Source of the DNA: a virus
Lineage: Duplodnaviria > Heunggongvirae > Uroviricota > Caudoviricetes
Length of the DNA stretch: 64,000 nt
IMG/VR virus record: IMGVR_UViG_3300032245_001714
Reading direction: 5' to 3' (one strand)
The translations under genes and the position numbers were made by a program. The notes under the pieces are model-generated. The model worked only from the letters and a program-made list of their open reading frames with translations, was not told the origin of the DNA and did no database searches. Numbering within the stretch: the stretch's first letter is position 1; each line of letters begins with the position of its first letter. Positions 1 to 64,000 of the stretch are shown here, one piece after another.

Positions 1-239
1 GCGTGAAGTGATGGTGAAAGAATCGGATGTCTCTATAGAGCTCCTCCGTTCTCGGGGGTTTGATCTCCTTTAGGTTCCAGCTGAGCATCAGACCTCTGGC
101 TATGGCTTCCTTCTGATCCCTAATGGCTTTCATCCGGGCTTTGCGCTCGAGACCCCTTTGCTCTCTTCCACCTCTGGCCTTGATGGCTTTCTCCAGCCAT
201 CTACTTCTGAGCCATCTGCGCAATGTCATCTTTAGGGCT

Positions 240-458
240 TTAAACATTCTGCTGCGGATTCTGCTGCGGAGAATCGGGAACCGCTGGTCTGGTAAGCAAG
301 CCGATAACATTTAGCAGGATGTTGGCCTTGTCCTCGGGATTAATTCTTGACGAGTCCACCTCTCTGCGGATGGCTAACGTCTGGATATACATTGCTCGGG
401 CTAGTTTTTCCACTTCCTTCTTGTAGCTCTGAAGGAGTGCTTCTGATCTTGGATCCAT
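240..458 (-). CDS. hypothetical protein (72 aa)
   Basis: ORF track entry with protein-like composition. Its ATG follows TAATATATGG and sits 3 nt after the stop of the upstream gene, consistent with a minus-strand operon. Confidence 0.45.
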   Translation of the reverse strand: MDPRSEALLQSYKKEVEKLARAMYIQTLAIRREVDSSRINPEDKANILLNVIGLLTRPAVPDSPQQNPQQNV

Positions 459-461
459 ATA

Positions 462-641
462 TTACTCTTTTTTCTTGTTATTGTCCCTCTTGTCGAAATT
501 GCCGACTCTCTTGTTGACGCACCTCCAGCAAACAACGGACACCGTGTTGATGTCAACGCTGACCTTCTCGGGACAGTGGGTGCAAGCAAGCATCTTATTG
601 CTTCGTGCAAATTTGGGATCTCTTGATTTAACTAATTTCAT
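462..641 (-). CDS. small Cys4 zinc-ribbon protein (59 aa, read by hand)
   Basis: Manual translation: MKLVKSRDPKFARSNKMLACTHCPEKVSVDINTVSVVCWRCVNKRVGNFDKRDNNKKKE. It has a CxxC...CxxC pattern. Its ATG overlaps the stop of 641..961 as TAATG. Confidence 0.4.
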   Translation of the reverse strand: MKLVKSRDPKFARSNKMLACTHCPEKVSVDINTVSVVCWRCVNKRVGNFDKRDNNKKKE

Positions 642-961
642 TACTCTGTGGCTTTAAGTTCTTTTTCCACTTCCCAGTCGGGATTAATCACGAATCCGGG
701 CATGTGTTTCTCTGTGTATCTCTTTAGGAAATCGCAGCGTTCGTACTCCTCCTTCGTGATGAAGAAAGCGGTCATCCGGTTGATGGCTCTTTGAACCGCG
801 GGAATCTCCGCACCCTCTAGGGCTTGCTCACCCCTGGTGGCCAGTAGATCGTAGGCCTCATAACAACCCTCAATGAACTCCTTGCGGGCTCTGAGCCTAA
901 TCATGTGCTGCAACTCATCAGGATCTGGGAAATTGTCGTCGTAGTCTTCTTCGTCGTACAT
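641..961 (-). CDS. hypothetical acidic protein (106 aa)
   Basis: ORF track entry; tightly packed in a minus-strand operon with its neighbours. Confidence 0.5.
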   Translation of the reverse strand: MYDEEDYDDNFPDPDELQHMIRLRARKEFIEGCYEAYDLLATRGEQALEGAEIPAVQRAINRMTAFFITKEEYERCDFLKRYTEKHMPGFVINPDWEVEKELKATE

Positions 962-965
962 AAGA

Positions 966-1190
966 TTATTGGGTTATGATGTTAATAGATGTACAGAGGC
1001 CAAGCTCCTTGACCTCCCTATAAAGGGTGCCTCCCTCCGAGACGATCTCGTACTCGGCTTCGAAAACCGTTGACGTGTCCCTTTTCACCATCTCCCTCAC
1101 TATGGCTCCTCCAGCCATGTAGGTGCGGCGTCTGATCTCCTCGTGTGAGGCCTTGCTGTCAGTTGTGCATGTGAATCTTAGTGCTGCCAT
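966..1190 (-). CDS. hypothetical protein (74 aa)
   Basis: ORF track entry; its start abuts the stop of the upstream small ORF. Confidence 0.45.
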   Translation of the reverse strand: MAALRFTCTTDSKASHEEIRRRTYMAGGAIVREMVKRDTSTVFEAEYEIVSEGGTLYREVKELGLCTSINIITQ

Positions 1191-1192
1191 CT

Positions 1193-1348
1193 CTAAGGGG
1201 TTTTTGGTTTTGGTGCTCTCATGTCTTGAAGCCAGCCTTTAAAGGCTTTCTTCTCTTTGGTGGTCATTTCTCTGTGGAATGATCCGAAGTTCCCGGCCTT
1301 AGCCTCGAACTCCTCGATTAATTGTCTAAGTGATCTTTCTTTGCTCAT
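1193..1348 (-). CDS. small basic protein (51 aa, read by hand)
   Basis: Manual translation: MSKERSLRQLIEEFEAKAGNFGSFHREMTTKEKKAFKGWLQDMRAPKPKTP. Confidence 0.3.
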   Translation of the reverse strand: MSKERSLRQLIEEFEAKAGNFGSFHREMTTKEKKAFKGWLQDMRAPKPKTP

Positions 1349-1413
1349 TGTTCTCTAGTTTACGGAGTTACACCACAAAGGTAATGAATCCCCGTCAGAT
1401 AAAAAAATATTTC

Positions 1414-1635
1414 TCACTTTTTTTTCCCAAACTCTTTTAACTTTTCAGAGATCCACTGGCCTCGTGAACCGTGGATGAAGCTGAAGAGCAGCAGAGCTAT
1501 GATGAAAAACAGTGGGCGACAGAAGTGGGGCCATCCGAAGGGACTAGCAATCTGAGTGAACAGGGCTAAGATCCCGCCGCTAATCCCTAGAGATAGGCCT
1601 AGATTCTTTAGCACTTGGAATGTTGTCTTTTTCAT
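1414..1635 (-). CDS. small membrane protein (73 aa)
   Basis: Two hydrophobic segments; preceded by TATAATAGAT immediately before the ATG. Confidence 0.45.
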   Translation of the reverse strand: MKKTTFQVLKNLGLSLGISGGILALFTQIASPFGWPHFCRPLFFIIALLLFSFIHGSRGQWISEKLKEFGKKK

Positions 1636-1698
1636 ATCTATTATAGATCAAGTCCGCACGTTTGTATCGGGGGCACGGGTGAGTATCTTAATAACATA

Positions 1699-2238
1699 CT
1701 ATACATCTATCCCGGGGAAGGCCCTGAGGATAGCATCCACCATGACCTTCTTCTCCATCCTGTTGGCCTTAGCCGCAGATGCGCTGATCTTGGGGTTAGC
1801 CCTATAGGCAGGGCTGATTAGGTCCTCTAGGATAAACTCCCCTAAGGCCTGATCAAGCTTAATGAGGCTACATCCGGCGTCCCAGTCCTCCATGCCTACT
1901 CCCATCTCCGGTTTAGCCATCTTGTCGTGACGACCCGTAAAGATTTCAGTGGCCAGGTCCTCGCAGGCATCAGGGTCTATGTCTTCATATTCACCGTCGT
2001 AACCGTAGAGGTAGTCCGTGATGAGATCTTCCACCGCTCCGTCCTCTAGATTCAGCATCCAGAGCTCCCTGGCGTTGGGATTCTTAAAGAGCAGTGCCAT
2101 CCACCCGTTCATCCCGAGGGTGGTGAAGAGCTTGTCATTCTCCTCGAGCCCTCGGGCCTTCGTTGGCTCATAGTCCTCTGGGTACTTTGGACCACGGTGA
2201 TACTCGTTGATCTCTCTAAAGGTTTTAATGCGTCTCAT
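1699..2238 (-). CDS. hypothetical acidic protein (179 aa)
   Basis: Long ORF with a D/E-rich, coherent protein-like sequence. Confidence 0.55.
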   Translation of the reverse strand: MRRIKTFREINEYHRGPKYPEDYEPTKARGLEENDKLFTTLGMNGWMALLFKNPNARELWMLNLEDGAVEDLITDYLYGYDGEYEDIDPDACEDLATEIFTGRHDKMAKPEMGVGMEDWDAGCSLIKLDQALGEFILEDLISPAYRANPKISASAAKANRMEKKVMVDAILRAFPGIDV

Positions 2239-2248
2239 AGGCTATCGA

Positions 2249-2368
2249 TTAAAAAAACACCCAGACCAAAAAGCAAATGAGCTTGAGCGTCACATAGAGG
2301 ACTACTCCCATGACACCTCCAATGGCACCGCGGGTCAAAAGCATCAACAACTTGGGTAAGGGCTTCAT
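2249..2368 (-). CDS. small hydrophobic membrane protein (39 aa, read by hand)
   Basis: Manual translation: MKPLPKLLMLLTRGAIGGVMGVVLYVTLKLICFLVWVFF. The ATG is preceded by GATATATAGAGC. Confidence 0.4.
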   Translation of the reverse strand: MKPLPKLLMLLTRGAIGGVMGVVLYVTLKLICFLVWVFF

Positions 2369-2469
2369 GCTCTATATATCGAATCCCAGAGGGGGAGGTT
2401 TCGGGGTGGATCTCCCAGGAGGACCCGCCCACCAAATAGATGATACCCATACTGTTCTGTCTCTTATAG

Positions 2470-2537
2470 CTAGAGAGGAAGAGAAGCATAGGCATAGAGA
2501 TCATAGAGAAGAGAGTAGAGCGAGGCGAGGCGGGACT
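2470..2537 (+). repeat. GA polypurine tract
   Basis: About 65 nt of almost pure purines (tagagaggaagagaagcataggcatagagatcatagagaagagagtagagcgaggcgaggcggga) in a gene-free region. Confidence 0.6.
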
Positions 2538-2607
2538 GCTGGCGGATCTAAGAGGCTCTGAACGGGGCGAAAGCCACCCACGGTTCCGAGACCAGATCGG
2601 GGCGAAT

Positions 2608-2690
2608 CGGGAATCCCGGGGTATCTGGGGGAATTTCTGGAAATTTGTGGGAATTTGTGGGATTTCATGGGAACCGTGGGATCTGGTACC
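2608..2690. repeat. ~10-bp periodic array of degenerate TGGGAATTTG repeats (iteron-like)
   Basis: cgggaatcccgggg / ggggaatttctgg / aaatttgtggg / aatttgtggg / atttcatggg / aaccgtggg / atctgg, with a period of about one helical turn. Confidence 0.5.
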
Positions 2691-2940
2691 CCAGAGGGAT
2701 CTTGGGGGAGAAGCCCGGACCGAGGCGGTGGCCCGAATCGGGGAATCCGAGAAATCAGGGATTTTCACCCTGGGTGGAAGCTCATGCCCACAGAGGGGCT
2801 TCCATAAGGGCCTCTAAAACGCGAACCTGTGGAGGCTATCCCCCGGGACCTCTAAGTCTTGGCCGGGGGAACCTGTGGCATACTACCTTAGTAACATACT
2901 ATGTTTGGGGGACGGGGGTAAGGGTGGACCCTGGGTGGGC

Positions 2941-3351
2941 CTAGACCTTGCTCCAGGTGTAGTCCGCATTCAGGATCACGGAGTACAGGTGTGGCTTGCT
3001 CCACTGGGAGGGTGAGATGAGACTCATAAACCTTGAGCCATCCTCGCTCTGGTACAGATGGTAGCACTCTCCCACTATGGGCTCAAAGGAGCACTTGGCC
3101 GAGTAGACCTCCTGGTTGAGCTCGTACTCCTGCTGCAGCTCCTCTATCTGAAGGATGATCTCCTGGGCTCTTCTCTGTAGGGCTTTGTTCACCTTGTGTG
3201 AGGCTGCTCTGATAAATGGTGTGAGATCTGTGGGTTTGATCTGTGGTGCTCCTATGTGATGTGCGTGTGGCAGTAGGTTTGCCTTTAATGCCACTTTGTC
3301 TTTATGTGATGGTGTGCTCATGTGCTTTATGTATGCCTTATCTATCTTCAT
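2941..3351 (-). CDS. hypothetical protein (136 aa)
   Basis: ORF track entry; an ATACATACTAG-type upstream motif. Confidence 0.5.
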   Translation of the reverse strand: MKIDKAYIKHMSTPSHKDKVALKANLLPHAHHIGAPQIKPTDLTPFIRAASHKVNKALQRRAQEIILQIEELQQEYELNQEVYSAKCSFEPIVGECYHLYQSEDGSRFMSLISPSQWSKPHLYSVILNADYTWSKV

Positions 3352-3391
3352 GCCTATGAGGATGGGTATGGCTAGGGTTATAGCTAGTATG

Positions 3392-3432
3392 TATATTGGG
3401 ATAAGCTATTTGGTGGGCGGGCCCTCGTGGGG
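3392..3432. repeat. partial copy of the GC-rich dispersed repeat
   Basis: tatattgggataagctatttggtgggcgggccctcgtgggga shares the TGGTGGGCGGG..TGGGGA core with the copies at 3954, 4909 and 6083. Confidence 0.4.
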
Positions 3433-3556
3433 AGTAAGGCCCGAAAAGGCCCCAGAGGGATGCAGGTGCCATTTTGGAAACCTGGTCCAGGCGCGTAGGT
3501 GACTAGGACCACAAAAAAGCCTGGAGGTCTCCAGGCTGTATGTGATGTCGGTTCTC

Positions 3557-3949
3557 TTAGTGGTGTTTGGAGGCTATCCGATCCATGGCTTGGGCGAGCT
3601 TATAGTCTCTCTCTGTGATCACATCCCCTGCGTCATGGGTTCTGAGCCAGCACTGGACGGTCTTGAAGATGTTGGTCCACTTGGGGTGGTGATTCATTCG
3701 GTTGCACACCTCTGCGACTTCGTTCATAAATGACATAGCAACGTTGAAGTCTTTGAAATCGTATCTCTTATAGAGCGAGTTGTCTCTCTCTGTCCATCCT
3801 GCAGGAGCTTGGACTGGCATCTCCGTTTCTTTAACAGGCACACATCTAGGCACTCTCCTGCCTCCCTTCATCTTGGTGCCAATCTGTTTGTATCCAGACC
3901 AGCATGGGCCTTTGGCCTCGTCTATGTGGTAGGGTTGTATGTGTTTCAT
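3557..3949 (-). CDS. pterin-4a-carbinolamine dehydratase (PCD/DCoH) domain protein with N-terminal extension
   Basis: The C-terminal half, ...FMNEVAEVCNRMNHHPKWTNIFKTVQCWLRTHDAGDVITERDYKLAQAMD, matches the PCD signature (HHPEW..., TH, G-[IL]-[ST]-x-[RK]-D, LA). Starts MKHIQPY with the upstream motif GATATATAGAGC. Confidence 0.65.
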   Translation of the reverse strand: MKHIQPYHIDEAKGPCWSGYKQIGTKMKGGRRVPRCVPVKETEMPVQAPAGWTERDNSLYKRYDFKDFNVAMSFMNEVAEVCNRMNHHPKWTNIFKTVQCWLRTHDAGDVITERDYKLAQAMDRIASKHH

Positions 3950-3961
3950 GCTCTATATATC
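3950..3961 (-). promoter_or_regulatory. GATATATAGAGC start-proximal motif, minus strand, inside the GC-rich block
   Basis: Reverse complement: gatatatagagc followed by ATG (MKHIQPY). Confidence 0.4.
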
Positions 3962-3998
3962 ATTGGTTCTGGTGGGCGGGTCTCCCTGGGGATTCGAT
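3954..3998. repeat. GC-rich dispersed intergenic repeat, copy 1
   Basis: tatatatcattggttctggtgggcgggtctccctggggattcga. Confidence 0.55.
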
Positions 3999-4036
3999 CC
4001 CAAATGACTCCACATATGCTCTGTGATATATAGCTT

Positions 4037-4258
4037 ATGAACATAGATTTTCCAAAGGCCAAATTCTTGTCTAGGTTTGGCAACATCAAGGCCAGCAAGG
4101 AGGAATCCGACCGCATGTTTAGGCAGTTTCTCTGGGAGGAGGAGGAGAGGGAGCGAATGATGTTCACGAGGGAGGCGGAGCAAGCCGGTGGCGCTGGCTT
4201 AACTCAAGACTACATGGAATATGATTATATGATAGATGCAGCAAATTACGTAGACTAA
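4037..4258 (+). CDS. hypothetical protein (73 aa)
   Basis: The ATG is preceded by TGATATATAGCTT. Confidence 0.5.
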   Translation: MNIDFPKAKFLSRFGNIKASKEESDRMFRQFLWEEEERERMMFTREAEQAGGAGLTQDYMEYDYMIDAANYVD

Positions 4259-4274
4259 AAACAAAAAACATAAA

Positions 4275-4832
4275 ATGGGAATAACAACAAGAGAATTTGG
4301 TCCTTATGCTAAAGGCAGCAGGCTAACCACAGCCGAGATGGATGAGAACTTCAACTACCTATTAGAGTTGAATACAACCCTCTATGCTGGAACTTTTTTC
4401 GATACCACCACACAGCCTACCGGTGGCACGGGATCAGCAAACCAAGTGGCAATCAATTCAACACAGGCCAATAATGGTTTCTCACTAGCGAACAATACAA
4501 TAACGGTTACTAATGCTGGAACCTATTGTTTCATTGCCAACATGCAACTTTCATTTACTGGTGGATCCTCAAATCTTAATGTAACTGTATGGTATACTGT
4601 AGACGATGTAATTGTTCCTAACTCAGCATTTACATTCACCACATCATCAGCCCAAAATGACCAGACGCTAGCATCCATAACAGATACAATATCGTTAACA
4701 GCTGGCCAAACCCTAAAATTTTACTGGTGGTCTGGATCTGCAGGAATGAAACTTTTAGCAACCCCTGCAGCCTCCAATCCAACAAGACCCCTATCACCAT
4801 CTGTAAATTTGACTATATTTAACGTGGGGTAA
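4275..4832 (+). CDS. hypothetical Thr/Ser/Asn-rich, beta-rich protein (185 aa), possibly structural or fibre-like
   Basis: Composition resembles phage fibre or adhesin domains; no motif recognised. Confidence 0.5.
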   Translation: MGITTREFGPYAKGSRLTTAEMDENFNYLLELNTTLYAGTFFDTTTQPTGGTGSANQVAINSTQANNGFSLANNTITVTNAGTYCFIANMQLSFTGGSSNLNVTVWYTVDDVIVPNSAFTFTTSSAQNDQTLASITDTISLTAGQTLKFYWWSGSAGMKLLATPAASNPTRPLSPSVNLTIFNVG

Positions 4833-4908
4833 TAAATTAAATCAGGAGGAATAAAAATGTGATACCCACAAAAAAACCTGGGGGTAAGTCCAGGCCTCTC
4901 TATATTCT

Positions 4909-4953
4909 TTTCATGCTCTATATATCATTGGATGTGGTGGGCGGGTCTCCTGG
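4909..4953. repeat. GC-rich dispersed intergenic repeat, copy 2
   Basis: tatatatcattggatgtggtgggcgggtctcctggggaattga. Confidence 0.55.
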
Positions 4954-5045
4954 GGAATTGAGTCCGGGAAGTCACCAGGTGGATGGGCTGGCCTCTCTAG
5001 AGAATCCCACAAAAAATCCCGGTTAGTTGAAGAATATATAAGGGC

Positions 5046-6041
5046 ATGAAACATCTCCTTAATTTTTCGGGTTTCCTCTTTGAGGACAACGGCTCTTCGG
5101 CCGATCAGACACCTTGCACCTACTATCAGGACAAGCAGGGTGACAGTGGTTATAAAAACTTCTGGGCGGAATACAGTAACATGTCACCCGAGGAACAAAA
5201 GACCAAAATGAAGGGGATCACAGCTGGAGTCTTGGATTTGCTTGAGGTCATCAAGGACGAGTACACCAAGTGGTACAGCAATCCTGCCACCATAAAGAAG
5301 TTCACGCAGGAGGAGGATAAGGTTAGAATGAAACTGCTCTCTGAGTACCTGCCTAAAATAACCTGCAAGCTTCACACCAAGCCAGATCCTAATGCCTCTA
5401 AGATGAAGCAGGCATCATGGGGTTGGTTTTCCGCAAAAGCTCCATATATTATAAATGTGGCTCTTTACAACTTCTTCAACGGCAAGTCCACAGGAAACAA
5501 GAGCATAAAGGACACTATCAAACACGAAATGGCCCACGCTATTGACGCCTACTTCTCCGAGAACGGGGTGAGAGCCTATGACGCCACCCACCCTCCAATC
5601 ACAACGCCGGGCGAGTATGAAAGAATCTACCTGATGAATGACAAGGATCAATTTGCAAGACTTAATATTCTCAGAGGCATCATCAAAGCCGGTCCGACTG
5701 ACTCTGGCAAACAGCTGCTGGTTAAGTTTTTAGATGAAGCGAAAAAGGGCAAGATCTCCTCAGAGAGCTTTGATTTTAAAGGCGGTGTTAGTCCCAAAGG
5801 TGACCTTTATCTTTTAAGAATGATCCCCAAGAGGATGGAGGGAGTGAAAGGCAAGGTGCCTTTAGATGTGGCCAAGAAGGTCTACTCCAGCATGATGAAT
5901 AAAGGAGCCATTATGGTGGGAGGCAAAGAAAACTTCAATCTAGAGCAGCTCTTCTCAAATTTTGGTAGGATCATCAACAACGAGATTGTGATCAATATGA
6001 GCGATATAGCCCAATTGAACTACTCATCCAAAAACATGTAA
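5046..6041 (+). CDS. putative zinc metallopeptidase (HExxH) carrying the N-terminal tag (331 aa)
   Basis: HEMAH in IKHEMAHAIDAYF; N-terminus MKHLLNFSGFLFE; ATATATAAGGGC lies immediately upstream of the ATG. Confidence 0.55.
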   Translation: MKHLLNFSGFLFEDNGSSADQTPCTYYQDKQGDSGYKNFWAEYSNMSPEEQKTKMKGITAGVLDLLEVIKDEYTKWYSNPATIKKFTQEEDKVRMKLLSEYLPKITCKLHTKPDPNASKMKQASWGWFSAKAPYIINVALYNFFNGKSTGNKSIKDTIKHEMAHAIDAYFSENGVRAYDATHPPITTPGEYERIYLMNDKDQFARLNILRGIIKAGPTDSGKQLLVKFLDEAKKGKISSESFDFKGGVSPKGDLYLLRMIPKRMEGVKGKVPLDVAKKVYSSMMNKGAIMVGGKENFNLEQLFSNFGRIINNEIVINMSDIAQLNYSSKNM

Positions 6042-6082
6042 AGACTGTCTCAGAACCCCAGATTTATCGTTTCTCGTGTTCT

Positions 6083-6123
6083 GTGTATCATTGGCCGTGG
6101 GTGGGCTGGGCTCCTGAGAATTT
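6083..6123. repeat. GC-rich dispersed intergenic repeat, copy 3 (degenerate)
   Basis: gtgtatcattggccgtgggtgggctgggctcctgagaattt. Confidence 0.45.
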
Positions 6124-6128
6124 AGCGG

Positions 6129-6141
6129 GATATATAGGTCA
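6129..6141 (+). promoter_or_regulatory. GATATATAGG start-proximal motif (representative copy)
   Basis: gatatataggtca followed by ATG. Confidence 0.4.
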
Positions 6142-7392
6142 ATGAAACGTTTACTCACATATCAACTATTTAAAAATCGGTTCGGTCTAAGTCGAGAGCA
6201 GACCAAATGGCTAAACTCTGTTGCTCCTAACCGGTGGAGTTTAAATCCTCAAACCGGTCTCATTGACGTGGACGGAAGTTTTGATTGCAGGAGACAGCTA
6301 CTAACGGATTTCAAGGGATTGCGTTTCGGAGATGTGAGTGGTGATTTCAATTTTCAAGGCAACCAGATCACAAGTCTGGACGGAGCACCTGAGACTGTTG
6401 GTGGGGATTTCCGCTGTCAAGATAATCAGATCACAAGTCTGAAAGGAGCACCGGTGACCGTTAAAGGTAATTTCCTCTGTAGCCATAATCAGATCGCAAG
6501 TCTGGACGGAGCACCGGAGAGTGTTGGTAAGAGTTTCATCTGTAACACTAATAAACTCACAAGTCTGAAAGGAGCACCGCAGACTGTTGGTGGAGAGTTC
6601 GCTTGTTGCTTTAATGAGATCACAAGTCTGGAGGGAGCACCACAGAGTGTTACTTATTTCAATTGTGGCTACAATAAAAAACTCACAAGTCTGAAAGGAG
6701 CACCGGAGAGTGTTGATGGGGATTTCAATTGTGAGCGCTGTGGACTCACAAATCTGGACGGAGCACCCGAGACTGTTGGTGGGGATTTCAAATGTAACCA
6801 TAATCAGCTCACAAGTCTGAAAGGAGCACCAGGGACTGTTAAAGGTGATTTCAAATGTAACCATAATCAGCTCACAAGTCTGGAGGGAGCACCACAGACT
6901 GTTGGTGGGGATAATCCCGACCAGAGTGGGGATTTCGAATGTAACCATAATCAGCTCACAAGTCTAAAGGGAGCACCAGGGACTGTTAAAGGTGATTTCT
7001 TATGTAACGATAATCCACTCACAAGTCTGGAGGGCTCACCAGAAAAAGTTGGAAGATTTTATGCCGGTGAACTGGGAGATTATAATGATCCATTAAATTG
7101 GCCTGAAGGCTGGAACAAAGAGGATAAAGGGTTTACCAAAACTCTCGCATCCAAACTAAAAGAAATTGATGCTCTTGGATCTGATGCAGATAAGAGTAAA
7201 TTAATCTCTATGTTACTGTCACTGACAGAGCCTAATTTACTAGACTATCTGATATCTAATAACCTTTCCCCATCAGATAAGTTCACGATCTATGGAGCAA
7301 TTAAAGCCAATATTCCTGATGTTTGGAATAAGATTAAAGACAAAGTGGATCCTGACGGTGCCACTTCCGATTTGATGGACCTTGGGTTTTAA
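6142..7392 (+). CDS. LRR-like 21-aa repeat protein, family member 1 (about 11 repeats, conserved C-terminal domain ending DLMDLGF)
   Basis: Repeats follow GDFxCxxNxLTSLxGAPxTVx; N-terminus MKRLLTYQLF; GATATATAGG sits 3 nt before the ATG. Confidence 0.8.
   Translation: MKRLLTYQLFKNRFGLSREQTKWLNSVAPNRWSLNPQTGLIDVDGSFDCRRQLLTDFKGLRFGDVSGDFNFQGNQITSLDGAPETVGGDFRCQDNQITSLKGAPVTVKGNFLCSHNQIASLDGAPESVGKSFICNTNKLTSLKGAPQTVGGEFACCFNEITSLEGAPQSVTYFNCGYNKKLTSLKGAPESVDGDFNCERCGLTNLDGAPETVGGDFKCNHNQLTSLKGAPGTVKGDFKCNHNQLTSLEGAPQTVGGDNPDQSGDFECNHNQLTSLKGAPGTVKGDFLCNDNPLTSLEGSPEKVGRFYAGELGDYNDPLNWPEGWNKEDKGFTKTLASKLKEIDALGSDADKSKLISMLLSLTEPNLLDYLISNNLSPSDKFTIYGAIKANIPDVWNKIKDKVDPDGATSDLMDLGF
6340..7040 (+). 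repeat. tandem 63-bp DNA repeats inside the LRR-like gene
   Basis: Near-identical units such as aatcagatcacaagtctgaaaggagcacc...gttggtggggatttc recur about 11 times. Confidence 0.7.
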
Positions 7393-7395
7393 TGC

Positions 7396-7408
7396 GATAT
7401 ATAGCAAT
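7396..7408 (+). promoter_or_regulatory. GATATATAG start-proximal motif
   Basis: taatgcgatatatagcaat followed by ATG; the upstream gene's stop TAA lies inside it. Confidence 0.4.
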
Positions 7409-8695
7409 ATGAAAAATCTTCTACCTTTCTCCCTATTCGAATCCAAGTCCATCACACCCGAGGATTGGGCTGGCAACTGGCAGGATCTGCCTGAGTGGAA
7501 ACTCCTACAACTAATGGGATTTGAAATCCTTGACACCAACCGCAATGGCACGGTCACTATCGGTAGTTCATACTCTGGGGTCAGACCTAGACTCACCTCT
7601 GCTGGCTATGTGAGAACCGCGGATCAGGGTTATGTGTATGATGATAAGGGGAAAGATCCAATGCCTAGAATGTTAGGCTATGTCATTATGAGATTTGCCA
7701 AGAATGGTATTCCTGGAATTCCCACCAAAGAACTAGATGCCATTATGAAGGCCAATCCTGGACTGGTGAAATACCTGCTGGATTTACCTAAGATTAGGGA
7801 GGAGGTTTTAAGCAGGACTGGGATCACTGACACCACTGGGGATATTTATAAAAAATATGGACTGAGTCCATCCGTAGTTAAATGGTTGGATAAATCCACA
7901 AAAAAAACCTGGAAGATCAATGAAACTACCGGAGAGATCGACGTTGAGGGTAGTTTTATCAATAATACTGATAACAAGCTCGGATTTAGAGGGGTTAAGT
8001 TTGGAGTGGTTGATAGGAATTTTGACATTGGAAATTTAGGACTCACCTCCCTAGAGGGAGCTCCTCGTGAGGTTGGAGGGAATTTCTATTGCGTGGGAAA
8101 TAAAGGGCTCACATCACTCGAATGGGCACCGCAGAAAGTGGGAGGAAATTTCGGTGTCAATAGCAACGGTCTCACCTCGCTCAAGTGGTCACCCCTGGTG
8201 GTTAAAGGTGATTTTTCCTGCCCTAGAAATGAGCTTAAAACATTAGAGGGAGCCCCAAAGAAAGTGATAGGCCGTTTTAATTGCTCTGATAATCCTCTGG
8301 TCTCTCTTTTAGGAGCGCCCGAAAGCCTCGGAGAATTTTCGTTATCAACCTGGAGCACTCCCCCTGATATGAGACTATTGGATTTTCGTAATGGCTGGGA
8401 CAAAAAAGGTGATGTTGAATTTTTAAAAACCATTCTTGCAAAGTTAAAAGAGATTGACGATCTCCCTAATGACAGAACAAAGCCTGTTGATAAATCAAAA
8501 TTAAAATTAATGCTTCTCTCGCTGACTGGTGCAGATAGTGTTGCCGATTTTCTTTTATCTGGCAAGATTCCAGTAGGAGACAAATTCGAAATCTACGGAA
8601 TGGTTAAAGACTCGCTCCCAGAGGTATGGGATAAAGTTAAGGACAAAGTAGATCCAGACGGAGCCACTTCGGATTTGCTTGACCTTGGGTTTTAA
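7409..8695 (+). CDS. LRR-like repeat protein, family member 2
   Basis: Start revised to MKNLLPFSLFES; the track ORF ran in-frame through the upstream gene. LRR-like repeats (GAPREVGGNFYCVGNKGLTSLEWAP...) and a C-terminus ...DPDGATSDLLDLGF. Confidence 0.75.
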   Translation: MKNLLPFSLFESKSITPEDWAGNWQDLPEWKLLQLMGFEILDTNRNGTVTIGSSYSGVRPRLTSAGYVRTADQGYVYDDKGKDPMPRMLGYVIMRFAKNGIPGIPTKELDAIMKANPGLVKYLLDLPKIREEVLSRTGITDTTGDIYKKYGLSPSVVKWLDKSTKKTWKINETTGEIDVEGSFINNTDNKLGFRGVKFGVVDRNFDIGNLGLTSLEGAPREVGGNFYCVGNKGLTSLEWAPQKVGGNFGVNSNGLTSLKWSPLVVKGDFSCPRNELKTLEGAPKKVIGRFNCSDNPLVSLLGAPESLGEFSLSTWSTPPDMRLLDFRNGWDKKGDVEFLKTILAKLKEIDDLPNDRTKPVDKSKLKLMLLSLTGADSVADFLLSGKIPVGDKFEIYGMVKDSLPEVWDKVKDKVDPDGATSDLLDLGF

Positions 8696-8698
8696 TGC

Positions 8699-8711
8699 GA
8701 TATATAGGACA
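8699..8711 (+). promoter_or_regulatory. GATATATAGG start-proximal motif
   Basis: gcgatatataggaca followed by ATG. Confidence 0.4.
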
Positions 8712-9620
8712 ATGAAGCATGTAAAATTATTCGAGGATTTTAATATTCCTACATCTCTTACTAAACAACAGATCGATTGGCTGGATAGGTGTACAAAAAA
8801 CTCTAAAGGTTGGAGTCTCAATCCATCAACGGGTCTTGTTGATGTTATGGGGAATTTCAATTGCATTCTTCAAAATCTGGAGGATTTTAAGGGGGTAAAA
8901 TTTGGACGGGTTGAAGGGAATTTCATGTGTCAAAAAAATGAGCTCAAAATTCTGACTGGAGCGCCTCTGAGTGTTGGTGGGAATTTCGATTGTAGCTCTA
9001 ATCCTCTAGAAAGTCTAGATGGATCACCAGAGACTGTTGTGGGAGATTTCAATTGCGATTGGTGTAAACCGCTTAAAAATCTGAAAGGAGCACCTCTGAG
9101 TGTTGGTGGAGATTTCTCCTGTAGCTCTAATAATCTAGAAAGTCTAGATGGAGCACCAGAGACTGTTGGTGGGAATTTCGATTGTCGCTTTAATGATCTT
9201 AAAAATCTGGAAGGAGCACCTCTGACTGTTGGCAAACTATTCAATTGTTCTCATAATATAAAACTTACCTCCTTTGCAGGAGCACCTGAAAGTGTAGGCA
9301 ACTTCGTGGGGGATGAAGGTTTATCCGGGTTATTAAATTGGTCTAAAGGCTGGGACAAAAAAGGTGATGCTGAATTTGCCAAAACCCTCCTTGCAAAGTT
9401 AAAAGAAGTGGACGATTGGAGGAATTTTCAACCTAAATTAAAAGGAATGCTTCTGTCACTGTTAGACGTTGACTGTATACTATCGAATAACTTTTCCCCT
9501 TCGGACAAGTTTGAGATCTATGGAATTATTAAAGAGACCCTGCCGGATGTTTGGTCTAAGGTTAAGGATAAATTAGATCCAGATGGAGCCACTTCCGATT
9601 TGATGGACCTTGGGTTTTAA
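8712..9620 (+). CDS. LRR-like repeat protein, family member 3
   Basis: Start revised to MKHVKLFEDF; repeats GAPLSVGGNFDCSSNPLESLDGSP...; C-terminus ...DPDGATSDLMDLGF. GATATATAGG lies upstream. Confidence 0.75.
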   Translation: MKHVKLFEDFNIPTSLTKQQIDWLDRCTKNSKGWSLNPSTGLVDVMGNFNCILQNLEDFKGVKFGRVEGNFMCQKNELKILTGAPLSVGGNFDCSSNPLESLDGSPETVVGDFNCDWCKPLKNLKGAPLSVGGDFSCSSNNLESLDGAPETVGGNFDCRFNDLKNLEGAPLTVGKLFNCSHNIKLTSFAGAPESVGNFVGDEGLSGLLNWSKGWDKKGDAEFAKTLLAKLKEVDDWRNFQPKLKGMLLSLLDVDCILSNNFSPSDKFEIYGIIKETLPDVWSKVKDKLDPDGATSDLMDLGF

Positions 9621-9660
9621 TGCGATATATAGAAAAATAATATAAAAAAAAACAATAAAA

Positions 9661-9969
9661 ATGGAGAATCTTAAAAAATATGAGAATTTCAACTCAAATC
9701 AACCTCAATCTGAGGTAAATGAGGGACTTTGGGATAGACTTTTCGGTAAACCATCAATACACCAAGCTGCACACGACTCCTATAGAGGCCAAGGTTGGAG
9801 CGCTACGGGTAGAGATAACGTCTCAAGAGACGAACACAACTACGTTATGTTTGACGGAAAAAAATTCTACTCAGAAGACATAGTTTATGATGACTATAAC
9901 TCAACAGAGCCTATTCCAAGAATAGAAGGAGGAAAGCTGATTATTGCTAATCCAGCTTGGTCGGAATAA
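9661..9969 (+). CDS. hypothetical protein (102 aa)
   Basis: ORF track entry; A-rich sequence upstream. Confidence 0.5.
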   Translation: MENLKKYENFNSNQPQSEVNEGLWDRLFGKPSIHQAAHDSYRGQGWSATGRDNVSRDEHNYVMFDGKKFYSEDIVYDDYNSTEPIPRIEGGKLIIANPAWSE

Positions 9970-10005
9970 GCCGAAAAAAATCCTCATATAAAGATAAACA
10001 CGATT

Positions 10006-10698
10006 ATGAAAAAATTTATTTTAAGTGTTGTTGCTGCTACTATGTTATTTGGCTGTGAAACAAGCACAAAAACAGAAACGGTTGAAGATATCAAGGCTGA
10101 GAAAATTGTAAAAGTACATCAAGGTGCTTTTGCTTTTTGTGGAGCATCCGCAGCGGTTCCTACTGGAAGAAAGATTATTGTACAAGGTGTTGAGTATGAT
10201 GAAGGCTGTGCAATATGTCCAGTATTAGACGGACCATCTCTTTCTAATTTAGCAATGGAAGGTGTCAGTGGAACATATGGAAAGTTCAATGTAAACGATA
10301 ACTTCCAAACTCCTGATGGAACGGGTAATACTGTATGGTCTTTGTTTTGGTACTACGATTCCACAACAACAATACCTCAATTTAATCCTGAAACTAAGAA
10401 GTGGGAAATGTTACCCCCTGTAAATAGAGCTTTTGTGATCAATTTGGATTCTCCAAGTACAAGTGAGAGTAACATGTTTGCAATGCCAGGCGTTATCTTC
10501 GACACAACATCTACAGGTATCGTATTGGCAAAAGTGTATGGACCACTTAATGAAGCGGCAGTTCCATTACGTAAAGCAATACCTGTTCAAAATGGTATGA
10601 CTTCAATAACAGCAGCTAAATTGGGATTTCCTTATCCTGTTGGCACACCAGTTCCTGTTGCTGAGTATAGTAAAGAACTTCAGAAGAAAGAAAAGTAA
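10006..10698 (+). CDS. secreted lipoprotein (230 aa)
   Basis: Signal peptide plus lipobox MLFGC in MKKFILSVVAATMLFGCETS. Confidence 0.6.
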   Translation: MKKFILSVVAATMLFGCETSTKTETVEDIKAEKIVKVHQGAFAFCGASAAVPTGRKIIVQGVEYDEGCAICPVLDGPSLSNLAMEGVSGTYGKFNVNDNFQTPDGTGNTVWSLFWYYDSTTTIPQFNPETKKWEMLPPVNRAFVINLDSPSTSESNMFAMPGVIFDTTSTGIVLAKVYGPLNEAAVPLRKAIPVQNGMTSITAAKLGFPYPVGTPVPVAEYSKELQKKEK

Positions 10699-10720
10699 AT
10701 ATAACTAATCATATAGTTTA

Positions 10721-10746
10721 AGCAGGCTTCGGCCTGCTTTTTTATG
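10721..10746 (+). terminator. rho-independent terminator
   Basis: agcaggc ttcg gcctgct hairpin followed by a T run. Confidence 0.55.
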
Positions 10747-10757
10747 ATATATAAGAG

Positions 10758-11510
10758 ATGAAGCACATTAATAGCTATAAGGTTTTCGAGAGCGTAGGTA
10801 TTCTCACTTCAGAGCAGGAGGCTTGGTTAAACAAATTAACATTGAAAAATCGCTGGAACGTTAATGAGGACGGACTCGTAGATGTATATGGTGGGTTTTG
10901 GTGCAATGGTCAGGGTCTAACCGATTTCAAAGGTGTAAAATTCGGCCACATCAAGGGTAATTTCATCTGTAATAACAATCTTCTTGAATCCCTTGAAGGA
11001 GCGCCAATAAATGTTGAGGGAAGTTTTGTTTGTGATGGTAATAGACTCACGTCTTTAATCGGAGCACCTATTAGAGTGGGAGAAAGCTTTTGGTGTGACA
11101 AAAATAGAATAGTTTCTTTAGAAGGGCTTCCTGTACATATTGGTGGTAATTTTTGGGCGGCTGGTAATCCTGTCTCAGAAAAAGTTCTTGAAGCAGTGTG
11201 CCGCGAGATGCTAAAGGTAAGAATAAATTCTGATAAAAAAAGTTCTTATACAGAAGCTTTTCTAGAATGTCTTTCCAGCATTCGCATTCCTGATTCAGAT
11301 TTTGCTCTAATGTTATTCACTCTGCCTAGTGATATTTCTGACCCTATATTAGTAAAAAGAGTTAAATCTTACATCGAGAATAATCCGATTAAAAAGATAG
11401 GCTTGGTTTCGGATATAAAGAAAAAAATGCCAAATCTTTATTCTAAAATTTCTGATGAGTTTTCCTCTGATGCTGAACTAATGTCTGACTTAGGAGAATT
11501 GGGATTCTAG
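10758..11510 (+). CDS. LRR-like repeat protein, family member 4 (C-terminus ...SDLGELGF)
   Basis: MKHINSYKVFES; repeats GAPINVEGSFVCDGNRLTSLIGAP...; GATATATAAG lies upstream. Confidence 0.7.
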   Translation: MKHINSYKVFESVGILTSEQEAWLNKLTLKNRWNVNEDGLVDVYGGFWCNGQGLTDFKGVKFGHIKGNFICNNNLLESLEGAPINVEGSFVCDGNRLTSLIGAPIRVGESFWCDKNRIVSLEGLPVHIGGNFWAAGNPVSEKVLEAVCREMLKVRINSDKKSSYTEAFLECLSSIRIPDSDFALMLFTLPSDISDPILVKRVKSYIENNPIKKIGLVSDIKKKMPNLYSKISDEFSSDAELMSDLGELGF

Positions 11511-11554
11511 GGATCTTTTTTTACGATATATAAGTAGACATAACCTGTAAAAAC

Positions 11555-11704
11555 ATGATAAAAACCGCAATATTTGCTCTTTTAATTTCATTTTCATTTG
11601 GCATTCAATCTTGTTTAATCGTTAAACAGAATAGACATAAGACCTGTTTTAAATGTGTACCCGCAAAAAAGTTAAATCACCACAGACATCATAGATTTCA
11701 CTAA
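11555..11704 (+). CDS. small Cys/His-rich lipoprotein (49 aa, read by hand)
   Basis: Manual translation: MIKTAIFALLISFSFGIQSCLIVKQNRHKTCFKCVPAKKLNHHRHHRFH. Confidence 0.3.
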   Translation: MIKTAIFALLISFSFGIQSCLIVKQNRHKTCFKCVPAKKLNHHRHHRFH

Positions 11705-11713
11705 TTCTTTATA

Positions 11714-12466
11714 ATGAAACACATTAAGACATATAGATTGTTTGAGTCAAATGTAACCTCAGAACTCACCGAGGAACAGATAGATTTTTTGAATATGGGA
11801 TTCAGCGGGAATCCTTGGTCGATGGAGGATGGATTTATAAATTCGGGATATAGCTTTGATGTTAGTGGGAATAACTTAAAGGACTTTATGGGATTAAAAT
11901 TTGGGAAAGTTTCATATTTTAATTGCTCTAAAAATCTTCTAGAATCACTAGAGGGTAGTCCTAGAAAAGTTTCCCATAGTTTTGATTGTAGTTACAATAA
12001 ACTTGAAACACTCGAAGGATCTCCTGATTTTATTGGAGGAAACTTTGATTGTTCAAACAACAATCTTTTAACACTTCAGGGTGGTCCTAGTCAGGTTTTT
12101 GAAAATTATGATTGTTCTCATAATCTTCTTGAAAATTTAGAAGGACTTCCCCAATCAGGAGAAATCGGATCTTTATATTTTAATAATAACAATGTGGTTT
12201 CTCTCAGAGGTCTTAAAGTAAATGTTGTAACCAGTGGGTTTAACGGTCAGAAAAATCCAATATCAGAATCAGCGATTCATTATATTTTACCCGAGATGCG
12301 CAAGGGTAAATCATATAAGGAGGCGTTATTAGACATATGGACTTTTAGACTAGGAGAGGAGGACAAGTCACTACTCTATCCCGATATAAAAGAGGATTTA
12401 TCTTCTGAAGAGGTTAAAAGACTGGAAATGATGGCTAGATATAACAAATCTAGACACATGTTTTAA
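11714..12466 (+). CDS. LRR-like repeat protein, family member 5 (divergent C-terminus)
   Basis: MKHIKTYRLFES; repeats LESLEGSPRKVSHSFDCSYNKLETLEGSP... Confidence 0.7.
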   Translation: MKHIKTYRLFESNVTSELTEEQIDFLNMGFSGNPWSMEDGFINSGYSFDVSGNNLKDFMGLKFGKVSYFNCSKNLLESLEGSPRKVSHSFDCSYNKLETLEGSPDFIGGNFDCSNNNLLTLQGGPSQVFENYDCSHNLLENLEGLPQSGEIGSLYFNNNNVVSLRGLKVNVVTSGFNGQKNPISESAIHYILPEMRKGKSYKEALLDIWTFRLGEEDKSLLYPDIKEDLSSEEVKRLEMMARYNKSRHMF

Positions 12467-12497
12467 ATTAAAGAATATATACAAAAAAGTAATACTA

Positions 12498-13331
12498 ATG
12501 AGCAATATAAAATCATTTTCTGAATTTCTAAACGAAGGAGGGGGAGACTCTCTACTCGCTGCTGCGGGAGCAATGTTTAAAGACCTTATGAGCGATGATG
12601 ACAAAAAATCAGATAGCGAAACCCCAACAACAATAGGTACACATAAACCGGGGGAACAAACATCTATAGATTCAGGCAACGGAACTTCTGGAATAGACGT
12701 TAAGATTGTTCCCGGAAATGATGATTTCACTTTGTATATGCAACATCAACAGGGTATTGCTGGAGCTAAAGGTCTAATTCAGGCTTCTCAAGGAACGGGT
12801 AAGATGGCACCAGATACAATCAAAACAAAAAAAGGAACCAAGTACGCAAATCTGGTAATGAACATCCCTAAGGATAGACCTCAAATCAAAGCTAATCTAA
12901 TAAAAGCTTTAGATGCAGGCGATCAGAAAACTGCTGCTTTGTTATTTTTAAATATGTGGAAAGAGAAATGGGCTTCTAAAGGTAAAGAGGCACTTACCCT
13001 TATCAGTCAGCCAAAGAATGCAGCAGTAAAACAAACTATCCAAAAGTACTGCACAAAATACGGAGTTCCGTTTGAATTTGCAGCAACAGTAGCAAATATA
13101 GAATCTGGATTTAATCCCAATTCGGGCAACAGTAAATACAAAGGGCTATTTGCTCTTAGTCAGAGTGAATTCAGTAAATACGTTCCTGGTGGAAATATTT
13201 ATAATCTGGATAACAATGTAAACGCTGGAATACAATGTCTTAGAAACAACATCAGAGACTTTAAAAAATATTTGGGCCCAGCAACTTTAGCAACATTAAG
13301 ATTAGGATCTTGGGCTAGCTCAATAGCTTAA
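12498..13331 (+). CDS. lytic transglycosylase (SLT-like) domain protein carrying the N-terminal tag
   Basis: ESGFNPNSGNSKYKGLFALSQ fits the E-S...G-L-[MF]-Q SLT motif; N-terminus MSNIKSFSEFLNEG. Confidence 0.6.
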   Translation: MSNIKSFSEFLNEGGGDSLLAAAGAMFKDLMSDDDKKSDSETPTTIGTHKPGEQTSIDSGNGTSGIDVKIVPGNDDFTLYMQHQQGIAGAKGLIQASQGTGKMAPDTIKTKKGTKYANLVMNIPKDRPQIKANLIKALDAGDQKTAALLFLNMWKEKWASKGKEALTLISQPKNAAVKQTIQKYCTKYGVPFEFAATVANIESGFNPNSGNSKYKGLFALSQSEFSKYVPGGNIYNLDNNVNAGIQCLRNNIRDFKKYLGPATLATLRLGSWASSIA

Positions 13332-13340
13332 ATTATCTAT

Positions 13341-13730
13341 ATGGATTTTTCAGATTACAAAAAGAGCAAGTGGAATAACTTAGAGTTTTATCTTCCAACA
13401 GCAGGAGCTAATAATACTTTAACAACCTGGGATGAGATTGAATTAAATCTTAAAAAACTTGGACCTGGTTGGAGACTACCTAGTTTTAAAGAAATTGATT
13501 TTATAATTACAAAAAGTATAGAATATGAACTTGATGTTTTATTGGACGAGTATTGGACTAACGAAAATCCCGATAGGGAAGACGACGCTTTAAGTCATAG
13601 AGTGGTTCACACACTTTCGAATAAGGAAAGAATGGAAACCAGACCTATGTACTACTATTATGAAAACGGACCGGATGATTACGATACCGAGCCAAGCACA
13701 GCAAACGCTGCTTTTGTGAGAGATTTATAA
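13341..13730 (+). CDS. hypothetical protein (129 aa)
   Basis: ORF track entry. Confidence 0.5.
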   Translation: MDFSDYKKSKWNNLEFYLPTAGANNTLTTWDEIELNLKKLGPGWRLPSFKEIDFIITKSIEYELDVLLDEYWTNENPDREDDALSHRVVHTLSNKERMETRPMYYYYENGPDDYDTEPSTANAAFVRDL

Positions 13731-13793
13731 AAATCTCCAATTAATTTTTTATTTTCGAAATCTTTCCCTACATTTGTGATCTAAATTACAATT

Positions 13794-13946
13794 ATGGATA
13801 AGATAGAAGTTCAAAAACAAATCTTCCAAAAACAAAAAGATGGGTCGTTTACCGATGATGCGATTCGTATAGAAGCCTACATCGTCATCTCAGTACTCGT
13901 ACTGTGTTTTATAGGAATTGGTTATATTGCTATCAAGTTCGGATAG
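13794..13946 (+). CDS. small membrane protein (50 aa, read by hand)
   Basis: Manual translation: MDKIEVQKQIFQKQKDGSFTDDAIRIEAYIVISVLVLCFIGIGYIAIKFG. Its first 17 nt duplicate the start of the gene at 14070. Confidence 0.35.
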   Translation: MDKIEVQKQIFQKQKDGSFTDDAIRIEAYIVISVLVLCFIGIGYIAIKFG

Positions 13947-13953
13947 CATTTTT

Positions 13954-14055
13954 GGTCAGGTGGTGTAATGGCAACATGGGGTTCGACCCCCCAATCAACC
14001 CAGTAGTGGGACGATACAGAAAGGCAAGATACAGGTTCGAATCCTGTCCTGACCG
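13954..14055 (+). tRNA. tRNA-like gene, atypical (~102 nt)
   Basis: Acceptor GGTCAGG/CCTGACC, D arm GTGT-AATGGCA-ACAT and T arm ACAGG-TTCGAAT-CCTGT, but about 51 nt lie between the D and T arms. One hairpin there, GGGG-TTCGACC-CCCC, could carry a CGA anticodon, which would make it Ser-like. Confidence 0.5.
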
Positions 14056-14069
14056 CTAAAATAAAAATT

Positions 14070-14378
14070 ATGGATAAGATAGATGCAATTATCGAATACT
14101 GCAATAACATTGTTAAGAGGGATGATGTTATGCTTAAAACCCGATTCGGTGTAACCTCAGAAGAGCTTTCCCACATTGCTCACATTGGATCTTCTATAGT
14201 ACTTAATAGAATAGGTGCTAGACCCGGAGGAGGTTTTGTTGAAGCTGTTTGTGAGAATAACCTTATAGCAGCATCGGGAAGAGCGGATAGCACAATGCAG
14301 AAAGTCCTAGCTTATATGGCGATGACCTTTGCATCAGACTACGATAGAATTTCATACGAAGCAACTAAAAATATTTAA
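14070..14378 (+). CDS. hypothetical protein (102 aa)
   Basis: ORF track entry. Confidence 0.5.
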   Translation: MDKIDAIIEYCNNIVKRDDVMLKTRFGVTSEELSHIAHIGSSIVLNRIGARPGGGFVEAVCENNLIAASGRADSTMQKVLAYMAMTFASDYDRISYEATKNI

Positions 14379-14383
14379 ACGTT

Positions 14384-15196
14384 ATGCCAGAAGGACCAGA
14401 AGTTAGAAGAATGTCTGAGGGTTTAGCCCAGAGAATTGTCGGAAAAGATTTAGCTAAAGCTGAAGTGATCGGAGGTAAATGGTTAAAGAAGCCACCCACG
14501 GGGATTTCGATTATTCAAGAATCTCTGTTAGATTCCCCACAGAGAGTTCATTGGGTAAAGGTGAAAGGAAAATTCATCTATGCAAAAATAGGAGAGATCT
14601 TCATGTGGAACACGTTGGGAATGAGCGGAGGATGGAGAGATCTAAAAGGAAAGCACGCACATTTTGTTCTTGAATTCACCGATGGATCCTCAGTGTACTT
14701 TGATGATGTTAGAAGGTTTGGTAACATTTCATTCTATGATAATTCCAATCAGATTGAAGAGAAACTAAAGGGAGCTGGACCTGATCTACTTAACGAAGAT
14801 GTTGGGTTTGATTTATTTAAAGAAAGACTGGTAAAGAGAGGGAATAAAAACATTTGTCAACTTTTAATGGATCAGAAGGTTGTAAGTGGTATAGGAAATT
14901 ACATTAAAAGCGAATCTTTATATAGGGCAGGGATAAATCCCCATCTCAAGGCTAACGAGATTCCGGATGATGGATTAAAAAAGCTATGGGAGTGGAGCAG
15001 AAAAATTATAAAAAAGAGCTACGATCAGGGAGGTGCAACTCTGGCTACCTACACGGACATGGACGGAAACCACGGGAGTTTTGTTTTCTCTTTCGAAGTT
15101 TATCGGAGGGAAAAAGATCCTCTGGGTAATGAGATTAAACATGAAATAACACCAGACGGGAGAATGACCCACTGGGTACCTCAAATACAAAAATAA
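14384..15196 (+). CDS. Fpg/Nei-family DNA glycosylase (formamidopyrimidine / endonuclease VIII-like), zincless-finger type
   Basis: N-terminal MPEGPEV (catalytic Pro2, Glu3); H2TH motif VVSGIGNYIKSESLYRAGINP; the C-terminus lacks the Cys4 zinc finger. Confidence 0.75.
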   Translation: MPEGPEVRRMSEGLAQRIVGKDLAKAEVIGGKWLKKPPTGISIIQESLLDSPQRVHWVKVKGKFIYAKIGEIFMWNTLGMSGGWRDLKGKHAHFVLEFTDGSSVYFDDVRRFGNISFYDNSNQIEEKLKGAGPDLLNEDVGFDLFKERLVKRGNKNICQLLMDQKVVSGIGNYIKSESLYRAGINPHLKANEIPDDGLKKLWEWSRKIIKKSYDQGGATLATYTDMDGNHGSFVFSFEVYRREKDPLGNEIKHEITPDGRMTHWVPQIQK

Positions 15197-15200
15197 AAAC

Positions 15201-15428
15201 ATGGAATCTTTAACTATTAACTACTCGGAGGGAAGAGTAACCTCCATCAACAAAACATTTAATGGGGAATTTAAAGGCCGTTCTTTTGAAATATACGCTA
15301 ACTGGAATGAATGGGACGAGTGGACAGTTGAAAATATAATGTATTTAGATACTTCTCTTAGTGAGGAGATGAATTCCGAGACCTACGGAGAGATAGAATC
15401 TGCTTTTTTGGACGAAATGTATCAGTAA
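15201..15428 (+). CDS. hypothetical protein (75 aa)
   Basis: ORF track entry. Confidence 0.45.
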   Translation: MESLTINYSEGRVTSINKTFNGEFKGRSFEIYANWNEWDEWTVENIMYLDTSLSEEMNSETYGEIESAFLDEMYQ

Positions 15429-15465
15429 AGACTTTGGATATATACTTTAAATAAAAGAGTATAAA

Positions 15466-15966
15466 ATGCCAATATTTCAACTTACAGCGTCAAGAAGTTA
15501 TAATCCGGTAGATAATCCGGTTAACAGAACAGTCGGAACCGTGGGGGCTACATCAGGAAGCACAACGGTTAGCATCACTTCAGCTGATAGAGGAGCAGTT
15601 AGTGCTATTTCTTCCTCTATTGCAACAAGGACAGTAACTGTTATAGGTTCAACTCTTCCTCTAGGAGGCTCAGTTACCAGTGCTTCTGGCACAACTATCA
15701 CTTTAACTTATCCGTATTCAGTCTCAGTTTCAGCAGGTCCATCAGGAGATTGGATTAACTGGTATTTTAAAGACGCACCAAACGAAAAACAACTCCCTAT
15801 AACTAGTGTTTTAGCTGCATCAGGGTCAACATTAGCTTATCTCGACCTAGATGGAACAAATGCAACATTAACCGGAGTAACCGGACAATTGGGAATATCG
15901 GTTCTAAGAACAGTAGCTGGAACTACAGGATCTGTTTGGGGATACAGCAGAGGTTATTCAAACTAA
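15466..15966 (+). CDS. hypothetical Thr/Ser/Gly-rich protein (166 aa), possibly structural
   Basis: Composition only. Confidence 0.5.
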   Translation: MPIFQLTASRSYNPVDNPVNRTVGTVGATSGSTTVSITSADRGAVSAISSSIATRTVTVIGSTLPLGGSVTSASGTTITLTYPYSVSVSAGPSGDWINWYFKDAPNEKQLPITSVLAASGSTLAYLDLDGTNATLTGVTGQLGISVLRTVAGTTGSVWGYSRGYSN

Positions 15967-16028
15967 TAATAGTCCAAAACCAACACCTATAAGGGGGATT
16001 CAGATAATATTTGAGTCCCTCTTTATTT

Positions 16029-16040
16029 GATATATAGGGT
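16029..16040 (+). promoter_or_regulatory. GATATATAGGG start-proximal motif
   Basis: tgatatatagggt followed by ATG. Confidence 0.4.
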
Positions 16041-17129
16041 ATGCCTAACATTTTAAACTACACTTCTTTTAGCAATCACATAAAAGAATCCAAAATTAAC
16101 GAGGGATTTATCCCCTCTGGAGATCCAAACTGGCCCACAAATTGGAAGGACATGCCAGAATGGAAGACCCTCCAACAACTTGGTTTTAGCGATGTGACAA
16201 CTTCACGTATGGCTTTAAATCAAACTATATTGCTAAAAAACTTTACCCGAGATCTAGGATACAAGGATGGCATAGTTCTACAAAAAAGTGGCTACATTAG
16301 GGATAAATCGGTTTCTAGTGGTTTCATTAAAAGATATAAAGATTTCCCTGTCGATCTAAAGGATATTTTAGACTACCTAATACAAAGATGGGAGAAAGAT
16401 GTCCAGAGAGACATCAGAACTAAAAACCATGGGCCTTTAACTGATGATCAAATTAAAGCAGTTAATAGAGTTACCAAAGGAAAATGGAAGTATAACGATC
16501 AAACTAAAAAAGTTGACTTTTCATCCTCAGTTGAGGTAAATTCAGATAAAGACATCAGTGATCTCTCTGGTGTTCAGTTCGGAAAGGTCGATGGCTCCTT
16601 TGTTATCAGGGTAAAAGTCAAAGATCTAAATATAGCACCAAGATATGTTGGTGGTAATTTTAGGATTGACAGTAGTGATTTCTTAAAAAATCTAATTGGA
16701 TCCCCTGATGAAATCAGAGGGTCTTTCTCTATATACGGATCAAGAGTTCCTAGGGATCTATCTGGACTGACTCTTCCTGGGAATATTAAAGGTGGATTGT
16801 ATGTGAATTCATCAGATGACTTTGGATTTCATTTTTTCCCGAGCAAATATGACTGGACAATCGAAGGTATAATGAAGGCAATTTTAGAATTCAACGGAGG
16901 TTACAACACAGGTCATCTTCCAATAAAGAATAAGGAAAGTTTGGATTCCTTACTTTCTTATCTTGAGGGTGTAGGTTCAGGACATTATCTATATAAATAT
17001 TTTGAAGATAATCCGTTGGACATCTATCTCCTAGATTCTTTACCTGAGTTAAAGGAAAAAGTTTTAAAGAAATTAGGGATCAAAGACATTGGCAGAATAG
17101 GCAAGATGATAAGATCTGGATTATACTAA
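16041..17129 (+). CDS. LRR-like family member 6 (degenerate repeats, divergent C-terminus)
   Basis: MPNILNYTSFS...KINEG; shares the N-terminal region (...DLSGVQFGKVDGSF...APRYVGGNF); GATATATAGGGT lies upstream. Confidence 0.6.
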   Translation: MPNILNYTSFSNHIKESKINEGFIPSGDPNWPTNWKDMPEWKTLQQLGFSDVTTSRMALNQTILLKNFTRDLGYKDGIVLQKSGYIRDKSVSSGFIKRYKDFPVDLKDILDYLIQRWEKDVQRDIRTKNHGPLTDDQIKAVNRVTKGKWKYNDQTKKVDFSSSVEVNSDKDISDLSGVQFGKVDGSFVIRVKVKDLNIAPRYVGGNFRIDSSDFLKNLIGSPDEIRGSFSIYGSRVPRDLSGLTLPGNIKGGLYVNSSDDFGFHFFPSKYDWTIEGIMKAILEFNGGYNTGHLPIKNKESLDSLLSYLEGVGSGHYLYKYFEDNPLDIYLLDSLPELKEKVLKKLGIKDIGRIGKMIRSGLY

Positions 17130-17144
17130 ATCGAATTATATTAG

Positions 17145-17831
17145 ATGAAAAAAATATTAAATTTTAAAGAGCTTTTTGAAGCTGCTACCAATTTTCCTAG
17201 TAACATTTCTGAAATTCCTTCCCACGAGGAGTTAAGTAAACTTCCAAGTTTTTTGATGTTTAAAAATTTTATGCCCGCATCTTGGGTCACAGGTAGTGTT
17301 GCATACAAGAATGGGACAAGAACTTTAGGAATGGGGCCTGTGGTTTCTATTGACGGAAAACCATTTCATGTTTTTAATTTTTATCCTTTAAAAGGTCAGA
17401 TAATAAGAGATGGTTATACAGTTAGAAGGTGCAATCTTGTTACTATGGATGACTGGAATAAAGCCGTTGAGAATATGAGCAACTACTTCATTTCCACTCT
17501 TCTACCAAGAATCGGATTCAGAAATAATTACAACAGCAACATTGCTAAATTAAAAGCTGGAAAAAACCCAGAACTCATGAAAGAGATTCTCACAAATTCA
17601 GCAAAATTAGATCCATTTCCCGGATTGATTGAATATATTCTGGTATCCGCTCTATTAAATTCTGAAGATTCTAGTGAAATTGTAGATTTAATTTATGCGA
17701 GTCCCTATAAATTTAAAATCATGAGCTCTCTTAAAAAGAATAGTCCAGAGGTTTGGAAAATACTTAAAAATAAATTAGGTGATCTTGATTCGGTAGAAGC
17801 CTCTGCTGATTTGGGAGATCTAGGGTTTTAA
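17145..17831 (+). CDS. paralog of the LRR-family C-terminal domain (no repeats), ending ADLGDLGF
   Basis: MKKILNFKELFEA...; C-terminus PEVWKILKNKLGDLDSVEASADLGDLGF. Confidence 0.6.
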   Translation: MKKILNFKELFEAATNFPSNISEIPSHEELSKLPSFLMFKNFMPASWVTGSVAYKNGTRTLGMGPVVSIDGKPFHVFNFYPLKGQIIRDGYTVRRCNLVTMDDWNKAVENMSNYFISTLLPRIGFRNNYNSNIAKLKAGKNPELMKEILTNSAKLDPFPGLIEYILVSALLNSEDSSEIVDLIYASPYKFKIMSSLKKNSPEVWKILKNKLGDLDSVEASADLGDLGF

Positions 17832-17836
17832 TTAAC

Positions 17837-18316
17837 ATGTTTAAATACATTTCAGAAATACTAAAACAGTTTACCCGGGCTCAGAAGACCCTGGCTTTAC
17901 TGATGCTTCTTTTTTCAATTACGATTATAACAATAGCTCCCTCCCTTATATCTGCTTTAACTGTAGACTGCAAGGATCTTAAGGAGGAAAACGCAAGAAA
18001 CAGCTCTAGAATACAAATACTTGAGAATCAGGTTGACACTCTTAATGCTAAAATAAGAAGGGAGAGGAATGATTGCGGAGATAATGCTTACCAGAGGGAG
18101 AAGGAGTTTTATGCTATGCTGGAGGATTTAAGAAAGGATGCAAAGAAATACGAGGAGTCATCCTCTAATAAAATGTTGAGAATGGTTGTAAGAAGGCCAG
18201 CTTCAGACACAACAGAATCCCCTGTTACTGAGATTAGAAATGAAACGAGCATTAAATACCCAAAGATGTCTGATAAGATAAAAGATATCCAGAATAAGCT
18301 CAACCTTAAACACTAA
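17837..18316 (+). CDS. membrane-anchored coiled-coil protein (159 aa)
   Basis: An N-terminal transmembrane segment followed by heptad-like repeats. Confidence 0.5.
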   Translation: MFKYISEILKQFTRAQKTLALLMLLFSITIITIAPSLISALTVDCKDLKEENARNSSRIQILENQVDTLNAKIRRERNDCGDNAYQREKEFYAMLEDLRKDAKKYEESSSNKMLRMVVRRPASDTTESPVTEIRNETSIKYPKMSDKIKDIQNKLNLKH

Positions 18317-18318
18317 AA

Positions 18319-18966
18319 ATGACAGATTTACTAATACTCGTAAATATATTCGTTCTAGAAGTCATTTTAAGCATCGATAACGCAGCTGTTTTAGCTACGA
18401 TGGTAAAACCATTACCAACAGAAAAACGCAAAAAAGCGCTAACCTATGGACTTCTAGGAGCATATCTTTTTAGGTGGTTAGCATTAGTTCTTGCCAGCTG
18501 GCTTATTAAACTCACTTGGCTTAAAGTTCTTGGAGGAGCATACCTCTTTTATATAGCTTGGAAATCCTTATCTAAAAATGAAGGTAGCAAGGAACCCGGA
18601 GCTGTTAAGATTCCATTTTTGAATGCTTTCTGGTCCACTATTTTTATGATCGAGGTTATGGACTTGGTTTTTTCTATAGATAATGTTTTTGCAGCTGTAG
18701 CATTTACACCGAACCTGTGGCTTATCTGTGGAGGGGTTTTCATTGGAATTCTGGCTATGAGATTTGCAACAAACAGCTTTATAGACCTTCTTGAAAAAAC
18801 CCCAATTTTAGAAAAAGTGGCCTATTATGTTATAGGAGCTTTAGGGCTTAAATTGATAGCATCTTATTGGCTAAAAGATTTAACCACTGAACACGTGGAT
18901 CTTCTCTTCTCCGGAGGAGTTTTACTCTCTTTTATAATTCCAATTCTTTTGGGAAAAAAGAAGTGA
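18319..18966 (+). CDS. TerC-family integral membrane protein
   Basis: The duplicated signature ...LSIDNAAV... and ...FSIDNVFAAVA... within multiple transmembrane segments. Confidence 0.7.
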   Translation: MTDLLILVNIFVLEVILSIDNAAVLATMVKPLPTEKRKKALTYGLLGAYLFRWLALVLASWLIKLTWLKVLGGAYLFYIAWKSLSKNEGSKEPGAVKIPFLNAFWSTIFMIEVMDLVFSIDNVFAAVAFTPNLWLICGGVFIGILAMRFATNSFIDLLEKTPILEKVAYYVIGALGLKLIASYWLKDLTTEHVDLLFSGGVLLSFIIPILLGKKK

Positions 18967-19440
18967 TTACTTCTTCTTTAAAGGGTGAATGGTTTGAATC
19001 CAATTAGGAAATTCATCCAGAATATCCGCCTGACTAGGATCATATCCATACTTAGAATACTGCTTAGGCTCTGAAACTTTGAATCTCTCCTTTGGATTTT
19101 GTGAAAACTGCTTATGAGCAAAATCTATAACAAACCCCTGTAGATAAGGAGCCACGTGAGCATCTTTAGCTTTTGATGTCTCCGGGAAATAGATAACTTT
19201 TACAGGAAGCCTTTGATTTTCACACCATCTGAAAAACTCCAGAGTAAACCATGCGCAATTCCCTATTTCTTTATCGAATTTCTTACCCTTCCTTAGGTCG
19301 TATTCTTTGCCTAATTCGTCTAAAAAAACTTCGGCGAGTCTTTCACAACCTGCTTTTATGTGAGGTACTGACGTAACCACTGGCAGGTAATCGCTGTTTA
19401 ATGTTGCCGTATAGGTCTCAAATAGGGATAAGTATTTCAT
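18967..19440 (-). CDS. hypothetical protein; start revised to MKYLSLFETY
   Basis: The internal ATG is preceded by GGATATATACAGGA and yields a tag-like N-terminus. The longer track ORF would begin in a divergent promoter region. Confidence 0.5.
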   Translation of the reverse strand: MKYLSLFETYTATLNSDYLPVVTSVPHIKAGCERLAEVFLDELGKEYDLRKGKKFDKEIGNCAWFTLEFFRWCENQRLPVKVIYFPETSKAKDAHVAPYLQGFVIDFAHKQFSQNPKERFKVSEPKQYSKYGYDPSQADILDEFPNWIQTIHPLKKK

Positions 19441-19491
19441 TCCTGTATATATCCAATATACAATGATACTGAGGAGGATATATAGTCTGTA

Positions 19492-19992
19492 ATGGAGCAT
19501 ATTTTACTTTTTGAGAGCTTTTTAAAAAGGGACGATTTAGGATCTAGATCCAGATTTATAGGAAATTTAGTGTTTGACTTTTGGCATTTCGACACCAATA
19601 TTCAAAAATCTAATCTACCTCCTTCCTTAAACTCAGAAGAGCTTATCGAATTAGCCCCAAGCATTGCTCAGGGATATTTCACTAAAGGTAAAGGACCTGG
19701 AACATACCTAGGATGCGAGGAATCACCGACGGGAGAATTTGTTTCTATCGTTTTAACTGAACCCTCTCCCTTGAAATTTGACTTTGAAGTTTTTGACAGC
19801 GAATACGAAAGAGTGTGCGAGATTAAAAATACAAGCTTTGACACTCTTCTTAGTGATATTTCTAAGCTTGAAAATAGATTTAAAGTTGCTTCAATACTAA
19901 AAAAGACCCCGGATCTCTGGGATATATTAAAAAGAAATAACGATGCTGACTCGGCTTCGGCTTCTGCAGATCTGGGAGAACTTGGATTTTAA
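19492..19992 (+). CDS. paralog of the LRR-family C-terminal domain, ending ADLGELGF
   Basis: MEHILLFESF...; C-terminus DLWDILKRNNDADSASASADLGELGF; GGATATATAGTCTGTA lies upstream. Confidence 0.6.
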   Translation: MEHILLFESFLKRDDLGSRSRFIGNLVFDFWHFDTNIQKSNLPPSLNSEELIELAPSIAQGYFTKGKGPGTYLGCEESPTGEFVSIVLTEPSPLKFDFEVFDSEYERVCEIKNTSFDTLLSDISKLENRFKVASILKKTPDLWDILKRNNDADSASASADLGELGF

Positions 19993-20009
19993 TTTTACAA
20001 CATAAAGAT

Positions 20010-21050
20010 ATGAAAAGAATACTAGATTTTAAAATTTTCGAATCCTCATCAAATTTAACTGAGGAGCAAGAACAATTCCTCGAAGAGGTGGTTGACGGTG
20101 AATGGGAGTACAACTCCTTAACCAGAAGAATAGACATCCAAGGAGACTTGGATTGCTCCGATCACGATCTATCGGATTTTAAAGGAATTCTATTTGGAAC
20201 AGTCTCAGGAAACTTTGATTGTAGCCACAACGACTTAGATGGTCTAAAGGGTGCACCAGAAGAAGTTGGGGGTAGCTTTGATTGCGACTACAATAAATTA
20301 ACAAGTTTAAAGAATGGACCTTTAACAGTTGGAGTTGATTTCAATTGCTCTTATAACAAGAAGCTAAAAAGTTTAGAATTTGCCCCTAGTGAAATCGGAG
20401 GTAAAGTTGATTGCTCACATTGCGGATTAACTTCATTAGAAGGATTACCTAAAAAGATAAACGGCAGTTTAATCTGTAGCTATAATAATTTAGAGGATCT
20501 TTCAGGAGCTCCTAAATCAGTTAGATCTCTTATGGCTCAAAATAATGATCTTGAAACATTGGAAGGATGTCCGGAAGATATTTCTAAGAACATTAATGTC
20601 AGTAACAATAAACTTAAGAATCTAAAAGGACTTAAACCTGGCACGACATCTATTAAAGGAAACATGGATTTTTCTAAAAATCAGATCACAGATATAAGCG
20701 ATATTCCAATCCCTCAAGGAACCGTAAATTTTGAGGAGAATGGAATTGCTCCAAAAATTTATGATTCTCTTGTAAACACGTTTAAGGTAATGAAGCAATA
20801 TAATTTAAGTTTTAAAAATGCTTTACTTAGAAGTTGGGAAGATAGATGGTCCGATAAGTCTAATGTAATCAGAAATCTATTCTCATTAGCCGACGTTTCA
20901 ACTGCTTATGGTGCTATAACCGATCACCCTAAGAAGTTTGAAATAATAGATCATATTAAGAAGGAGCTTCCTGATATCTGGAAAACAATTGAAGATTACG
21001 ATAAAGAAGGTTCGGACGCATCTGCAGATCTTGCAGACTTAGGATTCTAA
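20010..21050 (+). CDS. LRR-like repeat protein, family member (C-terminus ...ADLADLGF)
   Basis: MKRILDFKIFES; repeats GAPEEVGGSFDCDYNKLTSLKNGP... Confidence 0.7.
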   Translation: MKRILDFKIFESSSNLTEEQEQFLEEVVDGEWEYNSLTRRIDIQGDLDCSDHDLSDFKGILFGTVSGNFDCSHNDLDGLKGAPEEVGGSFDCDYNKLTSLKNGPLTVGVDFNCSYNKKLKSLEFAPSEIGGKVDCSHCGLTSLEGLPKKINGSLICSYNNLEDLSGAPKSVRSLMAQNNDLETLEGCPEDISKNINVSNNKLKNLKGLKPGTTSIKGNMDFSKNQITDISDIPIPQGTVNFEENGIAPKIYDSLVNTFKVMKQYNLSFKNALLRSWEDRWSDKSNVIRNLFSLADVSTAYGAITDHPKKFEIIDHIKKELPDIWKTIEDYDKEGSDASADLADLGF

Positions 21051-21070
21051 ATAAACAAAAATATAAAAAA

Positions 21071-21499
21071 ATGAAACATATTCAAATTTTTGAAGCTTAC
21101 ACAGCAAAGGGTGATAAGATTGATAAAGCAAGAGATCTCTTCGCTATGTTAAAAGAGAAGGATTTTAGATCCGTTGAAGTTGAAGACTTTATATTTAGTC
21201 TAAATCAAAAGGAGATTAATGAGTTTAAGAAAAAATTTGCTCAAGGTGGGATAGTAAACAGAAAGAGTTTTAATCTTCTAACAAAATACTTTAAGAATTT
21301 CCTTGATCTTGAATTCCTAGATGAAGTTATAGAATCAACAAAAGATGCTTTTGAAACGCTTGAGTATGCTGCCAACTACGAGAGAAATCCCGAAGATCAG
21401 AAAAAAATGGCAAGAGATCTTCTCCAGAACAAAGACGAGATTATGAGAAGACTAAATAATTTAAAATCTAGAATAGAGAAATATCAGAGCGAAATTTAA
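21071..21499 (+). CDS. hypothetical protein (142 aa), tag-like N-terminus MKHIQIFEAY
   Basis: ORF track entry. Confidence 0.5.
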   Translation: MKHIQIFEAYTAKGDKIDKARDLFAMLKEKDFRSVEVEDFIFSLNQKEINEFKKKFAQGGIVNRKSFNLLTKYFKNFLDLEFLDEVIESTKDAFETLEYAANYERNPEDQKKMARDLLQNKDEIMRRLNNLKSRIEKYQSEI

Positions 21500-21500
21500 C

Positions 21501-22325
21501 ATGCAGAATATACATTCATATAAGGACTTTATAAACGAGGCAATTAAATATCTAAGTACGGATGAACTTTTCAGTTGGCTAGAAAAGAGAAAAAATTGCA
21601 CATTCATAGCTCTAGACACAGAAACAACAGGACTAAGAGGTCCTTGGAAAGAGCAACTAACTCAAATAGCTGCAGTAGCATTCTCTTTCGATTTTGAATC
21701 ATTAAAATTCTCAGAGGTTGATAGCTATAATGAAAAAATTAAGCTAACTCCGGAAACATTAGCTCAGAAAGACACGGAGGGATCCAGAATAAAAGACGTT
21801 TTTAAATACACAAGATATGGAGTAAGTAAAGGTAAATTCAAAGAAGAACAAGAGGTAATTGATAACCTAATAAAATTTGTTAATCAATTTGACAGTACTG
21901 TTCTTTTAATACAGAATGCACCTTTCGATATGCCGATGATTAATATCAGATCAGAGTTCAAAGGGTTAGATACAGAGATTTTTGACACAAAGGATTTCTT
22001 TGCATACTTCATGCTTCCAACTCTTCAGAAACTAGCTGAGACTGATCCAGAGGTTCAAAAAATATTAACCGCAATAGGAACAACATCAGGAGGTAAACTC
22101 CCAACATCTTCTCTACCTAAAGTTGCTGCTGGTCTCGGAATAGATCCTAACGAAGCACATGATGCGCTATTCGATTGCAGATATATGGTTTATGTTTTAG
22201 AGAGAGGTCTTGAAATAGTAAGCCAAAATAGAGAGATAGACAGAAAAGAATTTATTAGACCTAGAATTTCCACAGATCGTTATATTAAGATGAAAAACAA
22301 AATGAATTTAGGTAAATTGAGATAA
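21501..22325 (+). CDS. DnaQ-like (DEDDh) 3'-5' exonuclease
   Basis: Exo I motif FIALDTETTGL; Exo III motif HDALFDCRYMVY. Confidence 0.65.
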   Translation: MQNIHSYKDFINEAIKYLSTDELFSWLEKRKNCTFIALDTETTGLRGPWKEQLTQIAAVAFSFDFESLKFSEVDSYNEKIKLTPETLAQKDTEGSRIKDVFKYTRYGVSKGKFKEEQEVIDNLIKFVNQFDSTVLLIQNAPFDMPMINIRSEFKGLDTEIFDTKDFFAYFMLPTLQKLAETDPEVQKILTAIGTTSGGKLPTSSLPKVAAGLGIDPNEAHDALFDCRYMVYVLERGLEIVSQNREIDRKEFIRPRISTDRYIKMKNKMNLGKLR

Positions 22326-22810
22326 TGAAAAAGGTAAAAACATTTTCTGATTATATTGAAGGCATAAAAAAGCTAGATCCTATTAACTCCGGGAGATCTT
22401 TTCGAATGGAGAATCAGGATGTAACAAAATTGGCTTCAGACATTATCAAATTCATGGATGAGGAAGAAGGCATAAAGTTCAAAGAAATGCCTAAGATTTT
22501 TTTCAGCAGAGCTAAGCAAGAAGAATTCCCTGTTTTCAAAGAGACTGGGAATTATTCACCTGATTTTAATCAAATTATCATCTACACAAAAGGAAGATCA
22601 CTTAAAGACTGTCTAAGATCACTAACCCACGAATTAATTCATGCAGATCAGAAGCTCAATAAAGGCATGGATATAGAAAAGGCCGCAGAGGGTATTTACA
22701 AAAAATCAAAAGGCTCAGAGAAAATAGAGGCTGATGCCTACAAGAGAGGAAATCTCATTTTTAGAAAATGGGAGGAATCTTTAAGAAATAAATCTGAAAG
22801 TTTTTCTTAG
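22325..22810 (+). CDS. small putative HExxH metallopeptidase (161 aa)
   Basis: LTHELIHADQ; N-terminus MKKVKTFSDYIEG. Confidence 0.45.
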   Translation: MKKVKTFSDYIEGIKKLDPINSGRSFRMENQDVTKLASDIIKFMDEEEGIKFKEMPKIFFSRAKQEEFPVFKETGNYSPDFNQIIIYTKGRSLKDCLRSLTHELIHADQKLNKGMDIEKAAEGIYKKSKGSEKIEADAYKRGNLIFRKWEESLRNKSESFS

Positions 22811-22986
22811 TGACTTGATCTGATGATCAGGTACACCATTGAAGCTATAAAGGTAATTAAAAGACCAAGAATAGCTATACCCTGGATTTTATAATTTCCC
22901 TCTACCTGTTTTTTACTTCTCCCCTGATGTTCTTCAGGCTTGTACCAGTCGTCTAATTTTACTGATTTGCTCATTTCTATAAATTT

Positions 22987-23652
22987 TTATATGAGGTTCC
23001 CCTCTTTATCGAATTTATAGTCATTAGCTGTGATAAAGTTCTCGATGTAATCGTCGGAAGTGAAACTTTCGTATTCATCCTCCAGTTTTCTGTAGAATTC
23101 TCTGCATTTAGATCTGAGCCAATCGTTACCCTTCTCCTCGATCTTTCCTGCCTCTTTCTCCATGTCTATTATAATTGAGAAATCGACAGAAACCGGAAAT
23201 TCCAATTCTGTCTCCTCCAAATCAACTTCAACATCAACTGTGTTCTCGTGAACGTATCTAGATTGAGATCTTTTTATCTCTATTGTTAAATTATCATAGA
23301 CCTCTGGTCTTAAATCTCTAATACCCAGAACATCCTCTATGAATTTTTTATTATCCGTGATACTTCCTGTAAAAGAAGCCCCGTCGCCTTGACTGTAGAA
23401 TCCACTAAATTGAAAGTCTACATCTTCTATCCCTATCTCCGCTAGTTCATCCTCAAATTCTTTCACCATTTCCTTGTACCAATCATGGGGGATCAGATCT
23501 TCGTCAGATCTAAAATTATCTATTGCCTTAGCTTGTGCATAGGTATCCAGCTCCTCATAGGAGTATTCAGTTTCGTCCTCTGGTTCTGCCATTTTAAAAG
23601 TTTCTTGAACCTTAGTGCTTCCCAGAAACCCCATATATTTTAGTATCGCCAT
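22987..23652 (-). CDS. hypothetical acidic protein (221 aa)
   Basis: GATATATAGGAC lies immediately 5' of the ATG on the minus strand. Confidence 0.55.
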   Translation of the reverse strand: MAILKYMGFLGSTKVQETFKMAEPEDETEYSYEELDTYAQAKAIDNFRSDEDLIPHDWYKEMVKEFEDELAEIGIEDVDFQFSGFYSQGDGASFTGSITDNKKFIEDVLGIRDLRPEVYDNLTIEIKRSQSRYVHENTVDVEVDLEETELEFPVSVDFSIIIDMEKEAGKIEEKGNDWLRSKCREFYRKLEDEYESFTSDDYIENFITANDYKFDKEGNLI

Positions 23653-23666
23653 GTCCTATATATCTT
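23653..23666 (-). promoter_or_regulatory. GATATATAGG start-proximal motif, minus strand
   Basis: Reverse complement: agatatataggac followed by ATG. Confidence 0.4.
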
Positions 23667-24010
23667 TATTTTCTATAACAGACGGGGTTTCAATATATAC
23701 AAGTGGATAACAAAGAATCCCTGAATTTTTCCATTAAAAGATGTTTTCTTGGAAATATCTCAAGTATTTTCCACGATACGAGTAAATTCAGAAAAAAATT
23801 TCCATTATGGACGACCCTGGTGATACAAAAAACAAAAATAAAAGAAAAATTACCAATATGGTTCTTGATGGCTTCCATGTTTTTTTTTCCGTTAGGATAC
23901 GATGGGCTATTTGCTTACATAATGCGATTAACGGGTAGCTATTGGATCGCAGACATAATATTCTATGTAATATCAGGAATTTTTTTTGTCGCTTACCTTT
24001 TTTCTAAAAA

Positions 24011-24688
24011 ATGGATTACCAAAGACACTACGATAGATTAATAGAAACTAGGTCTAATCTCAATAGAAAGAAAGGATCTGGTGTCTATTACGAGCTTCAT
24101 CATATAAATCCTCTTTGCATGGGAGGGGATAATTCAGAAGGCAATTTAATATTACTAACAGCCAGAGAACATTTTATAGCGCATTTACTTTTATTTAGGG
24201 TTTATCCTAATAGCATAGGTCTTTCTTTCGCTTTCTGGTTAATGTGCAATTCGGACAGTAAATATAAATGCGGATCTAGATTATATTCAGAAATGAGAAG
24301 TGATATATCCGAAAAATTTAAGGGGGTTAGTAAAAGTGAATCAACTAAAAAGAAAATGAGGAAACCAAAAAGCGAATCCCATAAAGTAAATATTTCTTTA
24401 GGACTCCTAGGAATTAAATTTACGGAATCCCATAGAATGAACATTTCTAAATCTGCTAAGGGATTAGTACTTTCGGATACTGTAAAATTAAAGATGTCAG
24501 AATCTAGGAAGGGCGATAAAAATTCTTTTTATGGGAAATCCCACAGTCCTGAGACCAGGGAAAGATTAAAGGAATCTTGGAAAAACAGAGAAGAATCTAG
24601 CTGTCCTCACTGTAATAAGTCCAGTAAAAATATGGGGAATCTTAAAAGATTCCATTTTGACAATTGCAACAAAAAACCCGGAATCTAG
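24011..24688 (+). CDS. freestanding HNH homing endonuclease with NUMOD3-like repeats
   Basis: HNH core YYELHHINPLCMGGDNSEGNLILLTAREHFIAHLL, followed by three SES[RTK]K.... repeats (SESTKKKMRK, TESHRMNISKSAKG, SESRKGDKNSFYGKSHSPETRERLKES). Confidence 0.7.
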   Translation: MDYQRHYDRLIETRSNLNRKKGSGVYYELHHINPLCMGGDNSEGNLILLTAREHFIAHLLLFRVYPNSIGLSFAFWLMCNSDSKYKCGSRLYSEMRSDISEKFKGVSKSESTKKKMRKPKSESHKVNISLGLLGIKFTESHRMNISKSAKGLVLSDTVKLKMSESRKGDKNSFYGKSHSPETRERLKESWKNREESSCPHCNKSSKNMGNLKRFHFDNCNKKPGI

Positions 24689-24815
24689 AAAGATCCCGGG
24701 TTGAACCAAAACAAACACCTATGAAAGCTGCTATTGTGTAACAAATCCTTCGTAGGGTTACTGATATTATAGACTTACTATACTTTTTGTTTCGAATAGA
24801 TTCGTCTATATTGAA

Positions 24816-25130
24816 TTAAAAATTATCGTCTTCTATCAGATCGTTGAAAAGATCGCGGAAGCATCCTCTTAGCTCCTTTTCATTTTCCGGTAGATTATCA
24901 TACACAATACCTGGATGTTCTTTTGAGGCAAGCTCAAAACACTTACCCACTATAGAACTACCGTATTTACCGGTTAATTCCTGCATCTTCTCTTTTTTTA
25001 TAACAAGGTAGTTCATGCTTAGATTTTTGTAAATTACTTCTCTTGCTTTTACGTATATAACCAAACTCACTCCAAAAATAAGAATAACGATAGCTATAGC
25101 TCTCATTACGGCATCTAAATACCAAATCAT
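24816..25130 (-). CDS. hypothetical protein with an N-terminal TM segment (104 aa)
   Basis: ORF track entry. Confidence 0.45.
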   Translation of the reverse strand: MIWYLDAVMRAIAIVILIFGVSLVIYVKAREVIYKNLSMNYLVIKKEKMQELTGKYGSSIVGKCFELASKEHPGIVYDNLPENEKELRGCFRDLFNDLIEDDNF

Positions 25131-25882
25131 GACCTAACTATGGGTATTAAAATTTTAGTGACAAAAGCTTCCATATCGTCTAAAGAGATGAGATCAACAG
25201 AGTCCTCGTCGGTGTGGCACCTTGACCAAGATCTATTATCTAAGAACCCTCTCTGATTAGATATAAAAGAAACACCCTCAGTTAAAAGAGGTAACGGGTT
25301 TAGTACCGTGCTATCTATTCCTGCCATTCTAAAAGCAGTCGTGTCGCTAACAGGTGTCTTGACCACCGTGGGGTTAAACATCTCCAATATTTTATCATTC
25401 AGATTTCCAGGGTTGTCTCCTATTATAAAATTTTCACCGCCCATCCCAGATAGCTCCAAATTTATAACCCCTTCTATTTTTCCATAAACCCCTTGGTTGA
25501 TCTGCTCTGCTAACCTAGTTGCCCCTATGAGCCCAACCTCCTCTCCGTCAGTTAAAACAACGGTTGCCTCTGGCACCAGTGACTTAAGATAAATTGCATT
25601 TATAACAGAAGCTGAATTGTCATTTGCATTGTCAGAATCCGGATTCACTATATCATGGTGAGCTGTGATGATATACTTGGAAGTCCCAGGTAGAATTACA
25701 TTATAGAAGTTGTTTTTTCCTGAAAAACTAAAAGCGTCAATGATCTTTTTTATTCCAAATTTTTCTAGCATTGATAGAATAAAAATAACCCTAGGGGTTG
25801 GCACCCTACCGTTTTCCGTAGCGTTTCCTTTATTCCTAGCTTCTTGGCAGAATGGGTATATTGCCTCTAATATATTATCCAT
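25127..25882 (-). CDS. M28-family zinc peptidase-like protein
   Basis: Metal-binding spacing HHD...D...EE...D...H as in TAHHDIV, LTDGEEVGLIG and CHTDED. Confidence 0.6.
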   Translation of the reverse strand: MDNILEAIYPFCQEARNKGNATENGRVPTPRVIFILSMLEKFGIKKIIDAFSFSGKNNFYNVILPGTSKYIITAHHDIVNPDSDNANDNSASVINAIYLKSLVPEATVVLTDGEEVGLIGATRLAEQINQGVYGKIEGVINLELSGMGGENFIIGDNPGNLNDKILEMFNPTVVKTPVSDTTAFRMAGIDSTVLNPLPLLTEGVSFISNQRGFLDNRSWSRCHTDEDSVDLISLDDMEAFVTKILIPIVRS

Positions 25883-25884
25883 AA

Positions 25885-26307
25885 CTAAATGTTTTTAATT
25901 TCTCTTTCGATCTCTCTTGATCTAATCCTTTCTCTTTTGTCATATTCCTTTCTTCCTTTAGCTAGAGAAATCTTTACCTTTATTAAATTCCTATCTGATA
26001 AAAAAATTAGGGTTGGAACTATAGTGACCCCTTTATCTAAACCCTTTTGAAGTTTTGAAATCTCTTTCTTTTTTAGTAAGAGTTTTTTATTTCGAAGTGG
26101 ATCGTGGTTCCAGTCCTTAGAATCTGCTGAGATGTGCATGCCTTTTAGCCACACCTCGCCATCTTGTATAAAGCAAAAAGCATCCACCAGAGAAACCCTT
26201 GATTCTCTGATGGCCTTAACTTCAGATCCATAGAGGCATATACCTGCGTTAAATTCCTCTATAAAGCTGTAATCAAAATTAGCTTTTCTGTTTTTTATCG
26301 GATTCAT
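25885..26307 (-). CDS. smpB: SsrA-binding protein SmpB homolog
   Basis: Colinear with E. coli SmpB: EEFNAGICLYGSEVKAIR, HDPLRNKKLLLKKKEI, KVKISLAKGRKEYDKRE. Confidence 0.75.
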   Translation of the reverse strand: MNPIKNRKANFDYSFIEEFNAGICLYGSEVKAIRESRVSLVDAFCFIQDGEVWLKGMHISADSKDWNHDPLRNKKLLLKKKEISKLQKGLDKGVTIVPTLIFLSDRNLIKVKISLAKGRKEYDKRERIRSREIEREIKNI

Positions 26308-26313
26308 TCTGAA

Positions 26314-26991
26314 TTATTTTTTCTTCTTCTTAAGAACCACCTCATCGATGATTCCGTATTTAACCGCTTCATCAGCACTCAGCCAAAAATCTCTTGTTGC
26401 GTCCTTCATGACCTGCTCTGGCTTCTTTCCACAGTAACCTCCTAGAAGATCGAAAAGAATTTTGTTAACCTCTTCCCATTCTTTCATGTCAATTTTAGCG
26501 TCTTGAATGTTCCCCCTGAATCCTCCACTTGATTGGTGTAACATCACCTTGCTGAATCTAAGTGAGCTACGCTTTCCTTTAGTACCTGCTCCAAGTAAAA
26601 CTGATCCCATTGAAGCTGCCATTCCGGTGTTAACTGTTCTGATGTCTGCAGAAATGTATTCCATTACATCAACCATAGATAAACCTGATTTTACTGAACC
26701 CCCTGGAGAGTCTATGTGCATGGTGATATCTCTATCATCAACAGAGTCTAAAAACATTAACTGTGCTTGGACAACTGTTGACATGCTATCATCAACCTCA
26801 CCCGCTACCCATAGAATGCGGTCACGCATTAATCGAGAAAAGATGTCCATTTGGGTTACTCTCATTTCTCTTTCTTCTAGGATGTAAGGAGTCATTGAAG
26901 ACTCTATCTTTTTTTCGAAATAGTTGATTCGGGAAGAAGAAATCCCGTATTCACTTCTGGCGTACTTTTCAAATTCTGATCGATAATTCAT
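26314..26991 (-). CDS. clpP: ClpP-family serine protease (S14) with an N-terminal extension
   Basis: IDSPGGSV, catalytic Ser in GMAASMGS, His in MLHQSSGG. Confidence 0.8.
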   Translation of the reverse strand: MNYRSEFEKYARSEYGISSSRINYFEKKIESSMTPYILEEREMRVTQMDIFSRLMRDRILWVAGEVDDSMSTVVQAQLMFLDSVDDRDITMHIDSPGGSVKSGLSMVDVMEYISADIRTVNTGMAASMGSVLLGAGTKGKRSSLRFSKVMLHQSSGGFRGNIQDAKIDMKEWEEVNKILFDLLGGYCGKKPEQVMKDATRDFWLSADEAVKYGIIDEVVLKKKKK

Positions 26992-26995
26992 ATTG

Positions 26996-27379
26996 CTATT
27001 TTATTTTTTCCCATTTCATTTCTTCGAATGCCCAGACAGGTAAACATTTAATTTTAACCTCTGTTGTCCATTCAAGCTCTACTATTATAAGGTCTTTCCA
27101 TTTGGGTGAAAATTCACCCATATTATTAGACATGTTTTTCGTATAAATTTCGCCCTCCCCCTTCCAAATCATAGCGGGTGTTGCCATTATCATTGGACCT
27201 CCTGGAGGGTCTATGAGGAGCAAATTTCCGGCAGGATCCCTTGAAACCTTCACAAATTGGCTGAGCTGACCTCCACTCATAATGAACTCCAGTTCGGAAA
27301 TCCTTGTGAATTTAAGACAATCACCATATCGGTTTACGTATATTTCCTCCTCTTTGATCCATTTGCCATTTAATCTCAT
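26996..27379 (-). CDS. hypothetical protein (127 aa)
   Basis: ORF track entry; a TATATAT-containing motif upstream. Confidence 0.5.
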   Translation of the reverse strand: MRLNGKWIKEEEIYVNRYGDCLKFTRISELEFIMSGGQLSQFVKVSRDPAGNLLLIDPPGGPMIMATPAMIWKGEGEIYTKNMSNNMGEFSPKWKDLIIVELEWTTEVKIKCLPVWAFEEMKWEKIK

Positions 27380-27452
27380 ACGGATGCAAATATATAGAAA
27401 GATTCCGAAATAAAAAAATATTTAGGGATAAATATATCATAAAACACATAAG

Positions 27453-28253
27453 ATGACAAAAATTAAGAGTTTTTTAGATTTTAGATTGGACGAGGTTTCA
27501 ATGGCAATAGCTGATCCATCCACGGCAGGCGATCGTTTTGCTGAGATTCTTGCAAACACCAAGAACGTTAAAGAATCTCCAGTTGGATCTAATTCAGGAC
27601 CAGAAGTTAATAGCTATCTAAAAAGTGTAGGACTAGGTCCCGGCGAACAATGGTGTGCAGCCTACGTTTATGCTATGTTCGATGAACTTTCTAAAAGACT
27701 TGGAGTTCCAAACACCCTTATTAAAACCGGACATTGTCTAACCCACTGGAAATCTGCAGATCCTAGTTTAAAGATCAACATAGCAGATGCAAGGAAGGAC
27801 ATGAACCAAGTTAAACCCGGAATGGTATTTATGATGAAAAGAGGCGGAGGAGATAAAGGACACACCGGAATAGTTGTTTCTGTAGATCCATCTTCAAAAA
27901 CATTTACTTCAATTGAGGGAAATACCAACGATCAGAAATCAGGAGAAGGAGATAGAGTTGGTGTCAATAAAAGAAGTTTTTCTCAGACAAACCTATTAGG
28001 ATTTATAGATTATTTTAAAGGAAGAAGAACACCGGAATTTGATTCCGATATCTCTAAAGCTCTAGGAACTGTTGCTCCTTATATGGAAACGGAACCTGTT
28101 ATTAAACCACAATATGAAACTCCTGGTGAAGCTGTTGCAGGTAAAGAACCTCCGGCAACAATAGCAGGAAAGATATTAGGTGGACTGGCAAAATCTCTTG
28201 GTTACAGCACAGTAACTTCTGATAGCGCTTCTAAATTTTTGGGAGGTAATTAA
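27453..28253 (+). CDS. CHAP-domain peptidoglycan hydrolase carrying the N-terminal tag
   Basis: Catalytic Cys in GEQWCAAYVYAMF and His in DKGHTGIVVSVD; N-terminus MTKIKSFLDFRLDE. Confidence 0.65.
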   Translation: MTKIKSFLDFRLDEVSMAIADPSTAGDRFAEILANTKNVKESPVGSNSGPEVNSYLKSVGLGPGEQWCAAYVYAMFDELSKRLGVPNTLIKTGHCLTHWKSADPSLKINIADARKDMNQVKPGMVFMMKRGGGDKGHTGIVVSVDPSSKTFTSIEGNTNDQKSGEGDRVGVNKRSFSQTNLLGFIDYFKGRRTPEFDSDISKALGTVAPYMETEPVIKPQYETPGEAVAGKEPPATIAGKILGGLAKSLGYSTVTSDSASKFLGGN

Positions 28254-28958
28254 ATGAAACACATAAAAGAATATCAAGAATTTACTCAAGAATATGTTCT
28301 CAATGAGGGCCTTGGTGATATATGGGGTAGATTCGTATCCTTCATAAAAAGAGTTTTTTCTAGTGATAAACCAAAGGTTACAAAAGCACCAACCCCTCCA
28401 CCCCCACAATTAGTTGGACCTCATATGCTTTATCTTCCACATCAGCAGGGACCTAGCGGGGCAGCTAAAATTGTTAAGATTGCTAAGGGTAAAGAAAAAT
28501 TAGATCCAGGATTGAGAGCAAGAATGATTGCAAATCTACCTTCGTCCGATCTTTCTTATAATAAGGTTAAAACCGGAAAGGATAAAGAAGCTGTTTTAGC
28601 TTTTTTGGATTACCAACAAAGAACTTGGAATTCTTATAAAAAAGAAGCACTGAGTAAAATAAATCTACCGGACAACTCTAAAGCTAGAAAGGCTATCGAA
28701 AAAATACCAAACCCTAAGCTGAGTAAAGATTTTCTAACAACGGTTGCTTTCAAAGAGTCTAGGTTTGATCCTAATCCTAAATCCAATAAATCTTATACTG
28801 GTCTTTTTCAGATAGGTAAAGAGGCTTGGTCGCAACTTAAGAAAATAAACCCTTCTGTTTACAAAGGACCAAACCCTCCGTTAAATCCTTTTTTAAATGC
28901 TAGAGCTGGACACGACTACTTAGTTTGGTCGTACAATCAGTTTGAGAAGTCTATTTAA
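28254..28958 (+). CDS. lytic transglycosylase (SLT-like) protein carrying the N-terminal tag
   Basis: AFKESRFDPNPKSNKSYTGLFQIG; N-terminus MKHIKEYQEF. Confidence 0.6.
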   Translation: MKHIKEYQEFTQEYVLNEGLGDIWGRFVSFIKRVFSSDKPKVTKAPTPPPPQLVGPHMLYLPHQQGPSGAAKIVKIAKGKEKLDPGLRARMIANLPSSDLSYNKVKTGKDKEAVLAFLDYQQRTWNSYKKEALSKINLPDNSKARKAIEKIPNPKLSKDFLTTVAFKESRFDPNPKSNKSYTGLFQIGKEAWSQLKKINPSVYKGPNPPLNPFLNARAGHDYLVWSYNQFEKSI

Positions 28959-29047
28959 TCTATCAGAATCCCATTTTTCCACTGTATCCAGTTTAAAAAG
29001 TTTTTAGACATAAAAGATGGATACTTTTCCTATATGTTTGGTATAAA

Positions 29048-29659
29048 GTGTATCAAATAAAAATAATGTCAGAAGGAAAAAAATCCCAGTTAGTTTCAAT
29101 CATAGGTGCTCCGTCTTCAGGGAAGAGCACACTAGCAGCATCAGTTCATCATGGATTAAAAATCAGAAAGAAGAACTCGATATTCGTGGGAGAAGCAGCC
29201 ACCGACTACATAGCAGAATGGGGAGTTCCTGATAGTCCTACTGATCAGTTGGTGATCTTTTATAAACAACTCGGAAGGGAAAGAATGTATGTTGGATCAA
29301 AAGAATGGATTATCTGCGATTCGAGTTCTATCCTTAATTATTTTTACTTTAGATCTCTCTTTAGAGATAATTTATCGCTAAAGGACATAGCAACAATAAA
29401 CCATGTTCAGAAGGAGATATTGAAATCAATAAACCAATGGCATAAGATATATTACGTTCCTCCTGTTTTAGAAGATGAAGAGAACGATGGAATAAGATTT
29501 CATAATAAGAAGGAGATAATTAAACTAGATAACATTATTAAAAACTATCTTGATCTTGAATGTATTCCATATACAGATCTTTCAGATATTCCACTAGACG
29601 AAAGAAGTGATTTTGTATTAAGTGATCTAATTAAATCTAAGAAGGTCGAGAGTAATTAA
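29048..29659 (+). CDS. P-loop NTPase/kinase, AAA_28 (NadR C-terminal domain-like)
   Basis: Walker A motif IIGAPSSGKSTLA. Confidence 0.5.
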   Translation: MYQIKIMSEGKKSQLVSIIGAPSSGKSTLAASVHHGLKIRKKNSIFVGEAATDYIAEWGVPDSPTDQLVIFYKQLGRERMYVGSKEWIICDSSSILNYFYFRSLFRDNLSLKDIATINHVQKEILKSINQWHKIYYVPPVLEDEENDGIRFHNKKEIIKLDNIIKNYLDLECIPYTDLSDIPLDERSDFVLSDLIKSKKVESN

Positions 29660-30068
29660 CATCAGGAATTGCGTCTAAGAAAGGAGCCATTCTTTTCAGA
29701 AGTACCCTTGTATCAGTTTCCTTAACAGTTATAAACCATTTAGGAGTTTTTCCAGTTTTATCATTTAACGCCAGAGAATAATTTTTCATACCCAACACTC
29801 TGGATAGAATTTCCTGATTCATGTCTATTCTATGGGCAGTATAATCAGATCCATCTTTTAAAACTATATAGAAATCCTGGTATAGAGAAGCCATGTTAGC
29901 ACCGTAGGTTGTCTTTGTCATCCATTTAATACGGGATAAGTACATAAAGGGTGGTCTGCCATTTAGCGGCTTACCCTTGATAAAAACCAAGCCCCCATCT
30001 ACCCAGTCCGGTCCGGAATAGCCCTCGTTAATCTCAGTCCATTTTTCAAAATTTAGAAGGTTGATCAT
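29637..30068 (-). CDS. hypothetical protein (143 aa), tag-like N-terminus MINLLNFEKWTEINEG
   Basis: GGGATATATAAGAC lies 5' of the ATG. Confidence 0.5.
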   Translation of the reverse strand: MINLLNFEKWTEINEGYSGPDWVDGGLVFIKGKPLNGRPPFMYLSRIKWMTKTTYGANMASLYQDFYIVLKDGSDYTAHRIDMNQEILSRVLGMKNYSLALNDKTGKTPKWFITVKETDTRVLLKRMAPFLDAIPDVNYSRPS

Positions 30069-30128
30069 GTCTTATATATCCCTTTTTTGTTAAATCCGGG
30101 ATATATATGGTAAAATAACCAAACAAAC

Positions 30129-30386
30129 ATGAAAAAGTTCTTTTCTGACTTAATGTCCGGATCTAGCGATACTTCTAGCAAGAGATTTGCTGCTTTATTC
30201 GCTCTTTTTAACATTATAGCCATAACTTGGGTTGCTACTATTAAAGATGAAAACCACATAACCCCTGAATTTATGTTCGATTCTCTAGCCCTTATAGCTG
30301 GTGGAGGACTAGGGTTAACTGTTATAGAAAAAATATTTACCGCTAAACAGGCGGCTAAAAAGGAAGAAGATCCTACAAATTTATAA
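30129..30386 (+). CDS. small membrane protein (85 aa)
   Basis: Two transmembrane segments. Confidence 0.45.
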   Translation: MKKFFSDLMSGSSDTSSKRFAALFALFNIIAITWVATIKDENHITPEFMFDSLALIAGGGLGLTVIEKIFTAKQAAKKEEDPTNL

Positions 30387-30406
30387 TTTAAAAAGATAAA
30401 TAGCAT

Positions 30407-30646
30407 ATGAAAAACCTAACACCGTTCGAATCTTTTGATTCAGATTTACAAGAAAACTCCAATATGATGGAGAAAGAATACTCTGCTATGAGTGAAGGAG
30501 CAAAAAGTGCCATGAAGCAAATTTGCGAAGACGTTCTTTGCAGAGAAGCTGATGAGTATCACAATGATGCTAATGAGGCTCACACCTACGAAGGATATGT
30601 TAATGAATGCATGGGATACCTTAAAGAAATGATGGGTCAACCATGA
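30407..30646 (+). CDS. hypothetical protein (79 aa)
   Basis: ORF track entry. Confidence 0.4.
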   Translation: MKNLTPFESFDSDLQENSNMMEKEYSAMSEGAKSAMKQICEDVLCREADEYHNDANEAHTYEGYVNECMGYLKEMMGQP

Positions 30647-30695
30647 TACGCTTCATTAATAAAAATTCACGCAGATTAAAAATAAATTATAAAAA

Positions 30696-31166
30696 ATGGA
30701 TAACATTTTAGAATTCCAGTCGTTCCTTCCCGGGACTACTCCAACTCAACCAGATGCTCAACCAGCAGGAATAGAGGTTGCGCCCCCAGTGTTCGGTGAA
30801 ATAGATTTCAGCATGTCTGGAGTTTCAGATGACGCTATGAAATTAATCGCTGGTCTTATGGCTCAATCAGTTATAAACTCTGGCGAGGCTGAGAGAATAG
30901 CTAAAATGGCAGAGACCAACCCAAATTCGGCGGCTTCTTATCTTCAGCAAAAAATAGAGGGTATACTTTCAGCAGTACCTGGTACTAAAATTGAATTTAT
31001 TCAGCAAATGAAATCGCAGGGCTCAAATATAGCTAAAGCTATGGTTCAAGCTATACCTGGGACTCTTGGAACTCTTACTGATAAGCACATCGATGCAAAC
31101 GAATTAAAACAAGATCCTTCTAAAGTTTCTTTTCTTGACAGATTGGAAGGATTCTTCGCTAAATAA
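30696..31166 (+). CDS. hypothetical protein (156 aa), N-terminus MDNILEFQSF
   Basis: ORF track entry. Confidence 0.5.
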   Translation: MDNILEFQSFLPGTTPTQPDAQPAGIEVAPPVFGEIDFSMSGVSDDAMKLIAGLMAQSVINSGEAERIAKMAETNPNSAASYLQQKIEGILSAVPGTKIEFIQQMKSQGSNIAKAMVQAIPGTLGTLTDKHIDANELKQDPSKVSFLDRLEGFFAK

Positions 31167-31182
31167 TTTTTCTAAACCCCAC

Positions 31183-31217
31183 AAAAAAGCTCAGAATTAA
31201 TTCTGAGCTTTTTTTGT
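31183..31217. terminator. bidirectional terminator hairpin between convergent genes
   Basis: aaaaaagctcagaattaattctgagcttttttt. Confidence 0.55.
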
Positions 31218-31218
31218 T

Positions 31219-31632
31219 TTAGTAGTTTATTACGTGTACTGTTAATTTCCTTTCGTTAGCTAAATCAATCATATGCTTAGTCCCTCTGCTTTCTCCATCC
31301 CAGAAAGCTATTAACATATCAGCATACTCTGCCATGTCTTTATTCCTGAGATATCCAGCAGCTTTACCGTGTTTGTTCCAGTCAGCAGGAAATTGCTTAA
31401 CTGAAAATCCTCTGAGACTTGCATAGTGCTCTCCCATTTTATCGGCTCCTTTAGCAGTTCCGCTTACGATCTCAGCTTCTTTTACGTTTGCGAGTATTTC
31501 TTCGCACTTTGCATAAAGAAGTTGAAGATCTGAAAAACCTCTACTGCCTGCTATGATTACTTTCATCTTTATTAATTTACTGGCTTGTATAAAACTGGAG
31601 ATGTTCCATAAACTGGTAATTTCCCGTCCCAT
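31219..31632 (-). CDS. SLOG/DprA-like Rossmann-fold protein (DUF2493-like)
   Basis: VIIAGSRGFSD...IVSGTAKGADK...AFWDGESRGT pattern. Confidence 0.45.
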   Translation of the reverse strand: MGREITSLWNISSFIQASKLIKMKVIIAGSRGFSDLQLLYAKCEEILANVKEAEIVSGTAKGADKMGEHYASLRGFSVKQFPADWNKHGKAAGYLRNKDMAEYADMLIAFWDGESRGTKHMIDLANERKLTVHVINY

Positions 31633-32414
31633 TTATTGATCCACTCAAGTTGCAATAGCATTGGTGTAATGGTTTGTTGTTTTAGTCTATTCGCTTCAGC
31701 TTCAGCTTTTGCAGCGGTTAACATTGCTTCAGCTTTACCTTGAGCCTGTGCAACCTGTATCTTAGCCTGAGCTTCTGCTGTTTTAACTTGATTCTCTGCA
31801 GTAAGTGCAGTCTGAACTGCATTGTTCTTAGCCTCAATAGCTTTCTTAAAAGTTTCAGGATACCCTAAATTGGAGGTCAGCTGGCTAATTATAAATCCCT
31901 CTTTAAGAAGATTTGCATCTAATGTTGATCTAACTTTTGTTTCAAATTCTTGACGGTTAGAAATCAATTCTTCGGCAGTGTAAGCATTTGCTGTCATACG
32001 GAATGCGTCATAGATAGTTGTCTTTAAGAATCCCTCTTCTATTGACTCTAAAGTTCTACGATACTTCCCAAAGATGAAAGGTACCTTATCCCTTTGTACT
32101 GAATAGTTAATAATCGGGGATACGTGAAATTCGCTACCGTCTTTCGAGTTAACCACAAAAGAATTATCGATATCTTCTGTTTTTGTGTATTCCTTGTGTT
32201 GAATAAAGGTTGGGAATTCGTAGATTTTTGTTGAGATTGGGTTATAAAATACCCATCCTGTACACTCGGTGACGTCACCTACTCCTTTACCTGTTCCATA
32301 AAGATTAACTCTTACTCCGACATGTCCAGCGTCAATTCGCTCACATGAGTTGAATAAAAAAGTCATTAAAAAGATTCCGAGGATTACTCCTAATACTAAT
32401 TTTACTTTGTTCAT
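31572..32414 (-). CDS. SPFH/band-7 (prohibitin/HflC-like) lipoprotein
   Basis: A signal peptide with a Cys in FNSC, the SPFH core, and an Ala/Gln-rich coiled coil AEAQAKIQVAQAQGKAEA. Confidence 0.65.
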   Translation of the reverse strand: MNKVKLVLGVILGIFLMTFLFNSCERIDAGHVGVRVNLYGTGKGVGDVTECTGWVFYNPISTKIYEFPTFIQHKEYTKTEDIDNSFVVNSKDGSEFHVSPIINYSVQRDKVPFIFGKYRRTLESIEEGFLKTTIYDAFRMTANAYTAEELISNRQEFETKVRSTLDANLLKEGFIISQLTSNLGYPETFKKAIEAKNNAVQTALTAENQVKTAEAQAKIQVAQAQGKAEAMLTAAKAEAEANRLKQQTITPMLLQLEWINKWDGKLPVYGTSPVLYKPVN

Positions 32415-32433
32415 ATTTACTTGTTTTTAATTT

Positions 32434-32658
32434 TTACTTGTTTTTAATTTTTTCTTCTTTTATTGTTTTTACTATTTTGTGTAATTCTTTACCTATTTGG
32501 TATCCCCCAGCAAACCCCAAAACACCGATTATAAAAAGTCCGATAAAGAAAGTGTAATCGTCGCTGGTATTCATTAGCTTGAATCCTAATTCAATTAGCT
32601 CTATTATAGCTACTGTAACTATGAATATGATTAAGAAAGATTTTAATTTTGGCCCCAT
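32434..32658 (-). CDS. small two-TM membrane protein (74 aa)
   Basis: Hydrophobicity only. Confidence 0.4.
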   Translation of the reverse strand: MGPKLKSFLIIFIVTVAIIELIELGFKLMNTSDDYTFFIGLFIIGVLGFAGGYQIGKELHKIVKTIKEEKIKNK

Positions 32659-32667
32659 ATTGATTTT

Positions 32668-33174
32668 TTAATTGTTTGAAATGTTATTATTTTTAATTCC
32701 TAAGTATTCTAAAATTGATTCCCATCCGGGGAATTTCTCTGTTGCAAAATGCAGATGTTCTCCTTCGAAGTCTGCTACTCCGTTAGCAATCCGATCGTCT
32801 ATAAGATAATCACCTTTAACTAGACCTTTATTGTGACACAGTATTAATTTCTTTTTTGCAGAATCCCCAAGATACTTCTGAACCCATATTCTCTTTTCTG
32901 ACCATCCTTCAGGATTGCTCCAGGGTGGTGTACTTAAAATATAAGTCTCATACTTATCCTGTAGAGCAGCCCATGCATCAATAGCTCCTTCTATAGGTTC
33001 AAGATCCTTATAAGCATCGGGGTGTTTAAACAGACTGCTACCTTTTATCCCCTGAGCTTCTAATTCTTTAGCCCTCTTATCAAAGTCGCAGATAACCCCA
33101 TCCATGTCTATTAGAACAATAGGTTTTGTGATTTTGATGCTTCCTCTTAACCAGGGTTTTGATTCGCTGCTCAT
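32668..33174 (-). CDS. HAD-family 5'(3')-deoxyribonucleotidase-like protein
   Basis: Motif I DMDGVICDF. Confidence 0.6.
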   Translation of the reverse strand: MSSESKPWLRGSIKITKPIVLIDMDGVICDFDKRAKELEAQGIKGSSLFKHPDAYKDLEPIEGAIDAWAALQDKYETYILSTPPWSNPEGWSEKRIWVQKYLGDSAKKKLILCHNKGLVKGDYLIDDRIANGVADFEGEHLHFATEKFPGWESILEYLGIKNNNISNN

Positions 33175-33196
33175 AATTTTCTTTATCTTTGATTTG

Positions 33197-33721
33197 CTAT
33201 TTTTTCCAATCTATTTTAGGACAGTATTTATTATATTTTGATTTAATAAATTCTTTTATTATACTTGGAGATTTTTCTTCCACCGGCCTCCATATTCTGC
33301 GGCCATTCTCGTCATATTTTATTTTAGACTCTTTGTATTTTTCTTTTATCCATAATATTCCCTGATATGCAACAAGAACGACTGCAACTAACCAAAGAAC
33401 AACCCCTAAAATTTGCATTTGTTGTAAAAATGAATCTTTAGGAAAAACAGTCCAAAAAAGGGAGAATGAAAAAAGCATTGCTGCAACCATACCTAGTGCT
33501 ACCCAAATCATCAATCCGGATCCTGGTTTTTCCGCAACTGAATTCCCCTTATCTTTTTTATAAGCAATTAAATACGGAAGGGACAATATCACATAGGGAA
33601 CTATTAAGATCCACATTAAAACAAGTTTCCAGAAATATGGACACAGATTTTGTGGCATCTGGTCTGTTGCATAAAACCATCTATATGTCTTGGAGATCGG
33701 TGAGTTGAAATTTAGCTTCAT
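33197..33721 (-). CDS. multi-TM membrane protein (174 aa)
   Basis: ORF track entry. Confidence 0.5.
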   Translation of the reverse strand: MKLNFNSPISKTYRWFYATDQMPQNLCPYFWKLVLMWILIVPYVILSLPYLIAYKKDKGNSVAEKPGSGLMIWVALGMVAAMLFSFSLFWTVFPKDSFLQQMQILGVVLWLVAVVLVAYQGILWIKEKYKESKIKYDENGRRIWRPVEEKSPSIIKEFIKSKYNKYCPKIDWKK

Positions 33722-33773
33722 CTTTTAATTTATTGTTTTATTGTTTTTTTATCTTGTGTTTCGATCTAATATT

Positions 33774-34349
33774 TTATACCTCAGGTTTTTGGTTTTCAAG
33801 TCTATCCAATTCCTCCCTAAGTGTTTCTGATAAGTATCCTTTGTGGTATTTTGTATTGGGATCCAGAGCTTTAATCTTACTTGCTAAATCCTCTCTTATT
33901 CCGTTGTTATAGAACTTCTCTTCAATCGAATCAGCTAAATCTTGCATCTGTTCTGTTCCCGCAATTGATATTCTTAAGTCATACCACTCCCATTTTGTTT
34001 TATAATCCCAAAGCATCACACCTTTAGTTATTTTACGCTTTAAATTGCTCAAGCTTCTATTTCTAACTCGAACGATTGAATTATCATCACCAAATAAATG
34101 CAGGAATCTTAGAAACCATCTTGGACACCACCAGGGCTTGGCCTTGTTGTCCATAAATATTACCAAGGGTTCCATAGCTTTAAATATTTTTCCACTTTCC
34201 CGATAAGGAACACTTCCAAGATATCTGTACTTCTCACAAAAATTCTTGGGAAAAAACACGGCTCGAACATCATCCAATATGATATCCCTGGTGTGAATAT
34301 ACTTGTACTTCTTACCCTTAAATAATATCATAAACCTTATTTTTAACAA
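33774..34349 (-). CDS. hypothetical protein (191 aa)
   Basis: ORF track entry. Confidence 0.5.
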   Translation of the reverse strand: MLKIRFMILFKGKKYKYIHTRDIILDDVRAVFFPKNFCEKYRYLGSVPYRESGKIFKAMEPLVIFMDNKAKPWWCPRWFLRFLHLFGDDNSIVRVRNRSLSNLKRKITKGVMLWDYKTKWEWYDLRISIAGTEQMQDLADSIEEKFYNNGIREDLASKIKALDPNTKYHKGYLSETLREELDRLENQKPEV

Positions 34350-34395
34350 AGGTAATGATTATTTACGAAATAAAAAAAATTTTAAGTGGATTTTT

Positions 34396-34998
34396 TTACA
34401 CTCTCCAGGCTTTGTAGTGTAACTCTATCTTATCTGTTGGGTAAACTATAATCTCCTCTGATTCGTCCCCTATCTCATAGAGATTTGCAAAACATTTAAC
34501 TTTTTTAACGTTTGTTGAGAATACAACTTTAATATCACCTTCTCTTTCCTCCGCATAGCTTTGAGCTATGAACGGGTCTAGACTCCAAGAGGTGTAGTCG
34601 TTAAATTGGTAGTTTATTTTTTCCCTAGCAATGGAAGCTGGGAAGTGTGTAGTTTCTTTTCTTTCGCCTAATACCCCGTCCCAGAATTTGTATTTTGGAT
34701 CTTTCTTTGATATTGATATCCCTCTGTAGATCGGAAAGTCCGAATCCTGTACGGTTTCCACGTTCGGCCATTTTTTCTTTATGACGGATTTCATTTTTTC
34801 AACTCTTGAATCCTGCATGTATTTGAAAATATCAAGAATTAGAGGGTCTTTAAATCTATTACGCTTAAATCTGTCTAGAAGATCTCCCGGTCTAAGAATT
34901 ATTCTTTCATTTCCTTCTGTTATGAACATGGAAAAATGAATCGTCGAGGAATCATTTTCTTCAACAATCCATTCGTCATATTTTTTAAGAAATTTCAT
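34396..34998 (-). CDS. hypothetical protein (200 aa), N-terminus MKFLKKYDEWIVEE
   Basis: AATATATAAGAT lies 5' of the ATG. Confidence 0.5.
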   Translation of the reverse strand: MKFLKKYDEWIVEENDSSTIHFSMFITEGNERIILRPGDLLDRFKRNRFKDPLILDIFKYMQDSRVEKMKSVIKKKWPNVETVQDSDFPIYRGISISKKDPKYKFWDGVLGERKETTHFPASIAREKINYQFNDYTSWSLDPFIAQSYAEEREGDIKVVFSTNVKKVKCFANLYEIGDESEEIIVYPTDKIELHYKAWRV

Positions 34999-35008
34999 AT
35001 CTTATATA

Positions 35009-35395
35009 TTAGGAATACTTCATTATTTTCTTAGCCTTTATAAATTTAGGATCTATTTCTCCGTCTAATGTGAATGTTAGTGTTCCCACTCCCTGAAATC
35101 CTGCTCCGAAACTCCATTCCACATCAGTTCCTATCATTTCGCTTAAAAGCTCTTTTAGATCGTCAATGTAATATGAGATTCTTTGGGGTATAAATTCTCC
35201 CATCGGACTATATCTTATGAAGAATTGGTCGAAATCGACACATTCCATTTCATCTAGATTCATACCTCTACCTCTTAGGAATCTATACACAAAATCATTA
35301 GTTTCTCTGTCTGCTATAAATTCCTCTAACATCTCTTTTTGAATTTCCTCCGGAGACGCATCTTCAAAATCCTCGTATATCTTTATTGCTTTCAA
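35009..35395 (-). CDS. hypothetical protein (128 aa), N-terminus MKAIKIYEDFED
   Basis: ORF track entry. Confidence 0.5.
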   Translation of the reverse strand: MKAIKIYEDFEDASPEEIQKEMLEEFIADRETNDFVYRFLRGRGMNLDEMECVDFDQFFIRYSPMGEFIPQRISYYIDDLKELLSEMIGTDVEWSFGAGFQGVGTLTFTLDGEIDPKFIKAKKIMKYS

Positions 35396-35403
35396 TCTAA
35401 AAA

Positions 35404-36279
35404 TTAGTTATATTTTAATATCTTATTGAGCTTCTGCATTTTCTTTAGCCCGATAATGAAATCTGAAGGATATGACTCCGACTCTGCTTTTTCTATAACA
35501 TCATCTGCTAAATCCTCAGGAACACTTTTAAATGTTGAGAATAGACTTGGCGTCTCCTCGTAGATGTCAAGAATAATTTGGCTTATTGAGATGTCTTTGC
35601 TCTCAACCTCACCTGTTTCAAAAAAACTAACCACTGATTTTTGATATAGATCCTTTATGCTCTCTTTTATTTTAGAATTAAGCTCAAGCGGAATGTTTTT
35701 TTCCTCTTCTTTCTCTTTTAGGTATATGATCTTAACGTCGCACAATTCTTTTACTATATCAGAAATCCCGTTTTCAAAAATATCAATAAACTGATCTTCA
35801 GACTCACAATTGTATTCTATTACCATTTCTTTGGGTCTTTCCGATCTTTTTCCGCCGTATCCAGGCCAAAGAGTGGATTTAGAATCTAGATAAGTTCTGT
35901 ATTTTGTGCTCCACGTGGAGTCCAATTCATAAGAACCTATTTTTAAATCGGTGTTTTGATTAAATATGAAATATATTAAATTACCATAATCCTTAGAATC
36001 AGAGTTAAACCAATCGGGTGAAATATTATATCTCTCTTCACTCAATGATTCTACCAATGATGCTAACCCTTTTGCTTTCACCTTAATCTTTACACCATTC
36101 AGTAAACCTTTTGCTTTAGAGTGCGTCTTGATAGCAAACATTTCATAAGCAATACCCTTTCTTAGTAAGCCAAATGTCTGTTCTAGTACGGATACGAATT
36201 CATCAGTAACTATAAACCCTCCCTCGTTAGGGACTTCGTTTTCGTTGATAAAGTTTTTGAATTTTAATAGCTGGGACAT
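35404..36279 (-). CDS. hypothetical protein (291 aa), N-terminus MSQLLKFKNFINENE
   Basis: GGATATATAGATAAA lies upstream. Confidence 0.5.
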   Translation of the reverse strand: MSQLLKFKNFINENEVPNEGGFIVTDEFVSVLEQTFGLLRKGIAYEMFAIKTHSKAKGLLNGVKIKVKAKGLASLVESLSEERYNISPDWFNSDSKDYGNLIYFIFNQNTDLKIGSYELDSTWSTKYRTYLDSKSTLWPGYGGKRSERPKEMVIEYNCESEDQFIDIFENGISDIVKELCDVKIIYLKEKEEEKNIPLELNSKIKESIKDLYQKSVVSFFETGEVESKDISISQIILDIYEETPSLFSTFKSVPEDLADDVIEKAESESYPSDFIIGLKKMQKLNKILKYN

Positions 36280-36314
36280 TGATAAAAACCTAAGATTTTA
36301 TCTATATATCCTTT

Positions 36315-36773
36315 CTAATCTTCCTGCGGACCAGTAACGCCCGGTTCTGCGAGTTTTGATGTTTTTTCGTCAGGAACGGTGGTTTCCACACGATTTTTAG
36401 TAGAAACGAGCTTTTTATATAGGCATTCTATCTCCTCAATTGAAAGATTGCTTTTCTTACCATTTATATCAACAGTGCAAGCTACGACGTTTCCGTCAAT
36501 ATACCCTTTAGAAGAATCTATGCGGTCAAAGCTTCTAGCGTAGTTTCCTTCCTCCTCAAATTTTCGGTTTGTGTAATAGCAAGTTGGGTAGGATAGAAGT
36601 TTTCTAACAGTTTCTAACGTGAGGTTAAATTCGAGTTTTCTGTCTACTGCACTCTGATATATTTTTAGCATTTTTTTAGCTATCTCCAGATCGCTAACCT
36701 CTACGAGTGATTTTTCCTTTTGTGTTTCTTTCGGAGTCTTAATTCCTTTCCTCTTAACGTTTTTTCTTTCCAT
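36315..36773 (-). CDS. hypothetical protein; weak HNH_3/AP2-like motif
   Basis: SFDRIDSSKGYIDGNVVACTVDIN resembles the HNH_3 core, but the histidines are absent. Confidence 0.4.
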   Translation of the reverse strand: MERKNVKRKGIKTPKETQKEKSLVEVSDLEIAKKMLKIYQSAVDRKLEFNLTLETVRKLLSYPTCYYTNRKFEEEGNYARSFDRIDSSKGYIDGNVVACTVDINGKKSNLSIEEIECLYKKLVSTKNRVETTVPDEKTSKLAEPGVTGPQED

Positions 36774-36783
36774 ATATACTTTT

Positions 36784-37245
36784 ATGATTAGATTTATAGT
36801 TTTATTTTTTGTTTTTATTCCGTCTATAGCTTATTCCCAGATAAAAATAGACAAGGGAGGCAATTTTTGGGATCTTAGAGTTTCTGAGGCACTCCAGAAA
36901 ATCAAATCCATAGACAGCAACTACTATAAAACTGTAAATGATTACTGTCAGGAGATCTCATTTTGGAACGGACCATACTCAACAAACTCTGGTGATTCTC
37001 TAATAAGAGGAACCATCATAATTTCGGCCAAAGACATGAACATTGAAGACTTGGATAACATCTGTGCTGTGATAGTTCACGAGTCTCTCCATCTTAAACT
37101 TAGATCTTTAAGGATGTCATGTAGTGAGAATGAAGAGGAAGTCTTTTGTTATCAGTACGAAAGAGATTTTCTTCTTAAAGTTCCAGGGGTTAAAAGCTAT
37201 CTAATCAGACACGCTGAACTCCAGATTAAATACAGGTCTAATTAA
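36784..37245 (+). CDS. secreted small protein with an HExxH motif (153 aa)
   Basis: Signal peptide MIRFIVLFFVFIPSIAYS; VIVHESLHLK. Confidence 0.45.
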   Translation: MIRFIVLFFVFIPSIAYSQIKIDKGGNFWDLRVSEALQKIKSIDSNYYKTVNDYCQEISFWNGPYSTNSGDSLIRGTIIISAKDMNIEDLDNICAVIVHESLHLKLRSLRMSCSENEEEVFCYQYERDFLLKVPGVKSYLIRHAELQIKYRSN

Positions 37246-38272
37246 AACCAATACCTCTAATCCTCTGTTCCCATTCCCATGCACTCTTTAATATATCTAA
37301 AGTTGTTAGCTTAGCCTCCCAACCTAGAGTAGATTTAGCCTTCGATGGATCACACCAAACTTCTGCAGTATCTCCTGGTCTTCTGTCTGCTTGTTCACAG
37401 ACGATTAGATCAGGTTCAACATCTAAAACAAAGGTATCGATCATTTCATAAACAGATGTTCCCTTTCCTGTCCCGATATTAAAAACATCATAGGTGTGAA
37501 GTTCCTGTTTGTTCAGCCATTCCAATGAAGCTAAATGCGCTTGAGCCAGATCAGTTACATGAATATAATCGCGGATAGCCGATCCGTCTGGAGTTGGATA
37601 GTCAACCCCTGTAACTTTTATTGGCTGCTCATAGATACCTGCAGCTGCCTGAGTTATGATAGGAACGAGATTTCCTGGTTTACCTATTGGCATTTCACCA
37701 ATCCATCCAGAAGCATCCGCTCCAGCGGGATTGAAGTATCTGAGGGCTACTGATTTTAATTTTTTGATAGCTGTGCAATCTTCCAATATCCATTCACCAA
37801 CAACTTTTGAAGATCCGTAAGGAGTTGTACCCTTTGATATCGGATGTGATTCATTTATAGGCAGATACTGGGGTTGCCCATAAACGGTGCATGAACTTGA
37901 GAATATAAAATTCTTGATACATAGGATCTCGCACAGTCTGATGGAAGTGAGCAAGGAATCTATATTGTTTCGATAATAAGTCAAAGGATTTCCCACTGAC
38001 TCTGGAGAAGATTTGAGTGCAGCAAAATGAATAAGAGCGTCAGCCCTTATTGAATCTTCTCCTATGGTATCGTAGATATCTAGTGGAGAATCCAGTAGAG
38101 ATACCTTGTGAAATATAGGAGCTTTTCCTGCTGCTTTTTCTATCCTCTCAATCGATTCGTATGACGAATTAATTAAAGAATCCAATATGATTACTTCATG
38201 CCCTGCACGGAGAGCTTCTACTGCTGTATGAGAACCAATATACCCTGCTCCTCCTGTTATAATTATTTTCAT
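37238..38272 (-). CDS. galE: UDP-glucose 4-epimerase
   Basis: TGGAGYIGSH, catalytic YGSSK, FNPAGA; about 344 aa, colinear with GalE. Confidence 0.8.
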   Translation of the reverse strand: MKIIITGGAGYIGSHTAVEALRAGHEVIILDSLINSSYESIERIEKAAGKAPIFHKVSLLDSPLDIYDTIGEDSIRADALIHFAALKSSPESVGNPLTYYRNNIDSLLTSIRLCEILCIKNFIFSSSCTVYGQPQYLPINESHPISKGTTPYGSSKVVGEWILEDCTAIKKLKSVALRYFNPAGADASGWIGEMPIGKPGNLVPIITQAAAGIYEQPIKVTGVDYPTPDGSAIRDYIHVTDLAQAHLASLEWLNKQELHTYDVFNIGTGKGTSVYEMIDTFVLDVEPDLIVCEQADRRPGDTAEVWCDPSKAKSTLGWEAKLTTLDILKSAWEWEQRIRGIGFN

Positions 38273-38302
38273 TCTGCTTGTGTTTTAACAAATTAAAGCT
38301 CC

Positions 38303-38632
38303 TTAATACTGATCGCCGTCATTATTCGTCCGTGATTTTTTTTGTTTCTCTGTGCTGTCATTTCTTTGCTCCATCTTGTGAATTGGATTTTTACAATTTC
38401 CTTTATGTGATCCCCAGGTAAAATGACTATTCCCGGGAGATACTACAATATACTCACATCCCTCTAAGGTGTAAATTTGGTAGTACCTATCATAGCTTTC
38501 ATCAAAGGTATCGAGTTCTTCAATCCCGATTGATCGTAACTCATTATAGGGCTCCTGTTTTTCGTTCATCTCCTCCCTGCAGCTTGCCAATCCAAGAATT
38601 GATATCAGAAGTATAATAATTTTATTTTTCAT
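38303..38632 (-). CDS. small lipoprotein (109 aa)
   Basis: LISILGLASC lipobox. Confidence 0.5.
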   Translation of the reverse strand: MKNKIIILLISILGLASCREEMNEKQEPYNELRSIGIEELDTFDESYDRYYQIYTLEGCEYIVVSPGNSHFTWGSHKGNCKNPIHKMEQRNDSTEKQKKSRTNNDGDQY

Positions 38633-38683
38633 AATTAATCGTTTTTAGTTTTTAATTGTTCTCTATTATTCTATATGGTTTTT

Positions 38684-40747
38684 TTATTTTATAAAAGTTA
38701 TAGATCTTCCATACGTTGATGCAAAATAGGTCCCAGAAGGTAACGTGCTAACGTTTATAAAATATCCGTTTGCATTATAGCTTACTGTTCTGGTGATATT
38801 TCCGGAAACATTTGTGATGACCATCACGCCAGGAACATTACATTTAATATAAATACGCTTATTGGTTGAACTGTAGTAAAAAGATGAAATAACCACGTTG
38901 TTATTGCACGTTCTTTGAATGCTGTCTAAAGGAGGCGTTCCGTTACATCCTGAGGGAGATGATGTGTAAGATCTGGATTGGAAACTTCCATTACATGTTG
39001 ACCACTGACCATAGGTGAATGTACAATTTGGAGTGCTCACTATATTGTATTTTTCATACAGTCCGATGCTAGGTGTAGAAGAGATAGGCATTCCTCCGAA
39101 ATCCTTAGTTAATCCCGGTATGATAAGTCCATGAGATACCCCATAACTGGTGTCTACCAAATGTAAATCCCAATCTTCTGGAAAGGCTGCAGTTGTATCT
39201 GAAAATAATTTGGTGCTAATAATCCTCTCTCCTGATTCTAAAGTTCCTCCAAGAGATGTTGGATTTATCAATCCACCGTTTATGTAATAGATGTTGTTAG
39301 AGTGCTTGTATTTTATTCTAGAATGACCATAGATCATTTGATCACCCACAGTTGAATAGAATATGTTATTTCTGCTATCAACAAGCGTATCAGCATTTCC
39401 TCTAATATTGTCAGATGAGTATTGGACGGTAGCCCTATGTCCTCCGTAATTACAAACGGATGGATGAATCGGGTTACTCCATGTATTGTCTGTTACAGGT
39501 AAAGTATTGTTAGGACACTTATATCTATTCCTAAAGAACCACCATTGCATAAAAGACTGTCCATCACCGTAAATGTCGCTTCCGAAATTAGGACCATTCA
39601 TTCTTGAACTGTTGTTATTGATGGAAACGTTGTTGTATATTCCTATGTTTCTACTGTTACCAACAAAAGATCCTGTTGAAGCATGGATATACCCCATCTG
39701 TCCACAATTAATTACTTTATTATATGCGAATGTAACATACTTGCAACCAGCTGTCGTGTCTAAATTATCAATATTACCCATTTCGAATACACCACTGCAA
39801 TCTATAAAAGTGTTATAAACTACTCGTGTGTTATTGCAGTTAAACATGTCAAGACCAACCCCGCCTAATCCAAATGTTGAACTAACTCTACCTGATTTTG
39901 CCCAAGCACCTTTTATGTAATTATAGCTGATCTCGCAGTTGTCACAATTCATTCCTTCAAATGCTCCTGCCATGACATCGTAAGTTCCAGACGTATCCGT
40001 TGTGGATTTTAGATTTGTAATTCTGTTATTCGTTAAAGTGGCTCTTTCAGCAGCTATTCCTTGAAAAGCATAACTTATATTACTAAATGCACAATTCCTA
40101 ATTACAAAATCCTTAACATAGTATTTTCTATTTGCTGTGTCACTTGCTGAGCCTGGGATGATAACACCATTAACTAATTTAGATTTAGTGTATTCCCCTA
40201 ATATGATTGCTCCGGTTGTGTAGGCCGGGTTTGTTTTGTCTGCTACTGGGAATCTGGTGTCATTGAATTGAATACCGTCTATTATTATCCATCTTACTCC
40301 AGCAAACCCAATTACATTCTTATCCGATGTACTTGGGACTGTGTTATTGGGATGTATCCAATTGGGAAGTGGTAGAGCAGGATCACCGTAGTTTGTTATT
40401 ACTATCGGAGATGTCGATGTTCCGCTAGGAGCTGTAAAATACTGTGGGAGACTAGACTGTGATGGATTGTTTGGAACGTTCCACCAGAACACGCTAACGT
40501 AAGCATTATTACCGTTTGAAAAAACATCTCCCCTTTTAAATAACAGGGTGTCTCCGGGTTGAAATAAAACTCTTCCGGATGTGGTGTAATACTGGATTTT
40601 TTTAAGACTCTGCCATGGAGTCGATTGATTTTGAGCCTGATCGCTGGTGTAGTTATCGTTTCCCGTTGAACTACTGAAATAGAATTTTCTTGCATTTGCA
40701 AAAATAGATAGAATCATAAAGATCCCCAATAAAGATAGTCGTTTCAT
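38684..40747 (-). CDS. secreted right-handed beta-helix (pectate-lyase-fold) protein with a T9SS-type C-terminal sorting domain
   Basis: Signal peptide MKRLSLLGIFMILSIFANA; NxxxN beta-helix rungs; C-terminus ...ITNVSGNITRTVSYNANGYFINVSTLPSGTYFASTYGRSITFIK fits the Por/T9SS CTD. Confidence 0.65.
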   Translation of the reverse strand: MKRLSLLGIFMILSIFANARKFYFSSSTGNDNYTSDQAQNQSTPWQSLKKIQYYTTSGRVLFQPGDTLLFKRGDVFSNGNNAYVSVFWWNVPNNPSQSSLPQYFTAPSGTSTSPIVITNYGDPALPLPNWIHPNNTVPSTSDKNVIGFAGVRWIIIDGIQFNDTRFPVADKTNPAYTTGAIILGEYTKSKLVNGVIIPGSASDTANRKYYVKDFVIRNCAFSNISYAFQGIAAERATLTNNRITNLKSTTDTSGTYDVMAGAFEGMNCDNCEISYNYIKGAWAKSGRVSSTFGLGGVGLDMFNCNNTRVVYNTFIDCSGVFEMGNIDNLDTTAGCKYVTFAYNKVINCGQMGYIHASTGSFVGNSRNIGIYNNVSINNNSSRMNGPNFGSDIYGDGQSFMQWWFFRNRYKCPNNTLPVTDNTWSNPIHPSVCNYGGHRATVQYSSDNIRGNADTLVDSRNNIFYSTVGDQMIYGHSRIKYKHSNNIYYINGGLINPTSLGGTLESGERIISTKLFSDTTAAFPEDWDLHLVDTSYGVSHGLIIPGLTKDFGGMPISSTPSIGLYEKYNIVSTPNCTFTYGQWSTCNGSFQSRSYTSSPSGCNGTPPLDSIQRTCNNNVVISSFYYSSTNKRIYIKCNVPGVMVITNVSGNITRTVSYNANGYFINVSTLPSGTYFASTYGRSITFIK

Positions 40748-40812
40748 GTTTTTATTCTTTAGTTTAAAATTAATTCGTCTGTAGTTCTTTGTCCTGTCTT
40801 TGCCTTTTATCT

Positions 40813-41907
40813 TTATCCTGCTTTAAGTAAAAAGTTATTAGAAATGGCTTTAAAAGATATTGATTTATCTTTATTCCTAATAACCAATCCTTCTCTTTCT
40901 GTCTGTTCGTTCAACCTAGATTTACCCTCTGCTTGAATTAAAACCTCCTCTATGGTCGAAGGAAGTTTATAATCGTAATAAATCACCGGAACGAGCTCTA
41001 ATGGCTTATCGTCAACATTTATCTTTTCTAGTATTCTAATCATATCATCAAGTCCCAAATACTCCCGGGTGTCTATGTTGAACATGTTGAATATTTTAAC
41101 CGTTTGACCTTTAATCTTATATGGATTTCCCTGTATCCCTTCGCCGATGAGTTCTCCCTGAATCGCGTAGTTACCTTCAAGAGTTCCCAATTTCTCTTCG
41201 ATGAAAAGTTCTCTGGCAACTTTCCAAAACGTATTTTCCTCTGTTTCTAATAGCTCTAAATTTCTTGAACAAACTCCAAACACACCATTATTAAAATAAT
41301 ATGTTGCAGAGCTTCCGTCAAGTTTTTCTGTTACGTAATAGTGCTTATCACGCATGCTATCGAATTCTTTAGTCATGTTCTGGATTCTCTCCTCGTCGGT
41401 CTTTCTGATAAATCCTGGGAAATAGCCTTTTACCTTTCCTGCTAATGAAGCTGGGATCGGAGGTTCATATTTTAATATCCCAAGATAGTCAGTAAGATCC
41501 ATCCCCTCCTCTATAATCATTGCATCATCATAAGGACCTAATTGTAACTGATTTCCCCAAGGCTGCTCTGAAATCCCTACTACCATTTCTTCAAACTCTT
41601 TACTGTTTAAAACTGAAAGAGGAAGACAAAGTCCCTGAGAGATTTGTCCTCGGAGTTTTATTGTCTTTAATCTAAATCCCTCTTTATCTCCCATTTTTTT
41701 AAACGAAGATTTTCTTAGAAATTCAAACTCTTCCCTCACAGGTAAGAAAGAATCTATCTCGAAATAGACACAAAGGTCTCCTTCGTTAAACTCCCCTTTC
41801 TTTGAGACAACCTTCCATGAATTCACGGTTACTATTTCTATTGCGTCCGCTCCCCCGATAGGAAGAATTTTTCCAATTCTCTGTATCGAAGCTAATTTTC
41901 TTTCCAT
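40813..41907 (-). CDS. ATP-dependent RNA ligase, DRB0094/Rnl5-like
   Basis: KxDG adenylation motif TEKLDGSS; N-terminus RKLASIQRIGKILPIGGADAIEIVTVNSWKVVSKKGEFNEGDLCVYFEIDSFLP, typical of this ligase family. Confidence 0.55.
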   Translation of the reverse strand: MERKLASIQRIGKILPIGGADAIEIVTVNSWKVVSKKGEFNEGDLCVYFEIDSFLPVREEFEFLRKSSFKKMGDKEGFRLKTIKLRGQISQGLCLPLSVLNSKEFEEMVVGISEQPWGNQLQLGPYDDAMIIEEGMDLTDYLGILKYEPPIPASLAGKVKGYFPGFIRKTDEERIQNMTKEFDSMRDKHYYVTEKLDGSSATYYFNNGVFGVCSRNLELLETEENTFWKVARELFIEEKLGTLEGNYAIQGELIGEGIQGNPYKIKGQTVKIFNMFNIDTREYLGLDDMIRILEKINVDDKPLELVPVIYYDYKLPSTIEEVLIQAEGKSRLNEQTEREGLVIRNKDKSISFKAISNNFLLKAG

Positions 41908-41937
41908 TATATTTTAATTTTTTAATTTATTAGATAC

Positions 41938-42543
41938 TTATTCTCCGTATATTTTATCGATAGTTTTTACTATTATTTCATTATAGGGAATCCATGATTT
42001 AATCATGGATTCTTTGTCGTACTTTTTATCCGGGAAATAGCACTTTAGATCCTCGGACGGTTTAAGAGCTTTACACTGAGCAGGTCTCTGATCAAATTCT
42101 TTTGAGCATCCCGATTCGGTCAAAAAAACGCATTCACCTCCCCAAGAGGCATCTACTATTCTGCCAACAGATTTCTTAGTCTGCGGTCTTAGATAATAGA
42201 AAGTAAGATCATCGTGTTCTGGGTTACCTGTTAGATTACCTTCCCAGTAATCAAACTGGTATCCGTTCTTGAACATCTCAGATAAAGATTCAACCGTTAT
42301 TTCTTTTAGATCCTCAGGAGAGACTATTCCTGGGAATGCCTTACAGCATTTTCCTTGACAGGATGAACAAACGCTCTTGTTTTCGTTATTTTTCATAGCC
42401 CAAAGGTATGGAATTCTTTCGGAAATAAAAAAAATATTTTTATCCAGTTCCTCGTGAATATATAGATAATCATGAAATACCCTAAAAAATACCTGACAAC
42501 CAATCCCAATATAATGAAGAGGGAGATCAAAAAACATGGGCAC
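41938..42543 (-). CDS. YkgJ-like cysteine-cluster protein
   Basis: CSSCQGKCCKAFPG, a CxxCxxCC motif. Confidence 0.45.
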   Translation of the reverse strand: MPMFFDLPLHYIGIGCQVFFRVFHDYLYIHEELDKNIFFISERIPYLWAMKNNENKSVCSSCQGKCCKAFPGIVSPEDLKEITVESLSEMFKNGYQFDYWEGNLTGNPEHDDLTFYYLRPQTKKSVGRIVDASWGGECVFLTESGCSKEFDQRPAQCKALKPSEDLKCYFPDKKYDKESMIKSWIPYNEIIVKTIDKIYGE

Positions 42544-43053
42544 AAGGCTGATGATGATTCTTCAGCATATGGACCATGGGATGCCGACTATAAAAGCGGC
42601 AAAGCAGGCAAGGGCAAACCAGTCCCAACTAAGACCAGCAAATACACTAAAAAATACAAGGAGATGTTTGGTGAGTCAGAGGACTTCGAGATCGACAATA
42701 TAGTGAGTTTTAATGACTATAGCGAGCCTCAAAACGTTTTTGAAGAGATTGTCTTGGAAGACGAGAGTATCACAGCAGACGTGCTAGAAGAAGCGTCTAA
42801 GATGGGTAAGAACAGTCCCGTTTATAAAGCTCTTAAAAAGAAATCGGATAAAACAGGATTTCCTCTAGGGATTCTAAGACAAGTTTGGGGTAGGGGGTAC
42901 GCAGCTTGGAAAGTTGGTCATATTCCCGGAACTACCCCTCAGCAGTGGGCTATGGCTAGGGTTAACTCTTTTTTAACGGGAGGTAAAACAACAAAGATGG
43001 GAGATAAAGCTCTTTATAAGAGAGCTAAGGCTAACAGAAAAGATAAGAATTAG
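42472..43053 (+). CDS. hypothetical Lys-rich protein (193 aa)
   Basis: Overlaps the convergent upstream gene by 72 nt on the opposite strand; protein-like sequence. Confidence 0.4.
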   Translation: MKYPKKYLTTNPNIMKREIKKHGHKADDDSSAYGPWDADYKSGKAGKGKPVPTKTSKYTKKYKEMFGESEDFEIDNIVSFNDYSEPQNVFEEIVLEDESITADVLEEASKMGKNSPVYKALKKKSDKTGFPLGILRQVWGRGYAAWKVGHIPGTTPQQWAMARVNSFLTGGKTTKMGDKALYKRAKANRKDKN

Positions 43054-44474
43054 GTAATTTTTTTCTGGTAATCTATAACGGAATATCCATCCGGCTCATG
43101 TACAAGAGGTGCTGTTGTAGCAAATATAGGAACTCTCATATCGTAATTCCAATAAAGCCAAATATCCCATGCATGCCATCCGGTATTAGCTAATTTATTC
43201 TGAATGTTTTCTTTTTCTGATTTAAAGACCATATAACAGTGAGCACAGAGAAAATGGTCTATCTGTTTGTAATCACCCATATAGATTGCAGTGTCACTAA
43301 CCGAAGCTCTCGATGCCATGCCGTAGCTAACAGCTCCGAATGTAAACATAGCTCCAGATCTAGCTAACCCGAATTCATAAGCATCGTATATCTTCTTGGT
43401 AAATTCTTCTGGCCTTAGATCATATACAACGTCGCTTTCAACAATAATCAGTGCATCATAATTTCCAAAATCCTCTACAGCTGATCTGTGAGCAACGTAA
43501 GCACCATAATGCCCATATGAAAGCACAGGAGGATTGTTAATAAAATCTTTGGATCGATCTATTATTTCTGGCTGTGCACAATTCTCTGATGGTAATTCCG
43601 TTCTATTAACAACGGAATACCTCTGGGAGTAGCAAGCAAAGTTACTTGCTATTTTTTCGAATGCAGAAACCGAAGCTTTCTGTTTAGCCATAACAGAATC
43701 CCATTTATCAGAAGGGATATCCTGTGGCTGACTTGGATCCAGTAACAGATGACAAATCTTTATCCTAGGTTTCTTTTTATTCATCCATTTATCATCGAAA
43801 ACTTTTTTCATACCTAGAGTCATCCCTAATTCATCATCCAAAAGATCTTTACTGCTTTCAGTTAGGTGGTGAACGATTGAAGATTTTATGAGAGCATGTT
43901 TAATCCCGTGATGTTTAAGATTCTCTGCATAATCATTATCCTGATACCAGTGTAAAAATCTTTCGTCCCATTTACCTATTCTATCAATAACAGATTTTTT
44001 CATCAGAATACACCATCCACAAACACCAAATCCAACTTCATAACTTTCATTAATCTCTGAACTAGCCCATCCTGTATAATATTTATTATGGAAATCTGGT
44101 TCAAATGGACTGAAAGAATCTATATCGGGTCTAGATCTAGAAGCCTCCAATATTCTATCAAACCACCCTGTTTCGAATATAAGATCGTTATTTATGATTA
44201 ATAACCAGTCTGAATTTTCGGTGTGTGTCATTCCTATATTAAGAAATCTATTATACGCAAACTTCTCATTAGGGGTTATGTATTTTATCGAATTATTAAC
44301 ATTTCCCGCTTTAATCTCTGAGTATTCCCACCTTGGTGAATTTGACGATTCAACTAAAACTAAATTGAATTCAGTTTGAGGCTGAGATTCAAATAGAGTC
44401 GATATTGTTTTTGAACACATGTCAAAATAACGGACATCATCAGTTTTGGTTAAACATATAACATCAATCTTCAT
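43050..44474 (-). CDS. glycosyltransferase-like protein (474 aa)
   Basis: GT-A-like N-terminal region LVLVESSNSP...LIINNDLIFE. Confidence 0.45.
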   Translation of the reverse strand: MKIDVICLTKTDDVRYFDMCSKTISTLFESQPQTEFNLVLVESSNSPRWEYSEIKAGNVNNSIKYITPNEKFAYNRFLNIGMTHTENSDWLLIINNDLIFETGWFDRILEASRSRPDIDSFSPFEPDFHNKYYTGWASSEINESYEVGFGVCGWCILMKKSVIDRIGKWDERFLHWYQDNDYAENLKHHGIKHALIKSSIVHHLTESSKDLLDDELGMTLGMKKVFDDKWMNKKKPRIKICHLLLDPSQPQDIPSDKWDSVMAKQKASVSAFEKIASNFACYSQRYSVVNRTELPSENCAQPEIIDRSKDFINNPPVLSYGHYGAYVAHRSAVEDFGNYDALIIVESDVVYDLRPEEFTKKIYDAYEFGLARSGAMFTFGAVSYGMASRASVSDTAIYMGDYKQIDHFLCAHCYMVFKSEKENIQNKLANTGWHAWDIWLYWNYDMRVPIFATTAPLVHEPDGYSVIDYQKKIT

Positions 44475-44479
44475 TGTAA

Positions 44480-45025
44480 CTATTTTTTTATGCCCCAGAA
44501 ATATAGATCTCTAGTTTCTTCGCCTATCTCGAATCCGAATTCTGAAAATGTATTATTAATATCAATTGCTGATCTAATGTCATCCTCAGTTAAATTCTTA
44601 TAGTAATTAGCCCACTTCTCATCTATGCTTAATAAAAATGGAGCATCCTCTGGACTAGTTCTTAAAGTTCCGTGCTCGTGTCTACCCTCTGTTGCGCAGG
44701 TAAAAGCCATAAGACCCCCAGATCTTAGTAGTCTTACCATATTGTTTATAGTCCTTACGTAATACATGTCATGTTCAAAACATTCTGAAGATGTCACCAC
44801 GTCAAAGAGAAATCCTGAATCGTACAGGTGTCCTGGACAAATAACGTCTACGTTTTTCCCCGCAGCAAGATCTATTCCGATGTAATAGAAAGGATGCTCA
44901 AAGAGATCTTTGGTTGATCCGTTGATATCTAGTGATCCGACATCAAGGACTTTAACATCGCTAAAAAATCTAGGATGTTTATCTTTAATCCCTTTATAAA
45001 AATTTTTCTGTTGCTGGTGTGCCAT
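44480..45025 (-). CDS. class I SAM-dependent methyltransferase
   Basis: Motif I VLDVGSLDINGS. Confidence 0.55.
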   Translation of the reverse strand: MAHQQQKNFYKGIKDKHPRFFSDVKVLDVGSLDINGSTKDLFEHPFYYIGIDLAAGKNVDVICPGHLYDSGFLFDVVTSSECFEHDMYYVRTINNMVRLLRSGGLMAFTCATEGRHEHGTLRTSPEDAPFLLSIDEKWANYYKNLTEDDIRSAIDINNTFSEFGFEIGEETRDLYFWGIKK

Positions 45026-45030
45026 ATTAT

Positions 45031-46080
45031 TTACTTTTTAAATCTATTTAACGAATTGGTTGTTATCATATTCCATTTTGCATATCCGATAAATTCGTTT
45101 AGATTCATTGCGTCACTGTAGCTCATAGCAGAGCTAAGATAACTTTTGAAGTTATCGACCCATCCATTCAAAGTATACTCAACAGGCTGCATTCTAGTTA
45201 CCCCCTCACTTGTTTTTAGAATCTCTTTTCCCATAGCTCTCTGAGCTTCCTTGGTGCTCATTCCTCTAAATTTCTTAAACATACGGGTTCCGTATGAGAA
45301 GAGTTTTTCAGTTTCTTGCGAGTATTGATTAATCCTATCCCCAGGTTCTGTCCAGCCTTCTTTTTTATTATTAGCTAGATATGTTTCCCCTGCGCTCTCT
45401 AGAGCTTTGTTTAGAATGGAACCAAGCATAACATAGTCAGCTCCAAGAGCAAGAGCTTTAATGATATCAGAGTAGCTTTTGAATCCCCCATCTGCCACGA
45501 TCTTAGCAGGGGTTTCTAAAGCCAGACTCACATCATAGCACTCATTAATCAATGAAGCCATCGGATAACCAACACCTGTTTGTACTGTTGTTAAACACCC
45601 TCCGCCGTTTCCTATACCAACCCTGATGTAATCTGCACCAGCCACAGAAAATGCTCTGTATGTTTCAGGATGTGCAACGTTGCCCACCATAAGAACTAGA
45701 TGACTTCCGTACATCTCCTTAGCTCTTCTAGTTATATCTAGAAGTCTTTGCATATGTCCATTAGCGATGTCTATCAGAATATGATGATATCCATCTCTTT
45801 TGTTGTTAATAAAAAGATCTTCAAATTGATCCATGCCTAAAGATCTAAAAAAATCTGGAAATGTGTTGTCTATACTTTCTAAAGATTCCGTTCTTGGCAT
45901 TATAACATTGATACCAGCTTTGAGAAATAGATCTTTATTCTCTCCGCTAACAACGGTGTCCATTGGAGCGGTAAAAAGAGGCAATCTACCATATTCATAA
46001 AAAACATCCACTTGTTTTCTTGAATGAATTCTAGAAATTGGAGCAGGCTGAATTAGGATATCGTCGAAGTCGAATTTCAT
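45031..46080 (-). CDS. GMP reductase / IMP dehydrogenase-family protein
   Basis: FDDILIQP...APMDTV...GIGNGGGCLTTVQTGVGYP, catalytic Cys loop; 349 aa, matching GuaC in length. Confidence 0.7.
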   Translation of the reverse strand: MKFDFDDILIQPAPISRIHSRKQVDVFYEYGRLPLFTAPMDTVVSGENKDLFLKAGINVIMPRTESLESIDNTFPDFFRSLGMDQFEDLFINNKRDGYHHILIDIANGHMQRLLDITRRAKEMYGSHLVLMVGNVAHPETYRAFSVAGADYIRVGIGNGGGCLTTVQTGVGYPMASLINECYDVSLALETPAKIVADGGFKSYSDIIKALALGADYVMLGSILNKALESAGETYLANNKKEGWTEPGDRINQYSQETEKLFSYGTRMFKKFRGMSTKEAQRAMGKEILKTSEGVTRMQPVEYTLNGWVDNFKSYLSSAMSYSDAMNLNEFIGYAKWNMITTNSLNRFKK

Positions 46081-46117
46081 TTTTGATCGGTTTAAGTAGT
46101 ATAAGTGAGTTTGATTT

Positions 46118-46387
46118 TTATTCTTCGTAATGGTTCAAAGATTTTACGAAATCTCTTCCGATAAAACATTTATAGGAATACCAAGATCCCTCTAGTAAAT
46201 ATGTGTAGTAGCCGTCAGGATCATCGAATTCATTAACGATGTTTATATGGAATTTTTCATCCACATCATCCTCCATAAAATTTCCAATAAAGTCTTTTAG
46301 CTTTATTTGGTCTTCCGGGTTTATCCCGACATAAAATAGGATCTTTTTATTTTGCATTTTTTTTCTCTCTTCTTTTTTTATACTCAA
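46118..46387 (-). CDS. hypothetical protein (89 aa)
   Basis: ORF track entry. Confidence 0.4.
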   Translation of the reverse strand: MSIKKEERKKMQNKKILFYVGINPEDQIKLKDFIGNFMEDDVDEKFHINIVNEFDDPDGYYTYLLEGSWYSYKCFIGRDFVKSLNHYEE

Positions 46388-46613
46388 CGGTTGCAGAAGT
46401 TCCTATAAATGATCCTATAATTGCAGCTGCTATTAGTCTTTTATCCTCGACGTAAGAGGTAACGGTGAAAGCTCCAAAGATATAAATCAGAGAAGCCCAG
46501 ATTCCTGAAGCTATTGATTTTCTCTCTTCGATTTTAATGAAATAGTAGGCCCAGCAGATATCAGCAAGAATCATACATCCCATTACTAAGAAAAACTTTT
46601 CGGTAAAACTCAT
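46347..46613 (-). CDS. small membrane protein (88 aa)
   Basis: Two transmembrane segments. Confidence 0.4.
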   Translation of the reverse strand: MSFTEKFFLVMGCMILADICWAYYFIKIEERKSIASGIWASLIYIFGAFTVTSYVEDKRLIAAAIIGSFIGTSATVEYKKRREKKNAK

Positions 46614-46625
46614 TTTAATTTGGAT

Positions 46626-47030
46626 TTAATAGTGAAGGTCTAAATATAAATTTTCAGTGTCATCTTTGTACTTTACTGCGCACCATGCAGGATGATATTG
46701 GTCTTTAGCTTGATTAAGTTCATCCTCCGTAAAAAGCTTTAAGTTGTCTTTTTTCATATTGGGATATTCTTCTAAATTATCATACTTTCCTGATTTTATA
46801 TCCTCATTAAACTGCAATCCCCAGTGATAATGTTCTCCCTCTTTCAGTACGACTCCCCATCCATTATTTTCAAAATAAGTGTCCTCGATTCTCTGGATAA
46901 GAACTAGGCCTTCATCCGGCATATCTAGGATAGATTTCTTTAACTCGCCTACTGTTAGATAACCGTTTTTCTTATACGAGGGAAGATCTTCTTTTTTAAT
47001 CTCTCTTGGAATTTTTCTAACCTTATCCAT
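46626..47030 (-). CDS. hypothetical protein (134 aa)
   Basis: ORF track entry. Confidence 0.5.
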   Translation of the reverse strand: MDKVRKIPREIKKEDLPSYKKNGYLTVGELKKSILDMPDEGLVLIQRIEDTYFENNGWGVVLKEGEHYHWGLQFNEDIKSGKYDNLEEYPNMKKDNLKLFTEDELNQAKDQYHPAWCAVKYKDDTENLYLDLHY

Positions 47031-47031
47031 T

Positions 47032-47436
47032 TTAACTTGAGAATTTTTCGTATGATTGTAGATATTCTGAAATGTTTCTTCCTCCTGCTGGATTCATCGA
47101 ATGAACTCTATATTTAGGAAGTTTTATCCCTTTATCCGTACAATAATCAACTAACCATTTTGCACAATCTAAACCTGTCTTCTCTTTAAAAGACTCGTAG
47201 TTTTTATTATACTCCTCCATCCCCTTGTACATGTCCTGTGAGTAGTGTTCGTCTGCAAGATCATGATCGAAAGAAATAAACTCAGGAAGTCCTTGAGCAT
47301 TAATAATTTCTACGAATTCGTCATAGCTTCTTGCAATCGTCCATTCCCAGTTTGTATACATTGCTCCGTCTAACATGTACCTCTGGCAATCCGCCGGGTA
47401 TCTAAAATCGTCTAAAAAAAGATTATATTGTGTCAT
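47032..47436 (-). CDS. hypothetical protein (134 aa)
   Basis: ORF track entry. Confidence 0.5.
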   Translation of the reverse strand: MTQYNLFLDDFRYPADCQRYMLDGAMYTNWEWTIARSYDEFVEIINAQGLPEFISFDHDLADEHYSQDMYKGMEEYNKNYESFKEKTGLDCAKWLVDYCTDKGIKLPKYRVHSMNPAGGRNISEYLQSYEKFSS

Positions 47437-47813
47437 TTTATTATTATGAATGCTTTTTGTGATTTGATCACGGTTAGGTGAAAGAGATAGTCCACGAGTC
47501 GGTATTTTTCTTTCTGGTGTTTTATATCCATCGAACCCAGTATAGTTCCCACCTGAAGTAGGTTGCTTTTGATCTTTTTATTAAAAACCACCTCGGCTTT
47601 ATTAACCCCTGTGAGAAGAGTTTCGTTAACATAATCAAGCATGAGTTTTAGATTTTTTTCTGTTCTGTGCTCGAAAGCGTATTTGCAATAAAGATGCACA
47701 GTCAACCTTTCAACCTCTTTTGATAGCAGCTCGAGAATATGCGAAACCTCACTCTCGGTTAGTCCGTAGTGTTTATACAGATCCTTTTCTATCTCAATGT
47801 TGATTCTCACCAA
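47433..47813 (-). CDS. hypothetical protein (126 aa)
   Basis: ORF track entry. Confidence 0.45.
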   Translation of the reverse strand: MVRINIEIEKDLYKHYGLTESEVSHILELLSKEVERLTVHLYCKYAFEHRTEKNLKLMLDYVNETLLTGVNKAEVVFNKKIKSNLLQVGTILGSMDIKHQKEKYRLVDYLFHLTVIKSQKAFIIIK

Positions 47814-47814
47814 T

Positions 47815-48264
47815 TTAAAGTTTAACCTCGAACCTCTGTCTCATTTTTTCTAGAGTCTCTGCTGGAACGTTGTGTACATTGTTGTTTCCATGACGGTTTT
47901 CAACGATCAGAGAAACCACCTGATATTGATATTTCTTAGCAAGGTCTAAATAAGCCTGCATCTCCCATTCCTGAGTGAACGTGTTTGACACTACGATCTC
48001 CGGGTAATACTGGGGATTAACTTGGTGATCTTTCATTCTGGTCTCAACTTCGTTTCTGCACCATTCGTGAGCTTCTTTCAACCTTGATGCTTCAAAGTTG
48101 TATTCACCAGTTTCCTTGTTGTGAAAAAACTTATCAGCCTCGCAGATTGCATAGTCATTCCAGATGTGCTTTGCAAAAGTTGATTTACCAGATCCAGGTA
48201 TTCCTCTCACAAGAAATAGTGTTGGATTTAATGTGCTGTATCCTTCGTTTCTTACGTTTTCCAT
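47815..48264 (-). CDS. polynucleotide 5'-kinase-like P-loop kinase (AAA_33 / T4 Pnk kinase-domain-like)
   Basis: GIPGSGKSTFAK Walker A; CEADKFF; VVSNTF, compared with T4 Pnk GCPGSGKST...RDDYR...SDTNL. Confidence 0.6.
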   Translation of the reverse strand: MENVRNEGYSTLNPTLFLVRGIPGSGKSTFAKHIWNDYAICEADKFFHNKETGEYNFEASRLKEAHEWCRNEVETRMKDHQVNPQYYPEIVVSNTFTQEWEMQAYLDLAKKYQYQVVSLIVENRHGNNNVHNVPAETLEKMRQRFEVKL

Positions 48265-48422
48265 ATTATTCTTTTATTCTTTTGGTTCTCCAGAACCAAT
48301 TACCTCTTAAATGTTTTCTGCCCTCTGGATAAAATTGGGGTTGATCAAAAGCGATCCACCACAATTCCAATTTCCAAATAAAAAATCTTCTTTCTGAAAC
48401 ATTGTATTCTAGCATCTTATTT

Positions 48423-49115
48423 CTATTTAGGCGTTGTAAAATAATAAAAATCAGTCACGTTACCACAAAAATCTATGACACTGAAAGTGCTCCTTATCTT
48501 CCCGTGAAGCTGTAGATTTTTTTTTCGATCATCGGGGTCATGTGTTTCACACGCGATCTTATCAATCCTAGAAAGGATGGATGGACTTAATGAATCAAAG
48601 ACATCATACTCAAATCCCTCGATGTCTATTTTTAAAAAATCTATTTTTTCTAGCTGATAAATCTCCATTATTTTTTTAATAGTAAACTCGATTGGATTTT
48701 TTCTGTCTGTCCATACTCTTCCCGATGGAATATAGGTATCCGCTGGGATTTCACCGGTGACTATGGAGTTACAAAAATAAACGTTATCTCTGTCCGAGTT
48801 ATTTTCAACCAGACAAGAATAATGTTCAGGACTACCTTCGATAGAGATAACTTTCTTAGCAATTCTAGAAGCTCCATGTGTAAATAATCCTATGTTTGCA
48901 CCCAAATCAACAACCACCGATCCCGGTTCGATCACGCAGTCCCACATTTGGTAACAGCAATTTTTTGGTGAATAACTAAAATAATAATTCTCCTTGTAGA
49001 AAAAATCATATTCCCAGCAGGAATCCAATTCTTTAACATGATCAAAAGTTTTATATCCATAGGTATTTGTAGCACGATCCCAATATTTCCACTTTTTACC
49101 TTCTATGTGTTCCAT
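48423..49115 (-). CDS. FkbM-family methyltransferase
   Basis: VVDLGANIGLFT, SIEGSPEHYSCLVEN, IDFLKIDIEGFEYDVF, IACETH. Confidence 0.7.
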   Translation of the reverse strand: MEHIEGKKWKYWDRATNTYGYKTFDHVKELDSCWEYDFFYKENYYFSYSPKNCCYQMWDCVIEPGSVVVDLGANIGLFTHGASRIAKKVISIEGSPEHYSCLVENNSDRDNVYFCNSIVTGEIPADTYIPSGRVWTDRKNPIEFTIKKIMEIYQLEKIDFLKIDIEGFEYDVFDSLSPSILSRIDKIACETHDPDDRKKNLQLHGKIRSTFSVIDFCGNVTDFYYFTTPK

Positions 49116-49137
49116 TTTCTATTTTTTTATTTTTTTT

Positions 49138-49779
49138 TTATTCTTCCGTGTGATGATCTTTAGGTAGAACCAGGTGCCTAACAGGTCTACCCTTCATTAT
49201 TTTCAATATCTCATTTAAGCTATAAGGCTCCAGATTGTTTCCGTCTACTCCAACGTCCATTGCTTGTCCTTCGTGGATCTTTAATCTGGGCGGTAGATGA
49301 ACATGTCCATGTAAATGAGGAACCCCTTTATTCATTCCATCCCAACTTGCTATTGGGAAGTGACAGCATACGAATTGGTACTTACCCGTCTCTTTACCCT
49401 CTGGCCTACGGATATCTATAATATCATAGCTACTAACGTGCTTGAAGTACCCCTGTACCCCCTCCTTATTATTTCTAATGTGATGATCGTGATTTCCTAA
49501 AAATAGAATAATGTTTTTGCATACTATTTTATTTCTGAACTCGATAATAGATTCGAATCCACCAAAGCTCCAGTCTCCCATATGAACCAAATAATCGTCC
49601 GGTCCAACGACCGAGTTTATTCCTGCTACTATAGCATCATTCATTTCACCTAGAGAGTGAAAATCCCGTGTACCTCTTCCTTTAGGCCAGTTTGAAACTC
49701 CACGACAAATATTTTGGTGCGAAAAATGCGAATCGGAGGTGAAAAATATGTTCTGATTTTTTTCTAATATAATTTTCAT
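49138..49779 (-). CDS. calcineurin-like metallophosphoesterase
   Basis: TSDSHF (DxH), GDWSFGG, GNHDHH, GHVH. Confidence 0.75.
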   Translation of the reverse strand: MKIILEKNQNIFFTSDSHFSHQNICRGVSNWPKGRGTRDFHSLGEMNDAIVAGINSVVGPDDYLVHMGDWSFGGFESIIEFRNKIVCKNIILFLGNHDHHIRNNKEGVQGYFKHVSSYDIIDIRRPEGKETGKYQFVCCHFPIASWDGMNKGVPHLHGHVHLPPRLKIHEGQAMDVGVDGNNLEPYSLNEILKIMKGRPVRHLVLPKDHHTEE

Positions 49780-49782
49780 TTT

Positions 49783-50922
49783 TTAATCTTTTTTAATCCA
49801 TTTTGAATCCACTGGTATTTCTTCCTCTCTATTCCAAAATGGCTTTTGATACTTTGGTTTTACTATCTTCCAGATTATATGATCGTATTTCTTTCCGTCC
49901 CACATAGCAAAACATATGGATCTTATGCTGGGCTCAACATTACAAAATTCTAGATGTTCAGCAAATTCTTTCTTAGTAGGCTCATTCTCTCGATCCCAAT
50001 ATCTTCCATATCTAAAATACTCATAGATCTTTTCCGCTCTTTCCTCGACTTTACATCGGTGATATTCTAGACTGTGTATTGTTTTCTTAACCCACTTGTC
50101 AAATTCGTCAGGAACTCTTTCTAGAAATTCTTCAATGTTTCTTCCTTCTTTTAAAAGCTCCCAGATGTCGACATTCGAGAAATTGGTCAATAGTCGATGC
50201 AATCTAACATAATCTTCGCCTTTGATCTTCATTCTAAGTCCGGATTTGAATTTAACAACAAATCCCTCAGATTCTCCGTCTATCATTTTCTTAAGCTTCT
50301 TATAATCGTCTATCCCATCGTACTTCTTAACCATCTTAAATCCCAAGTTGTTATATAAATTTACGAATCTAATACCCTCTAAATGTATGCTATTATGGTG
50401 GATTCTAAGTTCATAACCATCTTTGTTATCAATTACCCCAAGAAGTATTAAGTCCTCATAGTCATAGTTGCACACGATCCTGTTTTCGGGATAGATGATC
50501 TCGAACAGATAGGTAAATCCTGGGATCAGTCTCTCATATCTGTATTTTTTTAGGATTTCTCTACCCCTAATTGCCTGCTCAGATGCAAAAGATCCTCTGG
50601 TCGCTAAGTGCCACTCATCGGCATAATGGAAAAGTATGCCTAGAGACCCGTCCAATTTTTCGAAAACCTCGAATTCCTCATTAGGTATTTCCTCTGGCTT
50701 ATGCTCCTCCATGTTAAAAAACTTGGGGAATGGTTTAGCAATAACATTTCCCTCCCGGTCTAAAACAGTGCCTCTCATATTTAAAGTGATCTCGTCCCAA
50801 GACTCCGTGAACTGACATTCCCTTGAATAATTATAGATATCAAGCGGTAATGTCGGGTGTGGATTCCTTTCTAAAAGACCCCTCTGGATATAGGCGTTAA
50901 GAGTGTTTAAATCGTATTTCAT
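49783..50922 (-). CDS. RNA ligase, T4 Rnl1-like
   Basis: Motif I EKLDGSL, compared with T4 RnlA KEDGSL; 379 aa against T4 Rnl1 at 374 aa. Confidence 0.6.
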   Translation of the reverse strand: MKYDLNTLNAYIQRGLLERNPHPTLPLDIYNYSRECQFTESWDEITLNMRGTVLDREGNVIAKPFPKFFNMEEHKPEEIPNEEFEVFEKLDGSLGILFHYADEWHLATRGSFASEQAIRGREILKKYRYERLIPGFTYLFEIIYPENRIVCNYDYEDLILLGVIDNKDGYELRIHHNSIHLEGIRFVNLYNNLGFKMVKKYDGIDDYKKLKKMIDGESEGFVVKFKSGLRMKIKGEDYVRLHRLLTNFSNVDIWELLKEGRNIEEFLERVPDEFDKWVKKTIHSLEYHRCKVEERAEKIYEYFRYGRYWDRENEPTKKEFAEHLEFCNVEPSIRSICFAMWDGKKYDHIIWKIVKPKYQKPFWNREEEIPVDSKWIKKD

Positions 50923-51088
50923 CTCGCATTTTTCATTGTATCCTAAAATTAATCAATATTCCCGTGTTAAAAAAACAAATTGGCCATTTTTTTTGATATA
51001 TAGGGCATAAAATTAAGACTTTCCTCAGAAACATCTTAATTTTTAATTCTAAAAACAACGATATATAAAACAAACAAAAAATAAAAAA

Positions 51089-52639
51089 ATGGGTAAGAAA
51101 ATTTACAACTTTGATGACTTCGTTAACGAGTCATATGTTAGCGAGGGATTATTTTCCTGGTTCAAGAAAAACGTAATGGACCGACTAACTGGATGGACAA
51201 AAAGCTTTTATCAGGCTTTAGAAAATGGCCTAATCAAAACAATTCCAAGTGGACCTAAAAAAGGTAAGCCTGTAGCTATGCTATTTGTTCCTGAAAATGG
51301 ACCTATAGATAAGCAAATAGCAGAATTCTACGGAACAAAAGCTAATGAATCCCAGGAGATTGAAGAAGCTGTGGTTCCCTTAGAATACACTGAAGAAGAT
51401 CAAAGCGTTAGAAATATCAATGCTGAAGATCTTATGGAAGAGATAATGGAGCTTTACGAAGCTAAAGTTTCCGGTGGAAGAGCAAAACCCATATTTATAT
51501 ACGGAGCACCTGGTATCGGTAAAACCCAGATAGTTGGACAAGCCGCTACATCTTTAGGCGTTCCTCTTTTAAATCTTGACCTACAATTTATGGGACCTGA
51601 AGATTTCATCGGGGTTCCTGTTCAAGTGGACATAAAAAAACCGGAATTCTCTGAAGTAGAGGATGAAACAACTGGTGAGAAAACGATGGTGGTAAAAGAT
51701 TACGGTGCTGGTTTTACAAGATCAAATCCTCCTTCTATTTTGCCTAGGGATAATGGAGCTAATGGTAAAGGTGGTATTATATTCATGGACGAAGCAAATA
51801 GAGCAAACCCTATTGTTTTAAGATCTCTAATGCAATTCGTTCAAATGGGTAGAATTGGAGATTATCAGCTTCCTACAAAATGGATTATAGTAGCTGCTGG
51901 TAATAGACCTGCAGAAGCAGAAGTTGCAGAATTTGACTTTGCGTTTGCTGATCGTTTCACAATTGTGAATTACGTTCCTGAATTGGGAATAGATCCAAGC
52001 GGAGCAATCACGGGGGGTTGGGCTAAATGGGCTTCTTCATCAGGAAAGATCCTTCCTGAATTAATTTACTTCCTTGCTGATAACAGAGAGTTATTCCACA
52101 GATTGGACACAGAAAAGAAAGTGCTAAACTACCCAACTCCTAGATCTTGGGCAGATGGAGCATTAGTTCTGAATGACTATATGAGAAACAAGGGACTTAG
52201 CTCTTGGAGAGACGTTCCGGCTCAAAAGATTAAGAACATCTTCTTCGATCAGGTTGGACCTCAAGCAGCTGGAAAATTTGCTGACTTCCTAGACATTCTA
52301 AGAAAAGCATCTGATTCTGATATCGAAGAAATGCTTACTGATCCAGATGGTGCTAGAATTATTCCTGAATTCAAGAAGGAGAAAAGATTCTTATTTGGTC
52401 TTATCCAAACACTTATAAATAAAGTACCAGACGGTGATGCACAGAAGCTATTGAGCATAGTTAAGTACATTAGCAGATATGGTCAATATGAAGTTCTTAC
52501 GTGGCTTCTAAAGAGAATTTACGACAAATTCCCAGAATTCGGAAAATTTGAGGCTTCTTACAAGGATGAGCCAGGATGGGAATACAGAAAAGAGGCAGTT
52601 GAGATAGTTAGACAAGGAAAGAAAGAACAAGGACTATAA
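51089..52639 (+). CDS. MoxR/CbbQ-like AAA+ ATPase
   Basis: GAPGIGKTQ Walker A, IIFMDEANRA Walker B, AAGNRP sensor; N-terminus MGKKIYNFDDFVNES. Confidence 0.75.
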   Translation: MGKKIYNFDDFVNESYVSEGLFSWFKKNVMDRLTGWTKSFYQALENGLIKTIPSGPKKGKPVAMLFVPENGPIDKQIAEFYGTKANESQEIEEAVVPLEYTEEDQSVRNINAEDLMEEIMELYEAKVSGGRAKPIFIYGAPGIGKTQIVGQAATSLGVPLLNLDLQFMGPEDFIGVPVQVDIKKPEFSEVEDETTGEKTMVVKDYGAGFTRSNPPSILPRDNGANGKGGIIFMDEANRANPIVLRSLMQFVQMGRIGDYQLPTKWIIVAAGNRPAEAEVAEFDFAFADRFTIVNYVPELGIDPSGAITGGWAKWASSSGKILPELIYFLADNRELFHRLDTEKKVLNYPTPRSWADGALVLNDYMRNKGLSSWRDVPAQKIKNIFFDQVGPQAAGKFADFLDILRKASDSDIEEMLTDPDGARIIPEFKKEKRFLFGLIQTLINKVPDGDAQKLLSIVKYISRYGQYEVLTWLLKRIYDKFPEFGKFEASYKDEPGWEYRKEAVEIVRQGKKEQGL

Positions 52640-52660
52640 AACACTAAAATCACTAAACTG

Positions 52661-53611
52661 ATGGAAAGATCATTTAAAAATAAATCCCTCATCGAGAGAG
52701 CAATAACGAACTTTGACGAGTTCGTAAGAATTAAGGTGGTAGAATCAGTGGATAACCCCGAAGATTACGCTCAGGAAGATTACACCGAGGTGAACAGAAA
52801 AATCAGAAAGATTATAATCTGGCTTAGTATCAATAAAGGATTTTATGCTGAACTAATGGCAAACCTAGATATTTATGGATCTGATGAAATTAATCCTAAA
52901 ACAATGTGCACAAACGGGATAGAAATTATATTCCATCCTGAATTTGTGACTAAGCAGAAAGAGGAGGCTTTAAGACTTGTTCTTGCACACGAGCTTCTAC
53001 ACTGTATAGGTAAGCACCAAGAAAGAAGAGGGACTAGAGACCCTAAAGGTTGGAATATAGCATGTGATTATGCTATCAATCCTATACTTGAGGGAGAGCC
53101 GGGGTTCGAATGGCCAGTTGACGAGACGGGTCAGAAAATGGGACTTTACGAGGAAAAATACGAAGGCATGTCAGCAGAAGATATTTACGATCTTCTAATA
53201 GAGGAAGGAGTTTTAAACCCTGACGGAAAGCCTAAATCTTCAAAAATGGCAAAAAGTGCAGAACTTGGTGAAGTTGTTGACGAGGATTCTGAAGTACCTG
53301 GACCTGGTCAGGGTATGGATATTCAGGTTTCAGACGACGATGAACCAAACGGCGGACAAAACGGTAGCGGAGACGATGGCGATGAAGGTGATGAAGAAGG
53401 AGATAAACCAGGAAACGGTAGCGGTGATGAGGGAGACGAAGAAGGAGAGGGAGATGGACCGGGAAATAGTCCAGGAAATAAACCTTCGGATAAGCCTGGC
53501 AATAACCAACAACAATCCCAACTCCCTAGGGTGGGACAAAAGGTTAGGTTAAGTGACGGAAGAGAAGCTGTTATCAAAAAGGTTTATCCTAACGGAGATA
53601 TAGACGTTTAA
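52661..53611 (+). CDS. DUF2201_N-like putative metallopeptidase (HExxH) with an acidic Gly/Asp/Glu-rich repetitive tail
   Basis: LAHELLHCIGKH; tail NGSGDDGDEGDEEGDKPGNGSGDEGDEEGEGDGPGN. Confidence 0.55.
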   Translation: MERSFKNKSLIERAITNFDEFVRIKVVESVDNPEDYAQEDYTEVNRKIRKIIIWLSINKGFYAELMANLDIYGSDEINPKTMCTNGIEIIFHPEFVTKQKEEALRLVLAHELLHCIGKHQERRGTRDPKGWNIACDYAINPILEGEPGFEWPVDETGQKMGLYEEKYEGMSAEDIYDLLIEEGVLNPDGKPKSSKMAKSAELGEVVDEDSEVPGPGQGMDIQVSDDDEPNGGQNGSGDDGDEGDEEGDKPGNGSGDEGDEEGEGDGPGNSPGNKPSDKPGNNQQQSQLPRVGQKVRLSDGREAVIKKVYPNGDIDV

Positions 53612-53628
53612 AATTTAAAACTCAAAAC

Positions 53629-54567
53629 ATGTTTGTAAAAAAAGGAGAATATGCTGTAATAGCTCAAGCCCAAGATTTATCTGGAGGCCAGAAATCACCA
53701 GATGACGGTAAAAAAGGTGGAAATGTTGCTATATCTAAAAAAACAATACAGATGGAGGATATTCCTCTAGTTGGACAGGAAACACCCGGAGCTAAAACAA
53801 CTTCTGATTTAGGTGGTAAACAAATAAAAACTAAGGTTTCTGAGTATACCGGTAAAAAGAAAAGCAGAATACATAAAGGTAAAATAGATTGGGATTCTGC
53901 AGCAATGAGAGCTTTAGGTAGAGCCACATCTTCTGTTTCTTCAAAGATTAAAAGATTGATCGATACTCTATCGTCTACGAAACCTTTGGTTAACTGGAAA
54001 ATGGAGCTTAAGAAATTTTTCGATAGCACATTTAATAAACAAGATTGGGTTCTTCCGAATAAAAGATTTGTTGCTAGAGGAGAATATCTATACGGAAGAA
54101 AGAATATAGGATCTGACACATTAAAAACGATAGTGGCAGCAGTGGATACGTCTGGCTCAATATCTCAGGAACAATCAAGAACATTCGTAACTGAAGTTAT
54201 GCACTTGGTTAAAATGTTTGATGCTGATAAAACCTACATCATTTACTGTAGTGATGATATAGATAATGTTGATATCATTAAGAAAGGAGGTCAGCCGGAT
54301 TTCTCTTTATGGGCAACAACAGGTGGTAATGCTAAAGGGTTTATCCCTCCTTTTCAATACGTTGAAAAGAACAATATCAAACCATCAGTTTTCATATATC
54401 TAACAGATACTGGCGGTGAAATGCCAGATCCTAAAAAATATGGAATTCCTAAGTACATTAAAAAAGTGATTTGGTTTATATGTTCTCCAACTATGTATAA
54501 TCCTCCATCATTCGGTAAAATACTATTCGCTCCGGCGTCAGCAATTGCACCATGGAAAAAGAAATAA
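53629..54567 (+). CDS. VWA-domain protein
   Basis: MIDAS motif VAAVDTSGSIS. Confidence 0.6.
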   Translation: MFVKKGEYAVIAQAQDLSGGQKSPDDGKKGGNVAISKKTIQMEDIPLVGQETPGAKTTSDLGGKQIKTKVSEYTGKKKSRIHKGKIDWDSAAMRALGRATSSVSSKIKRLIDTLSSTKPLVNWKMELKKFFDSTFNKQDWVLPNKRFVARGEYLYGRKNIGSDTLKTIVAAVDTSGSISQEQSRTFVTEVMHLVKMFDADKTYIIYCSDDIDNVDIIKKGGQPDFSLWATTGGNAKGFIPPFQYVEKNNIKPSVFIYLTDTGGEMPDPKKYGIPKYIKKVIWFICSPTMYNPPSFGKILFAPASAIAPWKKK

Positions 54568-54573
54568 AAAAAA

Positions 54574-54597
54574 CCCCAGATAATATCTGGGGTTTTT
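54574..54597. terminator. bidirectional terminator hairpin
   Basis: ccccagataatatctgggg, flanked by an A run and a T run. Confidence 0.55.
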
Positions 54598-54613
54598 AGT
54601 TTTATTTGTAAGA

Positions 54614-54940
54614 TTAAGAAACGGTCACTTGGACCAAACATCTTATACCATCCTCACTCTCGAATAACCAATCCACACACTTAAAAGAATAATCCGCATC
54701 GTTCTCTAGAGAATCTACTTCTTGTATATCATAGAGATATTCTATTTCCTTTACAAAAGTAAACCTTCTAAATCCCTTAGTTTTTTTGTTAACAATATAA
54801 AATTGCTTCTTGTCACTAGGAAATGGATATGGATATTTACTATCTATGTCATAAAGACTCCATGCATCCGCACTGAATGTTCTTGTCAATTCGTTCCAAA
54901 CAAAAGAAGAAATACTATACTGAAAATCGTTTTTACTCAT
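54614..54940 (-). CDS. hypothetical protein (108 aa)
   Basis: ORF track entry. Confidence 0.45.
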   Translation of the reverse strand: MSKNDFQYSISSFVWNELTRTFSADAWSLYDIDSKYPYPFPSDKKQFYIVNKKTKGFRRFTFVKEIEYLYDIQEVDSLENDADYSFKCVDWLFESEDGIRCLVQVTVS

Positions 54941-55047
54941 GATATTTTATTTAAGGTGGGTTTAAAGAATTTTAATTATATTATACCATAAAATAATGGT
55001 GATAAAAATTATTGCTAAATACGTTATGATTCTTATATACTTCCAAC

Positions 55048-55239
55048 TCATATGTTTTCTTCTAGATAGTTAACAATTTCTGTTTCTAAGTCTCCGTCAA
55101 CTTCTTCACCCTCCATGTCATACACGTCGTAGTTTGTATAGCCTAGACTTACGCTATCCTCCAAGACTGTAACCTGGTATGATTCTTCCTTATAGACAAC
55201 CTCGAAGGTTGTTTCTTTCTGTAGTATCTTTACACTCAT
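55048..55239 (-). CDS. hypothetical protein (63 aa)
   Basis: ORF track entry. Confidence 0.35.
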   Translation of the reverse strand: MSVKILQKETTFEVVYKEESYQVTVLEDSVSLGYTNYDVYDMEGEEVDGDLETEIVNYLEENI

Positions 55240-55442
55240 ACTTCTTGATTGTATGTTTTATCGTAATACTCTTTTGTATTCATCATCTCTTCCTGATAAT
55301 AGCCATCGTAGCAAGCTTTGTTTATTTGTTCTTTTTCCATCTCTTTGGCTTTTTCAAATATATTATTTACTGAAGATGAAAACTTAAATTTCTCCCATAA
55401 TTCTTGTCTTAACCATTCTACTGCTGTCTGTTTGTTTTTCAT
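55236..55442 (-). CDS. hypothetical protein (68 aa)
   Basis: Overlapping start and stop codons with its neighbours. Confidence 0.4.
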   Translation of the reverse strand: MKNKQTAVEWLRQELWEKFKFSSSVNNIFEKAKEMEKEQINKACYDGYYQEEMMNTKEYYDKTYNQEV

Positions 55443-56200
55443 TTTAAAAATATTTTAAGTGTTTTATTGTCATCTTGTAATTGTATTTCAACATCTTTAG
55501 CATTATAATTTGTGTATGCCCTACCATTATAAGGTTCGGAATGTTGTATTACTTCTACTCTTGTAACTTTTGATGTGTCAAGAATTTTTTGTTTATTAGT
55601 ATTATCTAAAAACTCATTAACAGTTGGACCAACATTATCATATTCCACACTCTTAGCCCAATCTTCCAATACTTTTTCCATAGGTGTTTCCTCAAAATAT
55701 TGTTTTAATTTTTCTGAAAAGTCAAAACTTAGAGCAGCATAAAAGTTACTTTCTTGTTTAGGTTTACCAACGTGAGTAATAGTAATACCTCTTTTAGGAA
55801 TAATGATTTTATAAATTGAAGTTAGTTTTTCTTCATCCCATATTAATCTTTGGTCTACGTATCCACAATTTGGATTCTTTACAAACCATTCAAGAAAGTC
55901 ATCATCAATAGCTTGTACACCATCTTCGATTAAGTCTTCGTCTGTGGTTAGTATGATTTTCCTCCAATCATCAGGTAACATTTCAGTTCCATTATGTTTA
56001 GATATTATACCACTTGGACTGCAATACCAATCTCCTTCTTTAACTTCTTCATCGGAAGTGATGTAGATGTTTTGACATTTCTCTTTAGGAAACACTTCTT
56101 GAAGTGTGTATTGATTATTTAATAAAAGAGTAGTTTCTTTTAAAAATAACCTACTTGGTTTATCTGTTGGTATTAAGTGTATGTTTTTCATATCTATCAA
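55439..56200 (-). CDS. hypothetical protein (253 aa)
   Basis: ORF track entry. Confidence 0.5.
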   Translation of the reverse strand: MIDMKNIHLIPTDKPSRLFLKETTLLLNNQYTLQEVFPKEKCQNIYITSDEEVKEGDWYCSPSGIISKHNGTEMLPDDWRKIILTTDEDLIEDGVQAIDDDFLEWFVKNPNCGYVDQRLIWDEEKLTSIYKIIIPKRGITITHVGKPKQESNFYAALSFDFSEKLKQYFEETPMEKVLEDWAKSVEYDNVGPTVNEFLDNTNKQKILDTSKVTRVEVIQHSEPYNGRAYTNYNAKDVEIQLQDDNKTLKIFLK

Positions 56201-56354
56201 GTTTTATTGTGAGTTCTGCAAGTTTCATGTACAAAAAGGTATTTGTAGCATCTTGATAGCTAACACTGGAGGTAGCTAATATAGATTCAGTAAACTTATG
56301 ACATTCATCTTGAATTTTCTCAGTAACATCTTTAAGTTTTTCTTTATTTTCCAT
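56160..56354 (-). CDS. hypothetical protein (64 aa)
   Basis: ORF track entry. Confidence 0.35.
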   Translation of the reverse strand: MENKEKLKDVTEKIQDECHKFTESILATSSVSYQDATNTFLYMKLAELTIKLDRYEKHTLNTNR

Positions 56355-56366
56355 ATCTATTTAGTT

Positions 56367-56651
56367 TTAAAATCTTTTAGAGAGTTCTATAATATATTCC
56401 TCCTGTTCTTTAGTTAGCTTCCATCCGTTTCCGAATAATTTTTGGAGAGCTTTATTGAAATCGTCATTGCTTTCATCCAATGTTCTTCTCTCTTCTAATT
56501 TAGATGCTTTAACCTCTCCATCGTCCGTGATGAAGCAGCTCTTGGAAATATACCCGGACTCTTGCATAGATTTAAAAAATTCTTTCCTGTCGTATCTTCC
56601 CATGTCGGAAATAATATCGTCTATATCGATATCAACGCTAATGTAACTCAT
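56367..56651 (-). CDS. hypothetical acidic protein (94 aa)
   Basis: ORF track entry. Confidence 0.45.
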   Translation of the reverse strand: MSYISVDIDIDDIISDMGRYDRKEFFKSMQESGYISKSCFITDDGEVKASKLEERRTLDESNDDFNKALQKLFGNGWKLTKEQEEYIIELSKRF

Positions 56652-56683
56652 AGTTTATTTTTTTTATCGTTCTTTAGTAAGTG

Positions 56684-56893
56684 TTAAATCAGTATTATGA
56701 ACAAACCCACGCTAATAGCAATTGCGATTGAAGCTGCTTTAATGTTTAATATTGCATTTTCATAGCGTCGAATCTCGCTGGCCTCGATAAGCTTGTCTTG
56801 TAAACCTAATAAAATGATAGACAATATGCTCTTTGATTTATTCATAATATTTAGTTTTAGCAGCTGAGATGGGAATTGAACCCACATTTTCAC
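56684..56893 (-). CDS. small protein with a C-terminal TM segment (69 aa)
   Basis: ORF track entry. Confidence 0.35.
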   Translation of the reverse strand: MKMWVQFPSQLLKLNIMNKSKSILSIILLGLQDKLIEASEIRRYENAILNIKAASIAIAISVGLFIILI

Positions 56894-57016
56894 AATATCA
56901 CATAAGTAAGTATGTTACCCAGCTTTATAAAGAATCTAATTACTTTTATACTTTTGAGTTGCAAATATATGAACATACTTCGAATAAAAAAAAATAATAT
57001 CGGATAATATTTTTAG

Positions 57017-57113
57017 TAGTCAGGGTCGGATTCGAACCGAGTACCGTTCAAGACGGATTAAGCAACCATTTAACTGGATTCGGGAACCATCCCCTCATTA
57101 CGCCCACCTGACT
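57017..57113 (-). tRNA. tRNA-like gene E1, atypical (97 nt)
   Basis: Reverse complement: AGTCAGG-TG-GGCG... with T arm TCGG-TTCGAAT-CCGA, acceptor CCCTGACT and discriminator A. A second degenerate T-arm-like motif lies inside. Adjacent upstream is a further fragment with CGG-TTCGAGT-CCG. Confidence 0.4.
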
Positions 57114-57183
57114 CGGACTCGAACCGTTGAAAACACCACCTTTCGGTGCAACAAAACCCTGACCCCAGAGTTGTTATTGTCAG

Positions 57184-57290
57184 TAGCCAGGACAGGATTC
57201 GAACCTGTGAGCCCTCGTGTATGGGTATCATACATACCACACCCAAGGACTTTATGTATGCTCAGCGTTAAGCCACTCCGCCACCTGACT
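57184..57290 (-). tRNA. tRNA-like gene E2, atypical (107 nt)
   Basis: Reverse complement: AGTCAGG-TG-GCGGAGTGGCTTAACGC (Leu/Ser-type D arm), a 47-nt internally paired insert, T arm ACAGG-TTCGAAT-CCTGT, acceptor CCTGGCT, discriminator A. Confidence 0.5.
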
Positions 57291-57506
57291 ATGTTACCCC
57301 ACCTTGAGATTACTGGTGAGTAGATATATCGGTTTTCTTTCTTTCAATAAACCTGTGGGTCTTATCCTCTTAAAATTAGTCAAACTACTTGGAGCCTCTG
57401 TTACCTAGCTTTAACCCAAAGAGACTGGCGTTTAAGGATGTCCAGTCCAATACCCTACCCATTGTTTAAGTCTTGGATTAAAGACTCTGAGTACCTCTTA
57501 CTCATT

Positions 57507-57621
57507 GTAGTCAGGACCCGATTCGAACGGGTACGATGTACTTCTCTTACATCTCGGAATTAATGGCCTCACGAATTACTTCGTTAGCTTACTTGTTGCG
57601 TCTACCCTTCCGCCACCTGAC
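57507..57621 (-). tRNA. tRNA-like gene E3, atypical (115 nt)
   Basis: Reverse complement: AGTCAGG-TG-GCGGAAGGGTAGACGC (tRNA-Leu-like D arm), about 60 nt with two hairpins, T arm ACCCG-TTCGAAT-CGGGT, acceptor CCTGACT, discriminator A. Confidence 0.5.
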
Positions 57622-57627
57622 TATTTT

Positions 57628-57697
57628 TAAAAACAGACCTTAAAAGACGTATTATTCTTCTCATTATCCTTCTAGATGGGAAGCGTGGGTCTGTTTT
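57628..57697. terminator. long inverted repeat (11-bp stem AAAAACAGACC/GGGTCTGTTTTT) between tRNA-like genes; bidirectional terminator or processing hairpin
   Basis: Seen directly in the sequence. Confidence 0.4.
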
Positions 57698-57721
57698 TAG
57701 TATTATTCAAAGAACTTTTTG

Positions 57722-57814
57722 TAGTCAGGACAGGATTCGAACCTGTGACCTTTGTCTTTTGGTTCCGCCGTAAGCGGATTACTCACCAACACGCTACCAT
57801 TGCGCCACCTGACT
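57722..57814 (-). tRNA. tRNA-like gene E4, atypical (93 nt)
   Basis: Reverse complement: AGTCAGG-TG-GCGC-AATGGTA-GCGT; stem TTGGT/ACCAA encloses 21 nt containing a TCCGC-TTACG-GCGGA hairpin; T arm ACAGG-TTCGAAT-CCTGT; acceptor CCTGACT; discriminator A. Confidence 0.5.
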
Positions 57815-58055
57815 ATTTTATAATCTTATATTCTTCGGTTTTACCTACCCATCCACACCAACAGCTATTCTCATATCTATAAGAAAAAACGTGGCCATTA
57901 CTACACTCTCCTATCGTTGTTCTTGAATTATCATCGTGGTGATGTTGTCTACCTTCTTCATCGTAGTACGTTGCATACCCCATAAGTGTTGTCATAACAC
58001 CTTCAGTTTGTACTTGAGATTTTGATCCTTGTTCTTTACATGCTGGGCATATCAT
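57813..58055 (-). CDS. Cys-rich zinc-ribbon protein (80 aa)
   Basis: CPAC...C..C...C.C pattern. Confidence 0.45.
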   Translation of the reverse strand: MICPACKEQGSKSQVQTEGVMTTLMGYATYYDEEGRQHHHDDNSRTTIGECSNGHVFSYRYENSCWCGWVGKTEEYKIIK

Positions 58056-58110
58056 AATAAAAAATATTTTATCCGATTTTTATACTTATTTGGAGTTGAA
58101 TGTTTCAAAA

Positions 58111-59568
58111 TTAAAACCTTTTTAGAACATATACTTTTCTACTTGCTCTAGTGTATGCAGTGTACTTAATTCGATTTCTCTCAACGATATCCCAATTCAT
58201 GTCGATATCATCTTCAAGTACAAATGTTGTGTTATATGTACTTCCTTGCGATTTGTGGGCGGTTATGCAATAACCATAATTCACATCAGCATATTTTCTA
58301 AGGAAATTGTAGTATATGATCCAACTTTTATTCTTGCCTTTCTTCTCGATAGCTCTTAGTTTAAAAATGTTTGCTAACTTCTTAAATTCTCCCTCGCTAT
58401 CTTCATGAAGGATCTCTATGTTAATCTTTATCTTATCGTCTTCGTCATCTATATACGAAACTACTGCGTCGTAGTATTTGAGAGTTACTGCTAAAGGATC
58501 TGCGTCGGGGTGATCTGACACCTGATAGCGTAGATCGTCGCTCTTGATTGTAAAGCTTTCCACTGTAAACTCCTCGTTGGTGTTCAGAACTACGGTCTCG
58601 CCTTGAATAATCGGACTGTTAGCAATTAGCTTCTCGCCAACCAATATCTTAGAGCCCAAAGCCTCGTCTCCGTAGATAACTCTACGGATAACGTCATTCA
58701 TTGTTGCAACAGTTTTATTTCTCCATGCAATGATCTTGGCGTACTCTGAATCTTTTTTGAAATCCTCGGTCACGAAATACTCCTTCAGTCTTTCTGAAAA
58801 TCCTCTTCTTATCTCCGGATCATTAAGATTCAAAAATTCTATGCCTTCGCCATTAGGATTTAGTTTAGTAACAGGTTCAACCGGATTTTTAGATCCTCCC
58901 AAATCAGATCGGATAGCAACAGAGGATTCTATGATAGCATTACCCTCCTTCTGTCTCATGATCCGTTTAAGATCGAGTGTCTTGATTCTGTATGCTGAGG
59001 CTAATTCCTCCCTAAATGGAATGCAATCAGGTCTTCCGACAGGAGGTATTTGTGCTGGATCACCCATGCAGATGATCTTGATCTTTCCCCTATATTTTAG
59101 GATCTCGTGAAAAAGGTCATCATTTAACATTGACACCTCATCTATAATGAGAAGCTTGATTGAATTGATCTGAGGTTTGAAGTCCCCTTGATTCACAAAT
59201 TCCTGCTTTCCATCGCTGGTGATCTTCTCTGTTAACCCTAGCAATTTGTGTATTGTTTGGAATGTAACCCTGCCGTTCTTAAGACCACTAGTTTTCTTAA
59301 TCACTCTTACTGATTTATTAGTCGGTCCAGTAACTGCTATTTTGTACCAATTATGTGTGGGATGGATAGAATCTAGAACATATCTAACTAAAACGCTTAC
59401 ACAGTAGGTTTTACCTGTTCCTGCCCAACCTTTGAGAACGTAAACGCTATCATCTAATGGATCACAAACAAATCCCACTAACTCATCAAAGGCTTTCCTC
59501 TGATCAGAGTTAAGTGACTCTAAGTCTATTATGGGTTTCTTCTTTTTAGCTTTACTCATTAAGGGCAA
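58111..59568 (-). CDS. SF1B helicase (T4 Dda / RecD / Pif1-like)
   Basis: Walker A GWAGTGKTY; motif II LIIDEVSM; a C-terminal RecD-like domain. Confidence 0.7.
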   Translation of the reverse strand: MPLMSKAKKKKPIIDLESLNSDQRKAFDELVGFVCDPLDDSVYVLKGWAGTGKTYCVSVLVRYVLDSIHPTHNWYKIAVTGPTNKSVRVIKKTSGLKNGRVTFQTIHKLLGLTEKITSDGKQEFVNQGDFKPQINSIKLLIIDEVSMLNDDLFHEILKYRGKIKIICMGDPAQIPPVGRPDCIPFREELASAYRIKTLDLKRIMRQKEGNAIIESSVAIRSDLGGSKNPVEPVTKLNPNGEGIEFLNLNDPEIRRGFSERLKEYFVTEDFKKDSEYAKIIAWRNKTVATMNDVIRRVIYGDEALGSKILVGEKLIANSPIIQGETVVLNTNEEFTVESFTIKSDDLRYQVSDHPDADPLAVTLKYYDAVVSYIDDEDDKIKINIEILHEDSEGEFKKLANIFKLRAIEKKGKNKSWIIYYNFLRKYADVNYGYCITAHKSQGSTYNTTFVLEDDIDMNWDIVERNRIKYTAYTRASRKVYVLKRF

Positions 59569-60188
59569 TATAAAATTGTTGGGTTATCTTTATGTACGTC
59601 AATCTGAGGATAAACCTCTCTGAATTTTTTAAGATTAAAAGGCCTGCTTATTACATGAATTCCGTTTTTTGTTACTAACGTGTAAATGGTATCGTCCTTT
59701 CCGGTTTCAAAAACAAGCTCTTGTATTTTAGCTATGATCTTGTTGAGGTATAAATCGGGGTCCTTTCCTTGTGGGACATCTTTCCAATCCACATCAACTA
59801 TCCAGGTCTTATCTGGATCTGAGTGATATTCACCAGTACAAGACGCAAATGCGTTCTTTACAGCTCGATAATTCTCTGAAGTGATATAGTCCACAGTTCT
59901 CTTCAAAACCTGCATAGCTACCTTCCTAGCATCCCTAACGTTCAATCTAAAGTAAGCTCTTGCGTTCTCAGAGTTACATTGATCTATAATCCTTTGCTTT
60001 AGCCCATCAAATTGTTCAAGACTATAAATGTAGTAATCCGCAATATGAACCATGTCCTTACCCAGATCTGGATTATCCTTTCTCCTTTTTAAAATCTGGA
60101 GAAAGTAGAACGAGTTCTCATTGGGAAATTTAAGAAGAGACCTTATGTTATCGAAATTATTCACCATAGCCCCAAATGTAGAAAACAC
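59559..60188 (-). CDS. hypothetical protein (209 aa)
   Basis: ORF track entry. Confidence 0.5.
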   Translation of the reverse strand: MFSTFGAMVNNFDNIRSLLKFPNENSFYFLQILKRRKDNPDLGKDMVHIADYYIYSLEQFDGLKQRIIDQCNSENARAYFRLNVRDARKVAMQVLKRTVDYITSENYRAVKNAFASCTGEYHSDPDKTWIVDVDWKDVPQGKDPDLYLNKIIAKIQELVFETGKDDTIYTLVTKNGIHVISRPFNLKKFREVYPQIDVHKDNPTILYCP

Positions 60189-60209
60189 ATTCGGAATAAA
60201 AAAATAAAA

Positions 60210-61001
60210 CTAGAGGTATTTTGAAGCGTATTTATGGATGCACTCTAACGGGAATTGCTGAGCGTTATCTCTAATGTAGTTGTAGTAAGGTTTGTAGACA
60301 TTGTCTAGGTTAAACCCTAACTCCAGTGGTCTTTTAGCGTAATCAGTGGATGCTCTTTTATGGTTTTCAAAATTGCTTGGATTGTTGATGTCTCCTGATT
60401 GTTTATGCCCAGCAACCTCGTGGGGATCGCTCCAATTGAAACAGTATGATGGAACGTAGTCCCTATTATGTTCATCTAGATTTCTCTCGTCTCTAAGTTT
60501 TGTGTACCAGCTCAGACCTTCGTACCCTGTTAAATCAGATCTAAATCCTATCTCTCTGATTCTTTCCATCTTAACTATAACCGAAGCCTCTAAAGTATTC
60601 TGACACATCTCAATCTTTCCAGGAGCTGCAAAAAAGCTAGCTGCAGGTTTCCAAGCATCTTTGCCATTTGAGAGTATACCATCGACAGCTTGCTGAATAT
60701 GCCAAGGAAGATATATGTCATCATCATCTGCTAGCATAAAGTAATCGCCAGTCGCATGGGTAACAGCATCTCTGCATATCTGCCCTCTGTTCTCGTACGG
60801 TTTACCCGTTTGATAATCTGTACCATTATTAACCACTATAATTGAGGAGTCCTCAAATCCTAATGAATATGGAAAATCAACATCAGTGTTGAATATAATT
60901 AACTCCTTATTCGCATAAGTTTGTGCGTGATACTGAGTAACTATTCTCTCTACGCATGTGAATCTTCTGTATGTTGTGCAAACAAAGCTTACTTTTTTCA
61001 T
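60210..61001 (-). CDS. GT2-like glycosyltransferase
   Basis: N-terminus VSFVCTTYRR, compared with the GT2 pattern IPTYNR; DDDD region. Confidence 0.45.
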   Translation of the reverse strand: MKKVSFVCTTYRRFTCVERIVTQYHAQTYANKELIIFNTDVDFPYSLGFEDSSIIVVNNGTDYQTGKPYENRGQICRDAVTHATGDYFMLADDDDIYLPWHIQQAVDGILSNGKDAWKPAASFFAAPGKIEMCQNTLEASVIVKMERIREIGFRSDLTGYEGLSWYTKLRDERNLDEHNRDYVPSYCFNWSDPHEVAGHKQSGDINNPSNFENHKRASTDYAKRPLELGFNLDNVYKPYYNYIRDNAQQFPLECIHKYASKYL

Positions 61002-61011
61002 AATTTTTAAA

Positions 61012-62031
61012 TTACCAAATTCCTCCCTCCATAAATTCCCTTATTATTGGATTCTCTAGCGGAATGTTATTGTTATCTATTTGATTTTTAATTTTTTCTC
61101 TTGTGTCTATTTTACTACTTCCCCCATTATCAAGCAAACACGATTCGTCCTTTCCGGTATAAAGAATTCTATCCTGCGGAATACCCTCGTTGATTATATC
61201 AGCAAATCTGAACTCTGTGTCTCCAGCTTGAGGGTTTACCCATTTTCTCCATCCTGCTTTTTGGAGCACTTGACCTAATGTATTTGGTCTGCATCCAAAA
61301 ACTCTGGTTGAATATTCTCCATGCCCGAAGTGGCTTCTATGAAAGGTTAAAACGTCTTTATCCTTCAGGGTTTTATCCAGATCTGAAAGTATATCTTCAC
61401 TCAGTATAGAAACCCCTGTCAATTTTATACAATAATTTTCTTGAGCTTCATTGCTTCCTATCAATGATGCCTGAGCAAGCCCTATAGTGATTAAAGATGC
61501 GTCTCCTTGTGCTTTCTCCAGTCTTGGGGATACTTGTATTACCTTGTAGCTTATTATATTAGGTAGAAGCCTAAGATATTCGTCGAATAAATTCAAGTCC
61601 GAGCAATAGCTTTCCTCTGTGATGTGATTGTATGGTTCTTTATTGTGCATAACAAGTGCATCACCAACAGATAATCCTGGAGTTGAAGAGTCTGCTATTA
61701 TCAGATGGAATTTATCCTTTATGATATATGAGTTTATCGTTATTGCTAGTATAGTCTGTTTTATTCTATTACAACTAGTAACCAGAAGGATTTTATTATT
61801 TTCTAAAGCCTCTTGTTCTGGTATCTCTAATCTAGATCCTTCATAAGCAAAAGATTCATGCAGTTTTCCGTTTAGCTCATACCTTACAACTAGTTTCTTT
61901 ACCTTGAATTGAGCAGGATCACCAAATACATCATTAGAAGCTAAGACTTCTAAGGTGTTCTGCTGAATCAGTGATTTAACTTTATCAGTAACGTCTAATT
62001 TATCATAAAAAGCTGATAAAATTTTTAACAT
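61012..62031 (-). CDS. hypothetical protein (339 aa)
   Basis: ORF track entry. Confidence 0.5.
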   Translation of the reverse strand: MLKILSAFYDKLDVTDKVKSLIQQNTLEVLASNDVFGDPAQFKVKKLVVRYELNGKLHESFAYEGSRLEIPEQEALENNKILLVTSCNRIKQTILAITINSYIIKDKFHLIIADSSTPGLSVGDALVMHNKEPYNHITEESYCSDLNLFDEYLRLLPNIISYKVIQVSPRLEKAQGDASLITIGLAQASLIGSNEAQENYCIKLTGVSILSEDILSDLDKTLKDKDVLTFHRSHFGHGEYSTRVFGCRPNTLGQVLQKAGWRKWVNPQAGDTEFRFADIINEGIPQDRILYTGKDESCLLDNGGSSKIDTREKIKNQIDNNNIPLENPIIREFMEGGIW

Positions 62032-62741
62032 TATTTGTAATTTAATTTATATAGTGTGTCACAGTAGTTTATGTCCCCGTCCTCAAAATACTTTTTGTGT
62101 TTAGAATCCCAAGAGTGTAGGGCAAAGTGTTCGAAATATTTACTAAACTCTCTGTTTATATGTAGATATTTTATATTGTCATCACCCCACTTATTTAATA
62201 ACTGCGAACCGATAGTTATACACTTTTCAGTAAGTACTGGCCAGTATTCGCTCTCCGGTAAATCTTCAACGTTGTAGTATTCCCTAATCCCTTTATTAAA
62301 CCAGTAAGGAAAAAAATGATCTCCCAATTTAGAATCCAACATTAATCTATACAGATGAGCTATATAAGAATTTCTTCTAGAACATCCAAAAAATCCATTT
62401 GGTACGTTGAATTCATCATGGTGGGCTAAGAATCCGTTATATCTTTCCAGCTCCAATTCGTTTAATGAATAGTTCGGACGACAATCTAAGTCTATATAAA
62501 GACCTCCGTATTCATAAACCAAAAATATTCTTAGGACATCTGCAACAAAAGCGTAATCTTTTTTATCTCTGAAATAGTTACACAGCTCTTGTATTTTTTC
62601 CGGTAATTCGGGGAGATTAGAATCTGTCCAAAGAATATGTTTAAAATCTGGATTTAATTCTTTATTCCTCTCTAAGAAATACTTTTCCTTATCGGGTATT
62701 TCATAAGGACCAACCCATATTTGATGCAAGATTTTTTCCAT
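62031..62741 (-). CDS. DXD-motif glycosyltransferase (Gly_transf_sug-like)
   Basis: ILHQIWVGPYEIP N-terminal signature and YIDLDCRP DXD motif. Confidence 0.6.
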   Translation of the reverse strand: MEKILHQIWVGPYEIPDKEKYFLERNKELNPDFKHILWTDSNLPELPEKIQELCNYFRDKKDYAFVADVLRIFLVYEYGGLYIDLDCRPNYSLNELELERYNGFLAHHDEFNVPNGFFGCSRRNSYIAHLYRLMLDSKLGDHFFPYWFNKGIREYYNVEDLPESEYWPVLTEKCITIGSQLLNKWGDDNIKYLHINREFSKYFEHFALHSWDSKHKKYFEDGDINYCDTLYKLNYK

Positions 62742-62845
62742 TCAACAAATTGACATCTATTTTATTATATACCCACTAAAAAATTCCCAGATTTTCGAGA
62801 ATATCCCGGGATTCTCCTTTATATTTGTTTCTTTTTTAGATTTAT

Positions 62846-63379
62846 ATGGAAGAAATATCACAGGAGCTAATATTGGGGTGCATGATTAAAGATCCTAAAT
62901 CCCAGAGGAAGATTTACGAAACTCTCAAGCCCAAGATCATGGCCTACTTGAGAAAATATATTGAATCAAAAGAGGACAGGGAAGAGATAGTAAACATAGC
63001 ATTTACTAAAGCCTTTATAAAAATAGATCTCTACAGCGGTAAAGGCCGATTTGATGGATGGATATCAGTTATAGCAAAAAGAACTGCTTATGATCATCTA
63101 AGAAGCAAAATAAAAAGAAGAGAAAAAATCAACATTGTTTCTATCCCTGAGACGTATGATGCACCTGATGAATCACAAGTTCCTGAATCTAAAGATGTTT
63201 TGAACATGCTCCATAAATCCCTTGAAAAAGTGAGTGAGGTCCAAAGAAAAGCTTTTAACCTTTTCCTCGACGGATATACACATAAAGAGATTGGTGACTC
63301 CTTGGGGATTTCAGAGGGCACCTCAAAATGGCACATATATGATGTTAAGAAAAAAATCTCAGGGAAGCTAAGGACATAA
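62846..63379 (+). CDS. sigma-70-family RNA polymerase sigma factor (ECF-like, regions 2 and 4)
   Basis: Region 2 ...GWISVIAKRTAYDHLR; region 4 SEVQRKAFNLFLDGYTHKEIGDSLGISEGTSKWHIYDVKKKI. Confidence 0.7.
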   Translation: MEEISQELILGCMIKDPKSQRKIYETLKPKIMAYLRKYIESKEDREEIVNIAFTKAFIKIDLYSGKGRFDGWISVIAKRTAYDHLRSKIKRREKINIVSIPETYDAPDESQVPESKDVLNMLHKSLEKVSEVQRKAFNLFLDGYTHKEIGDSLGISEGTSKWHIYDVKKKISGKLRT

Positions 63380-63429
63380 AAAAATTCCAGCAATTAGCTG
63401 GAATTTTAAATTATGGATATTTCTGTAGA

Positions 63430-63987
63430 TTAAGCTTTTGAAGTAGACTTAGCTTCTTTAGAAACTGATTTAATTGTTTGGTTTGCTGCGGTAGCAATTG
63501 CAGCCAAATTCTTAATGGAAGTTGAAGCGTCTCCCGTCATGAAAGTTGCAGGATTCTTCTTAGAATCGTCTAGAAGTTTTTGTAACGTCTTAGTCCAAAC
63601 GTTTCCTACTTTTTGAAGATCTGGGTTTTCTGAAACCGCAGAAGAAAGCTGAGTCTTATCAATTCCCTCTCCTGGTTTAAGTTTAATTTTACTTAGAATT
63701 CCACCTATACCTTGAGTTAGCAATCCTGCTATAGGTCCAAGAGGACCAGCTAGACTTAGACCTAATGTTTTAACTATGGTTCCGAAATTGTTTTTAGCAA
63801 ACCCTAAAGCTTTGTTACCAACTTTTTTAAGAAATTCTTTAAATTTACCCTCGTCCAAACGATCTATTTCATCTAAAGATCCTTCAAAGTATTCCTCGTT
63901 TAGATTTTGATCTTCCTGAAATTCTATACCTTCTTCTAAGCAGATTTGTTCGAATGAACTTAGACCTTTACCTTCAGACTCGTCCAA
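63430..63987 (-). CDS. hypothetical protein (185 aa)
   Basis: ORF track entry. Confidence 0.45.
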   Translation of the reverse strand: MDESEGKGLSSFEQICLEEGIEFQEDQNLNEEYFEGSLDEIDRLDEGKFKEFLKKVGNKALGFAKNNFGTIVKTLGLSLAGPLGPIAGLLTQGIGGILSKIKLKPGEGIDKTQLSSAVSENPDLQKVGNVWTKTLQKLLDDSKKNPATFMTGDASTSIKNLAAIATAANQTIKSVSKEAKSTSKA

Positions 63988-64000
63988 AGTGTAATCGATC

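What the first reader, a model, noticed from the sequence alone, without database searches (positions are those of the whole stretch)
47815..50922. Four-gene RNA end-healing and sealing cassette: P-loop kinase, FkbM-family methyltransferase, metallophosphoesterase, Rnl1-like ligase
On the minus strand, consecutively, lie four genes. 49783..50922 is an RNA ligase with the KxDGSL motif, T4 RnlA-like. 49138..49779 is a calcineurin-type phosphoesterase. 48423..49115 is an FkbM-family methyltransferase. 47815..48264 is a Pnk-like kinase. T4 uses Pnk (kinase plus phosphatase) and Rnl1 to repair tRNA cut by host anticodon nucleases. Bacterial Pnkp/Hen1 systems add a 2'-O-methyltransferase, Hen1, that makes the repaired junction immune to re-cleavage. 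Here the kinase and phosphatase are separate genes and a non-Hen1 methyltransferase is embedded between them. This suggests an analogous repair-with-methylation logic using a different methyltransferase fold. It may counter a host anticodon nuclease or tRNA-targeting defence. Three small genes of unknown function continue the same operon at 46626-47813.
Basis: partly seen in the sequence, partly recalled or inferred. Interest (0 to 1): 0.8.

Follow-up and report, generated by a model that had tools for sequence, protein, structure and literature searches.

The report
Phage RNA-repair cassette with hitch-hiking methyltransferase
This is a phage gene set for mending cut RNA (ligase, phosphatase, kinase and a predicted cyclic-phosphate opener) of a kind already described by comparative genomics, and the methyltransferase inside it looks like a recently acquired passenger gene, not a built-in methylation step.

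Summary
All four genes are real, at the stated coordinates on the minus strand. They are a T4 Rnl1-type RNA ligase, a binuclear metallophosphoesterase (MPE), an FkbM-family methyltransferase (MT) and a P-loop kinase.

The cassette is larger than described. A conserved 49-aa gene fills the supposed gap at 48266-48415. One of the "three small unknown genes", 47032-47436, is a cREC domain protein, a predicted cyclic-phosphate-processing enzyme. It is flanked by two conserved proteins of unknown function.

Ligase, MPE and kinase sit together in 29 of 46 distinct related loci from uncultured large phages, so an RNA end-healing and sealing role is well supported. Ligase, cREC, kinase and calcineurin-like phosphoesterase neighbourhoods have already been described computationally.

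The methylation idea is not supported. The MT is absent from all 46 related cassettes and occurs in this slot only here and in one sister lineage. Its synonymous divergence there is far lower than that of the flanking genes, which points to recent lateral exchange. Its other homologues sit next to DNA polymerase, ribonucleotide reductase, topoisomerase, helicases or glycosyltransferases. The slots of related cassettes carry many unrelated inserts, including a homing endonuclease.

A repair-linked role for the MT is not excluded (about 0.13).

The parts
49783..50922 (-). T4 Rnl1-type ATP-dependent RNA ligase (379 aa); the sealing enzyme
   Evidence: Pfam RNA_lig_T4_1 5.3e-14, phrog_562 4.9e-65 over residues 15-361. 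Aligned to T4 Rnl1 2C5U with K89 in KLDGS and motifs III, IV and V conserved. 55 relatives at 39-83% identity in IMG/VR.
49138..49779 (-). Binuclear metallophosphoesterase (213 aa); predicted healing of 2',3'-cyclic-phosphate or 3'-phosphate ends
   Evidence: phrog_547 2.6e-42; weak Pfam Metallophos; all five MPE motifs present. Nearest solved structure is 1XM7 (aq_1665), 1e-5. Next to the ligase in 35 of 46 related loci.
48423..49115 (-). FkbM-family SAM-dependent methyltransferase (230 aa); lineage-specific insert in a variable slot; substrate unknown
   Evidence: PF05050 and TIGR01444 above their cut-offs. Motifs VDLGANIG 69-76 and KIDIEGFE 162-169. AlphaFold2 model pLDDT 92. Absent from 46 related cassettes. 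Clean insertion between the MPE stop codon and the orf49 start codon. dS 0.31 against about 1.4 or more in the flanks.
48266..48415 (-).
   Evidence: 74-76% identity in L012 and L015, 91% in L084/L085, same position upstream of the kinase. dN/dS 0.055.
47815..48264 (-). P-loop kinase (149 aa); predicted polynucleotide 5'-OH kinase
   Evidence: AAA_33 7.8e-12, phrog_2071 5.4e-44, phrog_505 'polynucleotide kinase' 2.4e-8, weak TIGR04075 Pnkp N-terminus. Walker A motif GIPGSGKST at 21-29. D44 is a candidate catalytic Asp; this is an inference from spacing. Near the ligase in 31 of 46 loci.
47433..47813 (-). Conserved 126-aa protein (orf126, TTG start), function unknown, directly upstream of cREC and overlapping it by 4 nt
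   Evidence: No family hit. Homologues at 29-34% identity in the same position in L015 and L020-22/25. Position-equivalent proteins in L017, L011 and L012.
47032..47436 (-). cREC (cyclic-phosphate-processing receiver-like) domain protein, 134 aa; predicted to open 2',3'-cyclic phosphates
   Evidence: PF20274 2.5e-21, 76.6 bits against 27; phrog_1479 1.5e-26. Asp pairs at FLDD 7-10 and FDHD 56-59, plus HSMNP 112-116. 62-67% identical copies in the closest related cassettes. Family and predicted role from PMC7824862 and PMC9503650.
46626..47030 (-). Conserved 134-aa protein (orf134), function unknown, directly downstream of cREC
40813..41907 (-). Second RNA ligase (364 aa): N-terminal OB domain plus Rnl2-superfamily nucleotidyltransferase. 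Loosely associated: it lies inside the cassette in some relatives
   Evidence: PF21189 4.5e-40 plus PF09414 5.6e-25; phrog_968 2.5e-81. A homologous gene cluster lies between core cassette genes at four places (the cluster was not broken down by locus), including L019.

Best explanation
The locus is a phage RNA end-healing and sealing cassette, probably from a large phage of a Bacteroidota host.

Inferred pathway:
1. A host ribonuclease leaves 2',3'-cyclic-phosphate and 5'-OH ends, for example in a tRNA anticodon loop.
2. The cREC protein and/or the metallophosphoesterase open and remove the 3'-terminal phosphate.
3. The P-loop kinase phosphorylates the 5'-OH.
4. The Rnl1-type ligase seals the break.

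The homology, the conserved catalytic motifs and the conserved synteny are shown. The activities and the substrate are inferred.

The FkbM-family methyltransferase is not an integral part of this pathway. It is an accessory gene that entered, by lateral exchange, a variable slot between the phosphoesterase and kinase genes. It is kept under purifying selection for a function of its own. That function is most probably O-methylation of a sugar-type hydroxyl on a substrate that cannot be named from sequence.
For: Enzyme identities and motifs.

Synteny: among 46 non-identical ligase loci, 35 have the MPE, 31 the kinase, 29 all three, and 12 or more a cREC gene. Two conserved gene orders occur. Genes are packed with 0-22 nt spacers or overlaps.

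Literature: cREC-RNA-ligase operons, and neighbourhoods of T4-like ligase, cREC, kinase and calcineurin-like phosphoesterase, are already described.

MT as cargo:
- It is in 0 of 46 related cassettes.
- The DNA alignment shows a clean 0.7-kb insertion. L006-8 carry a 57-aa gene in that slot, L012 has only orf49, and L015 has both.
- The slot is shared only with L084/L085.
- MT dS is 0.31 and dN/dS 0.235, while MPE dS is 1.45 and ligase and kinase are saturated. Nucleotide identity is 83-97% (mostly 85% or more) across 49106-48296, against 70-86% (mostly 70-83%) in the flanks.
- Subfamily members elsewhere lie beside DNA polymerase B and ribonucleotide reductase, topoisomerase and UvdE, ResIII helicases, an ERCC4-like gene and terminase, PIN-PhoH, and family-2 glycosyltransferases (GT2).
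- Slots of related cassettes hold SPFH, dCMP deaminase, 2OG oxygenases, an NT5C nucleotidase and an HNH-NUMOD homing endonuclease.
Against: - The MT is co-directional with the repair genes and almost certainly co-transcribed with them.
- The arrangement has persisted in two lineages under purifying selection.
- One distant subfamily member, P0013 (44% identity), lies 0.6 kb from another cREC gene. That is more than expected by chance for a rare domain.
- Neighbourhoods of the subfamily are dominated by nucleic-acid enzymes.
- A ribose 2'-OH is chemically a plausible FkbM-type substrate (general knowledge of the family, not tested here).
- No activity of any cassette protein has been tested, and cREC itself is uncharacterised (PMC9503650).
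Confidence: 0.62

Rival explanations
1. The FkbM methyltransferase is a functional analogue of Hen1. It 2'-O-methylates the healed 3' end before ligation, so the repaired junction resists re-cleavage, using a different methyltransferase family.
For: The MT sits between the healing genes with 22-nt and 7-nt spacers, so co-expression is likely. The same placement is retained in L084/L085 with dN/dS 0.235. P0013 lies 0.6 kb from a cREC gene. There are weak SAM-region similarities to TRM5/TYW2 and, in homologues, FtsJ. Repair with methylation has a precedent in phages: XacN1 encodes Pnkp and Hen1.
Confidence: 0.13
2. The MT is a glycan or sugar-nucleotide O-methyltransferase that works with the phage's sugar-modification genes, and it merely landed in the repair cassette.
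For: Membership of the FkbM family. From general knowledge, characterised members of this family O-methylate sugars and polyketide hydroxyls. A GT2 glycosyltransferase is directly adjacent to the MT in P0012 and P0015, and one lies about 5.5 kb downstream in the P0004 locus. The same gene array in the window carries a glycosyltransferase (43050-44474), another SAM methyltransferase (44480-45025) and a GDP-mannose dehydratase/epimerase (37238-38272). More distant FkbM relatives in viral contigs occur as paralogue clusters with no repair genes nearby.
Against: In most subfamily contexts the nearest neighbours are DNA or nucleotide enzymes, not glycosyltransferases. No substrate evidence exists.
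Confidence: 0.3
3. The cassette is not a counter-defence tRNA repair system. It serves other end-processing, for example maturation of phage RNAs, DNA-end processing, or degradation of cyclic-nucleotide or ADP-ribose-derived signals by cREC and the MPE.
For: cREC has also been proposed to process cADPR-type molecules. The closest cultured MPE homologue, in Flavobacterium phage immuto, sits beside a tRNA gene cluster with no ligase within the ±6 kb examined. The window carries only one doubtful tRNA gene.
Against: The tight, conserved linkage of kinase, phosphoesterase and an Rnl1-type ligase matches the healing-and-sealing logic of T4 Pnk/Rnl1 and bacterial Pnkp. A second RNA ligase is recruited into the cassette in some relatives.
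Confidence: 0.1

Closest known systems
Phage cREC-linked RNA repair neighbourhoods described by Iyer, Burroughs, Aravind and colleagues (Viruses 2021, PMC7824862; Viruses 2022, PMC9503650): T4-like tRNA ligase, cREC, nucleotide kinase, with or without a calcineurin-like phosphoesterase (Escherichia phage V5 and Proteus phage Mydo type)
   Same: The same four domain families in one operon-like unit in medium and large phages, with the same predicted healing-and-sealing logic.
   Different: No sirtuin or MazG gene was seen in the cassette. The metallophosphoesterase is a near-constant member here, not an occasional one (35 of 46). Conserved unknown partners accompany it: orf49, orf126, orf134 and a roughly 250-aa protein in relatives. 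The FkbM insert is specific to this lineage.
Bacteriophage T4 Pnk plus Rnl1 tRNA repair
   Same: Rnl1-family ligase with all nucleotidyltransferase motifs, and a P-loop 5' kinase related to polynucleotide kinases.
   Different: The phosphatase is a separate binuclear metallophosphoesterase, not a HAD/DxDxT domain fused to the kinase. The ligase scores 69 bits against the 242-bit equivalog cut-off of TIGR02308, so it is a distant family member. A cREC gene is added.
Bacterial Pnkp/Hen1 (and Pnkp1-Rnl-Hen1) RNA repair systems
   Same: The same three healing and sealing chemistries, with a calcineurin-type 2',3'-phosphatase. phrog_8238, a fused kinase-phosphoesterase-ligase phage protein, matches the window's kinase, MPE and ligase in that order. 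A methyltransferase gene is adjacent.
   Different: Three separate genes, not one polypeptide. The ligase is Rnl1-type. The MT is FkbM-family, not Hen1, and unlike Hen1 it is not conserved with the cassette.
FkbM-family (Methyltransf_21, TIGR01444) methyltransferases; solved example 2PY6
   Same: The MT passes both family cut-offs and aligns to 2PY6 over positions 47-197 of the family profile. It has the VDLGANIG and KIDIEGxE motifs.
   Different: It belongs to a small phage-only subfamily of about 220-240 aa with a conserved N-terminal extension. No member has a known substrate.

Membership tests
T4 Rnl1 family RNA ligase (PF09511) | Family profile match above the curated cut-off | tested here: met
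   53 bits against 28.3; phrog_562 4.9e-65 covering residues 15-361.
T4 Rnl1 family RNA ligase (PF09511) | Nucleotidyltransferase motifs: I (KxDG), III, IV and V, plus the upstream R and K/F residues | tested here: met
   KLDGS 89-93, NMRG 48-51, PKFFN 66-70, FEII 140-143, EGFV 219-222 and KIKG 232-235 align to the T4 Rnl1 counterparts in 2C5U.
T4 Rnl1 family RNA ligase (PF09511) | Orthologue-level equivalence to T4 RnlA (TIGR02308 cut-off) | tested here: not met
   69.2 bits against 242.25: a distant family member, not an equivalog.
T4 Rnl1 family RNA ligase (PF09511) | ATP-dependent sealing of 3'-OH and 5'-phosphate RNA ends, with tRNA preference | not testable with these tools
   Needs biochemistry.
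Calcineurin-like binuclear metallophosphoesterase | The five metal-binding motifs (DxH, GD, GNHD/E, H, GHxH) | tested here: met
   SDSHF 15-19, MGDW 67-70, GNHD 95-98, H140 in CCHFP, and HGHVH 157-161.
Calcineurin-like binuclear metallophosphoesterase | Pfam PF00149 gathering score | tested here: not met
   18.8 bits against 21.5. However, phrog_547 'phosphoesterase' gives 2.6e-42 and PDB 1XM7 gives 1e-5.
Bacterial Pnkp | A single polypeptide carrying kinase, phosphatase and ligase; TIGR04075 equivalog score | tested here: not met
   Three separate genes. The kinase alone scores 21 bits against 750.
Hen1 RNA 3'-terminal 2'-O-methyltransferase | Sequence membership of a Hen1 family | tested here: not met
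   The NCBIfam and Pfam scans of the MT list only FkbM, CbiT and a weak TRM5 hit; no Hen1 model at E of 0.01-0.1 or better.
Hen1 RNA 3'-terminal 2'-O-methyltransferase | Conserved genomic coupling to the healing and sealing genes | tested here: not met
   The MT is absent from 46 of 46 related cassettes and present in one sister lineage only.
Hen1 RNA 3'-terminal 2'-O-methyltransferase | 2'-O-methylation of the RNA 3' end | not testable with these tools
   [not shown]
FkbM family methyltransferase (PF05050, TIGR01444) | Profile matches above the curated cut-offs, and the family motifs | tested here: met
   49.9 bits against 22.7 and 65.3 against 37.7. D70, G72, G76, K162, D164 and E169 are invariant across 39 homologues. 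The family profile aligns to 2PY6 over its positions 47-197.
cREC (PF20274) | Profile match above the cut-off, conserved receiver-type acidic residues, and no histidine-kinase partner | tested here: met
   76.6 bits against 27. FLDD 7-10 and FDHD 56-59 are conserved in relatives. The context is ligase and kinase genes, not a two-component system.
cREC (PF20274) | Cyclic-phosphate hydrolysis | not testable with these tools
   The family is experimentally uncharacterised (PMC9503650).
T4-type polynucleotide kinase-phosphatase | P-loop kinase fused to a HAD (DxDxT) 3'-phosphatase | tested here: not met
   149-aa kinase domain only; phrog_505 match at 2.4e-8 to its first 141 positions. By contrast, the cultured-phage relatives of the ligase sit next to full-length Pnk genes.

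The most novel reading that the evidence does not exclude
A small phage-specific FkbM subfamily has been recruited at least once, and perhaps twice (the window lineage and the cREC-adjacent P0013 lineage), as an RNA-modifying add-on to end-healing enzymes. It would methylate the healed 3'-terminal ribose, or an anticodon-loop nucleotide, so that repaired tRNA resists the host nuclease. That would be a Hen1-like immunising step evolved from an unrelated methyltransferase family. The conserved unknown proteins orf126 and orf134 would be further uncharacterised repair factors.
Probability: 0.12. Interest if true: 0.7.

Novelty: new member of a known kind. Interest (0 to 1): 0.3.

Why it matters
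If the best explanation holds, this is one more example of a widespread, computationally predicted but biochemically untested phage RNA-repair module.

Its practical value is as a compact eight-gene test bed. cREC has no experimental characterisation. Two conserved partners, orf126 and orf134, have no detectable homology, and orf134 has a confident predicted fold with no solved relative.

The comparative result is also a caution. The slots in these cassettes collect unrelated cargo, including homing endonucleases, deaminases and oxygenases. Adjacency in a single genome should therefore not be read as pathway membership.

Only if the MT proved to act on RNA would the locus become important, as a second, independent invention of repair with immunisation.

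Tried and rejected
- Megablast of the cassette against cultured phages found no match.
- The sigma-70 promoter and terminator scan found fewer sites than in shuffled sequence, so it is uninformative. The probable Bacteroidota host uses other promoters.
- A profile search of PDB sequences matched only SAM-motif stretches, apart from the FkbM structure 2PY6.
- The weak TRM5/TYW2 hit (E 0.002, residues 46-105) and the FtsJ hints in homologues cover only the SAM-binding region. I rejected them as evidence for an RNA substrate.
- The metallophosphoesterase near P0013 is not detectably related to the window's MPE by tblastn or phmmer, so only the cREC proximity counts there.
- The homologue search for orf126 returned only a near-identical copy.
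- AFDB50 was unavailable.
- The Burroughs and Aravind 2016 NAR paper on RNA repair systems is not in the library.
- The PADLOC scan gave nothing relevant.
- My first ungapped dN/dS for the MT was wrong because of internal indels. I redid it on a codon alignment.
Full report
**Observation**

The window has a tightly packed run of minus-strand genes from 50922 downwards.

- Ligase, 49783-50922. It passes the Pfam RNA_lig_T4_1 threshold (53 bits against 28.3) and matches phrog_562 at 4.9e-65 over residues 15-361. A phmmer alignment to T4 Rnl1 (2C5U) places K89 of KLDGS on the T4 motif I lysine. The upstream R and K/F residues and motifs III, IV and V are conserved. It scores 69 bits against the 242-bit equivalog cut-off of TIGR02308, so it is a distant Rnl1-family member.
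- Metallophosphoesterase (MPE), 49138-49779. It is just under the Pfam threshold (18.8 bits against 21.5). It carries all five metallophosphoesterase motifs and matches phrog_547 at 2.6e-42. Its nearest solved relative is 1XM7.
- Methyltransferase (MT), 48423-49115. It is an FkbM-family enzyme by two curated models.
- Kinase, 47815-48264. It is an AAA_33 P-loop kinase with weaker matches to polynucleotide kinase families.

The apparent gap between the MT and the kinase holds a 49-aa gene, 48266-48415. It is conserved at 74-91% identity in four related contigs and evolves with dN/dS 0.055.

Of the three "small unknown genes", 47032-47436 is a cREC_REC protein (PF20274, 76.6 bits against 27). 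This receiver-like domain is predicted to hydrolyse 2',3'-cyclic phosphates, and its operonic linkage to RNA ligases has been described (PMC7824862 and PMC9503650). Its receiver-type acidic residues are intact.

The cREC gene is bracketed by two unknowns:

- orf126 (47433-47813) overlaps it by 4 nt. It has no family assignment.

**Is the cassette real?**

Scanning IMG/VR with the ligase returned 55 loci (46 non-identical) at 39-83% identity. Many come from contigs of 100-373 kb.

tblastn of the window's proteins against these loci found the following:

| Gene | Loci out of 46 |
|---|---|
| MPE | 35 |
| Kinase | 31 |
| Ligase, MPE and kinase together | 29 |
| cREC | 12 |

Among the 31 loci with at least 4 kb on both sides of the ligase, 24 have all three core genes. 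The cREC count is at a strict threshold, so it may be an underestimate.

Two gene orders recur. The closest relatives have ligase, MPE, kinase, then cREC. The others have MPE, kinase, then ligase.

The closest cultured homologues of the MPE are in Flavobacterium and Cellulophaga phages, which suggests a Bacteroidota host. The closest cultured ligase homologues sit beside conventional Pnk genes.

The healing-and-sealing reading is therefore well supported by homology, motifs and conserved synteny. The actual activities and the in vivo substrate are inferred.

**The methyltransferase**

This is the crux of the finding, and the comparative evidence goes against an integral role.

1. tblastn, and an HMM built from 39 family members, found no MT in any of the 46 related cassettes (2,202 ORFs searched). 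The window's own MT served as a positive control.
2. A DNA alignment shows the MT as a clean insertion between the MPE stop codon and the orf49 start codon. The equally close relatives L006-8 carry a 57-aa gene in that slot, L012 has only orf49, and L015 has both.
3. In the 5.8-billion-protein database the MT belongs to a small phage subfamily of about 220-240 aa. One member, P0002 (84% identity), occupies the same slot in two short contigs, L084 and L085.
4. In that comparison the MT has dS 0.31 and dN/dS 0.235, and orf49 has dS 0.64. The MPE has dS 1.45, and the ligase and kinase are saturated (pS above 0.8). Nucleotide identity is 83-97% (mostly 85% or more) across 49106-48296, against 70-86% (mostly 70-83%) outside it. 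The simplest reading is that the MT-orf49 block was exchanged between lineages more recently than the flanking genes diverged. This is an inference. The block remains under purifying selection.
5. Nine further subfamily members were looked up:

| Member | Identity to window MT | Neighbours |
|---|---|---|
| P0004 | 64% | DNA polymerase B and ribonucleotide reductase |
| P0012 | 43% | GT2 glycosyltransferase, topoisomerase, UvdE |
| P0007 | 43% | Topoisomerase, UvdE |
| P0011, P0017 | 48%, 44% | ResIII/DEAD helicases |
| P0016 | 43% | ERCC4-like gene and terminase |
| P0015 | 43% | PIN-PhoH and GT2 glycosyltransferase |
| P0006 | 48% | Uninformative |
| P0013 | 44% | 0.6 kb from a cREC gene; no ligase or kinase within 10 kb |

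The metallophosphoesterase near P0013 is unrelated to the window's MPE.

6. The slots between core genes in related cassettes carry very mixed cargo: SPFH/Band 7, a second RNA ligase, dCMP deaminase, an Asp/Arg-hydroxylase-like protein, a 2OG-Fe(II) oxygenase, an NT5C nucleotidase, an HNH-NUMOD homing endonuclease and many small unknowns. Adjacency in one lineage is therefore weak evidence of shared function.

**Attempts to find the MT's substrate**

The window's own gene array also contains a glycosyltransferase (43050-44474), another SAM methyltransferase (44480-45025) and a GDP-mannose dehydratase/epimerase (37238-38272). A sugar-methylation role therefore has plausible partners nearby, but it is equally unproven.

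- Spacers of 22 nt and 7 nt make co-transcription with the repair genes very likely.
- The arrangement persists in two lineages under purifying selection.
- There is a second, distant proximity to a cREC gene (P0013).
- Phages with a genuine Pnkp-Hen1 pair exist (XacN1, PMC5852040).

I put the repair-with-methylation reading at about 0.13.

**Comparison with known systems**

Functionally the core matches T4 Pnk/Rnl1 and bacterial Pnkp. The kinase, calcineurin-type phosphatase and ligase are in the same order as the fused phage protein family phrog_8238. Here they are split into separate genes, use an Rnl1-type ligase, and have cREC added.

Neighbourhoods of a T4-like ligase, cREC, a nucleotide kinase and sometimes a calcineurin-like phosphoesterase have already been published from comparative genomics. 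They remain untested. I therefore class the locus as a new member of a known kind, with a lineage-specific passenger gene.

**Verdict**

Interest is 0.3. The remaining value lies in the uncharacterised cREC, orf126 and orf134 module, and in a cheap decisive experiment on the MT.

Noticed in passing
window 40813-41907 (-): A second RNA ligase: N-terminal PHA02142 OB-fold domain (4.5e-40) plus PF09414 RNA_ligase (5.6e-25), and phrog_968 at 2.5e-81. From memory, this resembles the DraRnl/NgrRnl-like architecture. So the phage has two RNA ligases, as T4 does. In some related contigs (e.g. L019:6659-7678) the homologue lies inside the Rnl1 cassette.
   Followed up: partly
L007:10422-11186, L011:10153-10896, L015:10494-11240, L017:10207-10947, L020:10599-11360, L084:2263-3033: A conserved protein of about 250 aa, ending in ...INHGDALWDGMINWFR, with no Pfam hit. 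It sits between the kinase and orf126/cREC in many related cassettes but is missing from the window. It may be a further uncharacterised cassette component.
   Followed up: partly
[not shown]
   Followed up: yes
window 51089-54567 (+): Transcribed divergently from the ligase: a MoxR/AAA_5-like ATPase (516 aa), a DUF2201_N putative metallopeptidase with a long acidic Gly/Asp/Glu-rich tail, and a DUF2201 VWA-like protein. This looks like an ATPase-VWA-peptidase trio of unknown role in the phage.
   Followed up: partly
window 37238-38272, 43050-44474, 44480-45025, 45031-46080 (all -): A sugar and nucleotide metabolism set on the same strand as the cassette: a GDP-mannose 4,6-dehydratase/epimerase, a glycosyltransferase (PHROG match only), a small SAM methyltransferase (phrog_32762) and an IMPDH/GMP-reductase-like enzyme. 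The last is conserved just downstream of the cassette in L006-8 and L017.
   Followed up: partly
window 57721-57814 (-): ARAGORN calls a single 94-nt tRNA-Asp with the unusual anticodon ATC. The length and anticodon suggest an atypical tRNA, an intron-containing tRNA, or a false call.
   Followed up: no
window 1-4000: G+C is 0.49-0.53, against about 0.34-0.40 over most of the window. This is a compositional outlier at the left edge. It includes a DUF2452 protein at 2941-3351.
   Followed up: no
L045:3688-4551: An HNH-NUMOD homing endonuclease lies between the cREC and ligase genes of a related cassette. Mobile elements do target these cassettes.
   Followed up: partly
window 31572-32414 and 32668-33174 (-): SPFH/Band 7 and NT5C nucleotidase genes. 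The same families occur inside the repair cassette slots of relatives (L034, L043), which suggests gene shuffling within one early-gene region.
   Followed up: no
L091 (Flavobacterium phage immuto) 4880-6651: The closest cultured homologue of the MPE (58.5% identity) lies directly after a cluster of four tRNA genes, with no ligase within the ±6 kb examined.
   Followed up: no

What the first reader, a model, noticed from the sequence alone, without database searches (positions are those of the whole stretch)
57017..57814. Cluster of four to five tRNA-like genes with near-identical acceptor stems and non-canonical anticodon domains
Four minus-strand elements of 93-115 nt each begin AGTCAGG-TG-GCG.. 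(a D arm of Leu/Ser/Trp type) and end with a perfect T arm (NNNNN-TTCGAAT-NNNNN). Three end in acceptor strand CCTGACT with discriminator A; E2 ends CCTGGCT, giving a T:G wobble at position 3. Between the D and T arms are 43-60 nt that do not fold into a standard anticodon arm. There is no 7-nt loop with U33 at the expected place, and internal hairpins differ in each element. A fifth degenerate copy abuts E1. Real tRNAs of different identities do not normally share a whole acceptor stem. The options are intron-containing tRNAs, a tRNA-derived ncRNA family retaining only the elbow and acceptor, or decoys. Their genomic neighbourhood includes RNA ligases, a kinase and phosphatase set, and an SmpB homolog, which makes an RNA-centred function attractive.
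Basis: seen in the sequence. Interest (0 to 1): 0.8.

Follow-up and report, generated by a model that had tools for sequence, protein, structure and literature searches.

The report
Phage tRNA-shaped RNAs without anticodons
The cluster is real: these are non-decoding, tRNA-shaped RNAs from a large, apparently undescribed phage family that keeps one almost invariant leucine-tRNA-like frame and replaces the anticodon region with many unrelated structured inserts.

Summary
Four minus-strand elements (E4 57814-57722, E3 57622-57508, E2 57290-57184, E1 57113-57017) share the acceptor stem AGUCAGG/CCUGACU, discriminator A and a T arm; E2-E4 also have a tRNA-Leu-type D arm. None has an anticodon arm.

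They are not a local oddity. The same frame occurs in more than 120 viral contigs. In a sample chosen independently of it, 80% of non-canonical tRNA-like elements carry it, and no convincing canonical tRNA does. The centres of 178 distinct elements fall into 144 unrelated sequence groups. Where a centre recurs it keeps its structure through compensatory changes; the E2 type is a pseudoknot. Intron calls are no better than on shuffled centres.

Best reading: a tRNA-Leu-derived chassis that the tRNA-processing machinery excises and stabilises, carrying swappable structured RNA modules. Recombination breakpoints fall inside the frame. Processing, charging and the modules' targets are inferred, not shown.

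It also missed two further tRNA-like elements (56924-56861; 13954-14055). The RNA-ligase and SmpB neighbourhood is real, but nothing links it to these RNAs.

The parts
57722..57814 (-). E4: 93-nt AGUCAGG-frame tRNA-like RNA. It has a 7-bp acceptor stem, D arm GCGC-AAUGGUA-GCGU, T arm ACAGG-UUCGAAU-CCUGU and discriminator A73. The anticodon arm is replaced by UUGGU/ACCAA enclosing a GAGUAAU bulge and a CCGC...GCGG hairpin. Its first two bases are the AG of the TAG stop of the upstream 80-aa ORF.
   Evidence: the centre has no homolog among about 290 loci
57623..57721 (-). 99-nt spacer between E4 and E3. It folds into a 12-bp long-range stem, AAAAACAGACC/GGUCUGUUUUU (MFE z -2.67).
   Evidence: weak similarity to L099; role unknown
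57508..57622 (-). E3: 115-nt frame member with a tRNA-Leu D arm (GCGG-AAGGGUAGA-CGC). Its T stem is a compensatory variant (CCCG/CGGG). The centre has a CGAA-GUAA-UUCG hairpin and a variable-arm-like hairpin, GAUGUA...UACAUC.
   Evidence: the same centre occurs in L214 and L273 at 85% identity with one compensatory pair
57291..57507 (-). 'X RNA': a conserved multi-pseudoknot RNA of about 217 nt that fills the E3-E2 gap exactly. It starts (C)AAUGAGUAAGAGGUACUCA and ends AAUCUCAAGGUGGGGUAACAU. It is not a tRNA-like element.
   Evidence: pseudoknot covariation; no Rfam match; no match in cultured phages
57184..57290 (-). E2: 107-nt frame member with a U3:G70 wobble. Its centre is an H-type pseudoknot: stem A CAUACAU/AUGUAUG and stem B GGUGU/ACAC.
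   Evidence: both stems covary in window, L114, L005 and L116; the X + E2-type pair is colinear in L005, L248 and L287
57114..57183 (-). It holds a hairpin, a CACC-GAAA-GGUG hairpin and a short T-loop-like hairpin (CGG-UUCGAGU-CCG) that abuts E1. It has no 3' acceptor strand.
   Evidence: 96-100% identical in L045, L213, L235 and L066
57017..57113 (-). E1: 97-nt frame member with an atypical 5' half. It has no standard D arm; a GGG-AUGGUU-CCC hairpin may stand in for it. Its T stem has a C:C mismatch.
   Evidence: homologs in L045, L235, L213, L076, L230, L244 and L278; only the 3' half is shared with L234, L096 and L228
56861..56924 (-). S: 64-nt 'armless' tRNA-like element. Acceptor AGCUGGG/CUCAGCU, discriminator G, D-like hairpin, T arm UGGG-UUCAAUU-CCCA. 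Only about 12 nt stand where the anticodon and variable arms would be.
   Evidence: (Rfam tRNA 29.3 bits, just at threshold); a counterpart lies directly after a family member in MW202828.1
13954..14055 (+). P: a solitary sixth family member (GGUCAGG/CCUGACC, discriminator G) between two ORFs, with gaps of 9 nt and 14 nt. Its centre begins with a T-arm-like hairpin, GGGG-UUCGACC-CCCC.
   Evidence: Rfam tRNA 42.8 bits; partial homolog in L036

Best explanation
These elements belong to a large phage-specific family of tRNA-Leu-derived RNAs that have a tRNA shape but no anticodon.

Shown:
- The upper half of a tRNA is kept almost invariant: a 7-bp acceptor stem AGUCAGG/CCUGACU, A73, a T arm and a tRNA-Leu-type D arm.
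- The anticodon and variable arms are replaced by unrelated structured inserts ('modules') that vary widely in length; whole elements run from 67 to 139 nt.

Inferred mechanism:
- The frame makes each element a substrate for RNase P, 3' trimming and CCA addition, and probably for T-loop modification and LeuRS charging.
- Each element would therefore be cut out of a long phage transcript as a stable RNA. The same cuts would release the neighbouring RNAs: the 217-nt X RNA, the structured spacers, and the upstream and downstream cistrons.
- The central module is the working part. It could be a pseudoknot, a protein-binding site or an RNA-binding site. Its targets are unknown.
- The shared frame also acts as a homology handle through which modules are exchanged between phages.

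These RNAs cannot decode codons.
For: Family and specificity:
- 174 of 256 non-canonical tRNA-like elements in those loci carry AGTCAGG, against 0 of 175 canonical ones.
- In 114 loci chosen by an unrelated motif, 126 of 158 non-canonical elements carry the stem, against 14 of 947 elements that pass a loosened anticodon-arm test. Most of those 14 are visibly long non-canonical members.
- In 185,579 species genomes the true frame appears only on 7 short MAG contigs. The other hits are ordinary tRNA-Ser genes.

No anticodon and no intron: (see the intron rival), plus folds.

tRNA-Leu origin: positions 5-26 of the family consensus are 100% identical to E. coli tRNA-Leu genes. The D arm is closest to phage tRNA-Leu (0.78 identity against 0.68 or less for other isotypes). 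A73 is present in 171 of 188 members.

tRNA-like processing context: the leader (AAAU|) and trailer (|CAA) match those of canonical tRNAs in the same loci, and CCA is not encoded. The elements sit among full tRNA sets.

Modules are selected units:
- 178 distinct elements give 144 unrelated centre groups.
- Centres fold better than shuffles: mean z -0.79 against -0.26 for random genomic pieces, p 6e-5.
- Recurring centres keep their helices through compensatory changes.
- The same module occurs on different acceptor stems: L108 against L026/L053/L099, and MW202828.1 against the L017 group.
- Homology to other phages starts and stops at element ends.

Recombination: window and L045 are 98-99% identical from the E2 T arm to the E1 3' end and unrelated in the E2 centre and beyond. 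E1 3' halves are joined to unrelated 5' halves in L234 and L096.

Punctuation context: 25-28% of members are flanked by an ORF within 40-60 nt. 9% lie ORF-element-ORF, against 1% of canonical tRNAs. Only 4% abut another tRNA, against 40%.
Against: - Nothing here shows transcription, processing, CCA addition or charging.
- A pure folding scaffold does not explain why the acceptor and T stems are nearly invariant, while canonical isoacceptors in the same loci share only 33-67% of the acceptor 5' strand. This points to a sequence-specific partner, or to homogenisation by recombination. Neither was identified.
- No target was found for any module. Antisense matches in the 64-kb window are at chance level. 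No motif is common to all centres.
- No protein co-occurs within about 7 kb in more than 17 of about 128 loci.
- Most centres are singletons, so selection on them is shown for only about 20 groups.
Confidence: 0.5

Rival explanations
1. Only the upper half matters. The RNAs act as decoys or sponges, charged or uncharged, for an enzyme that reads the acceptor/T minihelix or the 3' end. Candidates are host anti-phage toxins that modify or cleave tRNA acceptor ends, LeuRS, EF-Tu, or a Leu-tRNA-dependent transferase. On this view the centre is largely free to drift.
For: - The acceptor stem, T arm and A73 are far more conserved than in any canonical isoacceptor.
- The tRNA-Leu D arm plus A73 match what, from my own knowledge, E. 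coli LeuRS needs; it does not read the anticodon.
- Centres are extremely diverse in sequence and length.
Against: - Recurring centres are conserved, with compensatory changes and invariant single-stranded stretches.
- The same centre is kept on different acceptor stems.
- A decoy would not need five or six different versions in one genome.
Confidence: 0.2
2. The conservation is mainly a DNA-level effect. The frame is a recombination linker or a mobile boundary sequence that spreads and is homogenised among phage tRNA clusters. The RNA itself has little function.
For: - Breakpoints between related phages fall inside the frame and at element ends.
- Neighbouring genes are unrelated between loci.
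Against: - The tertiary-interaction nucleotides of a real tRNA elbow are kept: U8, A14, the GG in the D loop and UUCGAAU in the T loop.
- Variant acceptor and T stems change by compensation, as in E3 and in L177, L108 and L114.
- The flanks carry tRNA-type leader and trailer signatures.
- All of this argues for selection on the RNA fold.
Confidence: 0.12
3. They are intron-containing tRNAs. The phage RNA-repair enzymes (Rnl1, kinase, phosphoesterases) would splice them into decoding tRNAs.
For: - An RNA-repair cassette lies at 47032-50922.
- ARAGORN's intron mode calls many members as tRNAs.
Against: - Intron-mode calls are as frequent on shuffled centres: 120 against 138 of 177.
- All members would share one identity set whatever their 'anticodon'.
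- Short members (67-75 nt) carry tetraloop-type hairpins in place of the anticodon loop.
- The family also occurs on short contigs, down to under 5 kb, and no ligase is among the recurrent neighbours in about 128 loci.
Confidence: 0.03
4. They are miniature tmRNA-like partners of the phage SmpB (25885-26307). They would enter stalled ribosomes without an anticodon.
For: - The SmpB homolog is real.
- tmRNA is likewise a tRNA frame with a large central insert that contains pseudoknots, and E2 has a pseudoknot.
Against: - There is no G3:U70 alanine identity (U3:A70 instead), a full D stem is present, and no tag frame is conserved among the centres.
- ARAGORN and Rfam tmRNA models give no hit.
- Related phage loci carry ordinary tmRNAs.
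- SmpB turned up in only 1 of about 240 viral loci.
Confidence: 0.03
5. They are decaying tRNA pseudogenes.
For: Annotation pipelines label similar genes 'tRNA-Undet' or 'tRNA-OTHER', for example in Tenacibaculum phages pT24 and Gundel_1.
Against: The frame is more conserved than functional tRNAs in the same loci, and the centres covary.
Confidence: 0.02

Closest known systems
Phage T4 species 1 and species 2 stable RNAs (rnaC, rnaD)
   Same: They are small stable RNAs of unknown function encoded inside a phage tRNA cluster, directly abutting tRNA genes. rnaC ends in a T arm (CCGGG-TTCGAAT-CCCGG) plus an acceptor-like 3' strand and the same CAA trailer.
   Different: No sequence similarity was seen by eye (no alignment was run). 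T4 has two unique RNAs, not one invariant frame carrying many different centres. rnaC has no obvious complete acceptor stem or D arm.
Engineered 'tRNA scaffold' for recombinant RNA expression (Ponchon and Dardel; cited from my own knowledge)
   Same: The architecture is the same: acceptor, D and T arms are kept, and the anticodon arm is replaced by an arbitrary structured RNA so that the cell processes and stabilises it like a tRNA.
   Different: That is a laboratory design. Here it would be a natural, widespread phage solution, and its processing has not been tested.
Gammaherpesvirus 68 TMERs, MALAT1 mascRNA and mitochondrial tRNA punctuation (cited from my own knowledge)
   Same: tRNA-like units recruit RNase P or RNase Z to cut a longer transcript and release neighbouring RNAs. 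They do not decode.
   Different: Those are eukaryotic systems in which the cargo lies beside the tRNA-like unit. Here the cargo is inside the frame, and further RNAs (X RNA) also lie beside it.
tmRNA
   Same: A tRNA-like acceptor and T arm with a large central insert rich in pseudoknots. The phage also encodes SmpB.
   Different: There is no alanine identity pair, a normal D stem is present, the centres are too short and too diverse for a tag frame, and the tmRNA models give no hit.
Bacterial Y RNAs of the YrlA type (PMC4201824)
   Same: A non-coding RNA that mimics the tRNA acceptor, D and T region and is linked to RNA repair and quality-control loci.
   Different: In YrlA the RNA ends form the Ro-binding stem and the tRNA-like part is internal (from my own knowledge). 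Here the RNA ends form the acceptor stem. No Ro60 gene was found among the roughly 40 window ORFs scanned.
Canonical tRNA-Leu
   Same: The D arm is identical, 22 of 22 nt to E. coli tRNA-Leu. A73, overall type II size, and position in tRNA clusters also match.
   Different: There is no anticodon arm. The acceptor stem is never used by the canonical tRNA-Leu genes of the same phages.

Membership tests
Canonical (decoding) tRNA | 7-bp acceptor stem with a discriminator base | tested here: met
   All four elements, plus P and S, have one.
Canonical (decoding) tRNA | T arm of 5 bp with a UUCRANY loop, and a D arm with GG | tested here: met
   Met by E2, E3, E4 and P. E1 has a 4-bp T stem and no standard D arm. 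S has no GG in its D loop.
Canonical (decoding) tRNA | Anticodon arm: 5-bp stem and a 7-nt loop with U33 and purine 37 | tested here: not met
   The Rfam alignment skips 32-43 nt at this position. My own scan finds no such arm. ARAGORN calls are no better than on shuffled centres.
Intron-containing tRNA (bacterial group I intron, or archaeal bulge-helix-bulge intron) | An insert whose removal restores a standard anticodon arm; group I core of about 200 nt or more | tested here: not met
   The inserts (43-65 nt in the window's E2-E4 and P) are shorter than a group I core. There is no Rfam intron hit. The intron-mode control is negative. A dedicated search for the 3-4-3 bulge-helix-bulge motif was not run.
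tmRNA | G3:U70 alanine identity, a tag reading frame, and detection by tmRNA models | tested here: not met
   The pair is U3:A70. ARAGORN tmRNA mode and the Rfam tmRNA families give no hit. The centres are unrelated to one another.
AGUCAGG-frame anticodon-less tRNA-like RNAs (the family defined here) | Acceptor AGUCAGG/CCUGACU (or a one-pair variant), A73, T arm ACAGG-UUCGAAU-CCUGU, and a non-canonical centre | tested here: met
   E4 and E2 match fully. E3 has a compensated T stem. E1 has an atypical 5' half. P has G1:C72 and G73.
AGUCAGG-frame anticodon-less tRNA-like RNAs (the family defined here) | Expressed and processed as a discrete stable RNA | not testable with these tools
   No transcript data are available. 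The only support is the tRNA-type leader and trailer.
Leucine-accepting tRNA (LeuRS substrate) | A73 plus the tRNA-Leu D-arm and elbow architecture (E. coli identity rules, from my own knowledge) | tested here: inconclusive
   The sequence features are present. Charging cannot be tested. Some family members carry class-I-type D arms.
T4 rnaC/rnaD-type stable RNAs | A non-tRNA stable RNA co-located with tRNA genes and ending like a tRNA | tested here: met
   The context matches, but no sequence similarity is apparent. This is an analogy, not homology.

The most novel reading that the evidence does not exclude
Phages may have evolved a natural 'tRNA chassis'. One invariant tRNA-Leu-derived frame would serve as a universal vehicle to excise, stabilise and perhaps leucylate hundreds of different structured RNA modules. 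The frame would be read by a still unknown sequence-specific partner and would double as the recombination handle through which modules are traded between unrelated phages. Together with the X RNA, this would make phage 'tRNA clusters' general factories for non-coding RNA rather than codon-supply loci.
Probability: 0.3. Interest if true: 0.9.

Novelty: new variant of a known kind. Interest (0 to 1): 0.75.

Why it matters
Phage tRNA clusters are usually read as codon-supply or anti-defence loci, and odd members are filed as 'tRNA-Undet' or pseudogenes. This work shows that a substantial share of those oddities form one coherent family, more conserved than the real tRNAs around it, with a modular design.

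If the modules are effectors, this is a large unexplored reservoir of phage regulatory or anti-host RNAs. It would also be a natural precedent for tRNA-scaffold RNA expression.

The invariant acceptor/T minihelix predicts a specific partner that can be fished out experimentally.

The finding also bears on the 50-year-old question of what the T4 species 1 and 2 RNAs are for. It adds a second unreported RNA class, the X RNA, in the same loci.

Tried and rejected
- Intron or canonical tRNA: rejected by the shuffled-centre control.
- Antisense guide against the phage's own genes: the longest matches of every centre to the 64-kb window, in both senses, are at shuffle level.
- Centres as captured fragments of other genomes: the only matches among 1.2 Mb of loci were other copies of the elements. 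A concatenated query against the cultured-phage database was prepared but not run, because short matches would not reach significance.
- A shared motif in all centres: none was found. GUGAGA is mildly enriched, in 9-20 of 134 centres.
- A conserved neighbouring protein: the largest gene cluster covers 17 of about 128 loci and is a terminase. A zinc-ribbon ORF upstream of E4 and of the MW202828.1 element is not a general feature.
- Pairing between the X RNA and the frame: no consistent or significant duplex.
- A host tRNA with this frame: the scan of 185,579 species genomes found only tRNA-Ser genes that share GGTCAGG, with different D and T arms and G73. A host tRNA with a different T loop would have been missed.
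- Cultured relatives: there is no nucleotide match for the region or for the X RNA. The frame query found one metagenome-assembled phage, MW202828.1, with a compensated acceptor stem. The helicase has under 30% identity to any cultured phage.
- X RNA as a known family: there is no Rfam hit even at E<=10 on 228 nt. By-eye comparisons with RNase P, T-box, HDV-like and glmS signatures did not hold.
- The S element as a family: a strict pattern found one further viral contig only.
- Literature: five full-text searches found no description of this family. The IMG/VR structured-RNA survey mentions unspecified tRNA-like candidates only.
Full report
**1. What is in the sequence**

Reading 58200-56700 on the minus strand confirms four elements that begin AGTCAGGTGG and end with a T arm plus CCTGACT-A (CCTGGCT-A in E2).

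| Element | Coordinates (minus strand) | Length |
|---|---|---|
| E4 | 57814-57722 | 93 nt |
| E3 | 57622-57508 | 115 nt |
| E2 | 57290-57184 | 107 nt |
| E1 | 57113-57017 | 97 nt |

- ARAGORN calls only E4, with an implausible anticodon.
- The Rfam tRNA model scores E4 at 52.5 bits and E2 at 33.9 bits, but only by skipping 32-43 nt where the anticodon arm belongs.
- Unconstrained folds give an acceptor stem and T arm for E2-E4, and a D arm for E3 and E4, with no 7-nt U33 loop.
It has a 4-bp T stem with a C:C mismatch and no standard D arm, and its unconstrained fold (z -0.65) does not recover the T arm.
- The 'fifth copy' is the whole 70-nt E2-E1 spacer. It has no 3' acceptor strand, but it is 96-100% conserved in four other phage contigs.
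- Two further members were missed. One is a 64-nt 'armless' tRNA-like element at 56924-56861. The other is a solitary element on the plus strand at 13954-14055, with GGUCAGG/CCUGACC and G73.

**2. It is a family, and it is phage-specific**

The hits read as one frame around a centre that differs from hit to hit:

AGTCAGG-TG-GCGGAAT(T)GGTAGACGC ... ACAGG-TTCGAAT-CCTGT-CCTGACT-A

I wrote a scanner that asks only for a 7-bp acceptor stem and a T arm.
- In the first set of loci, 174 of 256 elements without a canonical anticodon arm carry AGTCAGG, and 14 more carry a one-base variant. None of 175 canonical tRNAs does.
- Those loci had been selected by the frame itself, so I repeated the count on 114 loci selected by an unrelated motif, the X RNA described in section 7. 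There, 947 elements are canonical-like and 158 are non-canonical. Of the non-canonical ones, 126 (80%) have the frame, and 58 of 114 loci contain at least one.
- Under the looser anticodon-arm test used for that count, 14 frame-bearing elements were scored 'canonical-like'. Most are long and visibly non-canonical; a few short ones might have a real anticodon loop.
- In one genome for each of 185,579 bacterial and archaeal species, the true frame occurs only on seven short MAG contigs, which are probably mis-binned phage. All other hits are ordinary tRNA-Ser genes of Verrucomicrobia, Pelagibacterales and Algimonas. These merely share GGTCAGG and have different D and T arms and G73.
- No cultured phage in INPHARED has the frame. 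One metagenome-assembled phage, MW202828.1, carries a member with a fully compensated acceptor stem, AGTGCAG/CTGCACT.
- Tenacibaculum phage pT24 has analogous 'tRNA-Undet' genes on other frames.

**3. They are not tRNAs and not intron-containing tRNAs**

- The elements lie in or near phage tRNA clusters that already hold full sets of ordinary tRNAs.
- The canonical tRNA-Leu genes of the same phages have normal anticodon loops and diverse acceptor stems, never AGTCAGG.
- ARAGORN of 177 real members and 42 of 177 members with shuffled centres. In intron mode the figures are 138 and 120. Its anticodon and intron calls therefore carry no information.
- Short members (67-75 nt) have tetraloop-type hairpins where the anticodon loop should be.

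**4. The frame derives from tRNA-Leu and is unusually conserved**

- Positions 5-26 of the consensus are 100% identical to annotated E. coli tRNA-Leu genes.
- Among 1,555 ARAGORN-typed tRNAs from the loci, tRNA-Leu has the D arm closest to the family consensus (0.78 identity against 0.68 or less).
- The discriminator is A in 171 of 188 members.
- Canonical isoacceptors across the same loci share 64-76% of their upper halves and only 33-67% of the acceptor 5' strand. Family members share 89% of the upper half, or about 80% outside the bases that my pattern forced. Their centres share 47%, which is about random.
- Variant stems do exist, and they are compensated: the E3 T stem, and the acceptor stems of L177, L108, L114 and L072. 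The fold is therefore selected, but one particular sequence dominates.

**5. The centre is a swappable, structured module**

- 178 distinct elements fall into 144 unrelated centre groups, 124 of them singletons. Whole elements range from 67 to 139 nt.
- As a class, the centres fold better than dinucleotide shuffles: mean z -0.79 against -0.26 for random genomic pieces, p 6e-5.
- Where a centre recurs, it is conserved with compensatory changes:
  - The eight-member L017 group has an 8-bp stem, an inner hairpin and invariant single-stranded stretches, and it survives a change of acceptor stem.
  - The E2 type is an H-type pseudoknot whose two stems both covary across window, L114, L005 and L116.
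  - The E3 and E1 centres recur at 75-100% identity in other contigs.
- The L026-type centre occurs on AGTCAGG and on GACCGGG frames.
- Several centres contain extra T-loop-like hairpins, as in P, L011 and L022.
- No motif is common to all centres. No centre has above-chance complementarity to the 64-kb window.

**6. Recombination and genomic context**

- Window and L045 are 98-99% identical from the T arm of E2 through the spacer to the last base of E1. They are unrelated in the E2 centre, upstream of it, and downstream of E1.
- E1 3' halves are joined to unrelated 5' halves in L234 and L096.
- Across about 290 loci, similarity to this region begins and ends at element boundaries.
- Neighbouring proteins are not shared. 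The largest gene cluster, a terminase, covers 17 of about 128 loci.
- Leaders (AAAT|) and trailers (|CAA) are those of the canonical tRNAs, and CCA is not encoded.
- Unlike canonical tRNAs, family members seldom abut another tRNA (4% against 40%). They more often follow or precede an ORF closely: 25-28%, with 9% lying ORF-element-ORF against 1%.
- E4 starts inside the TAG stop of the upstream ORF. The same overlap occurs in 17 of 314 members.
- P sits 9 nt after one ORF and 14 nt before the next.

**7. A second RNA inside the finding**

The E3-E2 gap (57507-57291) is not a spacer.
- It is a conserved RNA of about 217 nt, here called X. It starts one base after the upstream discriminator, as (C)AAUGAGUAAGAGGUACUCA. 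It ends AAUCUCAAGGUGGGGUAACAU directly at the 5' end of E2.
- Its 19-nt 5' motif alone hits more than 120 viral contigs.
- 91 of the 120 copies extracted also have the 3' motif. Of those, 81 are 200-219 nt long and the other ten are 250-279 nt. Wherever enough flanking sequence is held, they are sandwiched between tRNAs or tRNA-like elements. The next gene is a frame member in 24 of the 91.
- The first pseudoknot, in which a hairpin loop pairs with sequence downstream, shows three to six pair types per position across 46 non-redundant sequences. Further helices also covary.
- By eye, two more pseudoknots and a possible GAGAU/AUCUC loop-loop contact are present. These were not tested formally.
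- Rfam 15 has no match even at E<=10, and cultured phages have none.
- The X + E2-type pair is colinear in L005, L248 and L287.
- No consistent pairing between X and the frame was found.

**8. The neighbourhood argument**

- The window is a phage-like genome with no close cultured relative.
- It carries an RNA-repair cassette at 47032-50922: a cREC cyclic-phosphate domain, an AAA_33 kinase, an FkbM-type methyltransferase, a metallophosphoesterase and an Rnl1-type ligase. A second ligase lies at 40813-41907.
- A clear SmpB homolog lies at 25885-26307.
- These genes lie 6.1-9.0 kb (repair cassette), 15.1 kb (second ligase) and 30.6 kb (SmpB) from the cluster. The family also occurs on short contigs, and no ligase is among its recurrent neighbours.
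- SmpB turned up in one viral locus only, and ARAGORN finds ordinary tmRNAs in some related loci.
- Nothing ties these genes to the tRNA-like RNAs.

**9. Interpretation**

Shown:
- This is a phage-specific, non-decoding, tRNA-Leu-derived family.
- The frame is almost invariant, and the centres are modular, structured and in several cases selected.
- Recombination occurs within the frame.

Inferred:
- The frame recruits RNase P, 3' trimming and CCA addition, and possibly LeuRS, which from my own knowledge does not need the anticodon.
- The elements are therefore excised as stable RNAs, and the same cuts release the flanking RNAs and cistrons.
- The centre is the effector.

I give this chassis-plus-cargo model about 0.5. 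It does not explain the sequence invariance of the acceptor and T stems. That calls either for a sequence-specific partner, which is the strength of the rival based on the upper half alone (about 0.2), or for homogenisation by recombination (about 0.12). Intron, tmRNA-like and pseudogene readings are each at or below 0.03.

**10. Comparison and novelty**

- The nearest classical analogue is the pair of T4 stable RNAs, species 1 and 2, which sit in the T4 tRNA cluster and whose function is still unknown.
- The nearest functional analogy is the engineered tRNA scaffold, together with eukaryotic tRNA-like processing units such as TMERs and mascRNA (from my own knowledge).
- Five literature searches found no description of this family or of the X RNA. 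A survey of IMG/VR structured RNAs mentions unspecified tRNA-like candidates.
- I rate this a new variant of a known kind, viral tRNA-like non-coding RNA, with an unusual modular design.

Noticed in passing
window 57291-57507 (-): X RNA: a conserved multi-pseudoknot RNA of about 217 nt, always sandwiched between tRNA or tRNA-like genes. Its 19-nt 5' motif hits more than 120 viral contigs. It has no Rfam match and no match in cultured phages, and its function is unknown. It starts one base after the upstream discriminator, so self-cleavage or a role in tRNA-cluster processing is worth testing.
   Followed up: partly
window 56861-56924 (-); L177 637-697: A 64-nt 'armless' tRNA-like element (acceptor AGCUGGG/CUCAGCU) with about 12 nt in place of the anticodon and variable arms. 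A counterpart lies directly after a family member in MW202828.1. A strict pattern found only one more viral contig.
   Followed up: partly
window 13954-14055 (+): A solitary family member with G1:C72 and G73, wedged between two plus-strand ORFs with gaps of 9 and 14 nt. This fits a role as a transcript-processing site.
   Followed up: partly
window 25885-26307 (-): A phage-encoded SmpB homolog (140 aa; KKLLLKKKE motif). No tmRNA was detected in the 64-kb window. ARAGORN predicts ordinary tmRNAs in five of the 292 fetched loci, which include the phage contigs, and L203 also has an SmpB gene.
   Followed up: partly
window 47032-50922 (-) and 40813-41907 (-): An RNA-repair cassette: a cREC cyclic-phosphate domain, an AAA_33 kinase, an FkbM-type methyltransferase, a metallophosphoesterase and an Rnl1-type ligase. 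A separate ligase of the PHA02142/Rnl2 type lies at 40813-41907.
   Followed up: no
window 57114-57183 (-): The 70-nt E2-E1 spacer is 96-100% identical in L045, L213, L235 and L066. It contains a GNRA hairpin and a mini T-loop hairpin that abuts the next element. It may be a functional 5' extension rather than a dead copy.
   Followed up: partly
window 57623-57721 (-): The E4-E3 spacer folds into a 12-bp long-range stem (z -2.67) whose 3' strand ends in a U run. It could be an unusual terminator or another small RNA.
   Followed up: no
window 55439-56200 (-); L045 1377-2249: A conserved protein of unknown function (253-290 aa, no Pfam match; shared stretch IYITSDEEVKEGDWYCSP) travels with the tRNA-like clusters. 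It sits at a different position relative to them in the two phages.
   Followed up: no
L175 (Tenacibaculum phage pT24) 2790-2868 and 3157-3235: A cultured phage has two near-identical 79-nt 'tRNA-Undet' genes (acceptor GGUUGUA) in which a 10-bp hairpin replaces the anticodon arm. This is a possible experimental model for anticodon-less tRNA-like RNAs.
   Followed up: no
window 1-4000: G+C is 0.49-0.53 here, against about 0.35 in the rest of the window. The region may be of different origin.
   Followed up: no
L005 rev-comp strand 4013-4117 (+ strand 841-945); L092 rev-comp strand 5924-6028 (+ strand 504-608): Another conserved 105-nt anticodon-less tRNA-like element on a different frame (CCAUUCU/AGAAUGG) lies directly upstream of the X RNA in two phages.
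   Followed up: no
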